A program made the position numbers and the translations under genes. Positions 1-64,000 of a DNA stretch of 64,000 nt are shown here, piece by piece; within the stretch, counting starts at the first letter, position 1; each line of letters begins with the position of its first letter. The stretch is from Deltaproteobacteria bacterium. GTDB taxonomy: Bacteria; Myxococcota_A; UBA9042; PHBI01; JACKFB01. Below the pieces are notes generated by a model that made no database searches, was not told the DNA's origin, and worked only from the letters and a program-made list of their open reading frames with translations. Location: NCBI GenBank assembly GCA_020632695.1, contig JACKFB010000013.1, positions 119 through 64,118 of the forward strand, written 5' to 3'.

Positions 1-375
1 GCTCACCGCGTTCTCGTTCGCCCCGTCGACGGCCTGCACCTCCTTCAACGGTCCGGGCGCGTCGGCGAGTTGGAGGCCGGCGGCTACCACGGGGATGACA
101 TGGACTCCGGCCCCCCACGCCGCGCCGAGCTCGAACAGCACCCACCCCCGTTGGGCAGCATGCGGAGTCAGCAGACCGACGACGACTCGCGCGGCCCGAA
201 GCTCGGCGCGGAGCTCGGTCGAGGTATGCGCTCCAGCTTCGAGCCCATGACCGTCGACCGAGGTGCACCGAATCGCACCCGCGAGTGCCGGAAGCGCGCA
301 GCGAAGCAACCCTACGAAGCGCGTAGCGAGCGCCTCGTCGTCGTGTGCGTGGCTGATGACGACTTGGATTGGCAT
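1..375 (-). CDS. TIR-like domain protein (5' part only; C-terminus lies beyond window start)
   Basis: Minus-strand ATG at 375 reads MPIQVVISHAHDDEALATRFVGLLRCALPALAGAIRCTSVDGHGLEAGAHTSTELRAELRAARVVVGLLTPHAAQRGWVLFELGAAWGAGVHVIPVV..., matching the bacterial TIR_2 pattern (hhISHAxxD...L..L...G...D...h..G......h......hhhhhS..........E). Third-codon positions are strongly G/C. The frame stays open to position 1, so the ORF track could not list it. The plus-strand ORF 70..384 on the opposite strand looks spurious. Confidence 0.5.
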   Translation of the reverse strand, partial: MPIQVVISHAHDDEALATRFVGLLRCALPALAGAIRCTSVDGHGLEAGAHTSTELRAELRAARVVVGLLTPHAAQRGWVLFELGAAWGAGVHVIPVVAAGLQLADAPGPLKEVQAVDGANENAVS

Positions 376-426
376 AAGTCATGACTCCTTCGATGGGCCG
401 CACACCGCGCGACGGCGTTCGGCGGT

Positions 427-3400
427 CTAGGGCGCGTAGCTGCCGTCTTCGAGGTGGCGGAGGTGGCCGAGGGTGTGGAGGGTGGCCAGGATGTCGGCGA
501 CCTGGGGGGTCTTCGCGTTCTTGAAGGTGCGGGCCAGGGCCTCGGCGGTGGTCGGGGTGGGGTGGGTCTTCAGGGCGGCCTGGACGACCTCGAAGCGCTC
601 GACGATGCCGGCGGGCCAGTCGGGGCGCTCGGCGGGGGTGGCGGGCGCGGCCTCGTCGTCCTCGTCGTCCGCTTCGGCGGCCATGCTGAGCTGGGTCGCC
701 TCCTTCGGAGCCTGGTAGTCGGGGCGCAGATAGCGCACCAGCCCGCGGGCCTCCTCTTCGGCGCGCTCGGCGTTCAGGGCGACCAGGCGCTCCAGCAGCT
801 CCTCGTCGCTCAGCGTCACCGGCCAGCCGTAGGCCGCGAAGACCGCCGCGTCCAGGTCGTCGTGGAGCTTCAGCAGCAGCGAGCAGAGTCCCTGCTCGTG
901 CACCTTCTTGTCCTTGGCCGTCAGCGCCGTGCCCGCCCGCAGCTTCTCCAGCACGTTGTACATGGCCGTCATCGTGAGGTCGGGGTGGGCGGCCTGACGC
1001 GCCTTCCGGTGGGCGTCCAGGGCCTCGGCCTGCTCGCGGATGGCCTGCGCCTGGGTCTCGGTCGGGGCGGGGAAGGGGAAGGGGTCGAAGCAGGGGCCGC
1101 TCTGATATCTGGGTCGGTCTTCCAGGGTGCCTCCTGCGGACAACGCCCATATCAGATGCGGTCGGCTCGAAAGCACGCCCAGCGCGAGTGCGTCGTCGCT
1201 CCCGACCACGTACAGCGAGGCGTCTGGAACGGTGGGTGCGTTCACGAAGACGAATGGCCGGTGCTTTGCGACTTCGGGAGTCACGATGAAGCGGCGCAGT
1301 CCGGCCAGACTACTCCGCATGCGCTGGTTGGAGCGTCCGAAGAGCCACCAGCGGAGCCGCCGCTGTTTGTCGCGGTTCTGCAAGCGCAAGGGTCGGACCG
1401 TGTCGAACACCACCTGATAGGCAGCGGGGTCGTGCCGCCGTGCTGAATCCTCGTCGTATCCGTCGAAGTCGATGACATGGAGGGCGCGGGTTCGCTGAAC
1501 CAGGTCCCTGTTGCTGATGAATGGCTTCACCACTGAGGTTCCGGCCCCAGTGAGACGGTCGACTTCATCGGGCCCAACCAAGAATCCGTCGCCCACCAGT
1601 TTCACCCCTTGCTGGCACATGCCTGCGTTTGCTCGCAGGGCAAGGGCGGCAGTGACGGCGGCGCCGATCGAGACGTCTGGGTGGATTTGTCCTCTGCGCT
1701 CCGAAAGCGCGACCTCGACCTCGCCGTCGGGACCCGGCCGTTCGGCAACGACTTGCGCCAGCGTCCCTTGGTCCGCATCTGCGCTGAACACTGTCATCGC
1801 GATTCGAACCGCAGCCCCATTCGCGCTGTCGACCCAAGGGTGGTCAGGGATGGCGAACAGAAGCGCCCCCTCATCGAGATGGCGCTCCAACACCGCCCGG
1901 TTGAACACCTGCGTGATGCTGTTGGTGGTAACGAATCCGAACCTACGCGCCCGTCCTCCGCGAACTTCTAGTGCGGCCCGCTCCCACCAATACATCACTA
2001 GATCGATCGTGCTGGGCAGTTCTGGATAGGCCGAGCGAAGCGCCTCGACGTAGTCATCGCCCAATGCCACCCTCATTCGCTTGTTGCCAATGTATGGCGG
2101 GTTTCCGACGATGAAGTCGGCCTCCGGCCACTCGGCCTTGCGCGGGTTGGTGTAGCGATAGACCGGCACTCGCGCCGAGTCGTCGGGGACGTCCTTCCCC
2201 GTCACCGGGTGCTTCTTCATCGTCTCGCCGTCCCAGCGGGTCACCGGCGCGCCGTGCTCGTCGAGCACCAGCTCCTCGGCGTCCCAGGCCAGCACGGCGT
2301 CGCGGTGCTCGATGTTGTGGAAGTCGCGCAACACGGGCTCGGCCGGGGCGACCTTGCCGTGCTGGCGGTAGTGCCACTGCAGGTAGCCTATCCACAGCAC
2401 CAGCTCGGCGATGGGCACGGCTCTGGGGTTCTTCTCGATGCCCAGGAACTGGTGCGGGTCCACGGTGGCGCCCGCCAGGTCCAGGGCCTGCTTGGCAAAC
2501 CCTATGTCGGCCAGGGTCTCGATGACCTCGCCCTCGAGCCGCTTCATGTGCTCCAGGGTGATGTAGAGGAAGTTGCCGGTGCCGCAGGCCGGATCCAGGA
2601 CCCGGGTCTGGCAGAGCTTGCGGCGGAACCCGTTGAGCAGCCCGAGAGCCTCCTTGCGCCACGCGGCGAGCTGGTCCTTGCGCTTGCTTCTCTTGGCCAA
2701 CAACGCGCTCGCCGCCGCCTTGACGTTCTGCCAGTCCTCGCGGAGCGGCTCGATGACCGTCGGGAAGACCAGGCGCTCGACGTAGGCGCGCGGCGTGAAG
2801 TGGGCGCCCAGGCTGTGGCGCTCCTTGGCGTCGAGCGCGCGCTCCAGCAGCGTTCCGAAGATCGCCGGCTCGACCTGGCTCCAGTCGGAGTTCGCCGCCG
2901 CGATGAGCAGGTCGATCTGCGGGGTGTCCAGCGGCAGCGCCGAGGCGTCGTGGAAGAAGCGCCCGTTGAAGCGCAGCACGGTCTGGCGGAGCGCCGCCGA
3001 GAAGCCGCCGCGGTCCATCTCGCGCCACAGGGCCTCCAGCATGCTGGCGAGGCCCTGGGGGTTGTCGCGCATGTCGGTGAGCAGGCGCGTGAAGCTGTGT
3101 TCGGGGAGCAGCCCCACATCCTCGGCGAACATGGTGAAGATGCAGCGCATGAGGAAGTCGGCGACCGGCTCGGCGCCGTGCTGTTGTTTCTCCAGCGAGG
3201 TTGCCAGGGCGGCGAGGCGCTCGGCGACGGCGGTGGTGACGCGGGCGGCGTGGCGGCTCGGGTCGAGCGCCATCGGGTCCAGCCAGATGGAGCGCAGGCG
3301 CTGGCGGACGGCCTCGCTCTCGAGGTCTTCGAGCAAGAACCGGTGGCTCTGCGGGTCGGGGAAGGGCAGGTAGGCCTTCCCGTCGCGGGCGAAGTTGGCG

Positions 3401-3885
3401 TAGAGCGCGAAGGCGTGACCGACGTCGACCACGACCAGGAAGACCGGCCACTCAGGCAGCGCGCGGGCGTACTGCGCGGCCTGGCCGTAGGCGCGCTCCA
3501 TGGCGAGCGACCAGGCGGCGGTACCGCGGACGGCGGCGCCGCGCTTGTGGCGGATGGGGGCGGCCAGGGGCACCGAGGGGACGGGCAGGGCGCCGGGTGA
3601 CTCGGCGCCCTGCTTGGCCTCCAGCACGAAGCAGCCGCGCTTGTAGAGGTCGATGCGGCCGCTGCTGGTGCTGCCGTCGCCGTGCTTGAAGGTGACGTCT
3701 TTTTCGAAGACGTAGGTGTTCTCGGCGGGGTCCTCGCTGGCGACCTTGGGGTCCGGCAGCGGGAGGTCGAGCAGGGTGCACAGCTCGCGAGCGAAGGACT
3801 GCGCGTTGCCCAGCTCCGAGCCGCCCGAGGCGCGCCAGCGGGTGATGAAGGCTTGGACGGCCGGGGGGTCGGGGGTGGGGGGCAT
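427..3885 (-). CDS. Type IIG restriction-modification enzyme / N6-adenine DNA methyltransferase, MmeI family (or BREX PglX-like)
   Basis: ORF 427..4218. The first 111 codons are Pro/Arg-rich low complexity, so the likely start is the ATG at 3885 (MPPTPDPPAVQAFITRWRAS...). The N-terminal nuclease-like motif RIDLYKRGCFVLEAKQG fits D-x9-ExK. SAM motif I is DPACGTGNFLY. Motif IV is FIVGNPPYIG (NPPY, N6-adenine methylase). A ~450 aa C-terminal target-recognition region follows. Single-chain architecture of about 1150 aa. Confidence 0.8.
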   Translation of the reverse strand: MPPTPDPPAVQAFITRWRASGGSELGNAQSFARELCTLLDLPLPDPKVASEDPAENTYVFEKDVTFKHGDGSTSSGRIDLYKRGCFVLEAKQGAESPGALPVPSVPLAAPIRHKRGAAVRGTAAWSLAMERAYGQAAQYARALPEWPVFLVVVDVGHAFALYANFARDGKAYLPFPDPQSHRFLLEDLESEAVRQRLRSIWLDPMALDPSRHAARVTTAVAERLAALATSLEKQQHGAEPVADFLMRCIFTMFAEDVGLLPEHSFTRLLTDMRDNPQGLASMLEALWREMDRGGFSAALRQTVLRFNGRFFHDASALPLDTPQIDLLIAAANSDWSQVEPAIFGTLLERALDAKERHSLGAHFTPRAYVERLVFPTVIEPLREDWQNVKAAASALLAKRSKRKDQLAAWRKEALGLLNGFRRKLCQTRVLDPACGTGNFLYITLEHMKRLEGEVIETLADIGFAKQALDLAGATVDPHQFLGIEKNPRAVPIAELVLWIGYLQWHYRQHGKVAPAEPVLRDFHNIEHRDAVLAWDAEELVLDEHGAPVTRWDGETMKKHPVTGKDVPDDSARVPVYRYTNPRKAEWPEADFIVGNPPYIGNKRMRVALGDDYVEALRSAYPELPSTIDLVMYWWERAALEVRGGRARRFGFVTTNSITQVFNRAVLERHLDEGALLFAIPDHPWVDSANGAAVRIAMTVFSADADQGTLAQVVAERPGPDGEVEVALSERRGQIHPDVSIGAAVTAALALRANAGMCQQGVKLVGDGFLVGPDEVDRLTGAGTSVVKPFISNRDLVQRTRALHVIDFDGYDEDSARRHDPAAYQVVFDTVRPLRLQNRDKQRRLRWWLFGRSNQRMRSSLAGLRRFIVTPEVAKHRPFVFVNAPTVPDASLYVVGSDDALALGVLSSRPHLIWALSAGGTLEDRPRYQSGPCFDPFPFPAPTETQAQAIREQAEALDAHRKARQAAHPDLTMTAMYNVLEKLRAGTALTAKDKKVHEQGLCSLLLKLHDDLDAAVFAAYGWPVTLSDEELLERLVALNAERAEEEARGLVRYLRPDYQAPKEATQLSMAAEADDEDDEAAPATPAERPDWPAGIVERFEVVQAALKTHPTPTTAEALARTFKNAKTPQVADILATLHTLGHLRHLEDGSYAP

Positions 3886-4102
3886 CGGGACTCCGAGCGG
3901 TCGGGAGCGGCGGACGACTGACTCGAGGGGTCGGCGGCGAGCGTAGGCGAGGGCGGGGACGGGTCGCAAGGGGGCGCGGCGCGGCCCGGCGGTTGGCGGC
4001 CGGGGTGGGGTTGACGGGGTGCGGCGGGGCGTAGGACGCTGGCCCGGAGCCTCCCCATTCCGGGTCGGCTCCGAGCGATTGTCGACGACAAGGAGTGAGA
4101 CG

Positions 4103-4864
4103 ATGGCGGTGAGCAGGACGGACAGGGACCGGCGCATCCTCGGGGACCGGGTGGTCGCCCGGGCTGAGGAGTTCCGTGCCATCGATACGGCGGTCGGGCG
4201 GGTGCTCGACGGGTTCATCGCGCAGCACGTCGCGCTCGAGCAGCGGACGGCGGCGCGGTTGAAGGAAGAGGGCGACGATCAGAAGGCCAGGCGAGCGCGC
4301 GACGAGGCGGCGGGTGACGCGGTGCGGCTCTACACCTGGGCGTACTACCAGGCGCCGGCGATGCTCGGCGCGTCGTGGAGCGACGTGGTCGACGACCGCG
4401 ACATCGACCTGGTGCGGCAGCGGCTCTTCCCGCTCGGCCCGCCGAACGCGATTACCGTCAGCCACCAGCGGACGCTGGACGGCCTCATCCACCTGGGCGA
4501 GGCGCTGGGCCAGGGGGGGCTGGCCTTCCCGGATGCCTTCAAGGGCGATGTCGCCGCGACGCGGGACCGACTCTCGGCCGCTATCGACCGGGTCACGACC
4601 GACGCCGCGGAGACGAACGCGGCCACCGGCGCGCAGCTCGAGACGCGCGAGCGCTGGGACGTCCACTGGCAGGCCCTGCGGGACGTGACGGCGGCCTTTC
4701 TCCGGCTGGCCGGCGAGCTGTCGAGGCACGCCGGGCTCTTTCGGCCGCTCGCCCGCGCGGGTGGGGGCTCTGCAGCCGGCGCGCCGGGAGACGACGAGGT
4801 CACGCCCGGCGCCGACGGGCCGCTGGTGGGTGACGACGGGAGCGCTGTCGGCGCTGCGGTCTGA
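4103..4864 (+). CDS. Hypothetical protein
   Basis: ATG at 4103 is preceded by AGGAG 8 nt upstream (aggagtgagacgATG). Third-codon G/C is high throughout. No recognisable domain. Divergent from the methyltransferase gene. The track ORF 4019..4864 starts slightly earlier. Confidence 0.55.
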   Translation: MAVSRTDRDRRILGDRVVARAEEFRAIDTAVGRVLDGFIAQHVALEQRTAARLKEEGDDQKARRARDEAAGDAVRLYTWAYYQAPAMLGASWSDVVDDRDIDLVRQRLFPLGPPNAITVSHQRTLDGLIHLGEALGQGGLAFPDAFKGDVAATRDRLSAAIDRVTTDAAETNAATGAQLETRERWDVHWQALRDVTAAFLRLAGELSRHAGLFRPLARAGGGSAAGAPGDDEVTPGADGPLVGDDGSAVGAAV

Positions 4865-4914
4865 CGGGCCCCGGTCCTCGGACGTCCGACCGCGGGCCCT
4901 CGCACTGGGGGCAC

Positions 4915-5072
4915 GGCCGGTCGGGCGTCCAACCCGGGGTCCTGCCACGGGGGTGATGGCCGGTCGAGCGTCCAACCCGGGGTCCTCCCACGGGGACAGC
5001 GGCCGGTCGGGGGGTTGGGCCTGGGGTGCTCCCACGGGAGTGACGGCCGGTCGGGCGCTGGTCCTGCACGCG
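4915..5072. repeat. Tandem direct repeat, ~43-bp unit, about 3.6 copies (GGCCGGTCGGGCGTCCAACCCGGGGTCCTGCCACGGGGGTGAT and variants)
   Basis: Read directly in sequence: units begin at 4915, 4958, 5001 and 5045 (partial). Each unit contains an ACCCGGGGT near-palindrome. The region is intergenic. Confidence 0.7.
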
Positions 5073-5327
5073 AAAGCGAGATGGGAGCAACTCCAGGGCT
5101 CGGCCCGGATGGGGCGGGGCGCCCGCGAACGGAGCCTGAGGAGCGGCCGAACGGGGAGGCGCGACTCGGAGATGGAAGCAGCCGAATCGCGAGCGCGGGC
5201 GGATCTTTCCGCGGAAGGTTCCTCCGCTGTGCGCTGGCTGGATTGCTGGGGCGGAGCGGACCTCGACGGGACGCCGGCTCGGCGGCTTCGATGCTCCTTC
5301 GGCTGCAAAGGCGCGCGGGTTGGAGCT

Positions 5328-5591
5328 ATGCTCGGGACCATGAGGCCGCTCGACACCAGCGAGGAAGCTGCCGCCGTCCAAGCCGCCATCTGGAGGCGGA
5401 TGGGCGGACCCGCTCGGGTCGAGCTGGCGCTGCGGATGAGCGAGGATGCGCGCGCCATCACCCGCGCCGGCATCCGAGCCCGCCACCCGGAGTACGACGA
5501 GTCCGAGGTTCGCTTCGCGTTCTTCCGCCTGCTCCACGGAGACGAGATCTTCCGCGCCGCCTGGCCGACCGCGCCGCTACTGCCGCCGTGA
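5328..5591 (+). CDS. Small hypothetical protein (87 aa)
   Basis: C-terminal part of track ORF 4761..5591, starting at ATG 5328 (MLGTMRPLDTSEEAAAVQAAIWRRMGG...). Third-codon G/C is high and the text reads like protein rather than low complexity. No family recognised. Confidence 0.4.
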   Translation: MLGTMRPLDTSEEAAAVQAAIWRRMGGPARVELALRMSEDARAITRAGIRARHPEYDESEVRFAFFRLLHGDEIFRAAWPTAPLLPP

Positions 5592-5728
5592 GCGCCTCGT
5601 TCCTGGGCCGGCGCGCGAGGCCGACCGGCTCACTGAGCGCGCGCCGTGCGACGACGGCCTCCCTGCTCGCAGCCGGAACCCGTGCTCGCGTGGATGGTCG
5701 CCGGCTCCTTGGCCAGCACGTGCCACGG

Positions 5729-6007
5729 TCACTCCGGAGGCGTCTTCGCTGCCTGATGGTCATCCACGGGTGGCGCCGCCGACCGCGGGTGCAGGTAGGT
5801 CGCCGGGTCGTTCGCCCAGGCCTCGGTCTGGCGGTTGAGCTCTTCGATGTTGCGGTGCTTGTACACCCCCGCCGGGAAGCGGCGCGGGACGAGGCGGGCG
5901 GCCATGGCCTGGACGTACGCGAAGGTGCGGAGGCTCTCGAGGTCATTGGGTCTGCGGTTGTCGGCCGCCTTCATCTCCTCCACGCTGCGGAACTTGCGCA
6001 CCGGCAT
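5729..6007 (-). CDS. Small hypothetical protein (92 aa), translationally coupled partner of the upstream nucleotidyltransferase-fold gene
   Basis: ATG at 6007 (MPVRKFRSVEEMKAADNRRPNDLESLRTFAYVQAMAARLVPRRFPAGVYKHRNIEELNRQTEAWANDP...). It lies 3 nt after the stop of the upstream gene at 6010. Third-codon G/C is very high. Confidence 0.55.
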   Translation of the reverse strand: MPVRKFRSVEEMKAADNRRPNDLESLRTFAYVQAMAARLVPRRFPAGVYKHRNIEELNRQTEAWANDPATYLHPRSAAPPVDDHQAAKTPPE

Positions 6008-6009
6008 GC

Positions 6010-6513
6010 TCAGCCCTCCAAACCGAACGCTTCGGCGAGTCGCGTGGCGTCGACACGGTCCTTGGGGCGGACGGTCGACCGCTTCATCTGGTGGAGCATG
6101 CGGGGGGTCGCCACGCACACGCGCACGCCCTCGAAGGTCTTGAACTCCGCTTCGATGGCCGGGTAGTCGAACGCGTCTCCGAGCTTCGCGAGCAGGTCGA
6201 GGTGAAAGGGGCGTCCTGGCGGGATGTACTGTATCGCGGGGTACTCGCCGCGCATCTCGCTCGCGACGATCTCGTCGACGTTCGGGTCGTCGAAGAGCGT
6301 CCGCAGGGCTTCGCGGAGGCGCGCGATGTTGGTGTCGGTCGGGTCCACTAACAGATCGAGGTCTTCAGTCGCGCGGGCGAGGCCATGCAGGGCGAGCGCC
6401 GCGCCACCGATGACCTTGTAGTCCACCCCATGCTCGCCGAGGGACCTCAGGACCTGCAACATGGCGTCCACTTCCACGCGGCGACGATAGTCGAAGCACC
6501 GGGCCCCTACCAC
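6010..6513 (-). CDS. Minimal nucleotidyltransferase (MNT)-fold protein
   Basis: KVIGGAALALHGLARATEDLDLLVD carries the G[GS]-x9-13-DxD signature of the pol-beta/MNT nucleotidyltransferase fold. 167 aa, followed immediately by a small ORF, giving a toxin-antitoxin-like two-gene layout. Confidence 0.6.
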   Translation of the reverse strand: MVGARCFDYRRRVEVDAMLQVLRSLGEHGVDYKVIGGAALALHGLARATEDLDLLVDPTDTNIARLREALRTLFDDPNVDEIVASEMRGEYPAIQYIPPGRPFHLDLLAKLGDAFDYPAIEAEFKTFEGVRVCVATPRMLHQMKRSTVRPKDRVDATRLAEAFGLEG

Positions 6514-6549
6514 CCCCCGGGCAGGGGACCCGTGCCGGCGGGGACGGGG

Positions 6550-8757
6550 TCAGTCTGCGGTGGCGGTCGGTTCCCACGGCCTTCCTCGAGTGGCCGGGCG
6601 GACGCTCACCGGGACGCCGTTGAGGATCGAGGTGCCGATGACCGGCTCCACCAGCAGCTCGTCGGTGATGGCGTTGACGCTCTCGCCGGGCAGGGCGCCG
6701 GCGACGCGGAGGCGGTCCCGCGCCGAGGCGTGGCCGTAGCCGTGGGGGAGCGAGACGACGCCGGGCGTGATGGCGTCGCGCACCTCGAGGCGCGCGCGCA
6801 GTGAGCCCGTGCGGCTCGTCACCTCGACCGTCACGCCGTCGCTCAGGCCCAAGCTCGCGGCGTCTCGCGGATGCATCCACAGCGTCGCGCGGTCCTTGCC
6901 GGAGGCCAGCGAGGGCAGGTTGTGCATCCATGAGTTGTTGTCGCGCAGATGTCGCCGTCCGATCAGCACCAGCGGCTCGCGCGGGGCGTCCAGCCAGGCC
7001 TCCAGCCGCGGGAGGTCCGCCAGCAGCGGCTCGGGCGCCAGGCGGAGGCGCCCGTCCGGCGTGTGGACGCGGCGCGGCAGCTCGCCCGCTTTCAGGGGCC
7101 CCAGGTCGACGCCGTTCGGCTCGCGGGCCAGCCGCTCCAGGCGCAGGCGGTAGCGCCCGCGGCGGAGCAGCCAGTCGATGAGGCGCTCGGGCAGGCGCCG
7201 CGAAAGCCGCAGGACCAGTCTGCGCAGGTGCCGCACGCCGGGCAGCAGGCGGATGGCCAGCTCCGAGCAGATCTCCCAGTCGTCGCGCGTGTCCCCGGCC
7301 CTGGCGACGATGGGCGGCGAGTAGCGGGCCACGTTGCGTACGGTGAGGCCCAGCAGCACCAGGTCGTAGTTGCCGGACTCGAAGACGTGGGCCGTCGGCA
7401 GCACGTAGTGGGCGTGCCGGCTGGTCTCGTTGAGGTAGAGGTCGACGGCCACGACCAGGTCCAGCTTTCCCAAGGCGCGCTCGAGCCGCGGCCCGTTCGG
7501 CACCGAGAGCACGGGGTTGCCGGCGAGGCAGACCAGCGCGCGGATCTGCCCCGACCCGGGCGTCTCCATCTCCTCGGCCATCACCGACGAGGGCAGCGAG
7601 CCCAGGAACTCCGGCAGGCCGCGCACCCGCGAACGCCAGCGGCCATAGCGGTTGCCGACCAGCCGGCGCGCCAGCGGGCCGATGTCGGCGGCCGGCGCCG
7701 GGAACATCGCGCAGCCTTCGCGGTCCAGGTGGCCGGTCACCGCGTTCAGCGCCTCGACCAGCCACATGACCAGCGGCCCGAAGGCACTCTGGCAGGCGCC
7801 GAGGCGGCCGTAGACCACGGCGCGCGGCGTGTCGGCCAGGGCGTTCGCCAGCTCGCGGATGGTGGCCGGGGCGACGCCGATGGCCGCCGACACGCGCTCG
7901 GGCGCGAAGCGCGACGCCGCCTCCCGCAGCGCCTCGAGCCCGCCGGCGATCCGCGCCGTGGCCGCCTCGTCGATGCGCCCCCGCTCGAAGAGCTCGTGCA
8001 GCATCGCCAGCAACAGCGCCGCGTCGCCGCCGGGTCGGATGACGTGGTGCTCCGTCGCGGCCAGCTCCACGGTCTCGGTGCGCCGCGGATCGAAGACCAC
8101 CACCCGCCCGCCGCGCTCGCGCACGCCGCGCAGCCGGGCCCGCACGTCGCCCAGCCCCATCTGGCTGCCCCCGGTCACCGCCGGGTTGGCGCCCAGCACG
8201 ATGAGCAGGTCGGTGCGGTCGATATCGGGCACCGGCATCGCCAGGCCGTCGCCATGGACCTGCATCGCGGCGAAGAGCCGCGGGTTCGAGTCCTGGGAGT
8301 TCGGGTCGAAGCGGTTGCGGGTGCCCAGCGCGAGCTGCAGCACCTGAGAGCCCAGCGACGCGCGGTGGCTGTGGACCACCGGGTTGCCCACGTAGTAGCC
8401 GACGGCGTCACGCCCGTGCGCGCGGCGGATGGCCCGCAGCCGGGCAGCGATCTCGCCCATCGCCAGGTCCCAGGACACGGCCTCGAAGCTGCCGTCGGGG
8501 CGCCGCCGCAGCGGCGTCCGCAGGCGGTCCGGGTCCTCGCGCAGCTCGCGCAGCGCCGGGCCCTTGGGGCAGATGTGGCCGCGCGAGAACACGTCGTCGG
8601 GGTTGCCGCGGATCGCGAGCACGCGGTCGTGGGCGACCGTGACGTGCAGCCCGCAGAGCGCCTCGCACAGGTTGCAGGCGAAGGCGCGCGGGGCGGGGCT
8701 CGTGGACTCTTCGGCGTTCACGGCCGCAGGATACGCCGCCGCCGGGCCCCAACGCAT
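6550..8757 (-). CDS. Molybdopterin-dependent oxidoreductase (formate dehydrogenase / MopB family) with N-terminal 4Fe-4S Cys cluster
   Basis: Track ORF 6550..9498, trimmed to ATG 8757 (alternative GTG at 8720). The junk-like Arg/Pro N-terminus of the track ORF is excluded. Contains CNLCEALCGLHV, a C-x2-C-x3-C cluster. Long collinear MopB-like body (ICPKG, GANPAVTGG, CLAGNP) and a C-terminal molybdopterin dinucleotide-binding-like tail. Confidence 0.8.
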   Translation of the reverse strand: MRWGPAAAYPAAVNAEESTSPAPRAFACNLCEALCGLHVTVAHDRVLAIRGNPDDVFSRGHICPKGPALRELREDPDRLRTPLRRRPDGSFEAVSWDLAMGEIAARLRAIRRAHGRDAVGYYVGNPVVHSHRASLGSQVLQLALGTRNRFDPNSQDSNPRLFAAMQVHGDGLAMPVPDIDRTDLLIVLGANPAVTGGSQMGLGDVRARLRGVRERGGRVVVFDPRRTETVELAATEHHVIRPGGDAALLLAMLHELFERGRIDEAATARIAGGLEALREAASRFAPERVSAAIGVAPATIRELANALADTPRAVVYGRLGACQSAFGPLVMWLVEALNAVTGHLDREGCAMFPAPAADIGPLARRLVGNRYGRWRSRVRGLPEFLGSLPSSVMAEEMETPGSGQIRALVCLAGNPVLSVPNGPRLERALGKLDLVVAVDLYLNETSRHAHYVLPTAHVFESGNYDLVLLGLTVRNVARYSPPIVARAGDTRDDWEICSELAIRLLPGVRHLRRLVLRLSRRLPERLIDWLLRRGRYRLRLERLAREPNGVDLGPLKAGELPRRVHTPDGRLRLAPEPLLADLPRLEAWLDAPREPLVLIGRRHLRDNNSWMHNLPSLASGKDRATLWMHPRDAASLGLSDGVTVEVTSRTGSLRARLEVRDAITPGVVSLPHGYGHASARDRLRVAGALPGESVNAITDELLVEPVIGTSILNGVPVSVRPATRGRPWEPTATAD

Positions 8758-8844
8758 CCGCGGCGGGGCGCCTTGACCGCGCCGGGCGCCTTGGTAGGCT
8801 CGGCGCGTCCCCAAGGCGGTGCGTGATCGAACGGGAGGTGGCCC

Positions 8845-9621
8845 TTGCGCCGTGGCGTCCCAGGCTTCGTGCTCCTCTGCGCGCTCGTGCTCGCGCAGGG
8901 CTGCGCGTCGACCTCGAGCGACATCAAGCAGGCGTCGGCCGAGCTGACGGCCACGCTCGGCGCCGTGGACGCGGCGGCGCTGGAGTTCCAGGCGCTGTAC
9001 CTGGCCGAGATCCAGCGCACCCGCGCCGATCTGCAGGACGCGTACGTGGCGCGCGCAGTGCGGCTGCGGACCCGCGCGCTCTCGGGCGAGCTGGACGGCC
9101 CCGCCTGGGAGGCGCGCCTCCGTGAGCACGGGCTGCTGGCCGTCGCCGAGGAGATCGAGGCCACCGAGGCCTCGGCGCGGGAGCTGGTGCGGCGGGTGGC
9201 CAAGGTGGAGCTCACCGGCGAGGAGCCGGCCGACGCGGCGCTGGGAGGGCTCTTCGGTGCGCAGGCGGCCGAGCTGCGGAAGGCGGCGGCGGGGCTGCGG
9301 GCGGCCGGGTTGGCGGGACAGGCGGACGCGCTCGAGGCCCGGGCGGCGCGGCTCGAGTCGGAGCGGCCGGAGCTGCTGGCCGACTCGCGGGCGCGCAGCT
9401 ACCTGCTCGGGCTGGTCGAGCTGAACACGATGGCCGCCCGGACGCCGGCGCGGCTGGCCGATCTCCGAGCAGCGGTCGAGTACCTGCGGACGGTCCACGA
9501 GGTCGTGGACGGCTGGATACAGGCCGACGTGACACCGTCGGGCGCCGCGCTGGGCGAGGTGTTCGCGCGCCGCGCCTCCGACGCGGGCTTCACCGCGCCC
9601 CGCCTGGGGGGTGGGCGATGA
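8845..9621 (+). CDS. Lipoprotein of unknown function (Ala/Arg/Glu-rich, helical)
   Basis: TTG/ATG-class start at 8845. Signal peptide with lipobox MRRGVPGFVLLCALVLAQGCAS. High third-codon G/C. Stop overlaps the next start (ATGA at 9618). Confidence 0.6.
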   Translation: MRRGVPGFVLLCALVLAQGCASTSSDIKQASAELTATLGAVDAAALEFQALYLAEIQRTRADLQDAYVARAVRLRTRALSGELDGPAWEARLREHGLLAVAEEIEATEASARELVRRVAKVELTGEEPADAALGGLFGAQAAELRKAAAGLRAAGLAGQADALEARAARLESERPELLADSRARSYLLGLVELNTMAARTPARLADLRAAVEYLRTVHEVVDGWIQADVTPSGAALGEVFARRASDAGFTAPRLGGGR

Positions 9622-10292
9622 TGGGTCGGCTCATGGCGCTGTCCTTGCTGGGCTCCGTCGCCGTGGTCGGCTGCAGCGGTCACGTGCGCGAGCTGACCCG
9701 GGCGGAGACCGAGGCGCTGAGCTCCGTCGCCGAGCGGCTGGCCGCCAACCGCGCGGCCGTGGCGGCGTCCTTGGAGGGGCTGGCGAAGCTCTCGGCCGAG
9801 GCGCTGAGCGAGCGCGACATGCTCAGCTCGAACGTGGCGAAGGCGCAGCTCCTCGAGTCGATGCGCTCGCCGTGGACCGGCGGCCAGGGCGAGGACGCGG
9901 CCACGCGGCGCGAGGTGGCGCTCTATCATCTCTATGCGCTGGCCGACGCCGAGCGTGAGCTGAGGACGGCGAGGATCCGCGAGCGCGCCGCGTCGGTGGC
10001 GGCGGTCCAGGAGGCCTACGACCGGCTGGCCGCGCTGGTGGCGGACGCGGCCGACGCCGAGGCCTCGATCCTGCGCTACCTGGAGCGCCCGCGCGGCGCC
10101 AGGGTGAGCGAGGCCATCGACGGCCTGCTCTCGGAGGCGCGCGCCTTTCGCCAGCAGCTCGTGCAGAGCGACGACCCCGAGCTGCAGCGGCTGGCCGAGC
10201 AGGTGGCCCGTGGCGAAGACGCCGTCGCCAAGGCGAAGGCGCTCATCGAGCGCAGCATCGAGAAGGCCAAGGGCGGGGGAGAGCGGCGATGA
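9618..10292 (+). CDS. Lipoprotein of unknown function
   Basis: MMGRLMALSLLGSVAVVGCSG lipoprotein signal. 4-nt overlaps with both neighbours. Helical, Ala-rich. Confidence 0.6.
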   Translation: MMGRLMALSLLGSVAVVGCSGHVRELTRAETEALSSVAERLAANRAAVAASLEGLAKLSAEALSERDMLSSNVAKAQLLESMRSPWTGGQGEDAATRREVALYHLYALADAERELRTARIRERAASVAAVQEAYDRLAALVADAADAEASILRYLERPRGARVSEAIDGLLSEARAFRQQLVQSDDPELQRLAEQVARGEDAVAKAKALIERSIEKAKGGGERR

Positions 10293-10828
10293 GCGCGACG
10301 AACGAGGGGGATCCCGCCCGGGGGGAGGAGGCGGTCGCGCGCGCGACCAACCGGATCCGGGACGGGATCGTCGAGGCGCGGGCGCTGCTGGAGGAGCTGC
10401 ACGCGCTGGCCAGGCTCGGCAAGGACGCTTCCGACGCGCAGCGGGCGGCGCTGGCGGACCTGGCGGGGCGGCTGGACGCCGACGCGCGGGAGGCGGCGCG
10501 GGCGCGGCGGCAGGCGGAGATCGAGCGGCTCGACGAGATCATCGCTTCCTACGACGCGGCGCTGGCCGTGGACGGGCTGCCGACGGAGGTGCGCGACGCG
10601 GTGTTCGGCGAGCGGACGGTCGCGCGGGCAAAGCGGACGCGGCTCTGGGGCGAGGCGGCGACGGACTTCGGCGGGGTGCTGACCCGGGCCGAGGTCGAGC
10701 GCCTCGAGACGCTGAGCGCCGAGGTGCGCGAGGCGACGCGGCGCAGGGCGAGGGCGGCGTCGCTGCTGCGGGTGGCGACGCGCATCGTCGACGTGGCGCT
10801 GGGCGTGGTCTTCAAGCTGGCGACGTGA
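10289..10828 (+). CDS. Hypothetical cytoplasmic protein, third gene of the overlapping operon
   Basis: ATGA overlap with the upstream gene. No signal peptide. Coiled-coil-like text. High third-codon G/C. Confidence 0.55.
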   Translation: MSATNEGDPARGEEAVARATNRIRDGIVEARALLEELHALARLGKDASDAQRAALADLAGRLDADAREAARARRQAEIERLDEIIASYDAALAVDGLPTEVRDAVFGERTVARAKRTRLWGEAATDFGGVLTRAEVERLETLSAEVREATRRRARAASLLRVATRIVDVALGVVFKLAT

Positions 10829-10850
10829 CGGACCGGCCGAGGGCGCGGCG

Positions 10851-11972
10851 TCAGCTCTCGTCGTGGGCCATGCGCCAGGCGCTGTCGAAGGCGTCGCGGT
10901 CGGCGTAGCAGCCCTGCAGCAGGCGGCGGCCGGTCTGCCCGTCGAAGGCCTCGCGCCCGTGGAGGATGCGCTCGTTGTCGAAGACGACGAGATCGCCCGG
11001 CTCCAGGCGGAAGACCAGCCGCAGCGCCGGGTCGCGGGTGAGCGCGTCGAGGCGGCGGAACGCGGCGTAGAAGGCGTCGAGGCGCTCGGGGGCGAGCCGC
11101 AGCGGCTCCATCGAGCGGTCGTTGAAGTGGATGGCCACCAGGGTCCCGGCGGCGTCGAGGCGCAGCATGGGGTGCTCGCGGCGCAGGTCGCAGGTGGCGT
11201 CCCGGTAGCGGAAGGGCACCGGCGTGGTCCGGAGCACCTCGAGGGCGTCGGGGGCCTCGGCGCGCAGGCGCTCGGCCAGGGTGACGCCGTCGACCATGAC
11301 CGAGTCGCCGCCGCGGGCGCTGGACTCCAGGCAGTGGAGGAGCTGCACGCCCGGCACCGGGTCGCGGTAGGGGTTGTCGGTGTGCAGCGCCAGCGCGACG
11401 TCGGTGTAGGCGAGGTGGGTGGCGTCGGGGACGGAGGCGACGTCGAAGATGCGGCCGTAGTTGGTGGCGCGGACGTGGCCGAAGCGCTCGGCGGTGCGGG
11501 CGACCTCGCCGCGCTCGTGGGGGACGCCGCGCAGGCGCACCAGGCCGAGGGCGGCGAAGGCGTCGAGGAAGGCGAGGCGGCCGGCGGGCGTGTCGAGGGT
11601 GGCGTGGTCGAGGTCGGGCATGCGCCGGGCGAGGGTGGCGTCCCAGCCGGTGCGCGGCGGGGACACGGGCGCGGCCGAGGTGTGGGCGCGCAGCCAGGCG
11701 GCGGGGTAGACGCTCTCGTGGGGGCCGTGGGCGTCGGGGGACCAGGTGACGGCGAGGGCGCCGGCGGCGTCGACCGCGACGGAGAGGGGGCGGACGTCGG
11801 GGGGGATGTCGGCGATCTCCACGAGGCGCTGGCGGGTCTTCGGGTGGCGGCAGCGCGCGCAGGCGCAGGCGTCGCGCAGCCAGAAGGCGTGGAGCTGCAG
11901 CTCGGGGCCGTCGTCGAGGCGGACGCGGACGGCGCGGTCGCCTGCGGAGGCGGAGGTCACGCGCGGGTTCAC
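10851..11972 (-). CDS. Fe(II)/2-oxoglutarate dioxygenase, gamma-butyrobetaine hydroxylase / TauD-like, with N-terminal DUF971-like domain
   Basis: C-terminal 373 aa of track ORF 10851..13364, beginning at the GTG at 11972 (VNPRVTSAS...). That GTG overlaps the stop of the upstream transporter (GTGA). HTDNPYRDPVPGVQLLHC carries the HxD iron ligands. DNERILHGREAF is the distal His/Arg 2-oxoglutarate-binding region. Confidence 0.75.
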   Translation of the reverse strand: MNPRVTSASAGDRAVRVRLDDGPELQLHAFWLRDACACARCRHPKTRQRLVEIADIPPDVRPLSVAVDAAGALAVTWSPDAHGPHESVYPAAWLRAHTSAAPVSPPRTGWDATLARRMPDLDHATLDTPAGRLAFLDAFAALGLVRLRGVPHERGEVARTAERFGHVRATNYGRIFDVASVPDATHLAYTDVALALHTDNPYRDPVPGVQLLHCLESSARGGDSVMVDGVTLAERLRAEAPDALEVLRTTPVPFRYRDATCDLRREHPMLRLDAAGTLVAIHFNDRSMEPLRLAPERLDAFYAAFRRLDALTRDPALRLVFRLEPGDLVVFDNERILHGREAFDGQTGRRLLQGCYADRDAFDSAWRMAHDES

Positions 11973-13327
11973 GGGGACTCCTCCGGCGAGACCGCGCCGA
12001 CCGCGAGCAGGTCCACCGAGAGGTCGGGGGCGCGCTCGGGCGCGAGGCGGCGGTAGAAGTAGCCGATGGCCAGCACGAAGCAGACCGTGCAGAGGATCGA
12101 CGTGGCGTAGCTGAAGGTCACGAAGAACTCGAGCCAGGACAGCTCCGCCTGGCCGAAGGTCTTGAAGAGCAGGATCGCGACGCTGCCCAGGTAGCCGAAG
12201 GCGTCGGCGAAGTAGATGAGGAAGCCGGCGTTGGCGACCTCGCCCAGGGCCGCGATGAGGCGGTCGAAGAGCACGCAGCCGTAGGGCACGTAGCCCAGGT
12301 AGAGGCCGGTCCCGACCAGGGTCATCCAGGTGAGCGGCGAGATGAGGTGGGTCTGGAAGGCCCAGGTGCTGGCGCCGATGAGCACGGAGCCGCCGAGCAT
12401 GATGACCTGGACGGCGAGCAGGGCCGCGCGGTTGCGGCGGATGGCCATGATGGTGGCCAGGGCGACCAGGACGGCGAAGGCGACGATGATCTCGGTCTGG
12501 GTGTAGACGGCGGCCTGCTCGCCGGCGCCCATGGCGTCCCAGAGCTCGCGGCTGAAGTTGTCGCGGAAGTCGCGATAGGCGGTCAGCGCCATGTAGAGGA
12601 CGGTGAGGAAGATGAGGCCGGGCGCGTGGGCGCGGACGAAGCGGTTGCGGGCGACGCGGCCCATGGGCTCGCGGCGGGTGCGCAGGGCCTCGTCGGCGAC
12701 GGTGGGCGGCGGCACCAGGCTGAGCATGCGGACGAAGAGCAGCATCGGCAGCACGAAGATGGCGCCGGTGACGAAGGGCATCCACATCTCGCTGACGCCC
12801 TGGGCCATCACCCAGATGCCGACGGACTTCGTCGCGCCCGAGGCGACGATGAAGCTGGCGGAGAGCCCGGCGCCGAGGACCTCGGAGACGCGGCGCCCCT
12901 CGAGGAAGCCGAAGACCAGCCCCCAGACCAGGCCGAGGGGGAGCCCGTTGACGAAGAGCCAGAACGCGTTCCAGGGAGCGGGGGTGGTCGCGAAGAGCGC
13001 CAGCGCGCCCTCGGCCACGCCGATGCAGGCCAGGATGGCCAGGCCGCGGCCGCGGCGGGTCATCTCCGAGATCACCTTGATGCCCACGAACTTCGACAGG
13101 CAGTAGCCGATGACCTGCGCGATGATGAACAGCACCTTGGTGTCCATCGGCGGCAGGCCGGGCAGCTCGGTGCGCCCCTCGTAGGTGGCGACGGCGAAGG
13201 GCTTCCGGAACGCGTACATGCAGAAGTACACGGAGAAGGCCGCGACGACCGTGTAGCTGGTGAACGCCGCCGCCGAGGCGCGGTCCAGCCAGCGGGTGAC
13301 CGGGTGTGTGTGTTCCTCGCCCGCCAC
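11969..13327 (-). CDS. MFS-like membrane transporter (about 12 TM)
   Basis: GTG start at 13327 (MAGEEHTHPV...). Hydrophobic segments throughout. Coupled by overlap to the downstream dioxygenase. Confidence 0.7.
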   Translation of the reverse strand: MAGEEHTHPVTRWLDRASAAAFTSYTVVAAFSVYFCMYAFRKPFAVATYEGRTELPGLPPMDTKVLFIIAQVIGYCLSKFVGIKVISEMTRRGRGLAILACIGVAEGALALFATTPAPWNAFWLFVNGLPLGLVWGLVFGFLEGRRVSEVLGAGLSASFIVASGATKSVGIWVMAQGVSEMWMPFVTGAIFVLPMLLFVRMLSLVPPPTVADEALRTRREPMGRVARNRFVRAHAPGLIFLTVLYMALTAYRDFRDNFSRELWDAMGAGEQAAVYTQTEIIVAFAVLVALATIMAIRRNRAALLAVQVIMLGGSVLIGASTWAFQTHLISPLTWMTLVGTGLYLGYVPYGCVLFDRLIAALGEVANAGFLIYFADAFGYLGSVAILLFKTFGQAELSWLEFFVTFSYATSILCTVCFVLAIGYFYRRLAPERAPDLSVDLLAVGAVSPEESP

Positions 13328-13516
13328 TGCCAGGTCCCTCCCGCGGCGCCCGTTCGCGAGGCACTATGGCACAGTCGGCGCGGCCGCGGGGTGACGGCCG
13401 CGTGCAGGCGTTGAAACATCGCGGCGACGGGGGCGTGCCGGGCGGGGTGCCGGTTGACCATCCCCAGGCGCCCGCGGCCGTGGTAGAGAGCGGCCCTGGA
13501 CCGGAGGCGAGCTGTC

Positions 13517-15202
<1,686 letters not shown>

Positions 15203-15300
15203 CGGCCGTGCCGCGTGCGGGACAAAACCATCGGGACTCTGGTACGTCTTGGCTACACCGCAACTCCTCGGCGGCCCGCCCCTTCACGCCGCGAGCGCCC

Positions 15301-17130
15301 ATGATTCGTCGCTTCCTCCCCTTCCTGGTCGTCCTGCTCACGCTGACGCTGCTCGGCTTCGGGTGCGCCACGACGCGCACGACCGACACGGAGACGCCGG
15401 GGCCCGACGCCAGCAGCGGGACGGTCGAGACGCCGCCCCCTGACCTCGGCGCCGCGGAGGGTGCGCCCGACCCCGGTGACCTCGTGATCGGCTCGGGCAA
15501 GTCCGGCTCCGGAGGCGTCGGACGCGGCACCGGCACCGGCACCGGAGTCGGCGAGGTCGGCGGCCTGGGCGGCGCGCCTCGGAAGTCGAAGTACGCCGGT
15601 CGCAAGACGCGCGGGGGTGGCACGGCCGCCGGCGGCGCGGCCGAGGGGACCCGAGCGCCGGTCGCGACGACCCGCCCCAAGCCGGTCGACACGGCCGGCC
15701 ACGTCGCGGCAGGCGCGCCGGGCGATGCGGCCGGGAGCGCACCGGGCCAGGTCCCCGGCGGCGTGGACTCCCCGCCCGTGGGGGCCGACCCCACCGAGGC
15801 CAGCGGTGCCGGCGCCGGAGAGCCCGCGGGCGCGGAGCCTGCGAACGCCCAGCAGCCTCCGCCTGCCGAGGTCCCGGGTCTCTTCGACGCGCCCGCCGAG
15901 AAGCCCGACCAGAAGAAGGTCTACCCGCGCAGCACCGAGCCCGTATCGGTCCCCGTCTACTACGGCACCGACCGCGCCCCCGTCGTCGCCGCCGACGCCC
16001 TGTCCGCCGCCCAGCGCGCGCTCGGCTGGACCGCCCTCATCAGCCTGGTGCTGGCCGGCGCCCTGGTCTGGCGCGCGCGGCGCCGCGGCACCCGCCGCGC
16101 GTGGCTCCTGGCCGGCTTCACCGGCGTGGTGGCCCTGGTGGTCATCGCCAACGCGGCCTTCCCCGTGCTCCGTGGCCAGGCGCGCACCGAGATCGTCTAC
16201 GGCGCCGAGCGCGGCGAGCTGGTCACCGGCATCGTCGACGTGACCATCCCGCCCGGACACGTGGTGGGCCAGATCGAGGCGCCGTCCCTGCTGACCTTCG
16301 AGGTCACCGACGACGAGGACCGCCACATCGTCCTGCAGAGCATCGAGCAGCTCCCCGCCGACGACTTCTACGCCGCCCTGCGCGAGCGCGTCAGCCGCGG
16401 CCGCGACCGCTCGGCCTTCGTGTTCGTGCACGGCTACGCCACCACCTTCGAGGAGGCCGCCCAGCGCACCGCGCAAATAGCCTACGACCTGGACTTCGAC
16501 GGCGCGCCGATGATGTTCAGCTGGCCGTCGCAGGGCACCAAGATCGGCTACAGCGTCGACGAGGCCAACGCCGAGTGGGCCGTGGGCCACATGAAGCAGT
16601 TCCTCGAGCGCGTCGCCAAGGAGGTGGGCCCTGGCACGGTGCACCTGCTGGCGCACAGCATGGGCAACCGCGTGCTGACCAAGGCGCTGCAGCTCATGCC
16701 GCCGATGCCCGAGGGCACGCCGCGCTTTCGCGAGGTGATGCTGGCAGCGCCCGACATCGACGCCAGCACCTTCAAAGACCAGATCGCCCCGGCCATCATG
16801 AACTCGGGGGCGCGCGTGACGCTCTACGCCTCGGCCAACGACGAGGCGCTGCTGCTGTCGAAGAAGGTGCACGGCTACCCGCGCGCAGGCGACGCCGGCG
16901 ACGGGCTGGTGGTGGTGGCCGGCGTGGACACGGTCGACGCCTCCCGGGTGGAGACCAGCCTCACCGGCCACTCCTACTTCGGCGACAACCGCACCGTGCT
17001 GGACGACATCTTCCGGCTGGTGCGCCTCGGCATGCCGGTGGACCGCCGGCCGGCGCTGGAGGCGCGGGAGCAGAAGGGCCTGCGCTACTGGGAGTTCGTC
17101 CCGCCGCCGGCCGCCGCCCACGCGGACTGA
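15301..17130 (+). CDS. Secreted/lipoprotein alpha/beta hydrolase, DUF900 family
   Basis: ATG 15301. Signal peptide MIRRFLPFLVVLLTLTLLGFGCATT. Long Gly/Pro/Ala linker, then the DUF900 core with HLLAHSMGNRV (GxSxG nucleophile elbow). The track ORF 13306..17130 is an upstream read-through artefact. Confidence 0.8.
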   Translation: MIRRFLPFLVVLLTLTLLGFGCATTRTTDTETPGPDASSGTVETPPPDLGAAEGAPDPGDLVIGSGKSGSGGVGRGTGTGTGVGEVGGLGGAPRKSKYAGRKTRGGGTAAGGAAEGTRAPVATTRPKPVDTAGHVAAGAPGDAAGSAPGQVPGGVDSPPVGADPTEASGAGAGEPAGAEPANAQQPPPAEVPGLFDAPAEKPDQKKVYPRSTEPVSVPVYYGTDRAPVVAADALSAAQRALGWTALISLVLAGALVWRARRRGTRRAWLLAGFTGVVALVVIANAAFPVLRGQARTEIVYGAERGELVTGIVDVTIPPGHVVGQIEAPSLLTFEVTDDEDRHIVLQSIEQLPADDFYAALRERVSRGRDRSAFVFVHGYATTFEEAAQRTAQIAYDLDFDGAPMMFSWPSQGTKIGYSVDEANAEWAVGHMKQFLERVAKEVGPGTVHLLAHSMGNRVLTKALQLMPPMPEGTPRFREVMLAAPDIDASTFKDQIAPAIMNSGARVTLYASANDEALLLSKKVHGYPRAGDAGDGLVVVAGVDTVDASRVETSLTGHSYFGDNRTVLDDIFRLVRLGMPVDRRPALEAREQKGLRYWEFVPPPAAAHAD

Positions 17131-17145
17131 CCGGGCGGCCGGGCC

Positions 17146-17739
17146 TCAGCGCCCGCGGGTGCTCAGGGTGCGCTCGACCATGGCGTCGAAGAGCTGCTCC
17201 AGGCGGGCGCGCAGCTCGGGGCCCTCGAGCACGCCCAGGGCGCGGGCGACGGCCTCGAAGGTGGCCAGGCCGCCCGCCTTCGGCTCGGCGCGCAGGCGGT
17301 AGCGGGTGGGGGCGTCGTCGGGCAGGCGCACCCGCGGCAGCGCGGCCAGGGCCGGCTCGCGCTTGGGGATGCGGCTCGCCTGGCGCCAGTTGCCGTCGGG
17401 GACCACCAGGGTGACCGGGCGCGGGTCGGCGGCGACGAAGGCCGCGTCCAGGAGGACCGCGTCGTCCGCGGGGAAGAGCACCACCGCTCGCCGGGCGGGG
17501 TCGTCGAGGCCGGCCACCTCGACCGGCGCGTCCAGCTCGCCCCGGACGTGGAACTCGACCCGGTCGATGGCCAGCTCGAGCAGCCGCGCCGTGGCCGAGG
17601 TCTTGGTCACCTCGCGGTGGTGCATCACCACCACGACCCGCGTCGCGATGGCCTGCTGGCTTGCCAGCGCACAGACGCAGAGGTCGGTGTGCATGCGGCA
17701 GCGCTCGCAGCGCTGGGCGCGTTTGGCGCGTCGACCCAT
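17146..17739 (-). CDS. DTW-domain tRNA-uridine aminocarboxypropyltransferase (TapT/YfiP-like)
   Basis: Has the family's N-terminal Cys cluster (CERCRMHTDLCVCA) and a DGNW motif in place of the DTW signature. Confidence 0.75.
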   Translation of the reverse strand: MGRRAKRAQRCERCRMHTDLCVCALASQQAIATRVVVVMHHREVTKTSATARLLELAIDRVEFHVRGELDAPVEVAGLDDPARRAVVLFPADDAVLLDAAFVAADPRPVTLVVPDGNWRQASRIPKREPALAALPRVRLPDDAPTRYRLRAEPKAGGLATFEAVARALGVLEGPELRARLEQLFDAMVERTLSTRGR

Positions 17740-17770
17740 CTTCCACCCGTGTTCGCCGTGCTGCTGAAAC

Positions 17771-17807
17771 GACGACGCCCGAGTCCGTGGGGACTCGGGC
17801 GTCGTGA
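17771..17807 (-). terminator. Rho-independent terminator-like hairpin downstream of the minus-strand lipoprotein gene
   Basis: Perfect 15-bp inverted repeat CGACGACGCCCGAGTCC-gtgg-GGACTCGGGCGTCGT about 60 nt after the stop at 17867. On the minus-strand transcript it is followed by UUUCAGC. Confidence 0.5.
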
Positions 17808-17866
17808 GAGCGTCGGGCGAGGCGAGCCGGTGACGGCCGGCTCACTCACCCGTGGAGGTCAGCGAC

Positions 17867-18364
17867 CTACCACACGCCCGGGCACATCATCTCGCCGGAC
17901 TGCTTCATGGCGTTCACGGACTGCGTGCAGGCGTCGTTGGCGGCCTTCATCGCCGCCTCCTTCGCCGCGCCCTCCATGCCACCGAAGTTCCAGCCCGACT
18001 TCATGGCCTCGAGGCCCTGCTTGGCGCCGTCCTTGGCGGCCGCGGGGTACTTGTCCGACTCCAGGCACTTCAGCATCTTGTCGGCGTACTCCTTGCAGGC
18101 CTCGGGCAGATCGCTCGCGCCCTCGGCAGGCTTGGCCTCCTCAGCGGCGGCCTCGACCTTCTCCTCGGCCTTCTCGGCAGCGGCCTCGACCTTCTCCTCG
18201 GCCTTCTCGGCGGCGGCCTCGACCTTCTCCTCGGCCGCCTTCTCGGCGGCGGGTGCCGCCTCGCCAGCCTTCGGCGCAGGCTCGGCGCCAGCCTCGGGCT
18301 TCTTCTCGCAGCCCGAGACGACCAGAGCGACAGCAGCGATCAACAGCAGAGAAACCTTGTTCAT
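17867..18364 (-). CDS. Lipoprotein with tandem AAEKAEEKVEA repeats and a C-terminal Cys-containing domain
   Basis: ATG 18364. MNKVSLLLIAAVALVVSGCEKK lipobox. Three near-perfect 33-nt DNA repeats (18147..18250) encode EKAEEKVEAAA x3. The track ORF 17867..18745 has a spurious 5' extension. Confidence 0.75.
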   Translation of the reverse strand: MNKVSLLLIAAVALVVSGCEKKPEAGAEPAPKAGEAAPAAEKAAEEKVEAAAEKAEEKVEAAAEKAEEKVEAAAEEAKPAEGASDLPEACKEYADKMLKCLESDKYPAAAKDGAKQGLEAMKSGWNFGGMEGAAKEAAMKAANDACTQSVNAMKQSGEMMCPGVW

Positions 18365-18596
18365 GGGTCTGACTCCTCGATCGGCCGTCCTCACGGCCGG
18401 TGTGGCTTTCGCGTGCCGCCACAGTCTGTGACGCCCGCCTACACGATCCCATCCCGCGGCATGGCCCCGGTCCTCGATGGAAACCGTGTCAATTCGCGGC
18501 GCATTATGAAGCTGAGTCGGGATTCCCGCAAGTCGCTTCGACCGTGGGCCGCGCGCGGTCGCCCGCGCCCCCTCCGGGTTCTCTCCACTTCCCCGT

Positions 18597-21500
18597 CTAT
18601 CCGCGGGGTTCCAGGGTGAGCCCCTTGTGGTCGGCGGAGAAGCCGGAGGCCCGAAACGCCTCGGCGAGCGGCGCCTGGCGGGCCGGCTGGCCGTCGATGG
18701 TCTCGAGCCGCAGGGCGCGACCGCGCCGATGGCGGGCGGCCGCACGCAGCGCCTCGACGAGCAGGTCGAGCCGCCCGGGCGCCGCCAGCGCCGCGAAGGT
18801 GGTCAGCGCCTTGTGGCCCCGCTCGAGGAAGGCCACCGGCTCCCCGGCCACCAGCACCACCCGCGCCCCCGCCGCTCGCCGAGGCCGCCCGCCCTCGGCG
18901 ACGGTCTGGGGCCAGGCCACCGTGACCCCGAAGGGGCAGGCCGGGTCGGTCGCGGCCAGCAGCAGCCCCCGCTCGGCCTCGGTGCCGGCCTCGTGCTCCA
19001 TGCGCGCCGAGCGCAGCCGGTCCACGGCGCCGGGCCAGGCGAACTGGGCGCCGCCCAGCCCCTCGACGAAGTAGCCTCGGCGGATGCGGCCGGCCTCCTC
19101 CATCGCCCGGAACACCCGATAGATGCTCGCGAATCCGCCCACCAGCGGCTCGCTGGCCGCCACCTCGCGCGTCACCACCCCGTGGCGCTCGAGCAGCGCC
19201 ACCGCCCGCGTGTGCGCCCGCTCGGTGGCCCCGGGCGCCACCCCGAGCTGGTCGCGCACCAGGGACCACCGCCCACCCGCCAGCGCCGCCCGGCGCGGAC
19301 CGGGCCGCCGCGCCGAAGCCGTCCCGCGACCGCCCAGCGCCCGCAGCGGTTGGAAGGTGTCGTTGGTCAGCAGCCCCGCCCAGACCAGGTCCCACAGCGC
19401 CTCCAGCACGTCCTGCTCGCGGGTCTCGCCCTGCTCGCGGCTGGCCGCCAGGTGCAGCTCTTGGAAGAAGCACGCGCCGCGCGTCTCCAGGTGCGCCATC
19501 AGCGTGGCGTGGAGCGGCGAGGGCGCCTCCCACGGCGCCGGCGCGTCAAGCAGCAGACCCAGGCGCTCCCGCCGGTAGAGCGCGACGCGGCCGTCCTTGG
19601 GGCCCAGGGCCCCGTGGCCTACCCAGACGAGCTGGCCCAGCGCACCCAGCTCGTCGAGCATCCGCGGCTGGAAGTCGCGCACCCGCGCCGGCAGCATCAC
19701 CTGCTCCAGGTCGCGGAAGGACAGCGGCAGGCCCTCGAGCTGCGCGATGGCGGCCAGCAGGCGCTCGGGGCCCCCGCGGGCGTCGTCGCAGATGCCGTGC
19801 CAGGCGGGCAGAAAGCGCGCGAGCACGGCGGCCTCCACCGGGGCGACCTCCCGCCGCAGCCTGGCCAGGGTGCGCTGGCGGGCGCGGCGCAAGACCTCGG
19901 GGTCGCACCACTCGCGCTCGGTGCCCCCCGGGCGCAGCTCGCCGCGCATGAGCTGGCCCGACGCCTCGAGCGCCACGAGCACGGCCTCGACCGCGGCCGG
20001 GCGCAGCGCGTAGCGGCGGGCGACGTCGCGGGCCACGAAGGGCCCGTGGGTGCGCGCGTAGCGCTGCAGCAGCGCGGGCAGGGCCGCGTCGACCGGGTCC
20101 AGGAAGGCCAGCGGGACGCCGGGCGGCGGCTGGCAGCCCAGGGCGTCCCGGTACAGGCCCGTGTCCTCGACGGCGATGAAGCGCGCCTCGGCCCCGACCC
20201 GCAGCCCGACGGCGCGCCGGGCGGTGACCAGCTCGGCGAGCCAGGCCTCGGCGTCGCCGTCGCTGCGGGCGACGAGCTCGGCGACGTCCAGGTCGCCGAG
20301 CCGCCGCAGCACGTCGTGCAGGCCGTCGGCGTGGCGCGCGCGGTAGCCGTCGGCCAACAGCTGCAGCTCGGCCTCGAGCGCGTCGAGCACGCTGGCGTCC
20401 AGCAGCTCGCGCAGCTCCTCGTGGCCCAGGAGCTCGCGCAGCATGTGGCGGTCCAGCGTCAGCGCGTGGGCGCGGCGCTCGGCCAGCGGCGCGTCGCCCT
20501 CATAGAGGGTCGAGGCGACGAAGGCGAAGACCAGCGAGCGCGAAAACGGCGAGGCGCTGGTGGTCTCGACCTGCTCGACGCGCACCTCGCGCCGGGCGAT
20601 GGCGCGCAGCAGCTCGACCAGCGCCGGGAGATCCATCACGTCCTGGAGGCAGGCGCGGTAGGTCTCGAGCACGATGGGGAAGGCGGGGAACGCGCGGGCG
20701 ACGGCCAGCAGGCGCTGGGACTTGAGACGCTGGGCCCACAGCGGCGTGCGGGAGCCCGGGTGGCGGCGCGGGAGCAGCAGCGCCCGCGACGCGTTCTCGC
20801 GGAACTGGGCGGCGAAGAGCGAGGAGTTCCCGAGCTGTTCGACGACCAGCGCCTCGACCTGATCGGCGTCGGGCAGGAGCAGGTCCAGGTCGGGGCCGCG
20901 TTCGTCGAGGCCTTCCTCGGCCTCCACGAAGCGCAGCACGATGCCGTCGTCGGTCCACAGGGTCTGGACGTCGAAGCCCGCGGAGACCGACAGCCGCGCC
21001 TCCAACGCCAGCGCCCACGGGGCGTGCACGCGGGCGCCGAAGGGCGAGAGGATGCAGACCCGCAGGTCGCCCAGCTCGTCGCGGAAGCGCTCGATGGTGA
21101 TGGCGCGGTCGGTGGGCAGGGTGCCGGTCGCCTCGCGCTGCTCCTCCAGGTAGCGGACCAGGTTGCGGGCGGCCAGCGGGTCGAGACGCCAGTCGCTCTG
21201 GAGATGCTCCTCGGCGGCGGCCTCGTCCATGGCGCCCAGCTCGCGCACGAAGGCGCCCACCGCGCGACCGAGCTCCACCGGGCGTCCGGGCCCCTCGCCG
21301 TGCCAGAAGGGCAGGCGCCCCGGCTGACCGGGCGCCGGGCTGACGATGACGCGGTCGCGGGTGATCTCCTCGATGCGCCAGGTCGACGCGCCCAGCATGA
21401 AGGTCTGGCCCGGCAGCGACTCGTGGACCATCTCCTCGTCCAGCTCGCCCACGCGCGGGCCCTCGGGTCCCAGGTGCACGCCGAAGAGGCCGCGGTCGGG

Positions 21501-23047
21501 GATGGTGCCGCCGCTGATGGCCGCCAGCGCCTTGGAGCCCTTGCGGCCGCTGAGCGTGTCGGTGTCGCGGTCCCAGACGATGCGCGGGCGCAGGTCGGCG
21601 AAGTCGGTGGACGGGTAGCGGCCGGCCAGCATGTCCAGGACGCCGGCGAGCAGCTCGTGGGTCAGGTCGCGGAAGCTGGCGGCCCGGTGCACCATCGCCT
21701 CGAGGTCGGCGACCGGCAGCGGCTCGAGCGCGGCCATCGCGACCACGTGCTGCGAGAGCACGTCCAGCGGGTTGCGCGGCAGCCGCAGCGCCTCGATGGC
21801 GCCCTCGACCATGCGCCCGGCGACGACGGTGGCCTCCAGCAGATCGCCGCGGTGCTTCGGAAAGACGCGCCCCTTGGAGACCTGCCCCACCCCGTGGCCG
21901 GCGCGCCCGATGCGCTGCAGCCCGGAGGCCACCGAGCCGGGCGACTCCACCAGCAGGACGAGATCGACGGCGCCCATGTCGATGCCCAGCTCCAGCGAGC
22001 TGGTGGCGACGATGGCGCGGATGGTCCCGGCCTTGAGCGCCTCCTCGACGTTCTTGCGCTGGGAGTGGGAGATGCTGCCGTGGTGGGCGCCGACCAGGTC
22101 CTCGCCGGCCAGCTCGTTGAGGCGCTGGGCCAGGCGTTCGCAGAGGCCGCGGCTGTTCACGAAGACGATGGTCGTGCGGTGGGCGGAGATCAGCTCGAGC
22201 AGGCGGGGCTGGATCGCCGGCCACACGCTGGTGCGGCGCTCGGCCTCGGTGATGGGGCCGCCGCGCTCGGCGCCGAGCTCCTCGGGCAGCTCGACGCCAT
22301 CGGAGGGGCGCGTCATGTCGGGGACGGGCACCTCGATGCGCAGGTCCAGGGCGGGGCGGGCGCTGGCGTCGACGACGGCGACGGGGCGGTCGCCGCCGAG
22401 AAAGCGCGCGACCAGCTCCGGCGGGCGCACGGTGGCGGAGAGCCCGATGCGCTGGGGCTCGCGCTCGGTGAGGCGCGACAGGCGCTCGAGGGAGAGCGCC
22501 AGGTGGGCGCCGCGCTTGGTGGGCGCCAGGGCGTGGATCTCGTCGACGATGACGGTCTCGACGGTGCGCAGGGTCTCGCGCGCGGCCGAGCCCAGCAGCA
22601 GGTAGAGGGACTCGGGGGTGGTGACCAGGATCTCGGCCGGGTGGCGGACCAGGTCGCGGCGCTCCTTGGTGGTGGTGTCGCCGGTGCGGACGCCGACGCG
22701 GGGCAGGCGCAGCTCGGCGTGGCCCTGGCGGGCGGCCCGCTCGATGCCGGCCAGCGGTGCGCGCAGGTTGCGCTCGATGTCGTAGACCAGGGCCTTGAGC
22801 GGCGAGACGTAGAGCACGCGGACGCCGGGCGGGGCGTCCGGGGGCAGGCGGCTCAGCGCGTCGATGGACCACAGGAAGGCGGCCAGGGTCTTGCCGCTGC
22901 CGGTGGGCGCGATGAGCAGCACGTGCTCGCCGGCGGCGATGCGCTGCCAACCCTGGGTCTGGACCGGCGTGGGAGCGACGAAGGTGGCGTCGAACCAGGC
23001 ACGGGTGGCGGGGCCGAAGGCGTCCATGGGCGCGATGGTGGGCTGGC
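18597..23047 (-). CDS. lhr: ATP-dependent helicase Lhr (large helicase-related protein)
   Basis: ATG at 23047 (MDAFGPATRAWFDATFVAPTPVQTQGWQRIAAGEHVLLIAPTGSGKTLAAF...). Walker A, DEIH, helicase C and the long Lhr C-terminal domain are present (~1480 aa). The 345 upstream codons of the track ORF (Gly/Arg/Leu low complexity) are rejected. Confidence 0.9.
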
Positions 23048-23085
23048 GGCGTCGCGGCCGCAAGGCCCACGCGGGGAGCGCCGCG

Positions 23086-23391
23086 TCAGGGGCGGCCGGG
23101 ACCGTCGCGCGGGTCGACCGGCTGCGGATCGTGGGCGGGATCGCTGTCGAGGCGCGAGGGGGAGCCTCGCTCGGCGCAGGTGCAGACGCGGCAGCCGCGC
23201 TTGTCGATGTCGCAGACCGGGGTGCCCCAGATGCAGACGGGCGTGTACTCGACGCACTCGCCGGCGCCGTAGTCCCTGGTCTGCCGGGTGTGGCAGCCGA
23301 GCGCGCCCAGGGCCAGCAGCGCGAGGGCCGCCAGGGCGAAGAGCGCCGAGCGGGCCAGGCGGGGGCGGCGGGCGAGGGCGGGCTCCGACAT
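23086..23391 (-). CDS. Small Cys-rich secreted lipoprotein (8 Cys)
   Basis: ATG 23391 (MSEPALARRPRLARSALFALAALALLALGALGCHTRQ...CVEYTPVCIWGTPVCDIDKRGCRVCTC...). High third-codon G/C. Confidence 0.5.
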   Translation of the reverse strand: MSEPALARRPRLARSALFALAALALLALGALGCHTRQTRDYGAGECVEYTPVCIWGTPVCDIDKRGCRVCTCAERGSPSRLDSDPAHDPQPVDPRDGPGRP

Positions 23392-23543
23392 GGGGCGACG
23401 ATAGCATGGCGCCGCCGCTTGGCGCAGCATCCGTGTCGCCTGGATGCTCGGGGGCCAGCGACTTGCGCGGGCGGGCGCTCTGTCGCATCGTCTGCCGCCG
23501 AGGCTCCCCTGTGCGAGCCCACCGAACCCGACTGGAGGACCGA

Positions 23544-24425
23544 ATGAACCGTTTGGCGATGCCTGCTCTGTTGACCCTGGGCCTGATGACGGGCGGGCTG
23601 GCGCTCGGCTGCGACAAGAAGGGGGAGGGCGAGGCTGCGGCCGAAGCCACCGCCGAGAAGGTGGCCCCGGCCGAGGCGGGCGAGAAGAAGGCCGAGGAGG
23701 CCAAGCCGGCCGAGGCGACCAAGGCGGCCGAGGAGCCCGCCGCGGCGAAGGCCGACGAACCCGCCGAGGCCGCGCCCGCCAAGGCCGCCGAGGCGCCCGC
23801 CGAGGCCAGGCCCGAGGGCACGCCCGTGCCGCCCGGCTCGACCCACCCCGACCTGATGGATCCGACCAAGGCCACCGCCAAGGCGCCCGACACCTACAAG
23901 GTGAAGTTCGAGACCACCAAGGGCGACTTCACCATCGACGTCGACCGGAGCTGGTCGCCGCTCGGGGCCGACCGCTTCTACAACCTGGTCAAGGTGGGCT
24001 TCTTCGACGGCACGGCCTTCTTCCGCGTCATCAAGGGCTTCATGGCCCAGATCGGCATCCACGGCGACCCGCGGGTCGCCGCGGTGTGGAAGGACGCGCG
24101 CATCCAGGACGATCCGGGCGGCAAGCAGTCCAACGCCCGCGGCTACGTCAGCTTCGCGACCGCCGGCCCCAACACGCGGACCACGCAGTTCTTCATCAAC
24201 TTCGCCGACAACGGGCGCCTGGACCAGATGGGCTTCACCCCCTTCGGCAAGATCGACGCCGAGGGGATGCAGGTGGTCGACGCGCTCTACGCGGGCTACG
24301 GCGAGGGCGCCCCGCGCGGCCGCGGCCCCGACCAGGGCCGCATGCAGAGCCAGGGCAACGAGTACCTGGCCAAGGACTTCCCGATGCTCGACTACGTGAA
24401 GACCGCGAAGGTCGTCGGCGAGTAG
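23544..24425 (+). CDS. Peptidyl-prolyl cis-trans isomerase, cyclophilin type, lipoprotein
   Basis: ATG 23544. MNRLAMPALLTLGLMTGGLALGCDKK lipobox, then an acidic Ala/Glu/Lys linker. Cyclophilin core follows (FFRVIKGFMAQ...GYVSFA...TQFFIN). Confidence 0.85.
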   Translation: MNRLAMPALLTLGLMTGGLALGCDKKGEGEAAAEATAEKVAPAEAGEKKAEEAKPAEATKAAEEPAAAKADEPAEAAPAKAAEAPAEARPEGTPVPPGSTHPDLMDPTKATAKAPDTYKVKFETTKGDFTIDVDRSWSPLGADRFYNLVKVGFFDGTAFFRVIKGFMAQIGIHGDPRVAAVWKDARIQDDPGGKQSNARGYVSFATAGPNTRTTQFFINFADNGRLDQMGFTPFGKIDAEGMQVVDALYAGYGEGAPRGRGPDQGRMQSQGNEYLAKDFPMLDYVKTAKVVGE

Positions 24426-24486
24426 GGCGCTGGACGCGCTCTCCGGGGACGCCTCGCCCGAGGCGCGCGCGCAGCACTACGAGCAG

Positions 24487-24924
24487 GTGGCTCGGGCGCT
24501 GCGCTCGCTGCTCGAGGGTGAGGACGACTGGGTGTCGGCCATGGCCACCACGGTCTGTGAGCTGCACCACGCCTTCGACTGGTTCCACTGGACGGGCTTC
24601 TACCGGGTGGTGGCGCCCGAGCTGCTGGCGGTCGGGCCCTACCAGGGCGGGCACGGGTGTCTGCGCATCCCGTTCTCGCGGGGCGTGTGCGGAGCGGCCG
24701 CGCGCACGCGGCAGACGCAGCGCGTCGACGACGTCCACGCCCGCGCCGACCACATCGCCTGCGCCGCGACGACGCGTTCGGAGATCGTCGTCCCGGTGCT
24801 CGGGCGCGACGGGCGCGTCATCGCCGTGCTCGACGTCGACTCGGACCACCCGGCCGCCTTCAGCCAGGTGGACCAGGACGCGCTCGAGCGCCTTTGCCAG
24901 GAGCTGGGCGCCCGCTTCGGCTGA
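24487..24924 (+). CDS. GAF-domain free methionine-(R)-sulfoxide reductase (YebR/MsrC-like)
   Basis: WTGFYRVV...GPYQGGHGCLRIPFSRGVCGAAARTRQTQRVDDVHARADHIACAATTRSEIVVPV is collinear with the E. coli YebR GAF domain. GTG at 24487. The true start may lie up to about 60 nt upstream, because the frame stays open to the preceding stop. Confidence 0.8.
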   Translation: MARALRSLLEGEDDWVSAMATTVCELHHAFDWFHWTGFYRVVAPELLAVGPYQGGHGCLRIPFSRGVCGAAARTRQTQRVDDVHARADHIACAATTRSEIVVPVLGRDGRVIAVLDVDSDHPAAFSQVDQDALERLCQELGARFG

Positions 24925-24961
24925 CCGCCTCCGGTGCGCACGCCGCGGCCCGGTCGGCGTC

Positions 24962-25321
24962 TCAGGTCCGCAGGGCCTCGGCCCAGTCGGCCTCGCGGAA
25001 GCCGACCAGCACGCGGTCGCCCAGATCGAGCAGCGGTCGCTTGACCAGCTTGCCGTCGGCGGCGAGCGCCGTCAGCGCGTCCTCGTCGGACATCGTCGCG
25101 AGGCGGTCCTTGAAGCCGCCCGCCCGGTAGCTCTCGCCGCTGGTGTTGAAGAGCTTGCGCAGGGGCTCGCCCGAGCGCTGCCACAGGTCGCGGAGCGTGC
25201 CGGCGTCCGGCGGCTCGGCCACCAGGTCGCGCAGCTCGGGGGAGAACCCGTGGGAGTCGAGCCACTTGATGGCCTTCCGGCAGGTGCTGCAACGGGGATA
25301 GTGGTAGAGGGTCGCGTTCAT
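24962..25321 (-). CDS. ArsC/Spx-family reductase (YffB-like)
   Basis: MNATLYHYPRCSTCRKAIKWLDSHG..., CxxC-type ArsC-family N-terminus, 119 aa. Start overlaps the stop of the upstream peptidase (ATGA at 25318-25321). Confidence 0.8.
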   Translation of the reverse strand: MNATLYHYPRCSTCRKAIKWLDSHGFSPELRDLVAEPPDAGTLRDLWQRSGEPLRKLFNTSGESYRAGGFKDRLATMSDEDALTALAADGKLVKRPLLDLGDRVLVGFREADWAEALRT

Positions 25322-26840
25322 GGGGCGTCTCCAGGTCGGTGCTCCGCGCCCGGGGGGACGCGGGCGGTGATGGCGTCGCGAATGGGGGAAAGGCGTGCGG
25401 GGACCGGGCGCACCCGGTCGCCGCCGTCGCTGAGCTCGAGGCCCAGCTCGGCGCGCAGCGGCGCCAGGTCGGGGAAGTCCTGCGACGCCAGCCAGGGCTC
25501 GGCGATGCGGCTGAAGAGCGGCGCCTCCCACCAGTCGTCGAGGGCCTCCACCAGCTCCGCCGCCGACCAGAAGCGTCCGTGCACGCGGCAGCAGGCCTGC
25601 AGGTGCCGCATGGCGTCGTCCAGGCTGCGCCGGCCGCCGCTGGCCTCCCGCAGCGCCACGTCCCAGGCCAGGGCGATGGCCGCGCCCCCCCAGTAGACGC
25701 GCATGTAGGCGTGGCTGCTCCCCATGGCGCGGCTCTCCTCGGCCAGGCTGCGCCCGGTGCCGCCGCGCCGGCCGCGCTCGAAGCCCTCGTGCAGCCGCTG
25801 CCACGCCTCGGTCGCGGTCAGGAAGCCTGCGCGCGCGCGCAGCACCTCGCTGTAGTACATGGTGACGCCCTCGGACAGCCAGGCGTCGTCCTTGCGGATG
25901 GCGGGCATCTCCAGGTGGAAGAGCTCGTGGATGGCGATCCACTCGCCGGGCAGCGCCGGGTCGTGCGCTCGCGGATCGAGGAGCAGCAGCAGGCCCGCGC
26001 CCCCGCCGCGCATCGCCATCCCGAAGCGCACCGGGCTGTCGTCCCCGTCAGGCGACGGGATGACCAGCACCTGCGCAGGGGTCGGGTCGGTCGCCCCGAA
26101 GACCAGCGCGTTGGCGGCAGCCGAGGCCTCGAGCCAGCGCTGGATCCCCCGGTCGGTGGCGGCGCGCTCGCCGTCCAGCACCGCCACCTCCATCGGCCCC
26201 CGCTTGGAGGGCACGGTGAACCGGGACAGGCGGCCCACGGCGATCCGCGCCGTCCCGTCGAAGGCGGTGGCGTCCAGGACGCGGCTGCCGTCGTCGGCGA
26301 CGGGCCAGGGCGAAGAGGCGCTCAGGCCCTCGGGCAGCACGAAGCGCACCCGGCCGCGGTAGCCGCGAGGCAGGTCCCGGGGGCGCCACAGGAGGAGATC
26401 GGGGTCGATGAACGCGCTGGCCGCCGAGCGGCGGGCGCCGTGGCCGCCGGAGCCGGAGGCGAGCAGCGCAGCGAGGTCGATGGTGTAGTCGACGCAGGCG
26501 CCCGCGCCGGCCTCGCTCAGGTCGATGGCGCCCGAGTCGCCGTCGACGCGGAGCGCCGAGCCGCGCGGCGCCAGGACGGCGCCGACGAGCCAGCGCGAGG
26601 CCCGGGGTGAGCCCGGCACCAGCACCTCGGGCGGGTCGGCGAAGCAGGCGCGCACGCTCAGGCGGCTCAGCGCGGCGTCCGCCTCGAGGCGCCAGACGGC
26701 GTCGGGGGCGTCGGGGCCTCGCTGGGGCCCGCCCAGGGTTGCCCGCGGCGCGCAGGCGCAGCCCAGGCCAGCGCAGAGCAGGATGATCGCAGCGAGGACC
26801 GGCGCGTCCCAGGCGGCCTCAGCGCGCCGCGCACCGCGCC

Positions 26841-26844
<4 letters not shown>
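25318..26844 (-). CDS. Zinc metallopeptidase (HExxH) lipoprotein, family uncertain
   Basis: ATG 26844 overlaps the hisD stop (ATGA). MRRGARRAEAAWDAPVLAAIILLCAGLGCACA signal. GEWIAIHELFHLEMP contains HExxH. The track ORF 25318..27645 is a read-through across hisD in another frame. Confidence 0.65.
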
Positions 26845-28095
<1,251 letters not shown>

Positions 28096-28103
<8 letters not shown>

Positions 28104-29388
28104 CGCCGCTCCCTCCCCCGGCCAGCGCCCCCGGCTTGGCGTCGCCCGCCCGCCGCGTCACGCCCAGCGCGCGCCGGTCCAGCTCGCGCTCCACCGCCTC
28201 CAGGTCCACCCCGGCCCGCGCCAGGGCCACCATCGCGAAGTAGAGCACGTCGGCCGCCTCGGCCGCGACGTGCTCCGGCCCGGTGGCGTCGGCGAGCTCG
28301 CCGGCCTCCTCGATGAGCTTGGCCCGCAGCAGCGCCGGGTCGCCCAGCAGGCGCGCCGTGTAGCTGCCGGGCGGCGCCGACGCGGCCCGCGCGCGCAAGG
28401 TCTCGGCCAGGGCCGGGAGGCCGCCCAGCTCGCCCCAGCAGCTCGTCGTGTCCAGGTGGCAGAATCCCGGGGGCGCCTGGCGCACCACGAAGCGCAGCGC
28501 GTCGCGGTCGCAGTCGAGGTCGATGGCGAGAAGCTCCTGGGTGGCGCCCGAGCTCTCGCCCTTCGTCCACAAGCCGCCGCGCGAGCGCGACCAGTACACG
28601 CCGCGGCCCGTCTCCACCGCCCGTGCCAGGCTCCGGGCGTTGGACCACGCCAGCCCCAGCGCCCGGCCGTGCACGTCGCAGATCACCGTCGCCCAGAGCC
28701 CGTCCGGCCGGTCGGTGCGCAGCGGCGCCGCGATGGCCTCGCCCAGCGACAGCCGCCCCGTGTACAGCGCCATGCCCACCTGCGCGTCGGCGCCCAGCCG
28801 GTCCAGCTCGGCGATCTCGGCCGCGGTCGTCACCCCGCCGGCGATGGTCACCCGCGCGGGTCCCGCCGCCTCGACGATGGCCTGGACGCGCCCCATGTCG
28901 GTGCCGCCCAGCCGCCCCTCGCGCTCGACGAAGGTGACCAGGAAGCCGCTGACGTGCTCGCGCAGCTCGGCGATGCGCTCGAGGATCCCCCGGCCGGTGC
29001 CCTTGCGCCAGCCCTCGACCACCACCTCGCCGTCGCGGGCGTCCAGCGCCGCGATGAGCCGCTCCTTGGGCAGCCTCGACAGCAGCTCGGGCCGCGCCGC
29101 CGTGCCCAGGATGATGCGCCGCGCGCCCGCGTCGAGCCAGCGCCTCGCCGTCTCCTCGTCGCGGATGCCGCCGCCCACCCGGCACGCCGCCTCGCGGCAC
29201 AGCGCCTCGATCAGCTCGCGGTTGCTGCCCTGCCCGAGCGCCGCGTCCAGGTCGATGACCGCCACCTCGCCGGCCAGCCGGAAGCGCCGCGCGATGGGCA
29301 GCGGATCGCCCGCGTCGATGGCCCGCTTCTCGCCGCCGATGAGCTGGACGGCCTGCCCCTCCATGAGGTCGATGGACGGCACGATCAT
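28096..29388 (-). CDS. hisA: Fused HisA (ProFAR isomerase) – HisI (PR-AMP cyclohydrolase) – HisE (PR-ATP pyrophosphatase)
   Basis: N-terminus is [16 protein letters not shown]...GGGIR (HisA barrel). Middle is [66 protein letters not shown] (HisI). C-terminus is [22 protein letters not shown]...EEAGELADA (HisE). Confidence 0.88.
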
Positions 29389-30140
29389 CGGCGCACCTCG
29401 AGGCCGGCGGCCGCCATCTCGCGCTTGACGTCGTCGACGGTCATCTCGCCGTAGTGGAAGATGCTGGCCGCCAGCACGGCGCTCGCCCCGGCCGCCAGCG
29501 CCTCGATGAGGTGCGCCGACGACGCCGCGCCGCCCGAGGCGATGACCGGCACCCGCACCGCGTCGCTGACCGCCCGCAGCAGCGTCGTGTCGTAGCCGGA
29601 CTTCGTGCCGTCGCGGTCCCAGCTCGTCAGCAGGATCTCACCGGCTCCGCGGGCCACCCCGTCGCGCGCCCACTGCACCGCGTCGATGCCGGTGCGGTGC
29701 GTCCCCGAGCGGGTCACCACCTCGAAGCCCCCATCGGCGCGCGCCGCCGCGTCCAGGGCCAGCACCGTGCACTGGCAGCCGAAGCGGGTCGCCAGCTCCT
29801 CGAGGATCTCCGGCCGCTCGACCGCCGCCGTGTTCACCGACACCTTGTCGGCGCCGGCGTCGAGCAGCCGCGCGGCGTCGTCGACCCGGCGCACGCCGCC
29901 GCCCACGGTCAGCGGGATGCGCAGCACCTCGCGCACGCGCCGCACCGTGTCGACGGCGTGGCCGCGGCCCTCGGGGGTGGCCGACACGTCCAGGATCACC
30001 AGCTCGTCGGCGCCCTGCTCCTCATAGGCGGCGGCGCGCTCGGCCGGGTCGCCCGCGTCGCGCAGGCCCTGGAACTTGATGCCCTTGACCACGCGTCCGT
30101 CGCGCACGTCGAGGCAGGGGATGATGCGGACGGTGAGCAT
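29385..30140 (-). CDS. hisF: Imidazole glycerol phosphate synthase cyclase subunit
   Basis: [20 protein letters not shown]... 251 aa HisF. ATG 30140. Confidence 0.92.
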
Positions 30141-30748
30141 CAGTTGGACTCCAGCCAGCGGGTGAGCAGCGCTTGGCCCCACGCGCCGCTCAGCTCCGGG
30201 TGGAACTGGCAGGCCAGCAGCGAGCCGCGCTCCAGCGCGCCCACGAAGGGGCCGCCGTGGTCGGTCATCGCGCCGGTGTAGCCCTCGGGCATCGCCTCCA
30301 CCCGGTACGAGTTGGCGTAGTAGGCGTAGCCGTCCTCGAGCAGGCGGCTGCCCTCGAGGGGGCGCACCCGGTTCCAGCCGAGCTGCGGGATGATGAGGCC
30401 CTCGGGGAAGCGCCGCACGTGACCGGGCACTACGCCCAGGCCGGCGACGCCCGGCGTCTCGTCGCTGGACTCGAAGAGGAGCTGCAGCCCCAGGCAGATG
30501 GCCATCAGCGGTCGTCCGGCGCGCGCGCGCTCGGCCAGCGGTGCCGAGAGGCCTCGCGCGTCCAGCTCGTCCATGGCCGCCCCGAAGGCGCCCACGCCCG
30601 GCAGCATCACCCGGTCCGACGCCTCGATGTCCGCCGGGTCCTGGGTCAGGAAGGGGTCGGCGCCCGCCCGGCGCAGTCCGGCCAGCACCGAGGCGAGGTT
30701 GGCCGACCCGGTGCGCACCACGGCGACCTGCACGGCGGAACCGGCCAT
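30140..30748 (-). CDS. hisH: Imidazole glycerol phosphate synthase glutamine amidotransferase subunit
   Basis: [21 protein letters not shown]...ICLGLQLL...FHPE, a class-I glutamine amidotransferase (Cys/His). ATG 30748. Confidence 0.9.
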
Positions 30749-31341
30749 CAGAGCACCCCCTTGGTGCTGGGGATGTCGCTGTGGCCGTCGCGCGCCACCG
30801 CCTGGCGCAGCGCCAGCGCCAGCGCCTTGAAGGCGCTCTCCGAGCGGTGGTGATCGTTGTCGCCGCGCAGCACGTCCACATGCAGCGAGGCGCGCGCCGC
30901 GATGGCCAGCGACTGGAACACGTGGGTGATCAGCTCGGTGTCCAGGTCGCCGATGCGCTCGCGTTGGAGGCCCAGGGCCACCTGGGGCCACGGCCGCCCC
31001 GAGAGGTCGACCACGGCCCGCGCCAGCGCCTCGTCGAGCGGGGCGTAGGCGTGACCGAAGCGCGCGATGCCGCGCCGGTCGCCCAGCGCCTGGTCCAGCG
31101 CCTGGCCCAACGCCAGCGCGCAGTCCTCGCTGGTGTGGTGGCCGTCCACCTCCAGGTCGCCGGTGCAGCGCAGCTCCAGGTCGAAGCGGGCGTGGCGCGC
31201 CAGCGTCGTCAGCATGTGGTCGAGGAACCCGATGCCGGTGGCCACGTCGGCCTGACCCGTGCCGTCCAGGTCGAGCACGAGGCGGATGTCGGTCTCGCGG
31301 GTCTTGCGCGCGAGCTCGGCGCGGCGGGCGGGCGTGGTCAT
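30748..31341 (-). CDS. hisB: Imidazoleglycerol-phosphate dehydratase (monofunctional)
   Basis: [27 protein letters not shown]...[15 protein letters not shown]...[19 protein letters not shown] signatures, 197 aa. ATG 31341. Confidence 0.9.
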
Positions 31342-33077
31342 GGCAGCATCTCCTCCAGGGCGGCGAGGCCGGTGAGCACCCGGGCGGCGCCGGTGGCGTA
31401 GAGCGAGGCTTCGACGAGCCCGGCGTCCTCGCCGGGGGCGATCACGCCGATGGGAACGACGCCGGCGGCGCGGGCCGAGCGGATGTCGTCGGGGGTGTCG
31501 CCGACCATCCAGGCGCTCCGGACGCCGAGCTGGGACAGCGCGGCGCGCACCACGGTCGGATCGGGCTTGGCCGGGCCGTCCTCCATGCAGACGACCGCGC
31601 CGAAGAGATCGGCGATGCCTTGCTCCTCGAGGAACCGGACGGCGTCGCGGCGGGGCCGCCCGGTGACCACGGCCAGGTCCAGCCGGTGGGCCAGGCGCTC
31701 GAGCAGCGGCCGGCCGCCGAGGAGGCGCTCGGTGCTGCGGAGGCCCGGAGTGTCGCCCTCGCCCTGGTAGAGCGCCTCGAAGCGCCGGGTGACGTCCTCG
31801 AGCGAGGCCTCTACGCCGCGCGCGGCCATCAGCTCGCGGGTGAGCACCCAGTCGTTGTTGGCGTTGCCGCGCGCCTTGGCCCTGGCGATGGCGTCGTGGT
31901 CCAGGGTGACGCCGAAGCTCATGGCCGTCTCGATGATCGCCCGCCGGTAGCTGCCGGACACGTCGGCCAGCACGCCGTCCATGTCGAAGATCAGCGCCTC
32001 GGGGGCCAGGGTCGCCCGCAGCGCGCGGGACAGGCGCGCGGCGTCGTCGGGGTCGCCGGGGCAGGTGATGCGGCAGGCGCCGTCGAGCTCGGGGTGGCCC
32101 GGCCACACGCGGACGCCGATGCCCAGGCCGGCCAGCCCGTCCCGCAGCCAGGCGGCGCGCGGCGTGCGGCCGAAGACGAAGTTGCCCTGAGACGGCAGGG
32201 CGTCGACGCCCAGGTCGGTGAGCTGAGCGAAGAGCTCCGCGCGCTCGGTGCGGATGCGGTCGACGAAGCGGCGCATGGCCTCGTGCCCCTCGGCGACCTG
32301 GCGGCAGCCCAGCAGCACCGAGGGCGCCGACACGGCGTAGGGGTTGCCGGCGGCGCGCAGCCAGCCGACGTAGCGCGCCGGCCCCAGGGCGTAGCCGATG
32401 CGCAGCCCGGCGAGGCCCCACGCCTTCGACAGCGTGCGGAACACGATGGCGTTGGGCAGGGTCAGCGCCACCGAGGTCAGCTCCTCGTCGGCGAACTCGC
32501 CGTAGGCCAGGTCCACCAGCAGCATCGCGCGTGGGGCGGCGGCCGACAGGCGGCGCAGGTCCTCGGCGCTGGCGACGGCGCCGGTGGGGTTGTTGGGGGT
32601 GACGACTGCGATGGCGGCGGTAGCGTCGGTGACCTCGGCGATGACGGCGTCGGTGGGGAAGGCGCCGCGCGGCCACGGCACCTCGCGCACCTCGGCGCCC
32701 ACCAGCGTGGCGTAGCGCCCGATCATCTCGAAGGTGGGGACCGGCAGGATGAGCTCGCGACCCGGCGCCAGCAGCGAGCGCGCCGCCCGGTCGAGGGCGT
32801 CGTCGCCGCCCGAGGTCACCAGGACCTCCTCGGGCGTGAGGCTGTAGACCTCGGCCAGCACCTTCTCGAGCGCGGTGGCCTTGGGGTAGCGGCGGGCCAG
32901 CTCCGGGTCGGCGCTGGCCAGCGGCGCCCACACCGACGGCGAGGGGCGCTGGCCCTCGTTGCCGTCCAGCACCAGGTCCACGGGCGCCGGGTGGCGCGGG
33001 ACCCGGTAGGGCACCAGGCCGGCGATGGCGGGGGAGGGGGCCGGTCCGGGCGTCGGGCTGTCGGCCGCGGCGCTCAC
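31338..33077 (-). CDS. hisC: Histidinol-phosphate aminotransferase fused to a C-terminal HAD-family phosphatase (putative histidinol-phosphatase)
   Basis: GTG 33077 overlaps the hisG stop (GTGA). Class-II aminotransferase body has PLP Lys in [17 protein letters not shown]-terminal [21 protein letters not shown]...[14 protein letters not shown] carries HAD motifs I-IV. Stop overlaps the hisB start (ATGA). Confidence 0.82.
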
Positions 33078-33952
33078 GGGACGATCTGGGCGAGGGTGGA
33101 CACGACGATGTCGGTGCCGCCCCGGGACTTCAGGAGCGGGATGAGCTCGGGGAGCTGGGCGCGCGGCACGGCGGCCTTCACCGCGTAGCCGGCGTCGCCG
33201 TGCAGCCGCGACACCGTCGGCTCGCGCATGCACGGCAGCACCTCGATGAGCGACTCGAGCTGCGCGCCCGGGACGTTGAGCTCGACCATCACGCGGCGGC
33301 GCGCCTCGATGACCGAGCGCATCAGCAGCACCACGTGCTCGATGGCCGCGCGCTTCTCCGGCACGTCCAGCGCCTTGGGGTGCGCGTAGAGCCGGGTCGA
33401 GGAGCGCATCAGCTCGTCGACGATCTCCAGCCCGTTGGCCCGCAGGGTGCTGCCGGTGGCGGTGTTGTCGACGATGCAGTCGGCGTCCTCGGGCGGGAAC
33501 ACCTCGGTGGCCCCGTACGAGCGCACGAAGACCGCGTCCAGCCCCTGGCGCGCGATCCACTGGCGGGTCATGCGCTCGTACTCCGACGCGACCACCAGGC
33601 GCGAGGCCGGCAGCCGCCCGTCGACGACGATCTCGCGCGGCGCCGCCGCCACGATGCGCACCGGGTCCAGCCCCGTGTCGAGGACCTCGACCAGCTCGGC
33701 CTCCAGCTCGGCCACCCAGTCGGCGCCCGCGAAGCCGAAGTCCCGCGAGCCCAGGTGCAGCATCTCGACGATGTTCTGCGGCTTGAGGATCTTCGTGTCG
33801 AAGCCCGGCAGCGAGATGGTCGGGCGGTAGCCGCGCTCGCTCGAGCGCACCTGGATGCCCGCGTCGGCCAGCAGGGCGAACACTCCCTCCTGCATGCGGC
33901 CCTTGGGGAGGGCCAGCCGGACGGCGGCCTGATTGTCGGAGGCGGCGATCAT
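33074..33952 (-). CDS. hisG: ATP phosphoribosyltransferase (long form with C-terminal regulatory domain)
   Basis: [33 protein letters not shown]... 292 aa, HisG-long architecture. Confidence 0.9.
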
Positions 33953-34239
33953 CGGGTTCCTCGTCGATCGGGGTCAGGCGATGGGGCGCCGACGAGGTCG
34001 CGAGACCAGACGCCGGCACCGGGGGAAGGGAGGCCAGCGTGGGTGTTGCGGTGCGCGCGCGCGCCTAGACCAACGCCGTCCAGCCCCCGTGGGGGTGGTG
34101 ATGGCGATGGAGATGGGCCTCGAGCCGCGTCATGCAGCGAGCTATCGCACACCGGCCGCCCCGGATCCAGGGGAAACGTCCCGTCCAGCGCCGCCGCCGC
34201 CGCCGACGTTGCGCCTTCGCGGGCCTTCAGCCACCTTGG

Positions 34240-36078
34240 ATGGCGGCACGTCACGTCGGCGCCCCGACGGACGACAAGGTGCGGTGCGACGTGGACTTTG
34301 CGATCGTCTGGGTGTTCGGCGTCACGGCGCTGGCGCTCGTCCTCTTCGTCAGCGGCCGCGTGTCGGTCGATCAGGTGGCCATCGCGGTCCCCGTGCTCCT
34401 GCTCCTGGGAGGCGTCGTCACGCCCGAGCAGGCCGTCGCCGGGCTCTCCAGCCGCGTGACGGTGACCGTCGCCGCCATCCTGGTCCTGGGCCTCGGCCTC
34501 GAGAAGAGCGGCGCCGTCGACGCGGTCGGCCGCTGGGCCGTGGCCGCGCCGCTGGGCGGCCCCAGGACCCGCCTCTTCCTCATCTGCCTCATCGCCGGCC
34601 TGGTCTCGCCCTTCCTCAACAACACCGCGGTGGTCGCCGTGCTCCTGCCGGTGGTCATCCGCGTCGCCCGCTCCGTCGACCGGCCCCCCTCGACGATGCT
34701 CATCCCGCTGAGCTACGCCGCCATCCTCGGCGGCACGATCACGCTCATCGGCACCTCGACCAACCTCGTCGTCCACGGCATGGCCCAGAGCCGCGGCCTC
34801 GACGCCCTCTCGATGTTCTCCATCGCGCCGCTCGGCCTCATCTACTTCGGGGTCGGGCTGCTCTACCTCTTCACCGTCGGCGCCTGGCTGCTCCCCCGCC
34901 GCGAGCCGCCCCCCGACCTCGCGCGCCACTACGACGTGCGCAGCTTCGAGACCGAGCTGGTCGTCACCGCCGAAAGCCCCGCCGTGGGCTCTTCCCTGGC
35001 GGCGCTAGGCTGGGCCGACACCTATGGCGTCCTGGTGCGCTCGATCCACCGCCCGAGCACCGGCCAGGCCTTCTCGGGCCCCCGCACCCCCCTGGCCGAG
35101 GGCGACCTGCTGCTGGTCCGCGGTCAGAGCGCCCAGCTCGTCCTGCTGGCCGCCGAACAGCGCCTGGCCGGCCCGGCCGACGTCTCCCGCTACGGCCGCG
35201 AGCTGGACGACGAGGAGGGCCATCTGGTCGAGCTGATGGTCGGCCCGGGCTCGCACCTCATCGACCGCACCCTGCGCCAGATCCGCTTCCAGAGCCGCTA
35301 CGGCGTCGTGGTCGTCGGCATCCAGCACCACGGCCGCGCCGTGCCCTCGCGCCTGGGCGACGTGCGCCTCGCCGTCGGCGACCTGCTGCTGGTCCAAGGC
35401 CGCGCCGACGCCCTCGAGACCCTCGTCCGCATCCGCGGCCTGGTCCCGCTCGGCGAGCGCGACCACCCCCGCCCCACCCAGCGCTGGCGGGCCGTCCTGG
35501 CCGCCTGCATCCTGGTCGCCGTCGTGGCCACGGCCGGCCTGGGCCTGACCTCGATCCTGGCCTCGGCCATGGTCGGCGTCGTGGCGCTGGTCTTCACCGG
35601 CTGCCTGCGTCTGGACGACATCTACCGGGACATGGACTGGCGCGTCATCGCCCTGCTGGCCGGCCTGGTCCCCCTCGGCCTCGCCATGGACTCCAGCGGC
35701 GCCTCGCGGCTCATCGCCGACCTCGTCGCGGGCGCCATCCACGGCCTCCCACCGGCCGCCGCCATCGGCCTCATCTACCTCTTCGCCTCGCTGATCACCG
35801 AGATCATGTCCAACGCCGCCGCCGCGCTGCTGCTGACCCCCATCGCCCTGGAGGTCGCCCACGCCACCCACGCCAACCCCTACGCCCTCATCGTGGCCGT
35901 GATGTTCGGGTGCTCGGCCAGCTTCATGACCCCGATGGGCTACCAGACCAACGCGATGGTGCACGGCCCGGGAGGCTACCGCTTCATCGACTTCGTGCGC
36001 GTCGGTCTGCCGCTCAACCTGCTGCTGCTGGCGCTGGCGAGCCTGCTCATCCCGCTCTTCTGGCCCGTCGGCGGGTGA
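34240..36078 (+). CDS. SLC13/DASS-family permease with two central TrkA-C (RCK_C) domains
   Basis: ATG 34240. N- and C-terminal transporter halves (…FLNNTAVVAVLLP… / …SNAAAALLLTPIAL…) flank two RCK_C-like segments. Track ORFs 33933.. and 34132.. carry 5' extensions. Confidence 0.8.
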   Translation: MAARHVGAPTDDKVRCDVDFAIVWVFGVTALALVLFVSGRVSVDQVAIAVPVLLLLGGVVTPEQAVAGLSSRVTVTVAAILVLGLGLEKSGAVDAVGRWAVAAPLGGPRTRLFLICLIAGLVSPFLNNTAVVAVLLPVVIRVARSVDRPPSTMLIPLSYAAILGGTITLIGTSTNLVVHGMAQSRGLDALSMFSIAPLGLIYFGVGLLYLFTVGAWLLPRREPPPDLARHYDVRSFETELVVTAESPAVGSSLAALGWADTYGVLVRSIHRPSTGQAFSGPRTPLAEGDLLLVRGQSAQLVLLAAEQRLAGPADVSRYGRELDDEEGHLVELMVGPGSHLIDRTLRQIRFQSRYGVVVVGIQHHGRAVPSRLGDVRLAVGDLLLVQGRADALETLVRIRGLVPLGERDHPRPTQRWRAVLAACILVAVVATAGLGLTSILASAMVGVVALVFTGCLRLDDIYRDMDWRVIALLAGLVPLGLAMDSSGASRLIADLVAGAIHGLPPAAAIGLIYLFASLITEIMSNAAAALLLTPIALEVAHATHANPYALIVAVMFGCSASFMTPMGYQTNAMVHGPGGYRFIDFVRVGLPLNLLLLALASLLIPLFWPVGG

Positions 36079-36103
36079 GCTCGGCGAGGACGGCTGCCGC
36101 CTC

Positions 36104-37180
36104 TCAAGGCAGCAGCGTCATCCGGATGGAGCGCGGCACGGTCACCATCGCCTCGGTGCTGGCGATCATCGCCCAGCCGTAGCGGCCCGGCGGCAGCTTG
36201 TCGCCGATGGCGTCCAGGCGCAGGTTCGACGCGAAGAAGCCGTTGGTGGTCACCGAACTCTCGTAGACGAAGAGCGCCTGGCCGCCGTCCTCCGGCAGCA
36301 CCATGAAGTAGAGGCGCGTGAGGCCGGGGTCGACCTGCCCGGAGAGCCGGTAGGTCACCTCGCGCTCGAACAGGCGCGCCGGGACGCCCTCGACCCACTG
36401 CACGCCCATGTCGGCGAAGGCGTCTCGCGGGACCTCGCTGGGCGCCTCGGGCCCCAGCAGCAGCGGCCCCAGGCCCGCGGGGCGGAACACGCCGTCGTCG
36501 GTGGCCGGCAGGCGGGTGCACCCGAAGGGCGCCGTGCGGCCCACGAAGCGCGCGGGCAGCGTCTCGCTCCACAGGTTCTCGACCTGGAAGTGCAGGTGCG
36601 GCCCGGAGAGCTGGCCGCTGAGGCCGGTCGCGCCGAGCACGGCTCCCGCGGCGACCGACTGGCCGGGGCTCACGGTGGCGCTGCCCTCGGCCAGGTGCAC
36701 GTACTCGGTGAACAGGCCGCCGCCGTGATCCAGGAGCACGTAGTTGGCGTCGTCGGCGTAGCTGTCGTCGTCGCCGGAGGCGGTCGAGTCGTCGCGCACC
36801 AGGGTGACGATGCCCGGAGCCGCCGCGTGCACCTCGGTGCCCAGCGGCACGTCGAAGTCCCAGGCGTAGCGGAGGCGCCCCGTGTGGGTCGGGCCCTGGT
36901 CGTTGCCCTGGCTCACCGTCGCGGCGTCGCCGTCGCCGAGCGGGATCAGCAGCGTGAGCGGGACGGGGGTGCCCTGGGCGCGGGCGTCGTCCCAGAGCGC
37001 GGAGGTCGTCGGCGGGACGGCGATGTCGGGGCAGGGGTGGCCCTCGGGCACCACCCGCGCGGGGGTGCCGCCCCCGGAGTCGCACGCGGGCAGCCCGGCG
37101 CCGGCGAGCGCGAGCAGGAGCCCCAACGCAGCGGCCGGCGCGAGGCGCGACGAGGTGGGCGTGTGAGAGGGTGTCGACAT
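36104..37180 (-). CDS. M23-family (LytM) metallopeptidase lipoprotein
   Basis: ATG 37180. MSTPSHTPTSSRLAPAAALGLLLALAGAGLPACDSGG lipobox. HTGRLRYAWDF...HLHFQV covers the HxxxD and HxH zinc ligands. Confidence 0.8.
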   Translation of the reverse strand: MSTPSHTPTSSRLAPAAALGLLLALAGAGLPACDSGGGTPARVVPEGHPCPDIAVPPTTSALWDDARAQGTPVPLTLLIPLGDGDAATVSQGNDQGPTHTGRLRYAWDFDVPLGTEVHAAAPGIVTLVRDDSTASGDDDSYADDANYVLLDHGGGLFTEYVHLAEGSATVSPGQSVAAGAVLGATGLSGQLSGPHLHFQVENLWSETLPARFVGRTAPFGCTRLPATDDGVFRPAGLGPLLLGPEAPSEVPRDAFADMGVQWVEGVPARLFEREVTYRLSGQVDPGLTRLYFMVLPEDGGQALFVYESSVTTNGFFASNLRLDAIGDKLPPGRYGWAMIASTEAMVTVPRSIRMTLLP

Positions 37181-37439
37181 GTGCTCCCGTCGCCTGGCTG
37201 GCTCACGTGATTCCATGCACTTCCGAGCCTCGGTTTCATGCTGGCAGCATGCGCCGTCGGCTCCGAAGCGCCTGGCATCGCGTCGCTGGCACCCGGCTCG
37301 GTCCGCATACGTCAACACCCGCTGGGGCGCGGCGCGCATGCTGGCGAGCGTACGCGCATCCCGTCCTGGCGCAAACCGGTGGTCTTGCGAAGCGCCGGAC
37401 CCCCTGCGACACTTCACGTCCTGTCCCGAGGAGGTGTTC

Positions 37440-39374
37440 GTGTCGCAGGCATTCTTCGTGTTGCGGATCGTGCCGCCGGACGGTGCGCCGGAAGAGCGGG
37501 AGATCCACGCGAGCACCACGGTGCTCGGGCGGAAGTCCGGGGACATCATCATCGCCGACGCCGGCGCGTCGGGTCAGCACGCCGAGCTGGTGCTCGAGCG
37601 CGGGCGCCTGGTGGTGCGGGACCTGGGCAGCACCAACGGCATCCTCTTCGACAACAAGATCGTGCGCGAGCCCTTCCCGCTGGGCGCGGGAGAGTCGTTC
37701 CAGATCGGGCGCACGCGCTTCGAGATCGTCAGCCTGTCGGCGCCGCCGCCGACCGCGCCGCGCGTCGAGCGTCCGCCCGAGCCGGAGGAGCCGAGCGAGA
37801 AGACGGTGATGGCGCAGCCGGTGTTCCTGGACGAGGACTTCGACTCGCCGCCGGCTCAGGCCCGGCCGGCGCAGGCCCCGCCGGCTCAGGCCCGGCCGGC
37901 GCAGGCCCCGCCCGCTCAGGCCCCGCCGGCGCAGAAGCCGGGCGCCTTCCAGACGGCCAGCTTCGAGCTGGAGCCGCGGCAGCGCGAGGCGATCATGAAG
38001 GGCGCGGCTCCGCTGGCCGAGGAGCCGATGGAGAAGACGGCCTTCCTGCAGGCGGACGAGGCGCCGGGCTCACGCCCCGTGCAGCCCGCCGAGGAGGTGC
38101 CGGAGAAGACGGCCTTCCTGCAGCCCGAGTCGGCGCCTCCTCCGCGCCGCCCCGAGCCCGCACCGGTCGAGGCCGAGAAGACGGCCTTCCTGCAGGCCGA
38201 TTCGGTGTCGGCGCCCCCTGCGCGGCGCCCGGAGCCGGTGCCGATGGAGGCGGAGAAGACCGCCTTCATGCAGGCAGGCGACGCGGGCCCCGACGACGGC
38301 TTCGGGGCCGGGGACGAGGACCGGGCGACCTGGTTGCCCGACAGCGGCGAGCAGGTGGCGCGGGTGGCCATCGGCGGAGAGCGCGGCGTCGATCGACAGG
38401 TCGCGGCGCGCGTGGAGGCCGAGCCGACGGCCTTCGTCCAGGCCACCGGCTGGGACGGTGGCGGCGGCGGCGGCGGCGACGACGACTGGGCGCAGGCCGC
38501 CGCGTCGGGCCCCCCTCCGGCCGCGGCGCCGCAGGTGGCGCTGGAGCCGGGCATCGACGTCCGGATGGACTTCGCGGCGACCGGCGGGGAGCTCTTCGGT
38601 CAGCTCATCGTCGGCATGGTGCTGACGCTGGTGACGCTGGGGATCTACCTGCCTTGGTTCATCGCGCGCCTGGCGTCCTACGCCAGCTCGCGGACGACGA
38701 TCACCAGCGCCCGCAGCCAGACGCGATTGGGCTTCTCCGGCGAGGGCAAGGAGCTCTTCATCCTCGGGCTGAAGGGATACGTCCTCACCGTCCTCACCCT
38801 CGGGATCTACGGCTTCTGGTTCCTCTGCGACCTGATCCGCTTCTTCACCGAGCGCGCCGCGGGCCAGTCCAGCGACGGGACCCGCTACGAGGTGCGCTTC
38901 GGCATGACCGGCATGGAGCTGCTCAAGGCCAGCATCGTCGGCTACGTCCTGACCCTGGTGACCCTGGGCATCTACGCGCCGTGGTTCATCTGTCGCGTGC
39001 GGGCGCTGATGTCCGAGCGCACGACGCTCTACGCCAACGGCCAGGAGGCCGGGAGCTTCGAGTTCCACGGCAGCGGCGGCGGCCTCTTCAAGACCTTCAT
39101 CGTCGGCTACCTCCTGACCATGGTGACCTTCGGCATCTACGCCGCCTGGTTCCAGGTGAAGCTGAAGCGCTTCTTCCTCGAGCACACGCTGGTGCGTACG
39201 CGCGGCCGGGCCTTCCAGGGCCTCTTCACCGGCAGCGGCAAGGACCTCTTCGTGATCCTGATCGTGGGCGGGCTGCTCACCTCGATCACCTTCGGCGTCT
39301 ACTTCTTCTGGTTCTTCGCCAAGCAGCAGCGCTTCGTCATCGGCAACACGGCGTTCCGCGAAGTGCAGGCCTGA
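37440..39374 (+). CDS. FHA domain – EKTAFLQ repeat linker – DUF898 (YjgN-like) membrane protein
   Basis: GTG 37440 with GAGGAGG 6 nt upstream. FHA region is TVLGRKSGDIIIADAGASGQHAELV...LGSTNGILFDNKIV. Four or five copies of (M)EKTAFLQ(A/P)xxAP sit in a Pro/Ala-rich linker. The C-terminus has repeated LTLVTLGIYxPWF TM pairs typical of DUF898. Confidence 0.75.
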   Translation: MSQAFFVLRIVPPDGAPEEREIHASTTVLGRKSGDIIIADAGASGQHAELVLERGRLVVRDLGSTNGILFDNKIVREPFPLGAGESFQIGRTRFEIVSLSAPPPTAPRVERPPEPEEPSEKTVMAQPVFLDEDFDSPPAQARPAQAPPAQARPAQAPPAQAPPAQKPGAFQTASFELEPRQREAIMKGAAPLAEEPMEKTAFLQADEAPGSRPVQPAEEVPEKTAFLQPESAPPPRRPEPAPVEAEKTAFLQADSVSAPPARRPEPVPMEAEKTAFMQAGDAGPDDGFGAGDEDRATWLPDSGEQVARVAIGGERGVDRQVAARVEAEPTAFVQATGWDGGGGGGGDDDWAQAAASGPPPAAAPQVALEPGIDVRMDFAATGGELFGQLIVGMVLTLVTLGIYLPWFIARLASYASSRTTITSARSQTRLGFSGEGKELFILGLKGYVLTVLTLGIYGFWFLCDLIRFFTERAAGQSSDGTRYEVRFGMTGMELLKASIVGYVLTLVTLGIYAPWFICRVRALMSERTTLYANGQEAGSFEFHGSGGGLFKTFIVGYLLTMVTFGIYAAWFQVKLKRFFLEHTLVRTRGRAFQGLFTGSGKDLFVILIVGGLLTSITFGVYFFWFFAKQQRFVIGNTAFREVQA

Positions 39375-39503
39375 CGACGGCCGACGCGGATCCTGCGAGT
39401 CGCCGGCCTCGCCCCGGGTAGCTGCGGGGATTGGCGCTTCAGGCATCGCGGCCCCCTGCCGATGGAGCCGGGGTAGCCGCGATGTCGTTCTGTGCTTGAC
39501 TCA

Positions 39504-39522
39504 GTAATGACAATCATTATCA
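39504..39522 (+). promoter_or_regulatory. Fur box upstream of bfd-bfr
   Basis: GTAATGACAATCATTATCA against consensus GATAATGATAATCATTATC (about 16/19 matches). It sits in an AT-rich island about 45 nt upstream of the bfd ATG. Confidence 0.65.
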
Positions 39523-39563
39523 ATAGACTCCAGCAGGCCGCTGCGCCGGCCGGGAGCAACACG

Positions 39564-39782
39564 ATGATCGTCTGCCTCTGTCACTCGATTTCCGACCGCG
39601 AGGTCCGCGAACACGTCGAGCACGGCTGCCGCACGGTGGGGCAGGTGGGGCGCGCGTGCGGCGCGGGGACCGACTGCGGTCAGTGCGTCAACCAGCTCGC
39701 CCGCATGGTGCGAGCCGCGGCGCCCTCGAGCCCCGGCGGTGAGCCAGGGGTGCCCATCGCGCAACAGCCGCGAGTCCTGTAG
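39564..39782 (+). CDS. bfd: Bacterioferritin-associated ferredoxin (BFD-like [2Fe-2S] domain)
   Basis: MIVCLCHSISDREVREHVEHGCRTVGQVGRACGAGTDCGQCV, the four Cys of the BFD fold. The track ORF starting at 39492 runs through the Fur box and is rejected. Confidence 0.8.
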   Translation: MIVCLCHSISDREVREHVEHGCRTVGQVGRACGAGTDCGQCVNQLARMVRAAAPSSPGGEPGVPIAQQPRVL

Positions 39783-39815
39783 GCTCCCCCGGCCCCCCCG
39801 AACCGAGGAAGCACC

Positions 39816-40295
39816 ATGGGCAAGAAGTCCGAACGCGCCGAGATCATCCGGTTGCTCAACGAGGTCCTGACCGGCGAGCTCACCGCGATCAACCAGTACT
39901 TCATCCACGCCAAGATGTGCGAGAACTGGGGGTACCGCCGGCTGCACTCGATCATCCGCAAGGAGTCCATCGAGGAGATGGTCCACGCGGAGGAGCTGAT
40001 GGAGCGGGTGCTCTTCCTGGGCGGGGTCCCGAACGTGCAGCGCCTGGGCAAGGTCAACGTCGGTGAGACCGTCAAGGAGCAGCTCACCCTCGACCGCGCC
40101 GTGGAGGCCGAGGCCATCCCGCGCCTCAACGAGGCCATCGCCGTCTGCCGCGACGCCGGCGACAACGGCAGCCGCATGCTGCTGGAGAAGATCCTCCACG
40201 ACGAGGAGGAGCACATCGACTGGATCGACGCCCAGCTCACCCTCATCGAACAGGTGGGGCTGGAGAACTGGCTGACCCAGCAGATCCACGACTGA
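39816..40295 (+). CDS. bfr: Bacterioferritin
   Basis: [40 protein letters not shown]...[12 protein letters not shown], full-length Bfr with ferroxidase ligands and haem Met. Confidence 0.92.
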
Positions 40296-40360
40296 GGGGA
40301 GCCGGTCACCGGGGCGGCGGCTGCGGCGGCTGGGGGACTTCAGGGGCTCGGTGGGGGACG

Positions 40361-42346
40361 TCAGTCGAAGCCCAGCGCCACGGCCTCGTAGGCCCGGATC
40401 TGGTCGCGCAGCTCGGCGGCGCGCTCGTACTCGAGGGCCTTGGCCGCGGCGACCATCTCCTTCTTCAGGGCGTCGATGCGCTTCTGCGCCTGGGCCGGCG
40501 TCAGGCGCTTGTCGGGCTTGCCCCCCGCCTCGCCGCCCTCGGCGGCCGGGACCTCCAGCGGCCTCAGGGTCCGGATCGTCGACTCGGGGACGATGCCGTG
40601 CGCCTCGTTGTGGGCGATCTGCCGCGCGCGCCGCCGCTCGGTCTCCTCGATGGCGCGCTTCATCGAGTCGGTCATCCGGTCAGCGTACAGGATCACGCCA
40701 CCCTCGACGTTGCGCGCGGCGCGCCCGATGGTCTGGATGAGGCTGCGCGCGCTGCGCAAGAAGCCTTCCTTGTCGGCGTCGAGGATGGCCACCAGCCCCA
40801 CCTCGGGAAGGTCCAGCCCCTCGCGTAGCAGGTTGATCCCCACCAGCACGTCGAAGGTCCCGCGCCGCAGCTCGTCGAGCAGCTCGACCCGCTCGAGGGT
40901 GTCGATGTCCGAGTGCAGGTAACGCACCTTCACCCCGAGCTCGCGGTAGTACTCCGTCAGATCCTCGGCCATGCGCTTGGTCAGCGTCGTGATCAGCACC
41001 CGCTGCCCGCGCCCCACCCGCGCCCGGATCTCGCCCAGGAGGTCGTCCACCTGATGGGTGACCGGCCGGATGTCCACCTGCGGGTCCACCAGCCCGGTCG
41101 GGCGGATGATCTGCTCCACCACGACGCCGCCCGCGCGGTCCAGCTCGTACTCGCCCGGCGTGGCGCTCATGTAGATGACCTTGCGGGCGCGGGCGTCGAA
41201 CTCCTCGAACTTCAGCGGCCGGTTGTCCAGCGCGCTCGGCAGCCTGAAGCCGAAGTCGACCAGCGTCTGCTTGCGCGCCTGGTCCCCCCGGAACATCCCG
41301 CCGATCTGCGGGATGGCCACGTGGGACTCGTCGATGACCATCAGGAAGTCCGACGGGAAGTAGTCGATGAGCACCGGCGGCGGGTCGCCGGGGCGGGCGC
41401 CGGTCAGGTGGCGCGAGTAGTTCTCGATGCCGTAGCAGAAGCCCACCTGCGACAGCATCTCCAGGTCGTAGCTCGTCCGCTGGCCCAGGCGCTGCGCCTC
41501 CAGCTCCTTGCCCTCGGCCCGCAGCTCCTCGAGGCGCTGCTCCAGCTCCTCCCGGATCCCGCGCGTCGCCCGCTCGAGCTGGTCCGCCGGGGTCACATAG
41601 TGGCTGCCGGGGAAGATCTCGACGAAATCGAGCTGCTCCAGCACGGTCCCCCGCAGCGGGTCCACCAGCGCGATGGACTCGACCTCGTCGCCCCAGAGCT
41701 CCAGCCGGATGGCCCGCTCCTCCTCGTAGGCCGGGAACACCTCGATGACGTCGCCGCGCACCCGGAAGGTGCCGCGGTGGAAGTCGTAGTCGTTGCGCTG
41801 GTACTGGATGTCGACGAGCTGCCGCAGCAGCCGGTCGCGCCGCACCGTCGCGCCGGCGTCCACCCGCACCAGCATGTCGCGGTAGGTCTCCTTGTCGCCG
41901 ATGCCGTAGATGCAGGACACGCTGGCCACGATGATGACGTCGCGGCGCTCGATGACCGCCCGCGTGGCCGCGTGGCGCATCCGGTCGATGGCCTCGTTGA
42001 TGAGGGCGTCCTTCTCGATGAAGGTGTCCGTCGACGGGACGTAGGCCTCGGGCTGGTAATAGTCGTAATAGCTGACGAAATACTCCACCGCGTTGTGCGG
42101 GAAGAACTGCTTCAGCTCGGTGTAGAGCTGCGCCGCCAGCGTCTTGTTGGGCGCCAGCACCAGGGTCGGCACGCCGGCCTGGGTGATGACGTTGGCGACG
42201 GTGAAGGTCTTGCCGGTGCCGGTCGCGCCCAGCAGCACCTGGTGGGCGACGCCCGCGCGCAGGCCCGAGACCAGCTCCTCGATGGCCTGGGGCTGGTCGC
42301 CCATGGGTTCGTAGGACGCGACGAGCTGGAAGGGGCGATCGGACAT
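40361..42346 (-). CDS. uvrB: Excinuclease ABC subunit B
   Basis: ATG 42346 ([29 protein letters not shown]...[10 protein letters not shown]...). The C-terminal UvrB/UvrC interaction helix is present. The track ORF 40361..43411 has a long spurious N-terminal extension. Confidence 0.95.
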
Positions 42347-42436
42347 GGGCGCTCCGCGGGCAGGGCTTCGGATCGATAGGCCGACCGGCGCCGCGACACA
42401 AGCCCATGGTCGCGACGGTGCGAGCCGCCCCGCGGC

Positions 42437-43198
42437 TTGCGCGTGGAGGAGCCGCTGAGTAGAACCTGCGGCGGAATCGTCCTGGAGGCTCTCTTGGCTG
42501 ACTTTCCGCTGGTCCACGTCACCCCGGCCGGCGAGCGCACGCTGCTGGACTACTGGGGACGACTCGACGGAGAGCTCTCGGAGCCGGCGCGCCACCTGCT
42601 CAACGTCCTCGCCCGTTCGCTGGCCGAGCGCGGCTGGCTGGCCGCCCCGCAGAAGGTGCTGGGCCAGCTCGTCGAGGGCGGCGAGGACCTGCAGACCCTC
42701 GCGCGGGCGATGGCCGACCTGCTCCGCTACCGGCTGGTCGAGCTCAGCCCGGACCGCAAGGCGTTCAGGGGTTTCCTGGGTGCCATCTCCATCGCCACCA
42801 CGCCGCACCGCGCCCACCTGGCCAACGGCGTCGACATCTTCTGCTGGGGCGGGCTGGATCTTCTGGGCATGAACGCGGCCCTGGCGCGCCCGGTCGACGC
42901 GTTCTCCCGCTGCGGCCACTGCGACAGCGCCATCACGTTCCGCATGGAGGACGAGGCCATCGTCGACCTCTCGCCGACCGGCCTCGCCGGCTTCCAGGCC
43001 GAGTGGGACGGGACCGAGCCGCTGCCCGCCGTCAGCGCTCGCTCGCCGCTCTTCTGCGGCGACGCCTGCCTCAACGCCTGGATGGACGCTCACGACGAGC
43101 CGCCGGGCATGCCCATCTCCGGCGATCTGCTGCTGCTCATCGGCACCGGCCTGGCCAACGCGCTGGGCGAGGCCCGCTTCGCCCTCATCCGCGGCTGA
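42437..43198 (+). CDS. Alkylmercury (organomercurial) lyase MerB-like protein, orphan
   Basis: [38 protein letters not shown] resembles the MerB core (C-x2-D-x-L ... C). No merR, merA or merT in the window. Confidence 0.55.
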
Positions 43199-43403
43199 GC
43201 CCCCGACCGCGGAAGCCCGCGCTGGCGTTGTTCTTGCTGGCGCGGCGACCCGCCTTTTTTGACGCTCGCCGGGCCGCACCCGAGACTCGCCCCCGTCGCG
43301 ACCCAACCACCGCGGCCCGGGCGGCTGACCGGGCTGCCAGAGACCACGCACCGCGTCGGGCCATCGGTCCGGCGACGGGCACGCGTGCGCCCCGAGGCAG
43401 TCC

Positions 43404-44285
43404 ATGTCCATCGTCTCGATGGCGTCCCGGCGTCCTGACGCCGCCGCCCCCGCTCTCAGCCGCCGCGACGCCTGCGTCGAGCCCCCTCAGCCCATCCTGA
43501 AGTGGGCCGGGGGCAAGCGCAGCCTGTTGCCCGACCTCTGCGCGCGGCTGCCGGCGCGCTTCGAGCGCTACTACGAGCCATTCTTCGGCGGGGGCGCGCT
43601 CTTCTTCCACCTGCTGCCCGACGTGGCCCGCCTCAGCGACGTCAACTCCGAGCTCATCGACCTGTACCGCGTGACCCGCGACTCGGTGGAGGAGCTCATC
43701 GAGGACCTGCGCACCCACCGCTACGAGCGCGGCTACTACTACGCGATGCGGGCCACGGATCCGCGCACCCTGGGCCCGGTCCAGCGCGCCTCCCGCACCA
43801 TCTACCTGAACCGCACCTGCTTCAACGGCCTGTACCGCGTCAACCGGCGCGGCCAGTTCAATGTGCCCATGGGGCGCTACCAGGACCCGGTCATCTGCCA
43901 GGCCGACCGCCTCCGCGCGGCCTCCCAGGCGCTGGCGGGCGTCGACCTCCGCGACGCCGACTTCACCTGGGTGCTCGACGAGGCTCGCGCCGGGGACTTC
44001 GTCTACTTCGACCCGCCCTACCAGCCGGTCTCGCGCACCGCCAACTTCACCAGCTACGCCCGCGGCGACTTCGGCGAGAAGGACCAGGCCCATCTGGCCG
44101 AGGTCTTCTCCGCGCTGGCCTCCCGCGGCGTCCACTGCATGCTCTCCAACAGCGACACCCCGCTGGTGCGCGACCTGTACGGCGAGTTCCGCTGCGAGCG
44201 CGTGTTCGCGCCGCGGGCCATCTCCCGCCGGGGAGACGGCCGGCAGTCGGTGGCAGAGGTCATCGTCCTGAGCTACGATCCGTGA
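43404..44285 (+). CDS. Dam-family (D12 class) N6-adenine DNA methyltransferase, orphan
   Basis: [16 protein letters not shown] (motif X/I, SAM binding) and [10 protein letters not shown] (motif IV DPPY). No adjacent restriction endonuclease. Confidence 0.85.
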
Positions 44286-44370
44286 TCGCGGGCGGCGGCT
44301 GCCTCTCCGCGTGAGCCGGCGCCCGGCGCGACTGGCGGAGGCGGATTCCCGCTGCTAGGATGCTGCGACG

Positions 44371-46227
44371 ATGGTGGATCGCATCACTGAGGGTGTGCGG
44401 GTGTGCGTGCGCTGCGGACGCGAAGGCGGACTGCGCGACGTACGTTGTGCCGAATGTGGCTTCGACCTGACGTCGGACCTGCAGCGGGATTACGACCGCT
44501 ACCGCAGCAGCACGTCCGGGCGGGGAGGGGGACCGGCGACCGCCGCGTTGGACGCCGCCCAGCCGCGCAGGAAGACCGCGCCCAATCTCCAAGGCGCCAT
44601 CGGGAAGACGACCCCCGCCCCGGGAGCGGCCGTGCTGGACGCCGCCCTCGACGACGCGCGCCGCACCCGCGCCGGGCGCTCGGCGCCCGCGGCGCAAGGT
44701 CAGGCGGGGCGGACCCGAGGCGGCGGCCAGCGGGTGCCGAGCCCAACCTCCCTCCGGCCGCCGGCCCCGCCGCGTCCGGCGTCGCGACCCAGCAGCATCC
44801 ACGCGCCGGTGGCGCCGCGTCCGGAGCCCGACGAGGGAGACGAGCCGGAGTCGGTCGCCAACCTGCTCTCGGACCGCGCGCCGGATGACGACGCGGCCTT
44901 CGGGGCGGAGGCCGGGCCGCGCACGTCTGCCTGGCATCCCGGCGCCGCCACCGAAGAGGCCGGCGCGGAGACCGAGGCCTCCGATGCGGACGACGCGGCG
45001 TCGCTGGACGCTCCAGTCACCCGCGCCTGGGGCGACCTGGACCTGCCCGCCGGCGCGCGGAGCGGCGAGGCGATCGACGGAGGCCCGACGGCGGCCGCCG
45101 AGAGCGCGGCGTCGGAGCCAGACGAGTCGGAGCCAGGCGACACGGAGCCGGACGAGGAGGAGCCGGACGAGGCGGACACGGCCGAGGTGCTGGCCCAGGC
45201 GGCGGCCGAGGCGGTCACGGCGGCCGCGGCGGCGAGCGAGTGGGCCGCGGAGACGGTGGCCCATCCCGAGGACGAGGGCACGGCCGGCCCTCACGCGGAG
45301 GCCCCGGCGGGCATCGATGGGGGCGCCACGGCGGATCCCGAAGTGGACGACGCGCCCACCGAGGAGACCGTCGCCCAGCCCGACGAGGCGACGGTGATGA
45401 TCGCCGCCGCGGACGTCGAAGCGGCGCTGGGCGCGGCTCCCGAGCCGGACCCGATCGAGCAGGCCGCGGCTCCCGAGCCGGCCGGGACGCCGGCGGTCGA
45501 GGCCCTGGATCCGCGCATCGAGGCGGCGGAGTCCGACGCGACCGTGATGCTCGACGCGGTGACTGCGGCGGCCGCCGCCGTCGAGGCGGAGCAGCCACCT
45601 GCCGAGGAGCGCACGGTGGCGATGGCCTATCCCGTCGACGAGGACGACGCCGAGGCGCCCCCCGACGACGAGGCGCGCACGGTGGTCGCGCCGTCGCCCT
45701 TCCACGCGCGGGCCGCCGCTGCGGAGCCCGTCGAGGACGAGCCCGACGACGCCCGCACCGTGGTCGACGCGCGCGTCCAGGCGCCGCCCGCGGCCGCCGC
45801 GCCGGACACCGGCCGCAAGCCCGGCTCGCGCCGCAAGTCGCGCCGCCGCACCTCGGGCAGTGAGCGCGTCGCCGCCGCCCCCGCGGAGCCCACCGTCAGC
45901 GTGCCCGTGCATGAGCCCGCCCCGGCCCAGCGCGCGTCGCCGCCCACCGGCGGAGGCGCCGCCGCGTCCAGCACGCGCGCAGCCAACGACGCGGCCATGG
46001 TCGCGGCAGCGCTGGCCCCGTCCCACGCCTTCGCCGCCGGCGGCACCCCGCGCTCGGGCCCGATCTCCCAGAACCTCCGGCCGGGGACCACCACCTACGT
46101 CGACGCCACGCGCCGCGGCTTCCGGCGCCCAGGCACCCAGGAGCGCGACCTCTCCGGCGCCTACATCGCGGCTGGCGTGGTCCTGGGCCTCGCCGTGCTG
46201 GCGGCGCTGCTCTACTTCGTGCGTTGA
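44371..46227 (+). CDS. Zinc-ribbon N-terminus, long acidic Ala/Glu/Asp/Pro-rich disordered region, C-terminal TM anchor protein
   Basis: VCVRCGREGG...RCAECGF (two CxxC). About 500 aa of low complexity. C-terminal LSGAYIAAGVVLGLAVLAALLYFVR. High third-codon G/C supports coding. Confidence 0.55.
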   Translation: MVDRITEGVRVCVRCGREGGLRDVRCAECGFDLTSDLQRDYDRYRSSTSGRGGGPATAALDAAQPRRKTAPNLQGAIGKTTPAPGAAVLDAALDDARRTRAGRSAPAAQGQAGRTRGGGQRVPSPTSLRPPAPPRPASRPSSIHAPVAPRPEPDEGDEPESVANLLSDRAPDDDAAFGAEAGPRTSAWHPGAATEEAGAETEASDADDAASLDAPVTRAWGDLDLPAGARSGEAIDGGPTAAAESAASEPDESEPGDTEPDEEEPDEADTAEVLAQAAAEAVTAAAAASEWAAETVAHPEDEGTAGPHAEAPAGIDGGATADPEVDDAPTEETVAQPDEATVMIAAADVEAALGAAPEPDPIEQAAAPEPAGTPAVEALDPRIEAAESDATVMLDAVTAAAAAVEAEQPPAEERTVAMAYPVDEDDAEAPPDDEARTVVAPSPFHARAAAAEPVEDEPDDARTVVDARVQAPPAAAAPDTGRKPGSRRKSRRRTSGSERVAAAPAEPTVSVPVHEPAPAQRASPPTGGGAAASSTRAANDAAMVAAALAPSHAFAAGGTPRSGPISQNLRPGTTTYVDATRRGFRRPGTQERDLSGAYIAAGVVLGLAVLAALLYFVR

Positions 46228-46390
46228 CGCCGGCGCCCCCGCCGACACCGCGCCGCGACGCTCGCGGCACGGGTCCGCGGGCCCAGGCTCCACCCCACTC
46301 CGCGTGGCGCCCGCCGCCGGGCCCCGCGGCTTGCGCCGGCGAGGCGCCCGCGCTATCAGCCGCGCCTCCCCGCACCGCCAGAGCCCGCGC

Positions 46391-49120
46391 ATGAACTGTC
46401 CATCGTGCAGCCACCGGAACCTGTCCGACTTCCCGTTCTGCGAGCAGTGCCTGGCGCTGCTCCCGGTGCGCCCGGGGTCGGTCGCGCGCGGCGCCTTCGC
46501 GCTCGACGACGAGGGGCCGGGACCGGACGGGCCCGGTGGCCCCCGCTGGCCTCCCTTCCCGTGGAACCCGCCCGACCTGGAGGACCCCCTCATCGGCCGC
46601 GACCGCGCCGTGCGCGACCTGATGGAGGGCTTCGAGGAGGTCATCAGCACCTGGAAGGCGCGCATCCACCTGCTGGTGTCCGAGTCCGGCATGGGCAAGT
46701 CACGGGTCGCGACCACCTTCGTCGAGCGCGCCCGCGAGCGTGAACCGGACGTGCGCGTCATCCGCGCCCGCTGCCCCGCCCACGGCGGCCCCTTCCGGAT
46801 GTGGGACGCCGTGCTCCGGGCTGCCTTCGAGGTGCCCCACGACGCCGACGGCATCGTGGCGGGGGCCCGCCTGGCCCAGGCGGTGCGAGAGGCCCTCCCG
46901 GAGGATGCGGCCGAGGTGACCGGCCCCATCGCGTGGCTGCTGGACTGGGAGGTCGAGGGCAGGCCCGATCCCGGCCCCGGCACCGACCAGGAGGCGCTCA
47001 TCGGCCGGGGCACGGCGGCGCTGGCCCGGTTGCTGGCCACCATCTCCGTCGAGCGCCCGATCCTCATCATCATCGACCACGCGAACACGGCCAGCGCTCG
47101 CAGCCTGGCGCTGGCCGGCGCCGTCGAGACCACCGTCAAGGGGCGCCCGCTGATGCTGGTGCTCACCGGGTCCCCGGAGCTCGCGGCCATCCTGCCGGGC
47201 TGGGACCACTTCCCCTCCACGCGCCTGGAGGCCCTGGGCGCCGCCGACGCCGAGCGGATGCTGGCCTGCTACCTGGCCGGGCTCGGCCCTGTCCCCCGCG
47301 AGCTGACCCGCCGCATCCTCGACCGGGCCTCGGGCAACCCCTTCGCCCTCAAGTCCATCGTGCGCTACCTCCGCGAGTCCGGCGCCATCGTCGCCGCCGA
47401 GGGGCGCTTCGTCCTGGACGAGGAGGTCGCGTGGGACCTGGACATCCCCGACAACCTCGAGGGCGTGGTGCTGGCGCAGATCGGCCGGATGCCGGCGGCG
47501 GTGCGTCAGACCCTGGCCCGGGCGGCGGTGGTCGGCGCCGAGTTCTGGGTGGGGGCGCTGGTCTCGCTGGAGCGCCTGGAGTCCGACGGCGAGACCGAGC
47601 CGGGCGCCATCAGCAGCGACCGGGTCCCTGCCGGCATCCGCGAGAGCCTGGAGGCCCTGGCGCAGCTCCGCTTCGTCGAGCGCCGGACCAGCCGCCTCCC
47701 CGGTGAGGAGGCCTGGGGCTTCCGTTCGCCCGTCCACTGGTCGACGGCCTCGGGGATCCTCCCCGCCACCACCCAGGAGCGCTACCACCGCGTGCTGTGG
47801 CAGTGGCTGCTGGTCCACGCCGGCCCGCGCGTCGACGAGCACCTGGTGGACCTCGCCCGCCACGCCGAGGCGTCGGGCGCCGCCGGTGACGCCGCACGCT
47901 TCTTGTGGCGCGCCGCCAGCCGCGCCGCCAGCGAGCACCACCACTCCGAGGCCCGCCGCCTGCTCGAGGAGGCCCAGACGCTGGTCGATCCCGACGACCT
48001 GGAGACCCGCCTCCGCCTGGATCTCGACCTGGGCGATGCCCTGGCGTTGGCCGGCGATCTCGAGGGCGCCGGGCAGCGCTACCACAACCTGCTGACCTCG
48101 GCCTGGCGCCTGCGCCACCGGGGCCACGGCGCCACCGCCCTGGCGCGCCTCGGCAGGGTGGAGACGCACCGCGGCGAGCTGGACCGCGCCTATGCCCATC
48201 TGCTGCAGGCGCTGCGGCTCTTCCAGGCCGTCGAGGACCGCGCCGGAATCGCGACGGTCTCCCTCGACATGGGCCGGCTCTTCTGGCTGCGGGGGGCCTT
48301 CGACCAGGCGCTGCGCTGCTACCGGAAGAGCGAGGACGTCTACCGCGCGCTGCGGGATCGCCGCGGCCTCGCCGACAGCCTCCACCCCATCGGCGCGCTC
48401 CACTACGATCGAGGCAACCTGGCGCTGGCCGACGAGTACCTCGGCGACGCCCTGGACCTGCGCCGCCGGCTCGACGACCGCGCCGGCGTGGCCCAGACCC
48501 TGACCACCCTCGGCGTGGTGCACCTGGCGCGCGGTGAGGCCGAGTCGGCCGTCGCGGCCTGGCGCGAGGCCCTGGCGCTGGCCGAGGAGCGCGTCGATCT
48601 GCCCACCCAGGCCACCCTCGCCGACAACCTGGGCGAGGCGCTGGCAGGCCTCGGGCGCCTGGACGAGGCGCGCGAGCACCTCGAGCGGGCGGTGTCCCTG
48701 GCACGGGACGCCGAGCAGCCGCGCATCCTCGTCGACGCGCTGAGGAACCTCGCCCACCTGGCCGCGCTCGCCGGCGCGCCCGACGCCGCCGAGGCGCGGC
48801 TGGCCGAGGCGCGGCGCGAGGCCGCCAGGCTCGGCATCCCGCGGCTCGAGGCGTTGATCGACCGCACCGAGGGCGACGTGGCCCTGGCGCGGGTGAGCGC
48901 CGACGCGCAGGCGGATCTCGGCCCCGGCGAGCGAGCGTACCGGCGGGCCATCGCGGCCTTCGAGCAGTCGGGCTACGCCCTGGAGGCCGCCGTCGCCTAC
49001 GAGGGGCTCGCCGCCCTGCTGGGCCGCGACGCCGAGCGCGAGACCGACGCCGCGGCGATGCGTGAGGCCGCCCAGCAGCTCCGCGCCCGCCTGCCGACCC
49101 ACGCCGTGAACGCGGGGTGA
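46391..49120 (+). CDS. Zinc-ribbon – STAND/AAA_16-type NTPase – TPR repeat protein
   Basis: ATG 46391 (MNCPSCSHRNLSDFPFCEQCLALL, two CxxC). Walker A is LVSESGMGKSRVA. Walker B is PILIIIDHAN. C-terminal tandem TPRs (…ALRLFQAVEDRAGIATVSLDMGRLFWLRGAFDQALRCYRKS…). No DNA-binding or kinase domain seen. The track ORF 45860.. has a 5' extension. Confidence 0.8.
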   Translation: MNCPSCSHRNLSDFPFCEQCLALLPVRPGSVARGAFALDDEGPGPDGPGGPRWPPFPWNPPDLEDPLIGRDRAVRDLMEGFEEVISTWKARIHLLVSESGMGKSRVATTFVERAREREPDVRVIRARCPAHGGPFRMWDAVLRAAFEVPHDADGIVAGARLAQAVREALPEDAAEVTGPIAWLLDWEVEGRPDPGPGTDQEALIGRGTAALARLLATISVERPILIIIDHANTASARSLALAGAVETTVKGRPLMLVLTGSPELAAILPGWDHFPSTRLEALGAADAERMLACYLAGLGPVPRELTRRILDRASGNPFALKSIVRYLRESGAIVAAEGRFVLDEEVAWDLDIPDNLEGVVLAQIGRMPAAVRQTLARAAVVGAEFWVGALVSLERLESDGETEPGAISSDRVPAGIRESLEALAQLRFVERRTSRLPGEEAWGFRSPVHWSTASGILPATTQERYHRVLWQWLLVHAGPRVDEHLVDLARHAEASGAAGDAARFLWRAASRAASEHHHSEARRLLEEAQTLVDPDDLETRLRLDLDLGDALALAGDLEGAGQRYHNLLTSAWRLRHRGHGATALARLGRVETHRGELDRAYAHLLQALRLFQAVEDRAGIATVSLDMGRLFWLRGAFDQALRCYRKSEDVYRALRDRRGLADSLHPIGALHYDRGNLALADEYLGDALDLRRRLDDRAGVAQTLTTLGVVHLARGEAESAVAAWREALALAEERVDLPTQATLADNLGEALAGLGRLDEAREHLERAVSLARDAEQPRILVDALRNLAHLAALAGAPDAAEARLAEARREAARLGIPRLEALIDRTEGDVALARVSADAQADLGPGERAYRRAIAAFEQSGYALEAAVAYEGLAALLGRDAERETDAAAMREAAQQLRARLPTHAVNAG

Positions 49121-49752
49121 GGGAGGCAGCGCTCAGGGCCGCCGTGACACGCGGGCGCGCCTCTGGCCACGCCGCCCGCGGGTTGGCGGTCGCCCTGGGC
49201 GCGCTGGTGGCCATCGTCGCCCTGGCGCCGCCTGCGCGCGCGGAGTTCGACTGGCCCGCCCGCATCCCGCTGCCGCACCACGACATCGCCGTCGGCCTCA
49301 GCGGCGGCATCGTCATCGGCGAGGATCTGGGCGACAGCGCGCGCCACCGCCCCATCTACGGCCTCGCGGGGCTCGACGTGAGCTGGCTCCACGGCCTCTT
49401 CGGCCTTCACCTGGGACTGCACGCCCACCCGGAGGGCACGACGACCCGCGTCGGCGGCACCCTCGAGGCCTCGGTCTGGTACGTCGTCATGCTGGGCATC
49501 GGCGCCAGCTACGGCGTCACCACCGGGGACGGCGACCCCGACGTCCCTCACCGCGCCCGCGGGCTCAGCTTCTTCGTCGGCGTGCCCATCCCCATCGCCA
49601 GGCTGGGCGCGGGTCACGGAGCCCTGGTGCTGGTGCCCTACGTGCGGCCGGGGGTCCGCTTCATCGGGCGCGGCGACCTCGCCGGATTCCACCAGGCGGG
49701 CGTGCAGCTCCGTTGGACCTCCTTCAGCTTCCGAGCGAGGCCGCGCGAATAG
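49117..49752 (+). CDS. Small secreted protein, Gly/His-rich, possibly beta-rich
   Basis: Start overlaps the AAA-TPR stop (GTGA). Signal peptide LAVALGALVAIVALAPPARAEF. Confidence 0.5.
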   Translation: MREAALRAAVTRGRASGHAARGLAVALGALVAIVALAPPARAEFDWPARIPLPHHDIAVGLSGGIVIGEDLGDSARHRPIYGLAGLDVSWLHGLFGLHLGLHAHPEGTTTRVGGTLEASVWYVVMLGIGASYGVTTGDGDPDVPHRARGLSFFVGVPIPIARLGAGHGALVLVPYVRPGVRFIGRGDLAGFHQAGVQLRWTSFSFRARPRE

Positions 49753-49982
49753 CTGCCGGCCGGCCTCGACCGCTCCAACGGCCGCCTCCGCCGCCCGGCC
49801 CCCTGCGAGACACCCGCGGTGTGCGTCGGCGTCCGGTCGCGGGATCCGGCTCGCCGTTGCGGCCGAGCCGACTCGGCCCGTGTGCTCGCCGACCCTCCGA
49901 GCGCCCGCCCGGTAAAAGGTCTTTGCGCGATCGGCCGATCGATCGGAGGCTCGGGCCGCCCGGTGACGAGGACGGTCCGACG

Positions 49983-51041
49983 ATGCGAGCGAAGAGCAGG
50001 GTGGCTCCGGCCTATGAGACGGTGGAGGTCTCGACGTCGGACGGCTTCGCCCTGAGCCTCTTCCACAGCGCGCCGCCGCTCGGGACGCCGGCCCCGCGCG
50101 CGGCCCGCCCGGTGCTGCTGCTCCCCGGCGCCAACGCCAACCACCTGGGCTTCGGGCTGGACGCGGCGACCTCGCTGCCGGCCGCGCTCAACGCCGCCGG
50201 GCTCGACGCCTGGCTGCTGGACTTCCGTGGCTCGCGCTCCAGCCGCTACCTGGGCGAGGGCAGGGCGCCGATCGACCTGGATCGCAAGCTGGTCCACGAT
50301 CTGCCGGCCGCCCTGCGCGTCGTCACCGAACGCACCGGCTCACGCCGCGTCGACCTGGTCGGCCACAGCCTCGGCGGCCTGCTGGCGCTGCTGCACTGCG
50401 GGCGCCCCGAGACCCGCGACGTCGGGCGCCTGGTGGTCGTCGCCACCCCCACCACCTTCCGGCACCACCTGGGGCCGCTGACCCGCCTGGCGGCGCCGCC
50501 GGTGCGCGCGCTCGCGCCCATGGCGGCGCGCCTCCCCGGCCTGGCCATCGACCGGCTCGCCCGCTTCCCCGGCCCGGCGCGGCACCTGGTGGCCCTGCAC
50601 CGCCACGTCCGCTGGCGCACCACCGACCGACACGCCCGCCGCGCCTGGCTCGAGGGCGGCATCGAGGACATGGCCGGCGGCGACCTGGCCCAGCTCATGC
50701 GCTGGATCGGCCACGGCCGCCTCCTGGCGGTCGACGGCGAGGACTACGATCTGCGCCTGGGCGCCGTCACCGCGCCGACGCTGGTCATCACCGCGGCGGG
50801 AGATCGCTTCCTGCCCGCGTCCTCGACCCGCGAGACGCTCGCCCGCATCGGCTCCGTCGAGAAGGAGCACCGCGTCATCGGCGTGGCCCACGGCGCGGCC
50901 TACGAGTACGGGCACTCCGACATCCTCCTCTCGCCCCACGCCGCGAAGGACGTGCACCCCCACATCGTCGACTGGCTCCGGCGCTCGCTGCCCGGAGCCG
51001 CGCCGGACGCCGACGCGGTCGACGAGGCCGTCACCGGCTGA
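49983..51041 (+). CDS. Alpha/beta-fold hydrolase
   Basis: ATG 49983. VDLVGHSLGGLLAL (GxSxG) and a downstream GHSDIL (His) are consistent with an Asp-His-Ser triad. The track ORF 49713.. has a 5' extension. Confidence 0.75.
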   Translation: MRAKSRVAPAYETVEVSTSDGFALSLFHSAPPLGTPAPRAARPVLLLPGANANHLGFGLDAATSLPAALNAAGLDAWLLDFRGSRSSRYLGEGRAPIDLDRKLVHDLPAALRVVTERTGSRRVDLVGHSLGGLLALLHCGRPETRDVGRLVVVATPTTFRHHLGPLTRLAAPPVRALAPMAARLPGLAIDRLARFPGPARHLVALHRHVRWRTTDRHARRAWLEGGIEDMAGGDLAQLMRWIGHGRLLAVDGEDYDLRLGAVTAPTLVITAAGDRFLPASSTRETLARIGSVEKEHRVIGVAHGAAYEYGHSDILLSPHAAKDVHPHIVDWLRRSLPGAAPDADAVDEAVTG

Positions 51042-51209
51042 CAGGGTCAGCGAAGAGAGCCGCCGGGCGGTCAGGGCGGCCCCAGCGACTGCCTCCGCCG
51101 CCGACCGCCGGGGACACCGCGCCTGATATGTCGTCTCGCCGGTGCCGCCGATCCGACTCGGCCCATGTCCGCGCCAACCCTCCGAGTCACGCGCTCACCG
51201 GACCAGCGC

Positions 51210-52079
51210 TCACGGGCGCGCCCCGGCGACCCGCGCAGGCCCCCGGACGCTGTACTCGCCAGGATCGGCCCGCTCCTTCGCGCGACCCAGGTGGAACACC
51301 AGCTCCACCGTGGGCGCGAAGATCACCGTCCGTGGCGTCTTCTCGGTGAGCGAGCGGATCCCCTCGCCCCGGTCGACGATCCAGCTCAGGTACTGCGGGA
51401 AGATGAAGCGCAGATCCATGCCGACGGCCACGTGCGGCGAGAGCTGATAGAGCATCCCGACGCCCGCCGCCTGGTGGAGCCCCTCGAAGGCCTTGCGGGC
51501 GTCGGGGGTGTCCGGCTGCACCTCCTGCTGCAGGCGCGCCGAGGGGTGGTACGCGCCCACCGAATAGCCGGTGCCGTAGAAGAGGTTGAAGTCCCAGGCG
51601 CGCTCGTCGTGGTCGATGCTCAGCTCGGCCGGGTGCCAGCGGATCTGGACGCTCAGGTGCGCCGCACCCTCCGAGGCACGCGCCTTGCCGTGGCCCATGG
51701 CGACCAGCTCCAGCGAGACGTGGCCGCGGATGTTCCAGCCCAGGCGCACCTGGGCCGCCGCCCCCGAACCGAAGCGCGTACGCGACATCTCCCGGAAGAT
51801 GTCCTCGGCCGCGACCGGCTCGCCGACCGTCGGATCGTCGCGCGCGTAGACGCAGCGGAGCGCGCCGTCGGCATCGGCCTCCGCCCAGAGGTAGGGGCCG
51901 CCGTCGTCGCTCGCGCAGGCTCCGCGCGTGTCGAAGCGCACGCCGCGGGTGCCGGAGGCGGAGGCGGCGCCCACCCCCAGCGCCACGTAGAAGCCGTCCT
52001 CGATGGCCCGCGCGCCACCCCCCGATCCCACGATCAGCCCGGCCGCGACTAGCGAAACGACGGTACGCACGGATCTCAA
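51210..52079 (-). CDS. Putative outer-membrane beta-barrel protein
   Basis: Signal peptide (M/L)RSVRTVVSLVAAGLIVGSGGGARA after TTG 52079 or GTG 52070. Alternating amphipathic strands. C-terminal …VELVFHLG. Confidence 0.5.
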   Translation of the reverse strand: MRSVRTVVSLVAAGLIVGSGGGARAIEDGFYVALGVGAASASGTRGVRFDTRGACASDDGGPYLWAEADADGALRCVYARDDPTVGEPVAAEDIFREMSRTRFGSGAAAQVRLGWNIRGHVSLELVAMGHGKARASEGAAHLSVQIRWHPAELSIDHDERAWDFNLFYGTGYSVGAYHPSARLQQEVQPDTPDARKAFEGLHQAAGVGMLYQLSPHVAVGMDLRFIFPQYLSWIVDRGEGIRSLTEKTPRTVIFAPTVELVFHLGRAKERADPGEYSVRGPARVAGARP

Positions 52080-52351
52080 TGCGCCTCCTGCCGGCCCCCG
52101 CCGAGCGCACGCTCGGAGACCATCATACACTCCGACCCGCCTGGAATGGAGACCGGCGCCTCCTCCGGATACCGAGCGGGGGTCATTGGCGGTTGCGGAC
52201 GCCATCCCGCATCGCTACCCTCTCGTGCATTCGAGCCGGTCGCCGTTGTCCCGGCCGCCCCAGGGGAGGGCGCGCGCGCGGCCCCCGCTCCCACCGCCCC
52301 ACCCGCCTCGGCGACGAAGGGCAGGGCCGTTCCACGTCTGCGCGAGTCCAG

Positions 52352-53317
52352 ATGCCCCCAGGTGAGACGCCAGCACCGGATCAGACCGTCCCAGTCGGGG
52401 GGGCAGGGCAGCCGATCGAGGTGCCGCGGACGCGTATCGCCACCGATCAGGGCATCACGCGCATCTCGCTGCGCAAGCTCCCCGAGTCGGTCAACGGGAT
52501 CGGTGACGAGTGCCTGGTCGTGCTGTACGGGGGCTCGATCGGGCGGAAGTACGATCTCTATGGAGAGGAGATCCTCATCGGGCGCGACCCGCTCAACCAC
52601 ATCGTCATCGAGGTGGACAGCGTCAGCCGCAACCACGCGCGCATCGTGTCCGACGGCGACCGGCGCTACGTGGAGGATCTGGACTCCACGAACGGCACCT
52701 ACGTGGCCGACCAGCAGATCTCGCGCGGCGCGCTGCGCTCGGGCGACCTGCTCCGGGTCGGCGACGTCATCTTCAAGTACCTGGCCGGCCAGGACATCGA
52801 GGCGGCGTATCATGAGGAGATCTATCGGATGACGATCTCGGACGGGCTCACGTCGATCGCCAACCTGCGGTATCTCCAGGAGTTCCTGGAGCGGGAGCTG
52901 GCGCGCTCCAGGCGGTACGGGCGCGATCTCTCGGTCATCCTCATCGACATCGATCACTTCAAGGCCGTCAACGACAGTCTCGGCCACCTCTGCGGTGACT
53001 ACGTGCTGCGGGAGCTGTGCCAGCTCCTGGCGCGCCGCGTGCGCCGCGAAGAGCTGCTGGCGCGCTACGGCGGCGAGGAGCTGCTGCTGGTGCTGCCGGA
53101 GACCACCGTCGAGGGCGCCGCCAGCTACGGCGAGCGCCTCCGCGCCATGGTCGAGGCGCACCGCTTCGTCTTCGAGGGGCACACCGTGGCCGTGACCGTC
53201 AGCATGGGCGTGGCCGGCTTCGCCGCGAACATGGCCCGCCCGCGCGACCTCATCCGCGTCGCCGACGAGCGCCTGTACCACGCCAAGCGGAACGGCCGGA
53301 ACCGCGTCGTCGCCTGA
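52352..53317 (+). CDS. FHA domain – GGDEF diguanylate cyclase
   Basis: ATG 52352. FHA region is ILIGRDPLNHIVIEVDSVSRNHARIV...LDSTNGTYV. GGDEF region is …IDIDHFKAVNDSLGH…RYGGEELLLVLPE… with an intact GGEEL active site. Confidence 0.85.
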   Translation: MPPGETPAPDQTVPVGGAGQPIEVPRTRIATDQGITRISLRKLPESVNGIGDECLVVLYGGSIGRKYDLYGEEILIGRDPLNHIVIEVDSVSRNHARIVSDGDRRYVEDLDSTNGTYVADQQISRGALRSGDLLRVGDVIFKYLAGQDIEAAYHEEIYRMTISDGLTSIANLRYLQEFLERELARSRRYGRDLSVILIDIDHFKAVNDSLGHLCGDYVLRELCQLLARRVRREELLARYGGEELLLVLPETTVEGAASYGERLRAMVEAHRFVFEGHTVAVTVSMGVAGFAANMARPRDLIRVADERLYHAKRNGRNRVVA

Positions 53318-53402
53318 CCCCTCGGGCGAGAGCTTGCGGGCTCGGTGGAGCTCGGGGCGCGGCGCGATGGTCGGTTTCGTCCAGGCGCCTGTTTCGCGCA
53401 TC

Positions 53403-56400
53403 ATGGCGCCCATGCCCGCCTTCGACAGCGCCGCCCGTTCGGCCCGCTCGGCGACCGCCCGCTCGCGCCGCGCGATGGCGCTGCTCTGCGCCGTCGCGCT
53501 CTGGAGCGCCTGCGACGTCGGCACCCTGGACGGCGGCGGCGGCTGCGTGCGCATCCACCAGGGCGACTACGAGCTCCCGAGCCAGGCCATCGTGACCCGC
53601 GGGTTGTCGGCGCGCGTGACCCAGGCCGGCACCGACCTGCTCACCGCGCGCGTCCGCGAGCTGGTGCTCACCTTCTTCGACGCCGACGAGGAGGGCCGCG
53701 CCATCGTCCCGCTCAGCGACTTCGGGGTCGGCACCCTCGGCCTCTCCCTGGGCCCGCTGAGCGCCGAGCTGCGCGACCTCGTCATCGCGCTCGACCTCGA
53801 CGGTCTCGACGTGAGCTTCGTCGCCGGCTCCAGCCCCGCCCGCCTGCGCATCCACCTCGACGCCGCCGACGTGAGCCTGGTCTCCGGCACCCTGGCCGGC
53901 GCCCTCGACGTGCTCTTCATCAAGCCCGACCTCGCTTGCGGGCTGGGCGACGGTCCCTCGGGGCGCATCGCCCGCCTGGGCTTCGACGTCGACCTGGTCC
54001 TGGCCACCGACGCCTCCGGCGCGCTCAGCGTCCACACCGAGGCGCTCACGGTGCGCGTCGAGGAGGTCGGGCTGACCGTCATCACCGACTGCCAGCTCGC
54101 CGAATGCCAGGACGGCTGCGGTGAGTGTCAGCTCGCCTGCGGCGCCGGCGATCTCGCCGCCAAGCTGGCCCCGGCCATCCAGAGCCTCTTCGCCGACCTC
54201 ATCGACACCCTGGTGAGCTGGGTCGCCGACACCCTGGCCCCGATCCTCATCGACGCCTTCCTCAACGGCAAGCCCCTGGCCGTGGAGGGCACCCTCGACG
54301 TCGCCAGCCTGGGCGCCGCGCTGCTGCCCTGGCTCTCCGGCGCCTCGCCCATCGGCGTCCTCGGCCAGCCCGCTGGCGACGCGTTCGCCGTGACGGGCAG
54401 CGGCGCCGACACCGGCCTCAGCGTCGCCCTGGATGCCGGCGTCGACGCCCTCTCCGTCGCCGCGTGCATCGCCGAGCCCTCGCCCCTGCCGCTCTTCGTC
54501 GCGCAGCCGCCGCCGCCCTGGCCTGACCGCGCCACGGGCCCCGACGGCAGCCAGGTCCCGTACCACATGGGCCTCGCCATCAGCGCCGCCGTGGTCGCCG
54601 AGGCCGTACACGCGAGCTGGCGCGCCGGCGTGCTCTGCATCGACCTCCAGAGCGCCGACCTCGCCGCGCTCACCGGCGGGGCCGTCGTCCTGACGGCCGA
54701 CGCGCTCGGCGTGCTGCTGCCCGGCATCACGAGCATCGTCGAACCCGACGCCCCCGTCCGCGTCCGCCTCCGCCCCCGCCTCGGCGACGCCTCTCCCGTC
54801 CGCTTCGCTGCCCTGCCCGGCGAGCCGGACCTCACCGTCACCCTCGACGACGCCGAGATCGCCGTGGAGGCCCAGGTGGGCGACCACTTCCTCCGCCTGG
54901 TGAGCTTCTCCGCCGACCTGGCCCTCCGCCTCGGCCTCGACGCCCTCGCCGGCGCCCAGCTCTCCGTCCGCGTCGACGGTATCGACGTGTCGGACCTGCG
55001 CGTGCCCCAGAGCGAGATCTTCGCCAGCGCGCGCCTGGATCTCGTCGCCCCCTTCGTCGTCGATCTGGTGCTGGGGGTGCTCGCCGAGCGCGCGCTGCGC
55101 TTCGACCTGGACCTGGGCTCCCTGGTGAGCTCGCTCGTCGATCTCCCGCTGGTGCCGGTCATCGAGGAGATCACCGGCACCGGCGACTGGCTGCGCGTCC
55201 TCATCGGCCTGCGCAGCGCCTCCCCGCCGATGACGGCGCTGCTGGCGTCGCGGGTGCACCTCATCGAAGCCCGCCCCGGCGGCGCGCGCCTGTGGGTGGA
55301 GGCCCCCGCCGGCGCCCAGGTCCAGCTCCGCGCGGCCGGCGGCGCGTGGGGCGCCTGGCACGCGGCCGACCACCCCTTCGACGCGAGCCTCGCCGGGCTG
55401 TGGCGCCGAGGGCCCACCTTCATCGAGGCCCGCCTGCGCCCCGCCGGAGGCCGCCCCGGCCCCGCCGCCCGGGTCCCCGTGACCCTCGCCGCTCCGGAGC
55501 CCGCCGCGGTGCCCTCGACGGCCACCGTCCCGCTCGCGCCGCGCTCCGCCGAAACCGCCCCGCTCGCGCCGCGCTCCGCCGAATCCGCGCCGCTCACCGG
55601 CTGCCGAGGCGGCCCCGCCGGCGCGCCGCCCCTGTCCCCCCTCGTCGCCCTGGCCCTGCTGCTGCTGGCCGCGCGCCGCCAACGGCGCGTTCCCACCGGC
55701 CGACGCGCTGCCGCCGCCCTCGGCCTGACGCTGCTGCTGGCTCCGCTGCCCGCCTGCGGGTCTGGCGAGGCGCCGCCGCTCTCATGCACCGCGGACTCCC
55801 AGTGCCCCGCGCGCTCGGTGTGCGGCCCCGAAGGCACCTGCGTCGTCGCCACCGCCTGCGCCTCCGACGACGCCTGCTGCCCGGGCTCCCTCTGCTTCAA
55901 CGGCTACTGCCGACCCACGCCCCGGTGCTCGGAGCAGAGCCCCTGCCTCGCCCCCGGCACGGCCTGCGAGGACGCCCGCTGCGTCGCGGCCCCGTGCGAC
56001 AGCGACGCCGCCTGCCCCGACTCCGCCCGCTGCACCGGCGGCCGCTGCGTCGCCGGGCTGCCTTGCGGTGGCTGCCCCGCCGGCGCCGCGTGCGACCTGC
56101 CCAGCGGTCGCTGCGTCGCAGCCCCGCTCTGCGACGGCGCCTGCGACCCGGGCGACGTGCTGACCCTCGACCCCGCCTCCCCGGTGACCCCGCTCTCCTG
56201 CGGCGGCCTGAGCGCGCGCTGCCGGTGCACGCCCCTGCCGGAGCTGCCGCCGCCGCTCCCCGGCATCGAAGGCCAGTTCCTGGCCACGCCGGGAGGCCCG
56301 ACCCTGGTCAGCCACGACCCGGTCTACGGCGATCTGGTGGTCTCGCGCTTCTCGGAGGACCTGGACAGCCGAAGCGACCTGGCGGTGGACGGCGTGCCCG

Positions 56401-57623
56401 ACCTCGCCGCCACCGCCGCGTCCGTCGGCTACCGCGGCGGCATCGCCGAGGCGGGCCCGCGCCGGGGGCTGCACCCGGCGGCCATCTGGCGCACCGAGTC
56501 GGGGCACGCCATCGCCGACCTCATCCACCAGGACGGCGACCTGGCGCGGGCGCGCTACGCCCGGGTCGACCTGAACGCGGGCCAGCTCCTGCAGTCGCAC
56601 GAGCTGCCCGTCGAGGGGAAGGCCGGCCGCTACGCCTGCCTCGCGCGGCACCCCGCCACCGGACGTCTGGTGGGCTGGGTCTACGTGGCGCGCGACGCCT
56701 CGGGCACCGTGTCCCGGCTCGTCCGCGTCGAGGCGCGCACCGACACGCCCGCCGGCCCCGAGGACTGGTCGGTCGCCCTGGTCCGGGAGAGCCCGCTGCC
56801 CGTGACCTCGCCCGAGCCGTGCGCGGCCGCCTGTGCCTTGACCGAGCTCTGCGTGCGCTTCGGCCCCGGAGACGACCGCTGCGTCGGCGCGCTCGAGCGC
56901 CCGAGCTGCGCCGCTCCCTGCGCGGCTCGCGAGCTCTGCGTGGACGCGCCCACGCCCGTCTGCCGGCCGCGCGTCCAACCCGAAGGCGCCCCCGGCGCGC
57001 TCCCCACCGGCGAGGGCCTCTTCGTGACCTGTGCGGCCGTGCCCGACGGTCTGGTGGTGGCCTGGTACGACGCAGACGCCGGCGCCCTCCGCGCCTTGCG
57101 AGGGCTCGGGGCCGGGGCGGTCGCGGTGCGCGTCGACGGGACCGACGATCCCCACGACGCCAGCGACGTCGGCGCCCACGCCCGGCTCGCCGTCGCGCCC
57201 GACGGGACCGTGCGCATCGCATACCAGGACGCGCGCGCGGGCTCGCTGTGGCTCGCCACCCAGGCGACCCCCGAGGCGCCGTGGGAGACCGAGCGGGTCC
57301 ACGCGGCGGGGGCGGGCGGCGCCGGCCGCGATCTGGGCGCCTGGCCGGCGCTGGTGCACGACGCGGCGGGCGAGCCCGTCGTCGCCTACGCCGACACCGA
57401 GCGCGGCGACATCTGGGTGGCTCGCCGCGGCCCGGACGGCTGCTGGCGACGCACGCGCCCCCTCGCGGACGGCGCCTTCGCGTGGCCGGCGCTGGCGCTG
57501 GCGCCCGACGGCTCGCTGCAGCTCAGCGCCCTGCTGCTGGCCTTCGACGAGGCCGGGCGTCCTCTGCATCGCCTGCTCACGAGCAGCCTCCCCATCCCCG
57601 CGGGGCCATGCGCCGCGCCCTGA
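53403..57623 (+). CDS. Large secreted Cys-repeat protein; single open frame that appears to contain two fused products (an internal MYXO-CTERM-like sorting signal followed by a new lipoprotein signal)
   Basis: N-terminal signal …RRAMALLCAVALWSAC. At 55600..55690 the frame reads TGCRGGPAGAPPLSPLVALALLLLAARRQRR, a MYXO-CTERM-like tail. This is immediately followed in frame by VPTGRRAAAALGLTLLLAPLPACGSG, a lipobox signal. No stop or canonical start separates them. The downstream half carries Myxococcus-type Cys-rich repeats (C..S.C..G..C…). Confidence 0.6.
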   Translation: MAPMPAFDSAARSARSATARSRRAMALLCAVALWSACDVGTLDGGGGCVRIHQGDYELPSQAIVTRGLSARVTQAGTDLLTARVRELVLTFFDADEEGRAIVPLSDFGVGTLGLSLGPLSAELRDLVIALDLDGLDVSFVAGSSPARLRIHLDAADVSLVSGTLAGALDVLFIKPDLACGLGDGPSGRIARLGFDVDLVLATDASGALSVHTEALTVRVEEVGLTVITDCQLAECQDGCGECQLACGAGDLAAKLAPAIQSLFADLIDTLVSWVADTLAPILIDAFLNGKPLAVEGTLDVASLGAALLPWLSGASPIGVLGQPAGDAFAVTGSGADTGLSVALDAGVDALSVAACIAEPSPLPLFVAQPPPPWPDRATGPDGSQVPYHMGLAISAAVVAEAVHASWRAGVLCIDLQSADLAALTGGAVVLTADALGVLLPGITSIVEPDAPVRVRLRPRLGDASPVRFAALPGEPDLTVTLDDAEIAVEAQVGDHFLRLVSFSADLALRLGLDALAGAQLSVRVDGIDVSDLRVPQSEIFASARLDLVAPFVVDLVLGVLAERALRFDLDLGSLVSSLVDLPLVPVIEEITGTGDWLRVLIGLRSASPPMTALLASRVHLIEARPGGARLWVEAPAGAQVQLRAAGGAWGAWHAADHPFDASLAGLWRRGPTFIEARLRPAGGRPGPAARVPVTLAAPEPAAVPSTATVPLAPRSAETAPLAPRSAESAPLTGCRGGPAGAPPLSPLVALALLLLAARRQRRVPTGRRAAAALGLTLLLAPLPACGSGEAPPLSCTADSQCPARSVCGPEGTCVVATACASDDACCPGSLCFNGYCRPTPRCSEQSPCLAPGTACEDARCVAAPCDSDAACPDSARCTGGRCVAGLPCGGCPAGAACDLPSGRCVAAPLCDGACDPGDVLTLDPASPVTPLSCGGLSARCRCTPLPELPPPLPGIEGQFLATPGGPTLVSHDPVYGDLVVSRFSEDLDSRSDLAVDGVPDLAATAASVGYRGGIAEAGPRRGLHPAAIWRTESGHAIADLIHQDGDLARARYARVDLNAGQLLQSHELPVEGKAGRYACLARHPATGRLVGWVYVARDASGTVSRLVRVEARTDTPAGPEDWSVALVRESPLPVTSPEPCAAACALTELCVRFGPGDDRCVGALERPSCAAPCAARELCVDAPTPVCRPRVQPEGAPGALPTGEGLFVTCAAVPDGLVVAWYDADAGALRALRGLGAGAVAVRVDGTDDPHDASDVGAHARLAVAPDGTVRIAYQDARAGSLWLATQATPEAPWETERVHAAGAGGAGRDLGAWPALVHDAAGEPVVAYADTERGDIWVARRGPDGCWRRTRPLADGAFAWPALALAPDGSLQLSALLLAFDEAGRPLHRLLTSSLPIPAGPCAAP

Positions 57624-57752
57624 GGCCGACGGGGGGCAGGACCCGGACGCGGCGCTCCGGCGTGGTCGCCCACGGTCGATTCCGGCGTGTCTCTATGGAC
57701 ATGGAGCGCCCGAGCACGGACTATTGAACGCGGCTGTAGTAACGGGGTTCCG

Positions 57753-58508
57753 ATGGGTGACGAAGACAACGGACAGTTCGGCAACGTCCCCGTCATTCGT
57801 ATCGACGATGACGAGCTCGGGGATCTGGCGACGATGTTCGAGGGTGAGGCGACGGAACCGGAGCCCGAGTCCGCGTCGACGCACCACGTGGATCTCGAGG
57901 CCGAGGATTTCGAAGCGCTGCTGCTGCGCGCCCTCGGCGAGGCCAGCGGCGAGGCCGCGCCGCGCGGGCCGGTGAGCCAGCCGCGGATCCCGGTGTCCCA
58001 GGCACTGCAGCGCGCCGCCATGCCCCAGCCTCCGCCCCCCGATCGCCAGGCGGTCGAGCGGCACGCCATCGAGGAGTCGCGCGTCGTCGGCGAGCTGCGC
58101 AACAAGCTCAAGGAGCTGACCTCGGAGACTGACCGCTACCGCCGGCGCATCGCCGAGGAGGCGGCCGGCGCTCGCGCCAGCGGACGCGCCGACGTGTGCA
58201 AGCAGATCCTGCCCACCTTGGACGCCTTGGAGCTGGCGCTGCACGCCGCCAAGGCCAACCACGACGTCGAGCAGCTCACCCGCGGCCTCGACCTGGTCGT
58301 GCGGCAGCTCGGCGGTGCCCTCAGCGCGGTCGGGCTCGAGGAGATCCCCGCGGCGGGCGCCCCCTTCGACCCCGCGATGCACGAGGCCTTCCAGCAACGG
58401 CGCACCGGGAGCGCCCCGCCCGGGACGGTCATCGACGTGCTCCGCCGCGGCTGGACCTTCAACGGGAAGCTGCTCCGCGCCGCCCAGGTCGTCGTCGAGT
58501 CGAGCTGA
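57753..58508 (+). CDS. grpE: Nucleotide exchange factor GrpE
   Basis: …ILPTLDALELAL…GLEEIPAAGAPFDPAMHEAF…GTVIDVLRRGWTFNGKLLRAAQVVV matches the GrpE coiled-coil and beta-sheet C-terminus. Confidence 0.85.
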   Translation: MGDEDNGQFGNVPVIRIDDDELGDLATMFEGEATEPEPESASTHHVDLEAEDFEALLLRALGEASGEAAPRGPVSQPRIPVSQALQRAAMPQPPPPDRQAVERHAIEESRVVGELRNKLKELTSETDRYRRRIAEEAAGARASGRADVCKQILPTLDALELALHAAKANHDVEQLTRGLDLVVRQLGGALSAVGLEEIPAAGAPFDPAMHEAFQQRRTGSAPPGTVIDVLRRGWTFNGKLLRAAQVVVESS

Positions 58509-58561
58509 CACGGGGGAGGCGCGTTGACACGGTGCTGGGGCACTGCTAACAGGCGCCGGTC

Positions 58562-59485
58562 ATGCGTCCCGCCCTCCAAGCCGCTGTCCTCACCCTCGCG
58601 CTAGCGGCCTCGGGAGGCTGCAACCGCCACGTGGTGAAGCACCCGCCCTCTCCGCAGGAGCAGGCGCGCCACGCCTACTTCAAGGGCATGGAGGATCTGG
58701 TGGCCGGCAACTACCTGCCGGCGATCCAGATCTTCAACCAGGTGGCACGCAGCCCGCGCTACGTCCGCTACGCGGCGCTGGCCCGCCTGCGCATCGGCGA
58801 CGCCTTCTTCCTGCAGGACCGCTTCGAGGAGGCCATCGAGGCCTACCGGGTCTTCGTCGCCCAGTACGGCAGCGACGCGAACGTCCCCTACGCCCGCTTC
58901 CGCATCGCCGCCGCGTACCACGCCCGGATGCCAGGCTCGTGGTTCGCCACGCCGCCGGCCTCCGAGATGGACCAGACCATGACCACCCAGGCGCAGCGCG
59001 AGCTCGAGGGCTTCCTGCGCACCTTCCCGACCAGCCGCTACGCGCCCGAGGCGCGCAGGATGCTCATCGACGCCCGGAAGATGCTGCTCGAGCACGAGCT
59101 CTACGTCGCGCGCTACTACGAGAAGCGGCAGAAGTGGCGGGCCACGGCCTGGCGGCTGGACGGCGCGCTGAGGACCTACCCCGAGCTGGCCGGCACTCCG
59201 GACATCGTGTGGCGCATGGCCCGCGCCTACCAGCGCGCCGACGAGGACGCGGACGCGGCCCGGGCCTACGCGATGTACCTCGAGCGCTTCCCCAAGGGGC
59301 CGAAACGACGCGGGGCGAAACAAGCACTGGACGAACTGCGCCGAGATCTGGAGAATCCGCCGCCCGCGGCTCCCGAGTCCGGCGCCGACACGTCGGCCCC
59401 GCACGCGGCGCCCGCTCCGGCCGAGGACGACGACGGGGACTCACCCCCGCCCGAGCGCCCCGACGCAGACATCGACGATCCCTGA
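58562..59485 (+). CDS. bamD: Outer membrane protein assembly factor BamD (TPR lipoprotein)
   Basis: MRPALQAAVLTLALAASGGCN lipobox. …YFKGMEDLVAGNYLPAIQIFNQV…FRIAAAYHA…LIDARKMLLEHELYVARYY matches the BamD/YfiO TPR body. Confidence 0.8.
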   Translation: MRPALQAAVLTLALAASGGCNRHVVKHPPSPQEQARHAYFKGMEDLVAGNYLPAIQIFNQVARSPRYVRYAALARLRIGDAFFLQDRFEEAIEAYRVFVAQYGSDANVPYARFRIAAAYHARMPGSWFATPPASEMDQTMTTQAQRELEGFLRTFPTSRYAPEARRMLIDARKMLLEHELYVARYYEKRQKWRATAWRLDGALRTYPELAGTPDIVWRMARAYQRADEDADAARAYAMYLERFPKGPKRRGAKQALDELRRDLENPPPAAPESGADTSAPHAAPAPAEDDDGDSPPPERPDADIDDP

Positions 59486-59546
59486 CGGCGGCCTCGTCCG
59501 CCACGCTCCCAACCTCCGATTAAGGCATCACTAAAGGAGATACGCC

Positions 59547-59888
59547 GTGCATCATCCCAAGTCCCCCAAGCAGCTCGTCGCCGACTCGTTCGGCTCCCGC
59601 GCAGCCCTCGTCGACGCCATCATCGGCGTGCTCGGTGACGAGGAGGGCCTCCGCTCGCGCCTGATGGGCACGACCAACAAGAAGCTCCTGCGCATCCACG
59701 AGGTCGCCCAGACCGTGCAGAAGCGCTTCGGCGGAAAGTCGGGCCTGCTCGACGCGGCCGCGAAGCTCCAGTTCCCGAAGGGTGGCCCCAACCCGGGCTG
59801 GCGCGAGAAGATGGAGGGCTACACCGTCAAGCGCCTCCTCGATCACCATGACGCCCTGGCGCGCCGCGCCAGCAAGGCGCGGGACTGA
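59547..59888 (+). CDS. Small hypothetical protein (113 aa)
   Basis: GTG 59547 with AAAGGAG 7 nt upstream. Basic, helical. Coding-like codon bias. Confidence 0.55.
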   Translation: MHHPKSPKQLVADSFGSRAALVDAIIGVLGDEEGLRSRLMGTTNKKLLRIHEVAQTVQKRFGGKSGLLDAAAKLQFPKGGPNPGWREKMEGYTVKRLLDHHDALARRASKARD

Positions 59889-60306
59889 TCGACGCCGGAC
59901 GCGGTCGCGCCCCCGCCTGGGGCGCGATCCTCGACGACGCCTGAGCGCGGACCGGGGCAGGCCGGGGCTCTCCGCCCCAGAGGTCTCCTCGCGAGGGGAG
60001 TGCGTGCCCGCTCGGGCCCGTGCCCGCCACGCTCACGGACCTCCGGCGCACCGACCGCACCGATTCGGGAATACGCAGTCGGAACGCGGTGTTGTCATGC
60101 GTTCATCGAGCGCCGGTGACGCGCATGGCGCGACTGCGTCATTGACATCACGGCGCTGGATCTGGTTTCATCCCTCTGCGCTCGGATACGCCCGATGGTC
60201 GCGTCCTCGTCACTCATGAGGTCCCTCCGTCGCCGCACATGCGCCCCGGACCTCGGCGAAGCGATACGACGAGTCGACCCTGGTGGTCGAGGCGAAAGGA
60301 GACTAC

Positions 60307-60840
60307 ATGGAGCCTGACTTCAAGATTGGCGACAAGGCCGTCTACCCCGCCCAGGGCGTCACGGAGATCATGGGCATAGAGAGCATGGAGATCTCCGGCA
60401 TGCATCAGAAGTTCTACGTGCTTCGCGTGCTGGACACGGACAAGAAGATCCGCATCCCCATCAACAAGGTGACGCAGGTCGGCCTGCGGTCGGTCATCCA
60501 GGGCGAGGAGGTCGACGAGGTCTACGAGATCCTCCGCGAGCGCCCGGTCAAGTTCGACCAGCAGACCTGGAACCGGCGCTATCGTCGCTATCTCGAGAAG
60601 ATCAAGACCGGCTCGGTGTACGACGTGGCCGAGGTCCTGCGTGACCTCTACCTGCTGAAGTACGACAAGAACCTGTCTTTCGGCGAGCGCAAGATGCTGG
60701 ACACGGCCCGCGCGCTGCTGGTGAAGGAGCTGTCGATCGCCCGTGACAGCGACGAGGTCACCATCGAGGCGGAGCTGGAGGAGATGTTCTCCGACGCCGC
60801 CGCGGAGGCCCAGGCCGAGCCACTGCGCGAGACCGCCTGA
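60307..60840 (+). CDS. cdnL: CarD/CdnL-family RNA polymerase-binding transcription factor
   Basis: MEPDFKIGDKAVYPAQGVTEIMGIE… is the CarD_CdnL_TRCF N-terminal domain. 177 aa. Confidence 0.88.
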   Translation: MEPDFKIGDKAVYPAQGVTEIMGIESMEISGMHQKFYVLRVLDTDKKIRIPINKVTQVGLRSVIQGEEVDEVYEILRERPVKFDQQTWNRRYRRYLEKIKTGSVYDVAEVLRDLYLLKYDKNLSFGERKMLDTARALLVKELSIARDSDEVTIEAELEEMFSDAAAEAQAEPLRETA

Positions 60841-60870
60841 CCGAGGCGGCCGGACGCCCGTTCGACCACC

Positions 60871-61201
60871 GAGACCGCGGCCCGCTCCCATGCGCGCCGC
60901 GGTTTCGTGCGTCTGGGTCCCGGCCCCGAGCCCGCGGCCCGCTCCTCTGCGCGCCGCGGTTTCGTTCGTCTGGGTCCCGACCCCGAGCCCGCTCCCATGC
61001 GCGCCGCGGTTTCGTTCGTCTGGGTCCCGGCCTCGAGCCCGCGGCCCGCTCCTCTGCGCGCCGCGGTTTCGTTCGTCTGGGCCCCGCTCCCGAGCCCGCG
61101 GGCCGCTCCCATGCGCGCCGCGGTCTATTGCGTCTGCGGGCCGGCCCCGAGACCGCGGGCCGCTGCCGCTCGCCGCCGCTTCTCGCGTCTGGGGCCGGAG
61201 G
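60871..61201. repeat. Tandem direct repeat array, ~57-bp unit x6, alternating subtypes (effective ~114-bp period)
   Basis: Units CCGAGCCCGCGGCCCGCTCC(CA/TC)TGCGCGCCGCGGTTTCGT(G/T)CGTCTGGGTCCCG(G/A)CC read directly in sequence. Odd copies carry CCCATG, even copies CCTCTG. The last two copies are degenerate. Confidence 0.8.
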
Positions 61202-61272
61202 CGCGGCGGCCGCGCGCTCCCGGCAACCGTCGCCGGGCGGGGCGGCGACTGCCTCTCGAGTGCGCCGAGCCG

Positions 61273-62730
61273 TCAGGTGCACCAGGCGCGGATGAGCTCG
61301 CAGTAGAAGCGGTAGGCCGCGTCGAGCTGCAGCAGCGGCGTGCACTCGTCGTCTCGATAGAGGTGGGTGTCGCCACGCCCGGGGCCGAAGACCAGCGTGG
61401 GGATGTCGCGCCCGCCGGTGATGCCCGCGTCGGTGGTCAGGCAGCCGGCTCCGGCCACGGCCGGGAGCCCGGCGGCGCGGAGGGCGCGCCGGGCCGCGGG
61501 CATCAGCGCACCGGCGCCCTCGGCGCCCCGAAAGGCCGGCCGATCCTGGAGCATCTGGATGTCCAGGGAGAGCCCCTCGCGCCCGGTCAAGGCGGCGCTG
61601 GCGGCGTGGGCGAAGCGCTCGACGACGGCGCGGTGGTCGCAGCCGGGACCGGTCCAGAAGGTCAGCGTGCCGCGCATCGCGTCGCGGTCCGAGCTCAGCC
61701 CGCCGGTGTGTACCGCGCGGCGCGGCCTCGCGCCCACGATGTTGCCCTCGGCCTCCAGCGCATCTCGCACCGCGGCCACGCCGGCGTCGCGCGCCGTGAG
61801 CCAGGCGTCGGCGAGGTCGTCGACCGGGAAGGGGATCACCGCGCCGTCGGGCAGCGGCTCCACCGACACGCCGGCGGGCAGCGGAGGGAGCTCGTCGTCG
61901 CTGGTGGCGATCAGCAGCTCGGCCCGTCCGGGGACGCGGTTCGGCGCCTCCCCGCACTCGATGGCCAGCACCCGCACGTCCCCATGCGCGCGCCAGGCGG
62001 TGAGCGTCGTCAGGGTCAGCTCCAGCGCGTCCACCCCCAGGCTCTGGCATTGCGCGTGCGCGGACGCGCCCTCCACCACCACCTTGAAGAAGCCGCGCGA
62101 CGGCGGCATCCGCCGGTAGCGCACCTCGCGGGCGATGCCCAGCCGCAACGCCACGCAGCCCGGGTGGTCGGTCCAGAGCTCCAGGTTGGTCGGCGCCCCG
62201 AGCAGCACCGCGTCAGGGGTGTCGGCGCCGGCGAGCACGGTGGGGGTCCCGGTGGCGCTGGCCTCGTTGCCGAACATCGCCACGACGACCACCGGCTTCT
62301 TCAGGGTCTCGGCCCGCACCGCGGAGGCGGCCAGGAGCTTCAGGGCGAAGTCGACCTTCTCGGAGGCGGCGCCGAGCCCGTAGAGGCAGCCGGCGCTCTC
62401 GTCGACGCGCGCCGCGAAGCAGTCGCCGCCCGTGCTGGCCCACCTGGAGGGGAAGGGCAGGGCGCTGGTCGCCGTGCACGACATCAACCACAGCCCGCCG
62501 CCCACGCCGGGCGGCCCCTTGGAGCCGACCAGGTTGACGACGTCGCCGTGAGGACCTGACGCGACCTGCTCGAGGATCCCGAACTCTCCGTAGTAGAGGA
62601 GGTCCATCAGATCGTCGATGCTGGCGGACGGGTCGTGGCCCAGGCGCGAGTCGCGAGCCAGGATCTGCCGAACGGTGTCGAGGACCGGGGCGGGCATGCG
62701 CCTCCTCGGAGCGGGATCGCCAGCGGCCAT
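61273..62730 (-). CDS. M20-family metallopeptidase (ArgE/DapE/ACY1-like)
   Basis: 475-485 aa with M20 architecture (catalytic domain, dimerisation lid). Start at ATG 62730 or 62697. Confidence 0.65.
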   Translation of the reverse strand: MAAGDPAPRRRMPAPVLDTVRQILARDSRLGHDPSASIDDLMDLLYYGEFGILEQVASGPHGDVVNLVGSKGPPGVGGGLWLMSCTATSALPFPSRWASTGGDCFAARVDESAGCLYGLGAASEKVDFALKLLAASAVRAETLKKPVVVVAMFGNEASATGTPTVLAGADTPDAVLLGAPTNLELWTDHPGCVALRLGIAREVRYRRMPPSRGFFKVVVEGASAHAQCQSLGVDALELTLTTLTAWRAHGDVRVLAIECGEAPNRVPGRAELLIATSDDELPPLPAGVSVEPLPDGAVIPFPVDDLADAWLTARDAGVAAVRDALEAEGNIVGARPRRAVHTGGLSSDRDAMRGTLTFWTGPGCDHRAVVERFAHAASAALTGREGLSLDIQMLQDRPAFRGAEGAGALMPAARRALRAAGLPAVAGAGCLTTDAGITGGRDIPTLVFGPGRGDTHLYRDDECTPLLQLDAAYRFYCELIRAWCT

Positions 62731-62814
62731 CCGAGCGCGTAGATCCAGCAGATGTCAACCGAGGCGGCGGCCCGACCGAGAGGGTCGCAACGCTCCAGGA
62801 CGCGAGAGGTGGTG

Positions 62815-63285
62815 ATGAGGGCGGTGGTGCAGCGCGTGTCCGAGGCGCGCGTGGACGTCGAGGGAGACGGGGGGCTGGAGACGGTGGGCGCGACCCTGGA
62901 CGGTGCGCCGGCGCTGCTGGTGCTCCTGGGGGCGGGCGCCGGCGACGATGAGCGCGACGTGGCGTGGATGGCGTCGAAGATCGTCGGGCTCCGGATCTTC
63001 GAGGACGCGGAGGGCAAGATGAACCTCGGCCTCGGGGAGGTCGGCGGCAGCATGCTGGTCGTCAGCCAGTTCACGCTCTACGGCGACTGCCGCAAGGGGC
63101 GCCGGCCCTCCTTCGTGGGGGCGCTGGAACCCGGCGCCGCTGAGCGCCTCGTGGACGCCTTCGTCGCGCGCTGCCGCGAGTCGGTGCCGCACGTCGCCAC
63201 CGGCCGCTTCCGCACGCACATGCACGTGCGCTCGGTCAACGACGGCCCGGTCACCCTGCTGCTGGACTCGAGGCAGGGCGCCTGA
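62815..63285 (+). CDS. dtd: D-aminoacyl-tRNA deacylase
   Basis: [17 protein letters not shown]…LLVLLG…[16 protein letters not shown]…[18 protein letters not shown]…[11 protein letters not shown], full DTD signature including the SQFTL and NDGPVT motifs. Confidence 0.9.
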
Positions 63286-63436
63286 CCCGCGCCGGTCGCG
63301 GAGGTGCCGCGGGGAGGCGAGGCGAGGCGCGCTTTCCCAAGCGGATCCGTGGTTTCCGCGCTTGACGCTCGCCGAAGCGCACGTCTATAGTCCGCGCGCT
63401 GTTGGCGCGACTTCCCCTTGAGGACAGAGGGTTTCA

Positions 63437-64000
63437 TGGCTCAGGGCGACGACGGGAAGGACCCCCGCGAGGGTGAGGGCGACCTGCCCGACTTCATCGA
63501 CACGGGCGACGACGACGCGACCTCCGCGGCTGCGGACGGTGGCAGCGGCGAGGCGTCGGAGCTGGTGCCCGAGTCCGAGCCGATCGTGACCGATGTGGCC
63601 GATGAGATCCCCGACGCTTCCGCAGGGGCCGCGCCGGCTCCGGAGGCCCCCAAGTCCGGCAAGGGCAAGGGCAAGGGCAAGCCCGCCGCGAGCAAGGCGG
63701 CGGCCCCGGTCGCGGCCGCTGCGGCCACCCGCGCGCCGGCCCCGGAAGGCGAGAGCTTCGATCCCACGATCCACGTGCGCCCGCACGCCGAGGGCATCTT
63801 CGAGACCGAGCCGCAGCCGCTGGACCCGGTCCGCGTGGCGGAGCTGGACGAGTCCGTCAGCGCGCGCCGGCGCAGCATGCTGGCCATCGGCATCATCGCC
63901 GGGACCGTGGTCGTGACGGCCATCTTCGCGATCTGGCTCATGAGCCAGGAGGAGCGGCGCGAGGAGGTCCAGGCCTTCCTCTCGGGCACCGTCGTCGAGC
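63437..64000 (+). CDS. Hypothetical membrane-anchored acidic protein (5' part; continues beyond window end)
   Basis: ATG 63437 (MAQGDDGKDPREGEGDLPDFIDTGDDDA…KSGKGKGKGKPAA…MLAIGIIAGTVVVTAIFAIWLM…). The frame is open to the window edge, so it is absent from the ORF track. Third-codon G/C is very high. Confidence 0.45.

Follow-up and report, generated by a model that had tools for sequence, protein, structure and literature searches.

Two independent single-gene phage-defence modules, a complete MmeI-family type IIG/IIL restriction-modification (R-M) enzyme (hereafter IIG) and an SpbK-like TIR protein, probably stand side by side here, on the margin of a small island of atypical composition at the left end of the window (the whole 64,000-nucleotide stretch of Deltaproteobacteria bacterium DNA that was analysed). 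The locus looks like an ordinary case of defence-island adjacency, and our comparison of related loci does not support a special two-gene system made up of TIR and IIG. The features concerned are as follows (window coordinates):

1..375, minus strand: TIR_2/SpbK-like TIR gene, 5' part, codons 1-125 (translation, Pfam TIR_2, identity to deposited P0001)
376..426, minus strand: IIG-TIR spacer of 51 nt (sequence)
427..3885, minus strand: complete gene of IIG, MmeI-family type IIG/IIL R-M, 1152 aa (Pfam, PADLOC, PDB, identity to deposited P0010)
1051..2100, minus strand: compositionally foreign middle segment of IIG, aa 596-945, containing the target recognition domain (GC3, drop in identity)
1066-1539, minus strand: MmeI_TRD, aa 783-940 (Pfam, 37.3 bits)
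1792..2637, minus strand: N6-adenine methyltransferase domain of IIG, aa 417-698 (Pfam MmeI_Mtase, Eco57I)
2092-2103, minus strand: NPPY motif of IIG (context GNPPYIG), aa 595-598
2563-2598, minus strand: motif I of IIG, VLDPACGTGNFL, aa 430-441
3184..3858, minus strand: N-terminal PD-ExK nuclease domain of IIG, aa 10-234 (Pfam MmeI_N, 70.7 bits)
3613-3651, minus strand: intact catalytic-type motif D79-x9-E89-x-K91 of IIG (alignment A1)
3886..4102, no strand: divergent intergenic region between IIG and a plus-strand ORF, presumed promoter region
4103..4864, plus strand: divergent ORF of 253 aa, context only (codon-position GC pattern fits a plus-strand gene)

By its profile matches the larger gene product is an MmeI-family type IIG/IIL enzyme. 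All four Pfam domains of the family score above the cut-off of 27 (MmeI_N 70.7 bits, MmeI_hel 63.2, MmeI_Mtase 107.7 and MmeI_TRD 37.3), Eco57I matches the methyltransferase domain with 29.2 bits, and the PADLOC model REase_MTase_IIG (PDLC03627) covers the protein over its full length with 1509 bits. D79, E89 and K91 do not vary among 30 homologues (alignment A1), nor do D431 P432 A433 C434 G435 and N595 P596 P597 of the methyltransferase. This bears out the earlier note on this DNA, which had recognized a type IIG enzyme of ~1150 aa with a D-x9-ExK motif and N6-adenine methylase motifs. The start at 3885 is confirmed by the deposition of an identical 1152-aa protein (P0010, from a Deltaproteobacteria MAG contig of 163,784 bp); a longer ORF of 1263 aa was rejected, as it overlaps the divergent plus-strand gene with its correct codon-position GC pattern.

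In MmeI, the type IIL/IIG comparator (PDB 5hr4; Morgan et al. 2009, PMC2731913; Callahan et al. 2016, PMC4833311), as in IIG, a single polypeptide carries a PD-ExK nuclease, a helical spacer, a gamma-type N6-adenine methyltransferase and, C-terminal to it, the target recognition domain, with identical D-x9-E-x-K spacing (D70/E80/K82 in MmeI, PMC2731913; D79/E89/K91 in IIG), although direct sequence comparison of the two shows modest similarity (E 4e-44, best over aa 216-503). Enzymes of the MmeI family do without a separate methyltransferase, methylate a single strand, cut ~20/18 nt from the site and require two sites; no second methylase is encoded in the 10 kb upstream of IIG. Unlike MmeI, IIG contains insertions and an extra ~210-aa C-terminal region comprising an acidic linker and a conserved ~65-aa terminal domain, for which no Pfam family gave a match. 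The protein is indeed longer than canonical MmeI (1152 vs 919 aa), as had been claimed, but this is no peculiarity, ~1150 aa being the usual length in a very large subfamily (>8000 homologues; PADLOC PDLC03627).

The composition of the gene is uneven. GC3 of the middle segment is 0.74, compared with 0.96 in both flanks, and identity to the closest relatives (~0.9) drops to 0.26-0.50 across aa 700-900. The segment is probably a swapped specificity module, and the target recognition domain looks like a recent replacement.

The second gene is read in the minus-strand frame from the ATG at 375 (MPIQVVISHAHDDE...VLFELGAAWG...), stop-free to base 1, where it leaves the window. It continues for 39 codons in the source contig, which ends ~117 nt past the window, inside the TIR gene. 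A deposited 'partial' protein of 164 aa (P0001, same MAG contig as P0010) is identical to it. The TIR domain starts at residue 4 and scores 42.3 bits against Pfam TIR_2 (cut-off 28), in agreement with the earlier note, which had pointed to a TIR-like gene missed by the ORF track; its absence from the track is explained by its running off the window. Among solved proteins the TIR family profile fits SpbK best (PDB 9phb, E 6.6e-14 over 138 residues). The candidate catalytic Glu82, located within VLFELGAAW, is invariant in 78/78 family members, and alignment of FELGAxW with NEMGATW of SpbK pairs Glu82 with E192, Gly84 with G194 and Trp87 with W197, the SpbK residues being ones mutated in the SpbK study. 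An AlphaFold2 model (pLDDT 85.4, pTM 0.83) has a confident flavodoxin-like TIR fold, and its best Foldseek matches (SPARTA TIR-APAZ, SpbK and SARM1 TIR, probability 1.00) are all NADase TIRs. Overall, the domain, the modelled fold and the position of the glutamate suggest a TIR of the NADase type.

SpbK from Bacillus subtilis ICEBs1 (PDB 9phb; PMC12847820, PMC11984713) is a single-gene TIR NADase that acts by abortive infection. It is among the best folds for our protein (TM 0.67/0.70), with low identity (18 % in the structural alignment), and both have the SHS... beta-A motif and E-x-G-A-x-W with its catalytic-type Glu; the invariant R-C-T/S-S-V-x-G of the TIR family corresponds to I-Y-T-S-S-P-Y-H-G in SpbK. 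In SpbK, an N-terminal 4-helix-bundle sensor (residues 1-94) precedes the TIR domain and binds the phage portal, the trigger being the SPbeta portal protein YonE, whereas in the protein studied here any accessory domain would be C-terminal, past the contig end. Because the TIR domain starts at residue 4 and the PADLOC spbK model gives only 17-18 bits, from the TIR part alone, the protein resembles SpbK at the level of the TIR domain and is not its orthologue.

With 1690 cluster representatives (E<=1e-30), the SpbK-like TIR family is large. In its members (164-630 aa) the TIR module is joined to N- or C-terminal regions that vary greatly, including winged-helix or zinc-ribbon C-terminal domains in some of them; members are carried by plasmids as well as by a few viral contigs. 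The GC3 of the TIR gene is 0.78, compared with 0.92-0.97 for host genes. Since neighbours of the family are seldom defence genes, a defence role is suggested mainly by its similarity to SpbK and its variable domain architecture.

The two genes are close together. The IIG stop codon (TAG 429-427) is separated from the TIR ATG by exactly 51 nt on the same strand, as originally reported, and TIR has its own ribosome-binding site (AAGGAG at 390-385, 9 nt ahead of the ATG). A promoter/terminator scan of the minus strand found neither signal in the spacer, whose RNA fold z-score is -0.17. With a gap this short, co-orientation and no detectable terminator, IIG and TIR may be co-transcribed. No promoter was detected by a sigma-70 scan of 3886..4102 either. 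The 253-aa divergent ORF matched no Pfam or PADLOC family and had no homologue in the fetched loci, so that it is not conserved beside IIG relatives; upstream of IIG it is accompanied by an AbiEii-like ORF and housekeeping genes.

To assess conservation of the pair, relatives were surveyed from both sides. No member of the TIR family occurs within 8 kb of IIG relatives at 80 GTDB genome loci, nor beside the four closest metagenomic relatives, which are followed 3' by two small genes without assigned function (72 % identical relative), Uma2 (69 %), a C2-domain gene (66 %) and a phage portal gene (60 %). Viral contigs yielded no convincing TIR at the 79 loci fetched (~63 with a true MmeI-like relative, the others being distant methyltransferase-only matches); the sole match was weak (26.6 bits) and lay 4.8 kb from one of the distant methylase-only matches. 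Altogether, no clear family member was found in about 160 loci of IIG relatives. Conversely, an MmeI-like gene was present at 0/88 TIR-family loci (0/82, then 0/6 more). These neighbour surveys relied on crude ORF calling, and many of the metagenomic contigs are short (1-5 kb). The earlier note had implied that TIR plus type IIG is a meaningful, non-textbook pairing and had named beforehand lack of conservation in relatives as the observation that would speak against it; since the pair recurs at none of these loci, the claim is not supported.

What does recur is a variable position directly 3' of IIG. Co-oriented ORFs starting within 130 nt after IIG in 34 loci fall into 32 unrelated groups. 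The genes identified 3' of IIG relatives by Pfam and PADLOC include HipA_2, Mrr, Fic/SoFic, AbiEii, PLDc_2, Uma2, PD-T4-1 and PDC-S02/S08, with no TIR among them, and some overlap the IIG stop codon by 4-23 nt. Around the TIR family, no neighbour cluster recurs over 80 metagenomic loci, near-identical contigs apart. Among the 25 most frequent of 57 neighbour Pfam families, housekeeping functions prevail and defence genes are occasional (Mrr, NERD, SduA_C and a methylase, the DNA methylase being 1/96 neighbouring ORFs); SIR2, SLOG and Macro are absent from the same 25 families over the 80 loci. As the pairing is absent from every related locus examined, we interpret the genes as adjoining independent defence genes rather than a new two-gene system.

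Several other explanations were weighed against these data. TIR could head a system of several genes (Thoeris-like, or with an effector such as a patatin phospholipase) of which IIG is a mere neighbour; the contig stops within the TIR gene, so any partners would lie past its end. The protein shares its small size and TIR domain with Thoeris ThsB and gives weak ThsB-type matches (PADLOC ThsB1, 27 bits, E 8e-7). The gene of P0002, the nearest homologue whose surroundings are available (50 % identity), runs into the beginning of a gene for a 610-aa patatin and has a further overlapping gene ahead of it, while a serine-protease-like gene stands ahead of TIR in loci L171 and L162/L166. We consider this unlikely, given that Pfam ThsB_TIR scores 15 bits (cut-off 21.2), that the family profile fits single-gene SpbK far better than other solved TIRs and that, in the manner of single-protein sensors, many members bring a variable accessory domain of their own. 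Moreover, the window encodes no ThsA-type partner (SIR2, Macro or TM with SLOG) on the upstream side, and neither such a partner nor any other neighbour family recurs around family members (80 loci; for SIR2, SLOG and Macro, the 25 most frequent of 57 families). Somewhat more doubtful is a functional coupling in which TIR is a second-line 'guard' effector silenced by, or sensing, IIG, so that a phage anti-restriction protein would trigger it and NAD+ depletion would kill the cell. The precedent is PrrC, an anticodon nuclease embedded in the type Ic R-M locus EcoprrI (PMC1484252, PMC3458546), where, as here, a potentially suicidal effector gene adjoins a co-oriented R-M gene. The 51-nt gap, the common orientation and the lack of a detectable terminator or promoter would agree with this, and the often toxin- or Abi-type genes 3' of IIG relatives (HipA_2, Fic, AbiEii, Mrr), some of which overlap the stop codon of IIG, would fit an 'RM plus back-up effector' layout. 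On the other hand, PrrC is of a different effector family and its gene invariably occurs with an R-M locus (PMC3458546), whereas the TIR family lacks the consistent R-M linkage expected of a guard (an MmeI-like gene at 0/88 loci) and mostly has housekeeping neighbours; no IIG relative examined carries TIR, and the genes 3' of relatives have no common domain for docking on IIG.

Improbable to a greater degree is that TIR is no defence NADase at all and stands here by chance, as a scaffold/signalling TIR or a nucleotide-processing enzyme of housekeeping or regulatory function. The mostly housekeeping neighbours (25 most frequent of 57 Pfam families), the possibly regulatory winged-helix or zinc-ribbon domains of some members and a weak Nuc_deoxyrib_tr match (E 0.035) point that way; they are opposed by the invariant glutamate at the NADase catalytic position, the E-x-G-A-x-W in common with SpbK, best structural matches that are active NADase TIRs, an extreme accessory-domain variability typical of conflict systems, and the members on plasmids and a few viral contigs. 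A BREX or other PglX-based system, with the large protein as PglX, deserves practically no credence. Of the original MmeI/PglX-like label, the MmeI part holds (four Pfam domains; PADLOC 1509 bits over full length) and the PglX part does not: the methylase core is weakly like PglX (PADLOC PglX 31 bits; NCBIfam BREX MTase 17-19 bits), but the NCBIfam BREX cut-offs are 400-900. PglX lacks a nuclease domain, being a methyltransferase whose gene accompanies brxC, pglZ and brxL, whereas IIG has the MmeI_N nuclease domain with D-x9-E-x-K intact, and no BrxC, PglZ or BrxL is encoded in the 10 kb upstream, consistent with the absence of BREX partners noticed earlier. The nuclease domain, the sub-cut-off NCBIfam scores and the lack of BREX genes upstream effectively refute the PglX identity.

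In the preferred scenario of two independent modules, IIG, by analogy with characterised family members, would methylate one adenine on one strand of an asymmetric site and cut unmodified DNA ~20 bp from the site, given two sites. The TIR protein, if it works as SpbK does, would be an NAD+ hydrolase/cyclase that is inactive at rest; its non-TIR accessory domain would bind a multimeric phage component, and this binding would cluster the TIR domains into composite active sites around the invariant glutamate, so that NAD+ is depleted and the infection aborted. The TIR gene fills the slot directly 3' of IIG, which varies among relatives and holds a good share of defence and toxin genes. No mutual dependence of the two proteins would be expected, and operonic expression with some functional interplay may nevertheless occur.

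The left end of the window (74 % GC) holds two co-oriented minus-strand genes, an MmeI-family type IIG gene (hereafter IIG) and the 5' part of a TIR gene, whose pairing an earlier note had taken as non-textbook. The coordinates and peptide motifs quoted in that note proved exact when the TIR frame, the IIG ORF and the gap between them were re-read in the sequence. The features of this region are the following.

1-375, minus strand: 5' part of the TIR gene (125 codons)
427-3885, minus strand: IIG gene
1051-2100, minus strand: mosaic segment (IIG residues 596-945), which contains the target recognition domain and shows a drop in GC3 and in identity
4103-4864, plus strand: divergent ORF of 253 aa, the first upstream of IIG
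4878-5057, non-coding, just past the divergent ORF: 43-nt tandem repeat, 4.2 copies with 75 % matches
5729-6118, minus strand: coding-like stretch, in which the codon-position GC pattern carries on in a different frame after the AbiEii-like ORF
6010-6513, minus strand: AbiEii-like nucleotidyltransferase ORF (Pfam AbiEii, 31.5 bits, profile positions 19-88 of 238 only)
further upstream, in this order: housekeeping genes for a molybdopterin oxidoreductase, a TauD-type dioxygenase and a dihydroxy-acid dehydratase

The IIG ORF starts with ATG at 3885 and ends with TAG at 427, encoding 1152 aa. A longer form of 1263 aa in the ORF listing (start at 4218) was rejected, as it overlaps a plus-strand gene with correct codon-position GC (4100-4860), the identical deposited protein (P0010) has 1152 aa, and the alignments with homologues begin at IIG residues 1-13, counted from 3885. 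The spacer between the IIG stop codon and the TIR start codon is 51 nt long; on the minus strand AAGGAG (390-385) is followed 9 nt further on by ATG 375, and the TIR frame has no stop as far as base 1. The gene is missing from the ORF listing because ORFs leaving the window are not listed, which bears out the earlier claim that the ORF track had missed it. An identical deposited protein (P0001, 164 aa, labelled partial) comes from the same 163,784-bp MAG contig; as it is partial at this length, the contig must break off within the TIR gene, ∼117 nt to the left of the window. Exact-match look-ups with the 1152- and 1263-aa forms of IIG, with P0001 and with P0012 gave 0 records by which the contig could be extended. 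Within the 51-nt gap a consensus scan found no promoter or terminator (the sigma-70 model being of little value at 74 % GC), and the RNA fold was no better than that of shuffled sequence; an Rfam scan of the whole window gave 0 matches.

All four MmeI domains of Pfam (MmeI_N, MmeI_hel, MmeI_Mtase and MmeI_TRD) score over the cut-off in IIG, the PADLOC REase_MTase_IIG model (PDLC03627) covers the protein end to end with 1509 bits, and among solved structures MmeI alone is related to it by sequence (5hr4, E 4e-44). The nuclease motif D79-x9-E89-x-K91 has the same spacing as the catalytic residues D70/E80/K82 of MmeI (PMC2731913), and together with motif I (DPACG, 431-435) and NPP (595-597) it is invariant among 30 aligned homologues. 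PglX/BREX models reach 17-31 bits on IIG vs cut-offs of 400-900, so that a BREX methylase, and with it a BREX locus, is excluded, in agreement with the type IIG call made originally. The protein was also said to be longer than canonical MmeI, which is correct but no peculiarity of this gene: a word-indexed protein search returned at least 8000 homologues at E<=1e-50, and 120 of 120 among the matches listed have 1121-1226 aa, so the excess over MmeI is a trait of a very large subfamily, for which ∼1150 aa is typical. Close relatives of this subfamily (∼24) were also observed on IMG/VR viral contigs (L175-L197), and the surroundings of a 60 %-identical relative (L170/L174) are phage-like, with genes of the Phage_portal, Mu_F-like and Tad2-like (anti-Thoeris family) types; the subfamily is thus often phage- or prophage-borne.

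The mosaic segment stands out in two profiles. Its GC3 is 0.74 vs 0.96 in both residues 1-595 and 946-1152, and identity to the three closest relatives, ∼0.9 outside, falls to 0.26-0.50 within it. Read most simply, these profiles point to a specificity module that was exchanged recently; this swap of the target recognition domain would probably have changed the DNA specificity of the enzyme. Such exchange is the known route of diversification among MmeI-family enzymes (PMC2731913, PMC4833311).

The original identification of the TIR protein was likewise upheld. Its part within the window (125 residues) scores 42.3 bits against TIR_2 of Pfam (cut-off 28), and an alignment of the nine closest homologues, used as input for AlphaFold2, gave a confident TIR-fold model (pLDDT 85.4, pTM 0.83). 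Foldseek matched this model best to three NAD+-cleaving TIR domains, those of SPARTA, SpbK and SARM1. When a profile of the nine homologues was compared with solved structures, the match to SpbK (PDB 9phb) spanned 138 residues with E 6.6e-14, and every other solved TIR lay at E>=1e-3. The stretch VLFELGAAW aligns with YCLNEMGATW of SpbK, whereby Glu82, Gly84 and Trp87 correspond (after subtraction of the 24-residue tag of the PDB chain) to SpbK E192, G194 and W197, residues that were modelled in NAD+ binding or mutated in the SpbK structural study (PMC12847820). Invariant among 78 non-redundant family members are S8, H9, S39, V79, F81, E82, L83, G84, A85, W87 and P109. The deposited sequence ends with ELEDDDD, resembling the acidic linker ahead of the C-terminal domain of two metagenomic homologues (L133, L135).

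When 1.84 billion cluster representatives were searched exhaustively with HMMER, 1690 were assigned to this TIR family at E<=1e-30; the number rises to 5440 if E<=1e-10 is allowed. The ∼160-residue TIR module is N-terminal, C-terminal or central in proteins of 164-630 aa, and most members in metagenomic loci carry mutually unrelated C-terminal extensions of 70-210 aa, a few of them CxxC...CxxC zinc ribbons or winged-helix domains and the majority without a Pfam match (P0130-P0277, L089-L168). No recurrent neighbor emerged: all-against-all BLAST of ORFs within 3 kb paired only near-duplicate contigs, and among 96 flanking ORFs no Pfam family had more than 2-3 members. The flanks are mostly housekeeping genes, with now and then Mrr, NERD, Shedu, a methylase or further TIR genes. 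In its variable accessory regions and the lack of a recurring neighbor the family is like SpbK, a single-protein sensor-effector in which binding of the phage portal by a domain outside the TIR brings the TIR domains into clusters (PMC12847820).

Two local associations were observed in this family. On an Agrobacterium plasmid (L171, 2936-3703) and in two metagenomic loci (L162, 4211-5029; L166, 4786-5604), the gene immediately upstream of the TIR is serine-protease-like; it recurs in these loci only, with 28 % identity between them, and may mark a sub-clade that has a protease as partner. P0002 (50 % identity), the nearest homologue for which the context is available, shows translational coupling both to an upstream neighbor and to a patatin gene of 610 aa, and its contig also has two ∼727-aa TIR_2-asparaginase fusion genes and one free asparaginase gene (L001/L002, 699-3157 and 5714-10077).

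Upstream of IIG, the divergent ORF has 0 Pfam or PADLOC matches and 0 homologues in any fetched locus, and was therefore not counted as part of a system. The adjacent repeat (consensus TCGGGCGTCCAACCCGGGGTCCTCCCACGGGGGTGACGGCCGG) has no further occurrence in the window. The AbiEii-like ORF lies directly downstream of the molybdopterin oxidoreductase gene, and together with the coding-like stretch it could represent either a toxin gene with a frameshift or a pair of short genes. The GC3 of the TIR gene (0.78) and of the recognition-domain segment (0.74) deviates from that of the host genes (0.92-0.97); given these outliers, the leftmost ∼6.5 kb resembles a small defence island located at the contig end.

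To judge the pair as a unit, its conservation was assessed from both sides. Among 80 GTDB species-representative loci of IIG relatives (48-56 % identical, flanks up to 8 kb), an HMM search of six-frame ORFs found a TIR-family member in 0 of 80. Another 79 loci on viral contigs (∼24 close relatives, ∼40 MmeI-like proteins with 30-35 % identity, the rest distant methylase-only matches) gave a single weak TIR match of 26.6 bits, which lies 4.8 kb away from one of the distant methylase-only matches. Conversely, none of 88 TIR-family loci (80 metagenomic, 2 of the closest homologues, 3 plasmid and 3 viral) contains an MmeI-like protein. The four closest IIG relatives with retrievable context each have something different at the 3' side.

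72 % identity: two small genes, function unassigned, overlapping the stop codon
69 % identity: Uma2 nuclease
66 % identity: C2-domain gene
60 % identity: phage portal gene

Pfam and PADLOC detected no TIR of any kind among 37 ORFs downstream of IIG relatives. One candidate from a Lysobacter MAG (L071, 11534-12457, 307 aa, overlapping the IIG stop codon by 4 nt) was dismissed, its DUF4062 score being 24.3 bits vs a cut-off of 24.7 and profile comparison finding no similarity to the TIR family. A literature search returned no report of an MmeI or type IIG enzyme coupled with a TIR. Overall, the earlier note was right about the TIR, the type IIG enzyme and the absence of BREX, and the special pairing of the two that it implied is not supported, given this lack of conservation in relatives, an outcome that the note itself had named as refuting.

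What does follow the enzyme in its relatives is diverse. In 34 of 82 genomic and metagenomic loci (L007-L088 and L169 being the loci used for this position), a co-oriented ORF (100 aa or more) begins no further than 130 nt from the IIG stop; several of these ORFs overlap the stop codon by 4-23 nt, and BLAST divides the 34 into 32 unrelated groups. They include HipA-like kinases (HipA_2, two cases), Mrr (two cases), Fic/SoFic, AbiEii, a PLD nuclease (PLDc_2), Uma2, PD-T4-1, a C2 domain, the PADLOC candidate families PDC-S02/S08 and an occasional housekeeping gene. The site 3' of this subfamily thus varies in content, defence or toxin genes being frequent there, and looks like a variable cargo site. 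Such variability is expected for genes in defence islands, and the TIR gene of the window is another occupant.

We consider it probable that IIG and TIR are two autonomous defence genes, possibly sharing a transcript. By analogy with characterised members of its family, the enzyme most likely places its methyl group on a single strand of an asymmetric site, and cleaves unmodified DNA at a distance. Acting on its own, the SpbK-like TIR NADase would be clustered by a phage-derived trigger and deplete NAD+, whereby the infection would be aborted. The alternative that the TIR belongs to a multi-gene system reaching past the contig end draws on the overlapping operon of P0002 with its patatin gene; it is without support at the family level, and we regard it as unlikely. 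A guard-type coupling of TIR to IIG, modelled on the anticodon nuclease PrrC beside the type Ic locus EcoprrI (PMC1484252, PMC3458546), appears very doubtful because the TIR family is never linked to restriction-modification in the other loci. A further reading, likewise very doubtful, generalizes the layout to the ∼1150-aa subfamily, whose restriction genes would carry directly at the 3' side an exchangeable gene for suicide or toxicity, such as a TIR, a HipA-like kinase, Fic, AbiEii or Mrr; here the TIR would be co-transcribed as a back-up, triggered when restriction fails or is inhibited.

Were the pairing functional, DNA restriction would be joined to NAD+-depletion immunity, a layered defence of a new form. 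The evidence speaks against this, both families being large and already catalogued and the adjacency being seen in this contig only; each of the two genes adds a new member to a known family, and standing side by side does not make them a new system. Of modest value in their own right are three aspects of these families: IIG as a clean case of target-recognition-domain exchange, visible in composition and identity profiles alike; the highly variable, defence-rich 3' position of this MmeI subfamily, which is found on viral contigs too; and the TIR family itself (∼1700 representatives at E<=1e-30), whose very diverse accessory domains could be mined for new phage sensors.

Follow-up and report, generated by a model that had tools for sequence, protein, structure and literature searches.

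A gene of the Myxococcota that probably encodes two envelope proteins as one polyprotein, linked by a transient hairpin of two sorting signals

Why should a single reading frame carry in its middle a sorting tail that normally ends a protein, followed at once by a lipoprotein signal that normally begins one? This question is raised by a gene in the 64-kb stretch of DNA that we analyzed (the window), whose host is a member of the Myxococcota. The open frame spans 53334..57623 on the + strand (1429 codons counted from TTG), within which the gene runs from an ATG at 53403 to the stop at 57623, i.e., 1406 codons plus stop (53403..57623). Candidate ATG starts are found at 53367, 53403, 53412, and 53475, the first of which is implied as an alternative start by an identical NCBI protein (P0001) of 1418 aa. 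P0001, the sole 100% match to the window's protein, probably belongs to the window's own assembly, and the fused state of this genome thus probably rests on one assembly. GC3 over the open frame is 0.95, and in this frame it stays between 0.88 and 1.00 across the junction. The frame is therefore without a hidden frameshift.

The first of the two signals lies within TGCRGGPAGAPPLSPLVALALLLLAARRQRR (55596-55688). It is an internal MYXO-CTERM-type tripartite signal (55599..55688, + strand), recognized by TIGR03901 on the isolated segment and by the invariant G733/C734, and composed of Gly-Cys at 55599-55604 (with the codon of Cys734, the MYXO Cys, at 55602-55604), a helix formed by L744-A757 (55632-55673), and RRQRR (55674-55688). 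Gly-Cys, hydrophobic helix, and Arg cluster are all shared with the MYXO-CTERM/MrtX system (TIGR03901 and TIGR03382, with TraA as model substrate). As in MYXO-CTERM substrates, a signal peptide is present at the N terminus, and the host belongs to the Myxococcota. However, in contrast to these substrates, the signal is internal, occupying residues 733-762 of 1406 with 644 residues still to come, the N-terminal signal is of the lipoprotein type, and MrtX cleavage is putative. As a TIGR03901 match, the predicted tail held up in part: the excised hairpin segment scores 21.7-21.9 bits (E about 2e-4), which passes the cut-off of 20 only marginally and on the excised segment alone, while a scan of the full 1406-aa protein reported no match. 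Terminal tails in split orthologs score 19-27 bits, much like the internal tail, and 6 of the 16 homolog hairpins fail to reach E ≤ 1. No myxosortase gene was found within the window. Directly before the sorting Cys is a Pro/Ala-rich linker (55524..55595, + strand) with a 30-nt tandem repeat (2.4 copies, 92% matches) encoding PLAPRSAE(T/S)A, which was not found in aligned homologs.

Right after the tail, VPTGRRAAAALGLTLLLAPLPACGSG starts at 55689. The internal lipoprotein signal (55707..55757, + strand) consists of an h-region, AAAALGLTLLLAPLPA, and a lipobox L-P-A-C (55746-55757) whose cysteine, Cys785 (codon 55755-55757), is invariant in homologs. Between the two hydrophobic segments is a basic loop, RRQRRVPTGRR (55674..55706, + strand), which is predicted to be cytoplasmic and, judging from its sequence, would be at once the Arg cluster of the MYXO-CTERM and the second signal's n-region. 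The net charge of this loop among fused representatives ranges from +2 to +9, with a median of +4. There is no in-frame stop codon between tail and lipobox and no start codon either, the Val there being encoded by GTT. The closest in-frame ATG/GTG/TTG 5' of the lipobox Cys is a GTG at 55509, 82 codons off and before the MYXO tail. Because there is no in-frame start within these 82 codons, the C-terminal half is not translatable alone. The original prediction was therefore correct in placing both signals mid-frame (Gly-Cys at 55599-55604 and LPAC Cys at 55755-55757) with no stop or canonical start between them, and in describing their topology as a transmembrane hairpin. Programmed read-through, which it also entertained, is untenable since the frame has no stop that could be read through.

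The N-terminal half opens with a lipoprotein-type signal peptide, MAPMPAFDSAARSARSATARSRRAMALLCAVALWSA followed by Cys37 (53403..53513, + strand; Cys37 codon 53511-53513) with an Asp at +2, and both Cys and Asp at the start of the mature part are invariant in alignments A1 and A4. It is followed by two modules, each with a helix and a long twisted β-sheet (53622..55085, + strand), for which AlphaFold2 (AF2) and Foldseek predict a BPI/LBP/CETP-like (TULIP) fold, and by a predicted β-sandwich domain that ends this half (55149..55481, + strand; AF2 strands at 547-657 of the N part). AF2 confidence is moderate (model m5de026f7514c, pLDDT 61.8, pTM 0.40). Foldseek against the PDB retrieves BPI (1ewf, E 2.4e-15) as well as CETP, LBP, botulinum P47/OrfX2, and JHBP/Takeout, with low global TM-scores of 0.25-0.36 against BPI-type structures. 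The predicted fold thus matches that of BPI/LBP/CETP lipid-binding proteins but the sequence does not, with no match in Pfam, NCBIfam, or the PDB, and lipid binding is putative. If processed, this half would have a lipid-attachment Cys at either end, an uncommon arrangement that counts against a polyprotein reading of the gene.

The C-terminal half starts with a Cys-rich β-hairpin repeat region (55758..56234, + strand), defined by invariant Cys columns and an AF2 model (med35d9f5e10d), in which 26 conserved Cys occur in about 160 residues. Its matches to family models (TIGR04201 Myxo_Cys_RPT, DUF7107, and Dickkopf_N) are weak and all below cut-off. A β-propeller domain follows (56262..57620, + strand; AF2 and Foldseek), with pLDDT mostly 80-93 and Foldseek matches in the PDB to PLL lectins, sialidases, and BT3686-type glycoside hydrolases (E 1e-9 to 1e-7, TM(target) about 0.6). 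The MYXO tail had been assigned to a "Cys-repeat surface protein," but it is the C-terminal half that is Cys-rich, while the half bearing the tail is BPI/TULIP-like.

Is the fused form peculiar to this genome? We found 15 full-length fused homologs of about 1385-1425 aa, with 37-72% identity, and most loci checked share a neighborhood of GGDEF, fused gene, (hrcA), grpE, bamD, and carD. Of 160 classified proteins (the 16 found as homologs plus the best representatives from a search of 1.84 billion proteins), 71 have both halves in one chain. Fused forms are therefore common and old. Within the hairpin, mean column identity in the 16 homologs is 29%, and no column is invariant except those of Gly-Cys and the lipobox Cys (G733, C734, and C785, each in 16/16), so that the signals go beyond a chance resemblance. 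Of 70 distant fused representatives, 69 show the order Cys-spacer-helix-basic loop-helix-[AGS]Cys: a pattern matched 67, and two more (P0003 and P0021) were recognized by eye. Among the pattern matches, the lipobox residue at -1 is always G, A, or S (67/67), and a Gly precedes the first Cys in 61/67. This suggests that selection acts on the processing residues rather than on the hairpin sequence. Two explanations in the original prediction do not survive these data: sequencing error, since the fused form recurs in independent assemblies at 37-72% identity and in 71/160 classified proteins, and pseudogenization, since the reading frame is undisturbed, as is codon bias, and both sorting cysteines are conserved.

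Other relatives have the same two parts as separate genes. In four split loci (L020, L010, L013, and L014), gene A ends with GC-helix-RRRR-stop, a true C-terminal MYXO-CTERM, while gene B, in a different frame, opens with an ATG of its own and a lipoprotein signal, either overlapping the gene A stop or lying a few bases beyond it. An in-frame stop at the junction, looked for in orthologs, is thus present in these loci and absent from the fused homologs. One of these is L020, whose N part is 75% identical to the window's and whose upstream synteny is shared; its gene A ends GGCRSGAPAAPTLALISALALALATRRRRTP-stop and, 16 nt on in the +1 frame, gene B begins MHAHPPPHPPRRRAHLLAAAALLALGAAC. Profile searches also found about 19 complete N-only proteins with the GC-helix-RRRR end, and 26 full-length C-only proteins opening with Met and a lipobox signal. 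Fused and split states are interspersed on a neighbor-joining tree, with at least 13 changes among 68 representatives, and the split L020 is placed among the fused genes of the window's own clade in 50/50 bootstraps. In MAGs, indel errors may account for some of the fused or split calls: the L011 junction looks doubly frameshifted, and L012 looks like a frame-shifted RRRRR. The idea of two adjacent genes fused together therefore stands as a type of arrangement, but not as a recent event.

Together, these findings make it reasonably probable that two envelope proteins are made from this gene as one polyprotein, in which two ordinary sorting signals form a transient membrane hairpin between them that is then excised. 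Because relatives have both proteins as separate adjacent genes, excision would probably be by the cell's own sorting enzymes. The N-terminal lipoprotein signal would direct the BPI/TULIP-like half through Sec across the inner membrane until the MYXO-CTERM helix (L744-A757) stops transfer, leaving RRQRRVPTGRR in the cytoplasm. The next short hydrophobic stretch, in signal-peptide orientation (N-in, C-out), would restart export of the C-terminal half, after which Lgt and LspA would lipidate and cut at Cys785, yielding the Cys-rich β-propeller protein as a normal lipoprotein. Lipidation of Cys734 followed by cleavage by the myxosortase MrtX, as in the MYXO-CTERM pathway, would free the N-terminal half, and residues 735-784 would remain as a leftover hairpin peptide some 50 residues long. 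What we infer from this anatomy is the topology, the two cleavage and two lipidation steps, and where the products finally reside. The atypical Pro at -2 of the window's lipobox (L-P-A-C) counts against the polyprotein reading. We found no description of an internal lipobox in the literature, and we know of no demonstration of Lgt/LspA acting on a non-N-terminal signal or of MrtX acting on a tail with a second helix after it.

An unlikely alternative is that only one signal is used, e.g., LspA cuts at Cys785 and the N-terminal half stays membrane-anchored by one or both helices, or the reverse. Both LspA and Lgt are universal enzymes for which helix 2, being oriented like a signal, is ideal, MrtX action has been shown on true C-terminal tails only (PMC11980579), and one fused representative, P0098, has the lipobox but lacks the first Cys. 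However, Gly-Cys is as well conserved as the lipobox Cys (16/16 close and 69/70 distant homologs), an LspA cut would put the MYXO tail near a free C terminus again, and a central tripartite signal is cleaved in HVO_0405 (PMC7157517). Somewhat more doubtful is a permanent two-helix anchor, in which the hairpin is uncut and one 146-kDa inner-membrane chain holds both large domains in the periplasm. While an out-in-out topology with an Arg-rich cytoplasmic loop suits any helical hairpin and the MYXO-CTERM score is marginal, such an anchor would need neither Gly-Cys nor [AGS]-Cys, yet these are the sole invariant hairpin positions, kept in 69/70 distant fused proteins. Moreover, the second hydrophobic run has the length of a signal peptide and cannot be told apart from the signals at the N terminus in split orthologs. 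The uncharged run ahead of the lipobox Cys has a median of 13 in fused and 13.5 in split proteins (P = 0.86), and is too short for a stable transmembrane helix. The distance from MYXO Cys to first basic residue is also alike (22 fused vs. 21 split, P = 0.15), and the internal signals have the geometry of terminal ones. Repeated switching between fused and split states, also in the window's clade, is hard to square with two different final locations. Finally, an assembly indel or recent inactivating mutation that merged two genes in this MAG is very improbable: although the sole identical sequence is probably of the same assembly, the 75%-identical L020 is split, and junctions in MAGs (e.g., L011 and L012) probably contain indel noise, frame and GC3 run on without a break on both sides of the junction, both sorting signals are intact, independent assemblies of sister lineages (P0002-P0005, L003, L004, and L006) are fused with differing junction sequences, the fused form occurs in dozens of distant lineages, and high conservation persists in both halves.

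The processing proposed here has parallels. Flavivirus and alphavirus envelope polyproteins have hairpins of a stop-transfer and a signal sequence that host signal peptidase cuts, in a eukaryotic setting with signal peptidase I and no lipid anchoring. The logic is the same, helix 2 being the signal peptide of the next protein, which is a mechanistic resemblance and not homology. Two curated models, NF033207 ("midcut-by-XrtH") and NF058595 ("lipo-invert"), describe sorting or anchoring signals in unusual positions and match the hairpin weakly; membership in either was rejected as scores are far below cut-offs (e.g., 19.5 vs. 37 bits for NF058595), and we found no literature on "lipo-invert." In Haloferax volcanii HVO_0405, two formerly independent genes are fused and the central archaeosortase ArtA signal is cleaved in vivo (PMC7157517, and Abdul Halim et al. 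2017 as cited there). The window's protein is likewise of the gene-fusion type with a mid-protein sorting tag but, unlike it, HVO_0405 is archaeal, uses another sorting enzyme family, and is described as strain-specific; the text that we read describes no lipoprotein signal peptide after the tag. An internal MYXO-CTERM has been noted in MXAN_5598 of Myxococcus xanthus, for which processing was proposed and such cases were called rare, with no mention of a lipobox signal after the tail (PMC11980579). MXAN_5598 combines an adhesin with an outer-membrane β-barrel/OmpA, in contrast to the BPI-like and Cys-rich propeller parts here, and the tail-plus-lipobox hairpin of the window's protein is conserved across a family that has many fused and split members.

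Fused genes with internal sorting tags are therefore already known, from HVO_0405 and MXAN_5598, and what is new is the paired tail-plus-lipobox hairpin and its recurrence. If the polyprotein is processed as we propose, its end products would equal those of the two separate adjacent genes in relatives. Since the products would be the same either way, this would explain how readily the locus changes between fused and split states through small indels.

The gene in which the two halves are joined (positions 53403..57623 of the window, forward strand) is a real gene, as evidenced by its codon bias and its homologs, whereas at the ~75% G+C of the window the length of an open frame would by itself be weak evidence. 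It lies in the only open frame listed there (53334..57623, forward strand), with 1,406 codons from the ATG at 53403. The identical NCBI protein P0001 (H6744_15290, from a MAG named "Deltaproteobacteria bacterium") has 1,418 aa, which implies the ATG at 53367 as the start. On the forward strand, a first sorting signal, TGCRGGPAGAPPLSPLVALALLLLAARRQRR (55596-55688, Cys codon 55602-55604), is followed from position 55689 by a second, VPTGRRAAAALGLTLLLAPLPACGSG (Cys codon 55755-55757). There is no stop codon between them, the Val at the start of the second signal is encoded by GTT, and, moving upstream from the second Cys, the first in-frame ATG, GTG, or TTG is met at a distance of 82 codons, at a point that precedes the first signal. 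The sequence thus confirms the original prediction of a MYXO-CTERM-type tail running into a lipobox signal with neither stop nor start in between. The GC3 of the frame remains at 0.88-1.00 throughout the junction, and its continuity is therefore not due to a frame slip. We considered three trivial explanations, for a fused state that in the window genome rests on one assembly. A frameshift or hidden stop was ruled out by three-frame translation and frame-specific GC3, a separate start for the C half by the lack of any in frame within 82 codons of the lipobox Cys, and read-through or recoding by the lack of a stop codon at the junction.

[quoted passage not shown] However, the MYXO-CTERM domain is normally found at the extreme C terminus, while here it is internal, with 644 residues after RRQRR. 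The TIGR03901 model scores 21.7-21.9 bits on the excised segment (cut-off 20), although a scan of the full-length protein reports no match, and it matches 10 of the 16 homolog hairpins at E ≤ 1. Scanned in the same way, tails that are truly C-terminal, from split orthologs with the two halves encoded by a gene A and a gene B, score 19-27 bits, a few being without match, which suggests that the internal signal is about as good as the terminal ones. Just ahead of the sorting Cys, the linker contains a tandem repeat (55524-55595; 30 nt, 2.4 copies, 92% matches) encoding PLAPRSAE(T/S)A. Since the homologs are without it, this is a lineage-specific expansion of a disordered linker.

The second signal is composed of an n-region (RRQRRVPTGRR), an h-region (AAAALGLTLLLAP), and an L-P-A-C lipobox ending at C785, with an atypical Pro at position -2. 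The h-region of this internal signal spans 13-16 residues. While the signal is not N-terminal in the window, it directly follows the initial Met in split orthologs and in 26 representatives consisting of the C half only. The fused protein also has a lipoprotein-type signal at its own N terminus, which ends with a conserved A-C-D motif. The Asp at position +2 after Cys37 (53514-53516) is invariant in our nine-sequence alignment of the N part. In Escherichia coli, an Asp at lipobox position +2 is an inner-membrane retention signal; the N half bearing this residue also carries a surface-sorting tag at its C-terminal end. Separately, NF058595, a "lipo-invert putative C-terminal anchoring domain" model for which no literature was found, gives weak, subthreshold matches to the aligned hairpins (best E 7.7e-5). 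On the window hairpin it scores 19.5 bits (cut-off 37), over both hairpin helices and the intervening loop.

Searching 5.8 billion proteins, we retrieved P0001 and 15 homologs with 37-72% identity, nearly all of which are 1,373-1,425 aa long. The exceptions are P0005, whose 987 aa reflect a shortened gene call, and P0013, whose 1,217 aa reflect an internal deletion. Although the hairpin region is poorly conserved in the alignment of 16 homologs (mean column identity of 29%), G733, C734, and C785 are invariant (16/16), and an intervening Arg is almost invariant. The pattern Cys-spacer-helix-basic loop-helix-[AGS]Cys was found in 67 of 70 fused representatives, with two more recognized by eye, P0098 being the only one without the first Cys. 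Among 67 distant fused representatives, 61 have a Gly before the first Cys, and all 67 pattern matches carry G, A, or S at lipobox position -1. The geometry is likewise that of the split signals, with median values of 13 (fused) vs. 13.5 (split) residues for the uncharged run ahead of the lipobox Cys (Mann-Whitney p 0.86), and 22 vs. 21 from the first Cys to the first basic residue (Mann-Whitney p 0.15). At 13 residues, the run has the length of an h-region in a signal peptide and is too short for a stable transmembrane helix. Since the net charge of the hairpin loop ranges from +2 to +9 across the family, the loop is predicted to be cytoplasmic, and the second helix would be oriented N-in, C-out like a signal peptide.

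In four loci (L010, L013, L014, and L020), a stop directly follows the Arg cluster, and the second gene, which has an ATG and a lipoprotein signal of its own, lies in another frame. In locus coordinates, gene A stops at 8211, 8247, and 8298 in L010, L013, and L014, where the ATG of gene B is at 8199, 8253, and 8259, respectively; in L020, gene A spans 6001-8211 and the start of gene B is at 8228. Among database proteins, split forms came to light by exhaustive profile search of 1.84 billion representatives, which yielded 370 proteins at E ≤ 1e-30; word-indexed searches had saturated at 16 proteins for the full-length query and 7 for the N-part profile. We used purpose-built N-half and C-half HMMs to classify 160 proteins (the 16 from the first search and representatives among the matches listed), among which 71 have both halves, 59 the C half only, and 30 the N half only. 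The complete N-only proteins (~19) end with GC-helix-RRRR, and the full-length C-only proteins (26) start with Met and a lipobox signal. The fused architecture proposed in the original prediction is thus borne out, but not its reading as a recent event, an error, or a pseudogene, since the arrangement is old, conserved, and probably functional. The junction stop that it suggested looking for in orthologs is present in the four split loci, while the 15 homologs with 37-72% identity keep the fused form.

A neighbor-joining tree built from the C halves of 68 representatives intermixes the fused and the split forms, and this distance-based tree requires at least 13 state changes. A focused tree has the topology (window, (L020, (P0005, (P0003, (P0004, P0002))))), in which the split L020 is nested among fused genes; all 50 bootstraps recover this clade of six. 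Together, the interspersed tree and the position of L020 suggest that the state changes on short timescales, by small indels, even within the clade of the window. Such rapid change is expected if both arrangements yield the same mature products. Two loci were not used as evidence because their junctions are probably affected by indels. L012 (~8200-8330) reads ...LALALVGCSRAAAAARVRW..., while the near-identical N-only protein P0028 reads ...LALALVGWLARRRRRA-stop, which looks like either an assembly indel or a frame shift in the Arg cluster that fused the genes very recently. In L011 (~8150-8380), two compensating frame shifts are seemingly needed across the hairpin.

Neither half matches a sequence family above cut-off in Pfam or NCBIfam, and a PDB sequence search with either gave no meaningful match. 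The AlphaFold2 model of the C half, produced with a nine-sequence alignment (pLDDT 75.7, pTM 0.67), displays Cys-rich β-hairpin repeats followed by a β-propeller, the closest solved structures being PLL lectins, sialidases, and BT3686-type hydrolases. The N-half model (pLDDT 61.8, pTM 0.40) exhibits two modules, each a helix plus a twisted sheet, and a β-sandwich. Its best Foldseek matches are BPI (E 2.4e-15, probability 1.0), CETP, LBP, botulinum P47/OrfX2, and JHBP/Takeout, and this consistency suggests a tandem TULIP fold, within the confidence of the model. The N half is a putative envelope lipid-binding protein and the C half its putative propeller lipoprotein partner, any further function being conjecture.

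Most homolog loci inspected have the same gene order as the window, namely FHA-GGDEF, the fused gene, hrcA in some, grpE, and bamD (YfiO), followed by a small ORF, carD, an M20 peptidase gene, and dtd. These syntenic homologs are orthologs within a housekeeping region; P0016, the most distant homolog, has a different neighborhood. A scan of GTDB species representatives gave 11 loci, nine of them titled Myxococcota, Myxococcales, or "Deltaproteobacteria" MAGs, and the organism-named source records are all Myxococcota or "Deltaproteobacteria" MAGs. No cultured organism was identified among family members, and cluster names are all "hypothetical protein," bar one "TIGR03382 family." Among the ORFs scanned within the 64-kb window, there is no myxosortase or CPBP-family gene and no other MYXO-CTERM protein.

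Several features of this region were observed in passing. hrcA lies between the fused gene and grpE in most orthologous loci (L001, L002, L015, L017, L018, and L019, the last with no grpE called after it). In the window (57623-57687), L003, and L016, the fused gene leads directly to grpE, and hrcA has therefore been lost or moved in these lineages. In L020, downstream synteny is wholly broken, with an M48 peptidase gene on the opposite strand. The small ORF directly 3' of bamD (59535-59888, forward strand; ~112-118 aa, no Pfam match) is in the same position in 9 of the 10 related loci for which DNA is available (the exceptions being L020 and the truncated L016), and is a conserved partner, with no assigned family, of the bamD-carD region. 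Two upstream neighbors are conserved in several relatives, a STAND-type AAA_16 plus TPR protein (45563-49120, forward strand) and a 331-aa protein without Pfam match (51210-52205, reverse strand), whose counterparts in L002 and L016 have weak OMP β-barrel matches. Farther away on the reverse strand, 427-4278 encodes a large MmeI-like type IIL restriction-modification enzyme with MmeI N-terminal, helicase-spacer, methyltransferase, and TRD domains. The open frames of the Lhr helicase (18597-24476) and UvrB (40361-43486), also on that strand, extend ~500 and ~390 codons upstream of the first recognized domain; these stretches may reflect genuinely longer N termini, or else upstream sequence that lacks stop codons, as is typical at 75% G+C.

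We infer each step of the processing that this architecture would allow. Sec would take the N half out, the MYXO helix would stop the transfer, and the second signal would restart export of the C half. Lgt and LspA, the lipoprotein-processing enzymes, would then cut at Cys785, and the MYXO-CTERM pathway (lipidation, then the myxosortase MrtX) at Cys734, the hairpin being discarded. The family could be a widespread bacterial polyprotein system, in which a hairpin of ~50 residues would be excised by two pathways, myxosortase and Lgt/LspA, the latter with a signal away from the N terminus as its substrate, to yield two lipid-anchored partners at 1:1. Our confidence in this reading is evenly balanced. 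One rival is that the hairpin is processed at one site only. That the hairpin is a permanent anchor, never cut, is disfavored by the conservation of its cysteines, by the short h-region, and by the free interchange of fused and split forms. Assembly artefact or decay is also disfavored, the frame being intact and the fused relatives many and independent. If the polyprotein reading is true, fusing and splitting the two genes is evolutionarily free because the hairpin resolves itself.

Internal sorting tags have precedents. MXAN_5598 is a likely fusion for which processing of the N part has been proposed, with evidence cited that mid-protein sorting tags work (PMC11980579). In Haloferax volcanii, the gene-fusion protein HVO_0405 undergoes in vivo cleavage at its central archaeosortase signal (PMC7157517). 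The central tripartite tag and the orthologs as two separate genes, which characterize this type, are both present in our family. However, central-tag cleavage is shown for HVO_0405 alone (PMC7157517), whereas for the fused gene we infer it. The NCBIfam model "midcut-by-XrtH" also matches the hairpin, though only weakly. Given these precedents, an internal sorting tag in a fused gene is an already known kind of feature. What appears to be new is that the tail is obligatorily paired with a type II signal peptide as a single hairpin, that both cysteines are conserved across dozens of deep lineages, and that fusion and fission have been repeated. We found no paper in the literature describing an internal lipobox.

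Signal predictors examine N termini only, and sorting-tag models expect C termini. As a result, the fused proteins are annotated as hypothetical inner-membrane proteins with two TM segments, probably with a wrong predicted localization. The lasting adjacency and the fusion of the BPI/TULIP-like and propeller halves, at a conserved locus of an uncultured Myxococcota lineage, beside grpE and bamD, are Rosetta-stone evidence for a joint function. Should the cell use both internal signals, a position at the chain terminus would not be required for recognition by Lgt/LspA or myxosortase. Bacteria could then mature chromosomal polyproteins with ordinary sorting enzymes, much as host signal peptidase does for viral envelope polyproteins. 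Natural matched fused/split pairs, some of them 75% identical, allow direct tests of which substrates MrtX and LspA accept, and, if the polyprotein reading is true, the family would offer a natural setting in which to study how these enzymes recognize their substrates.
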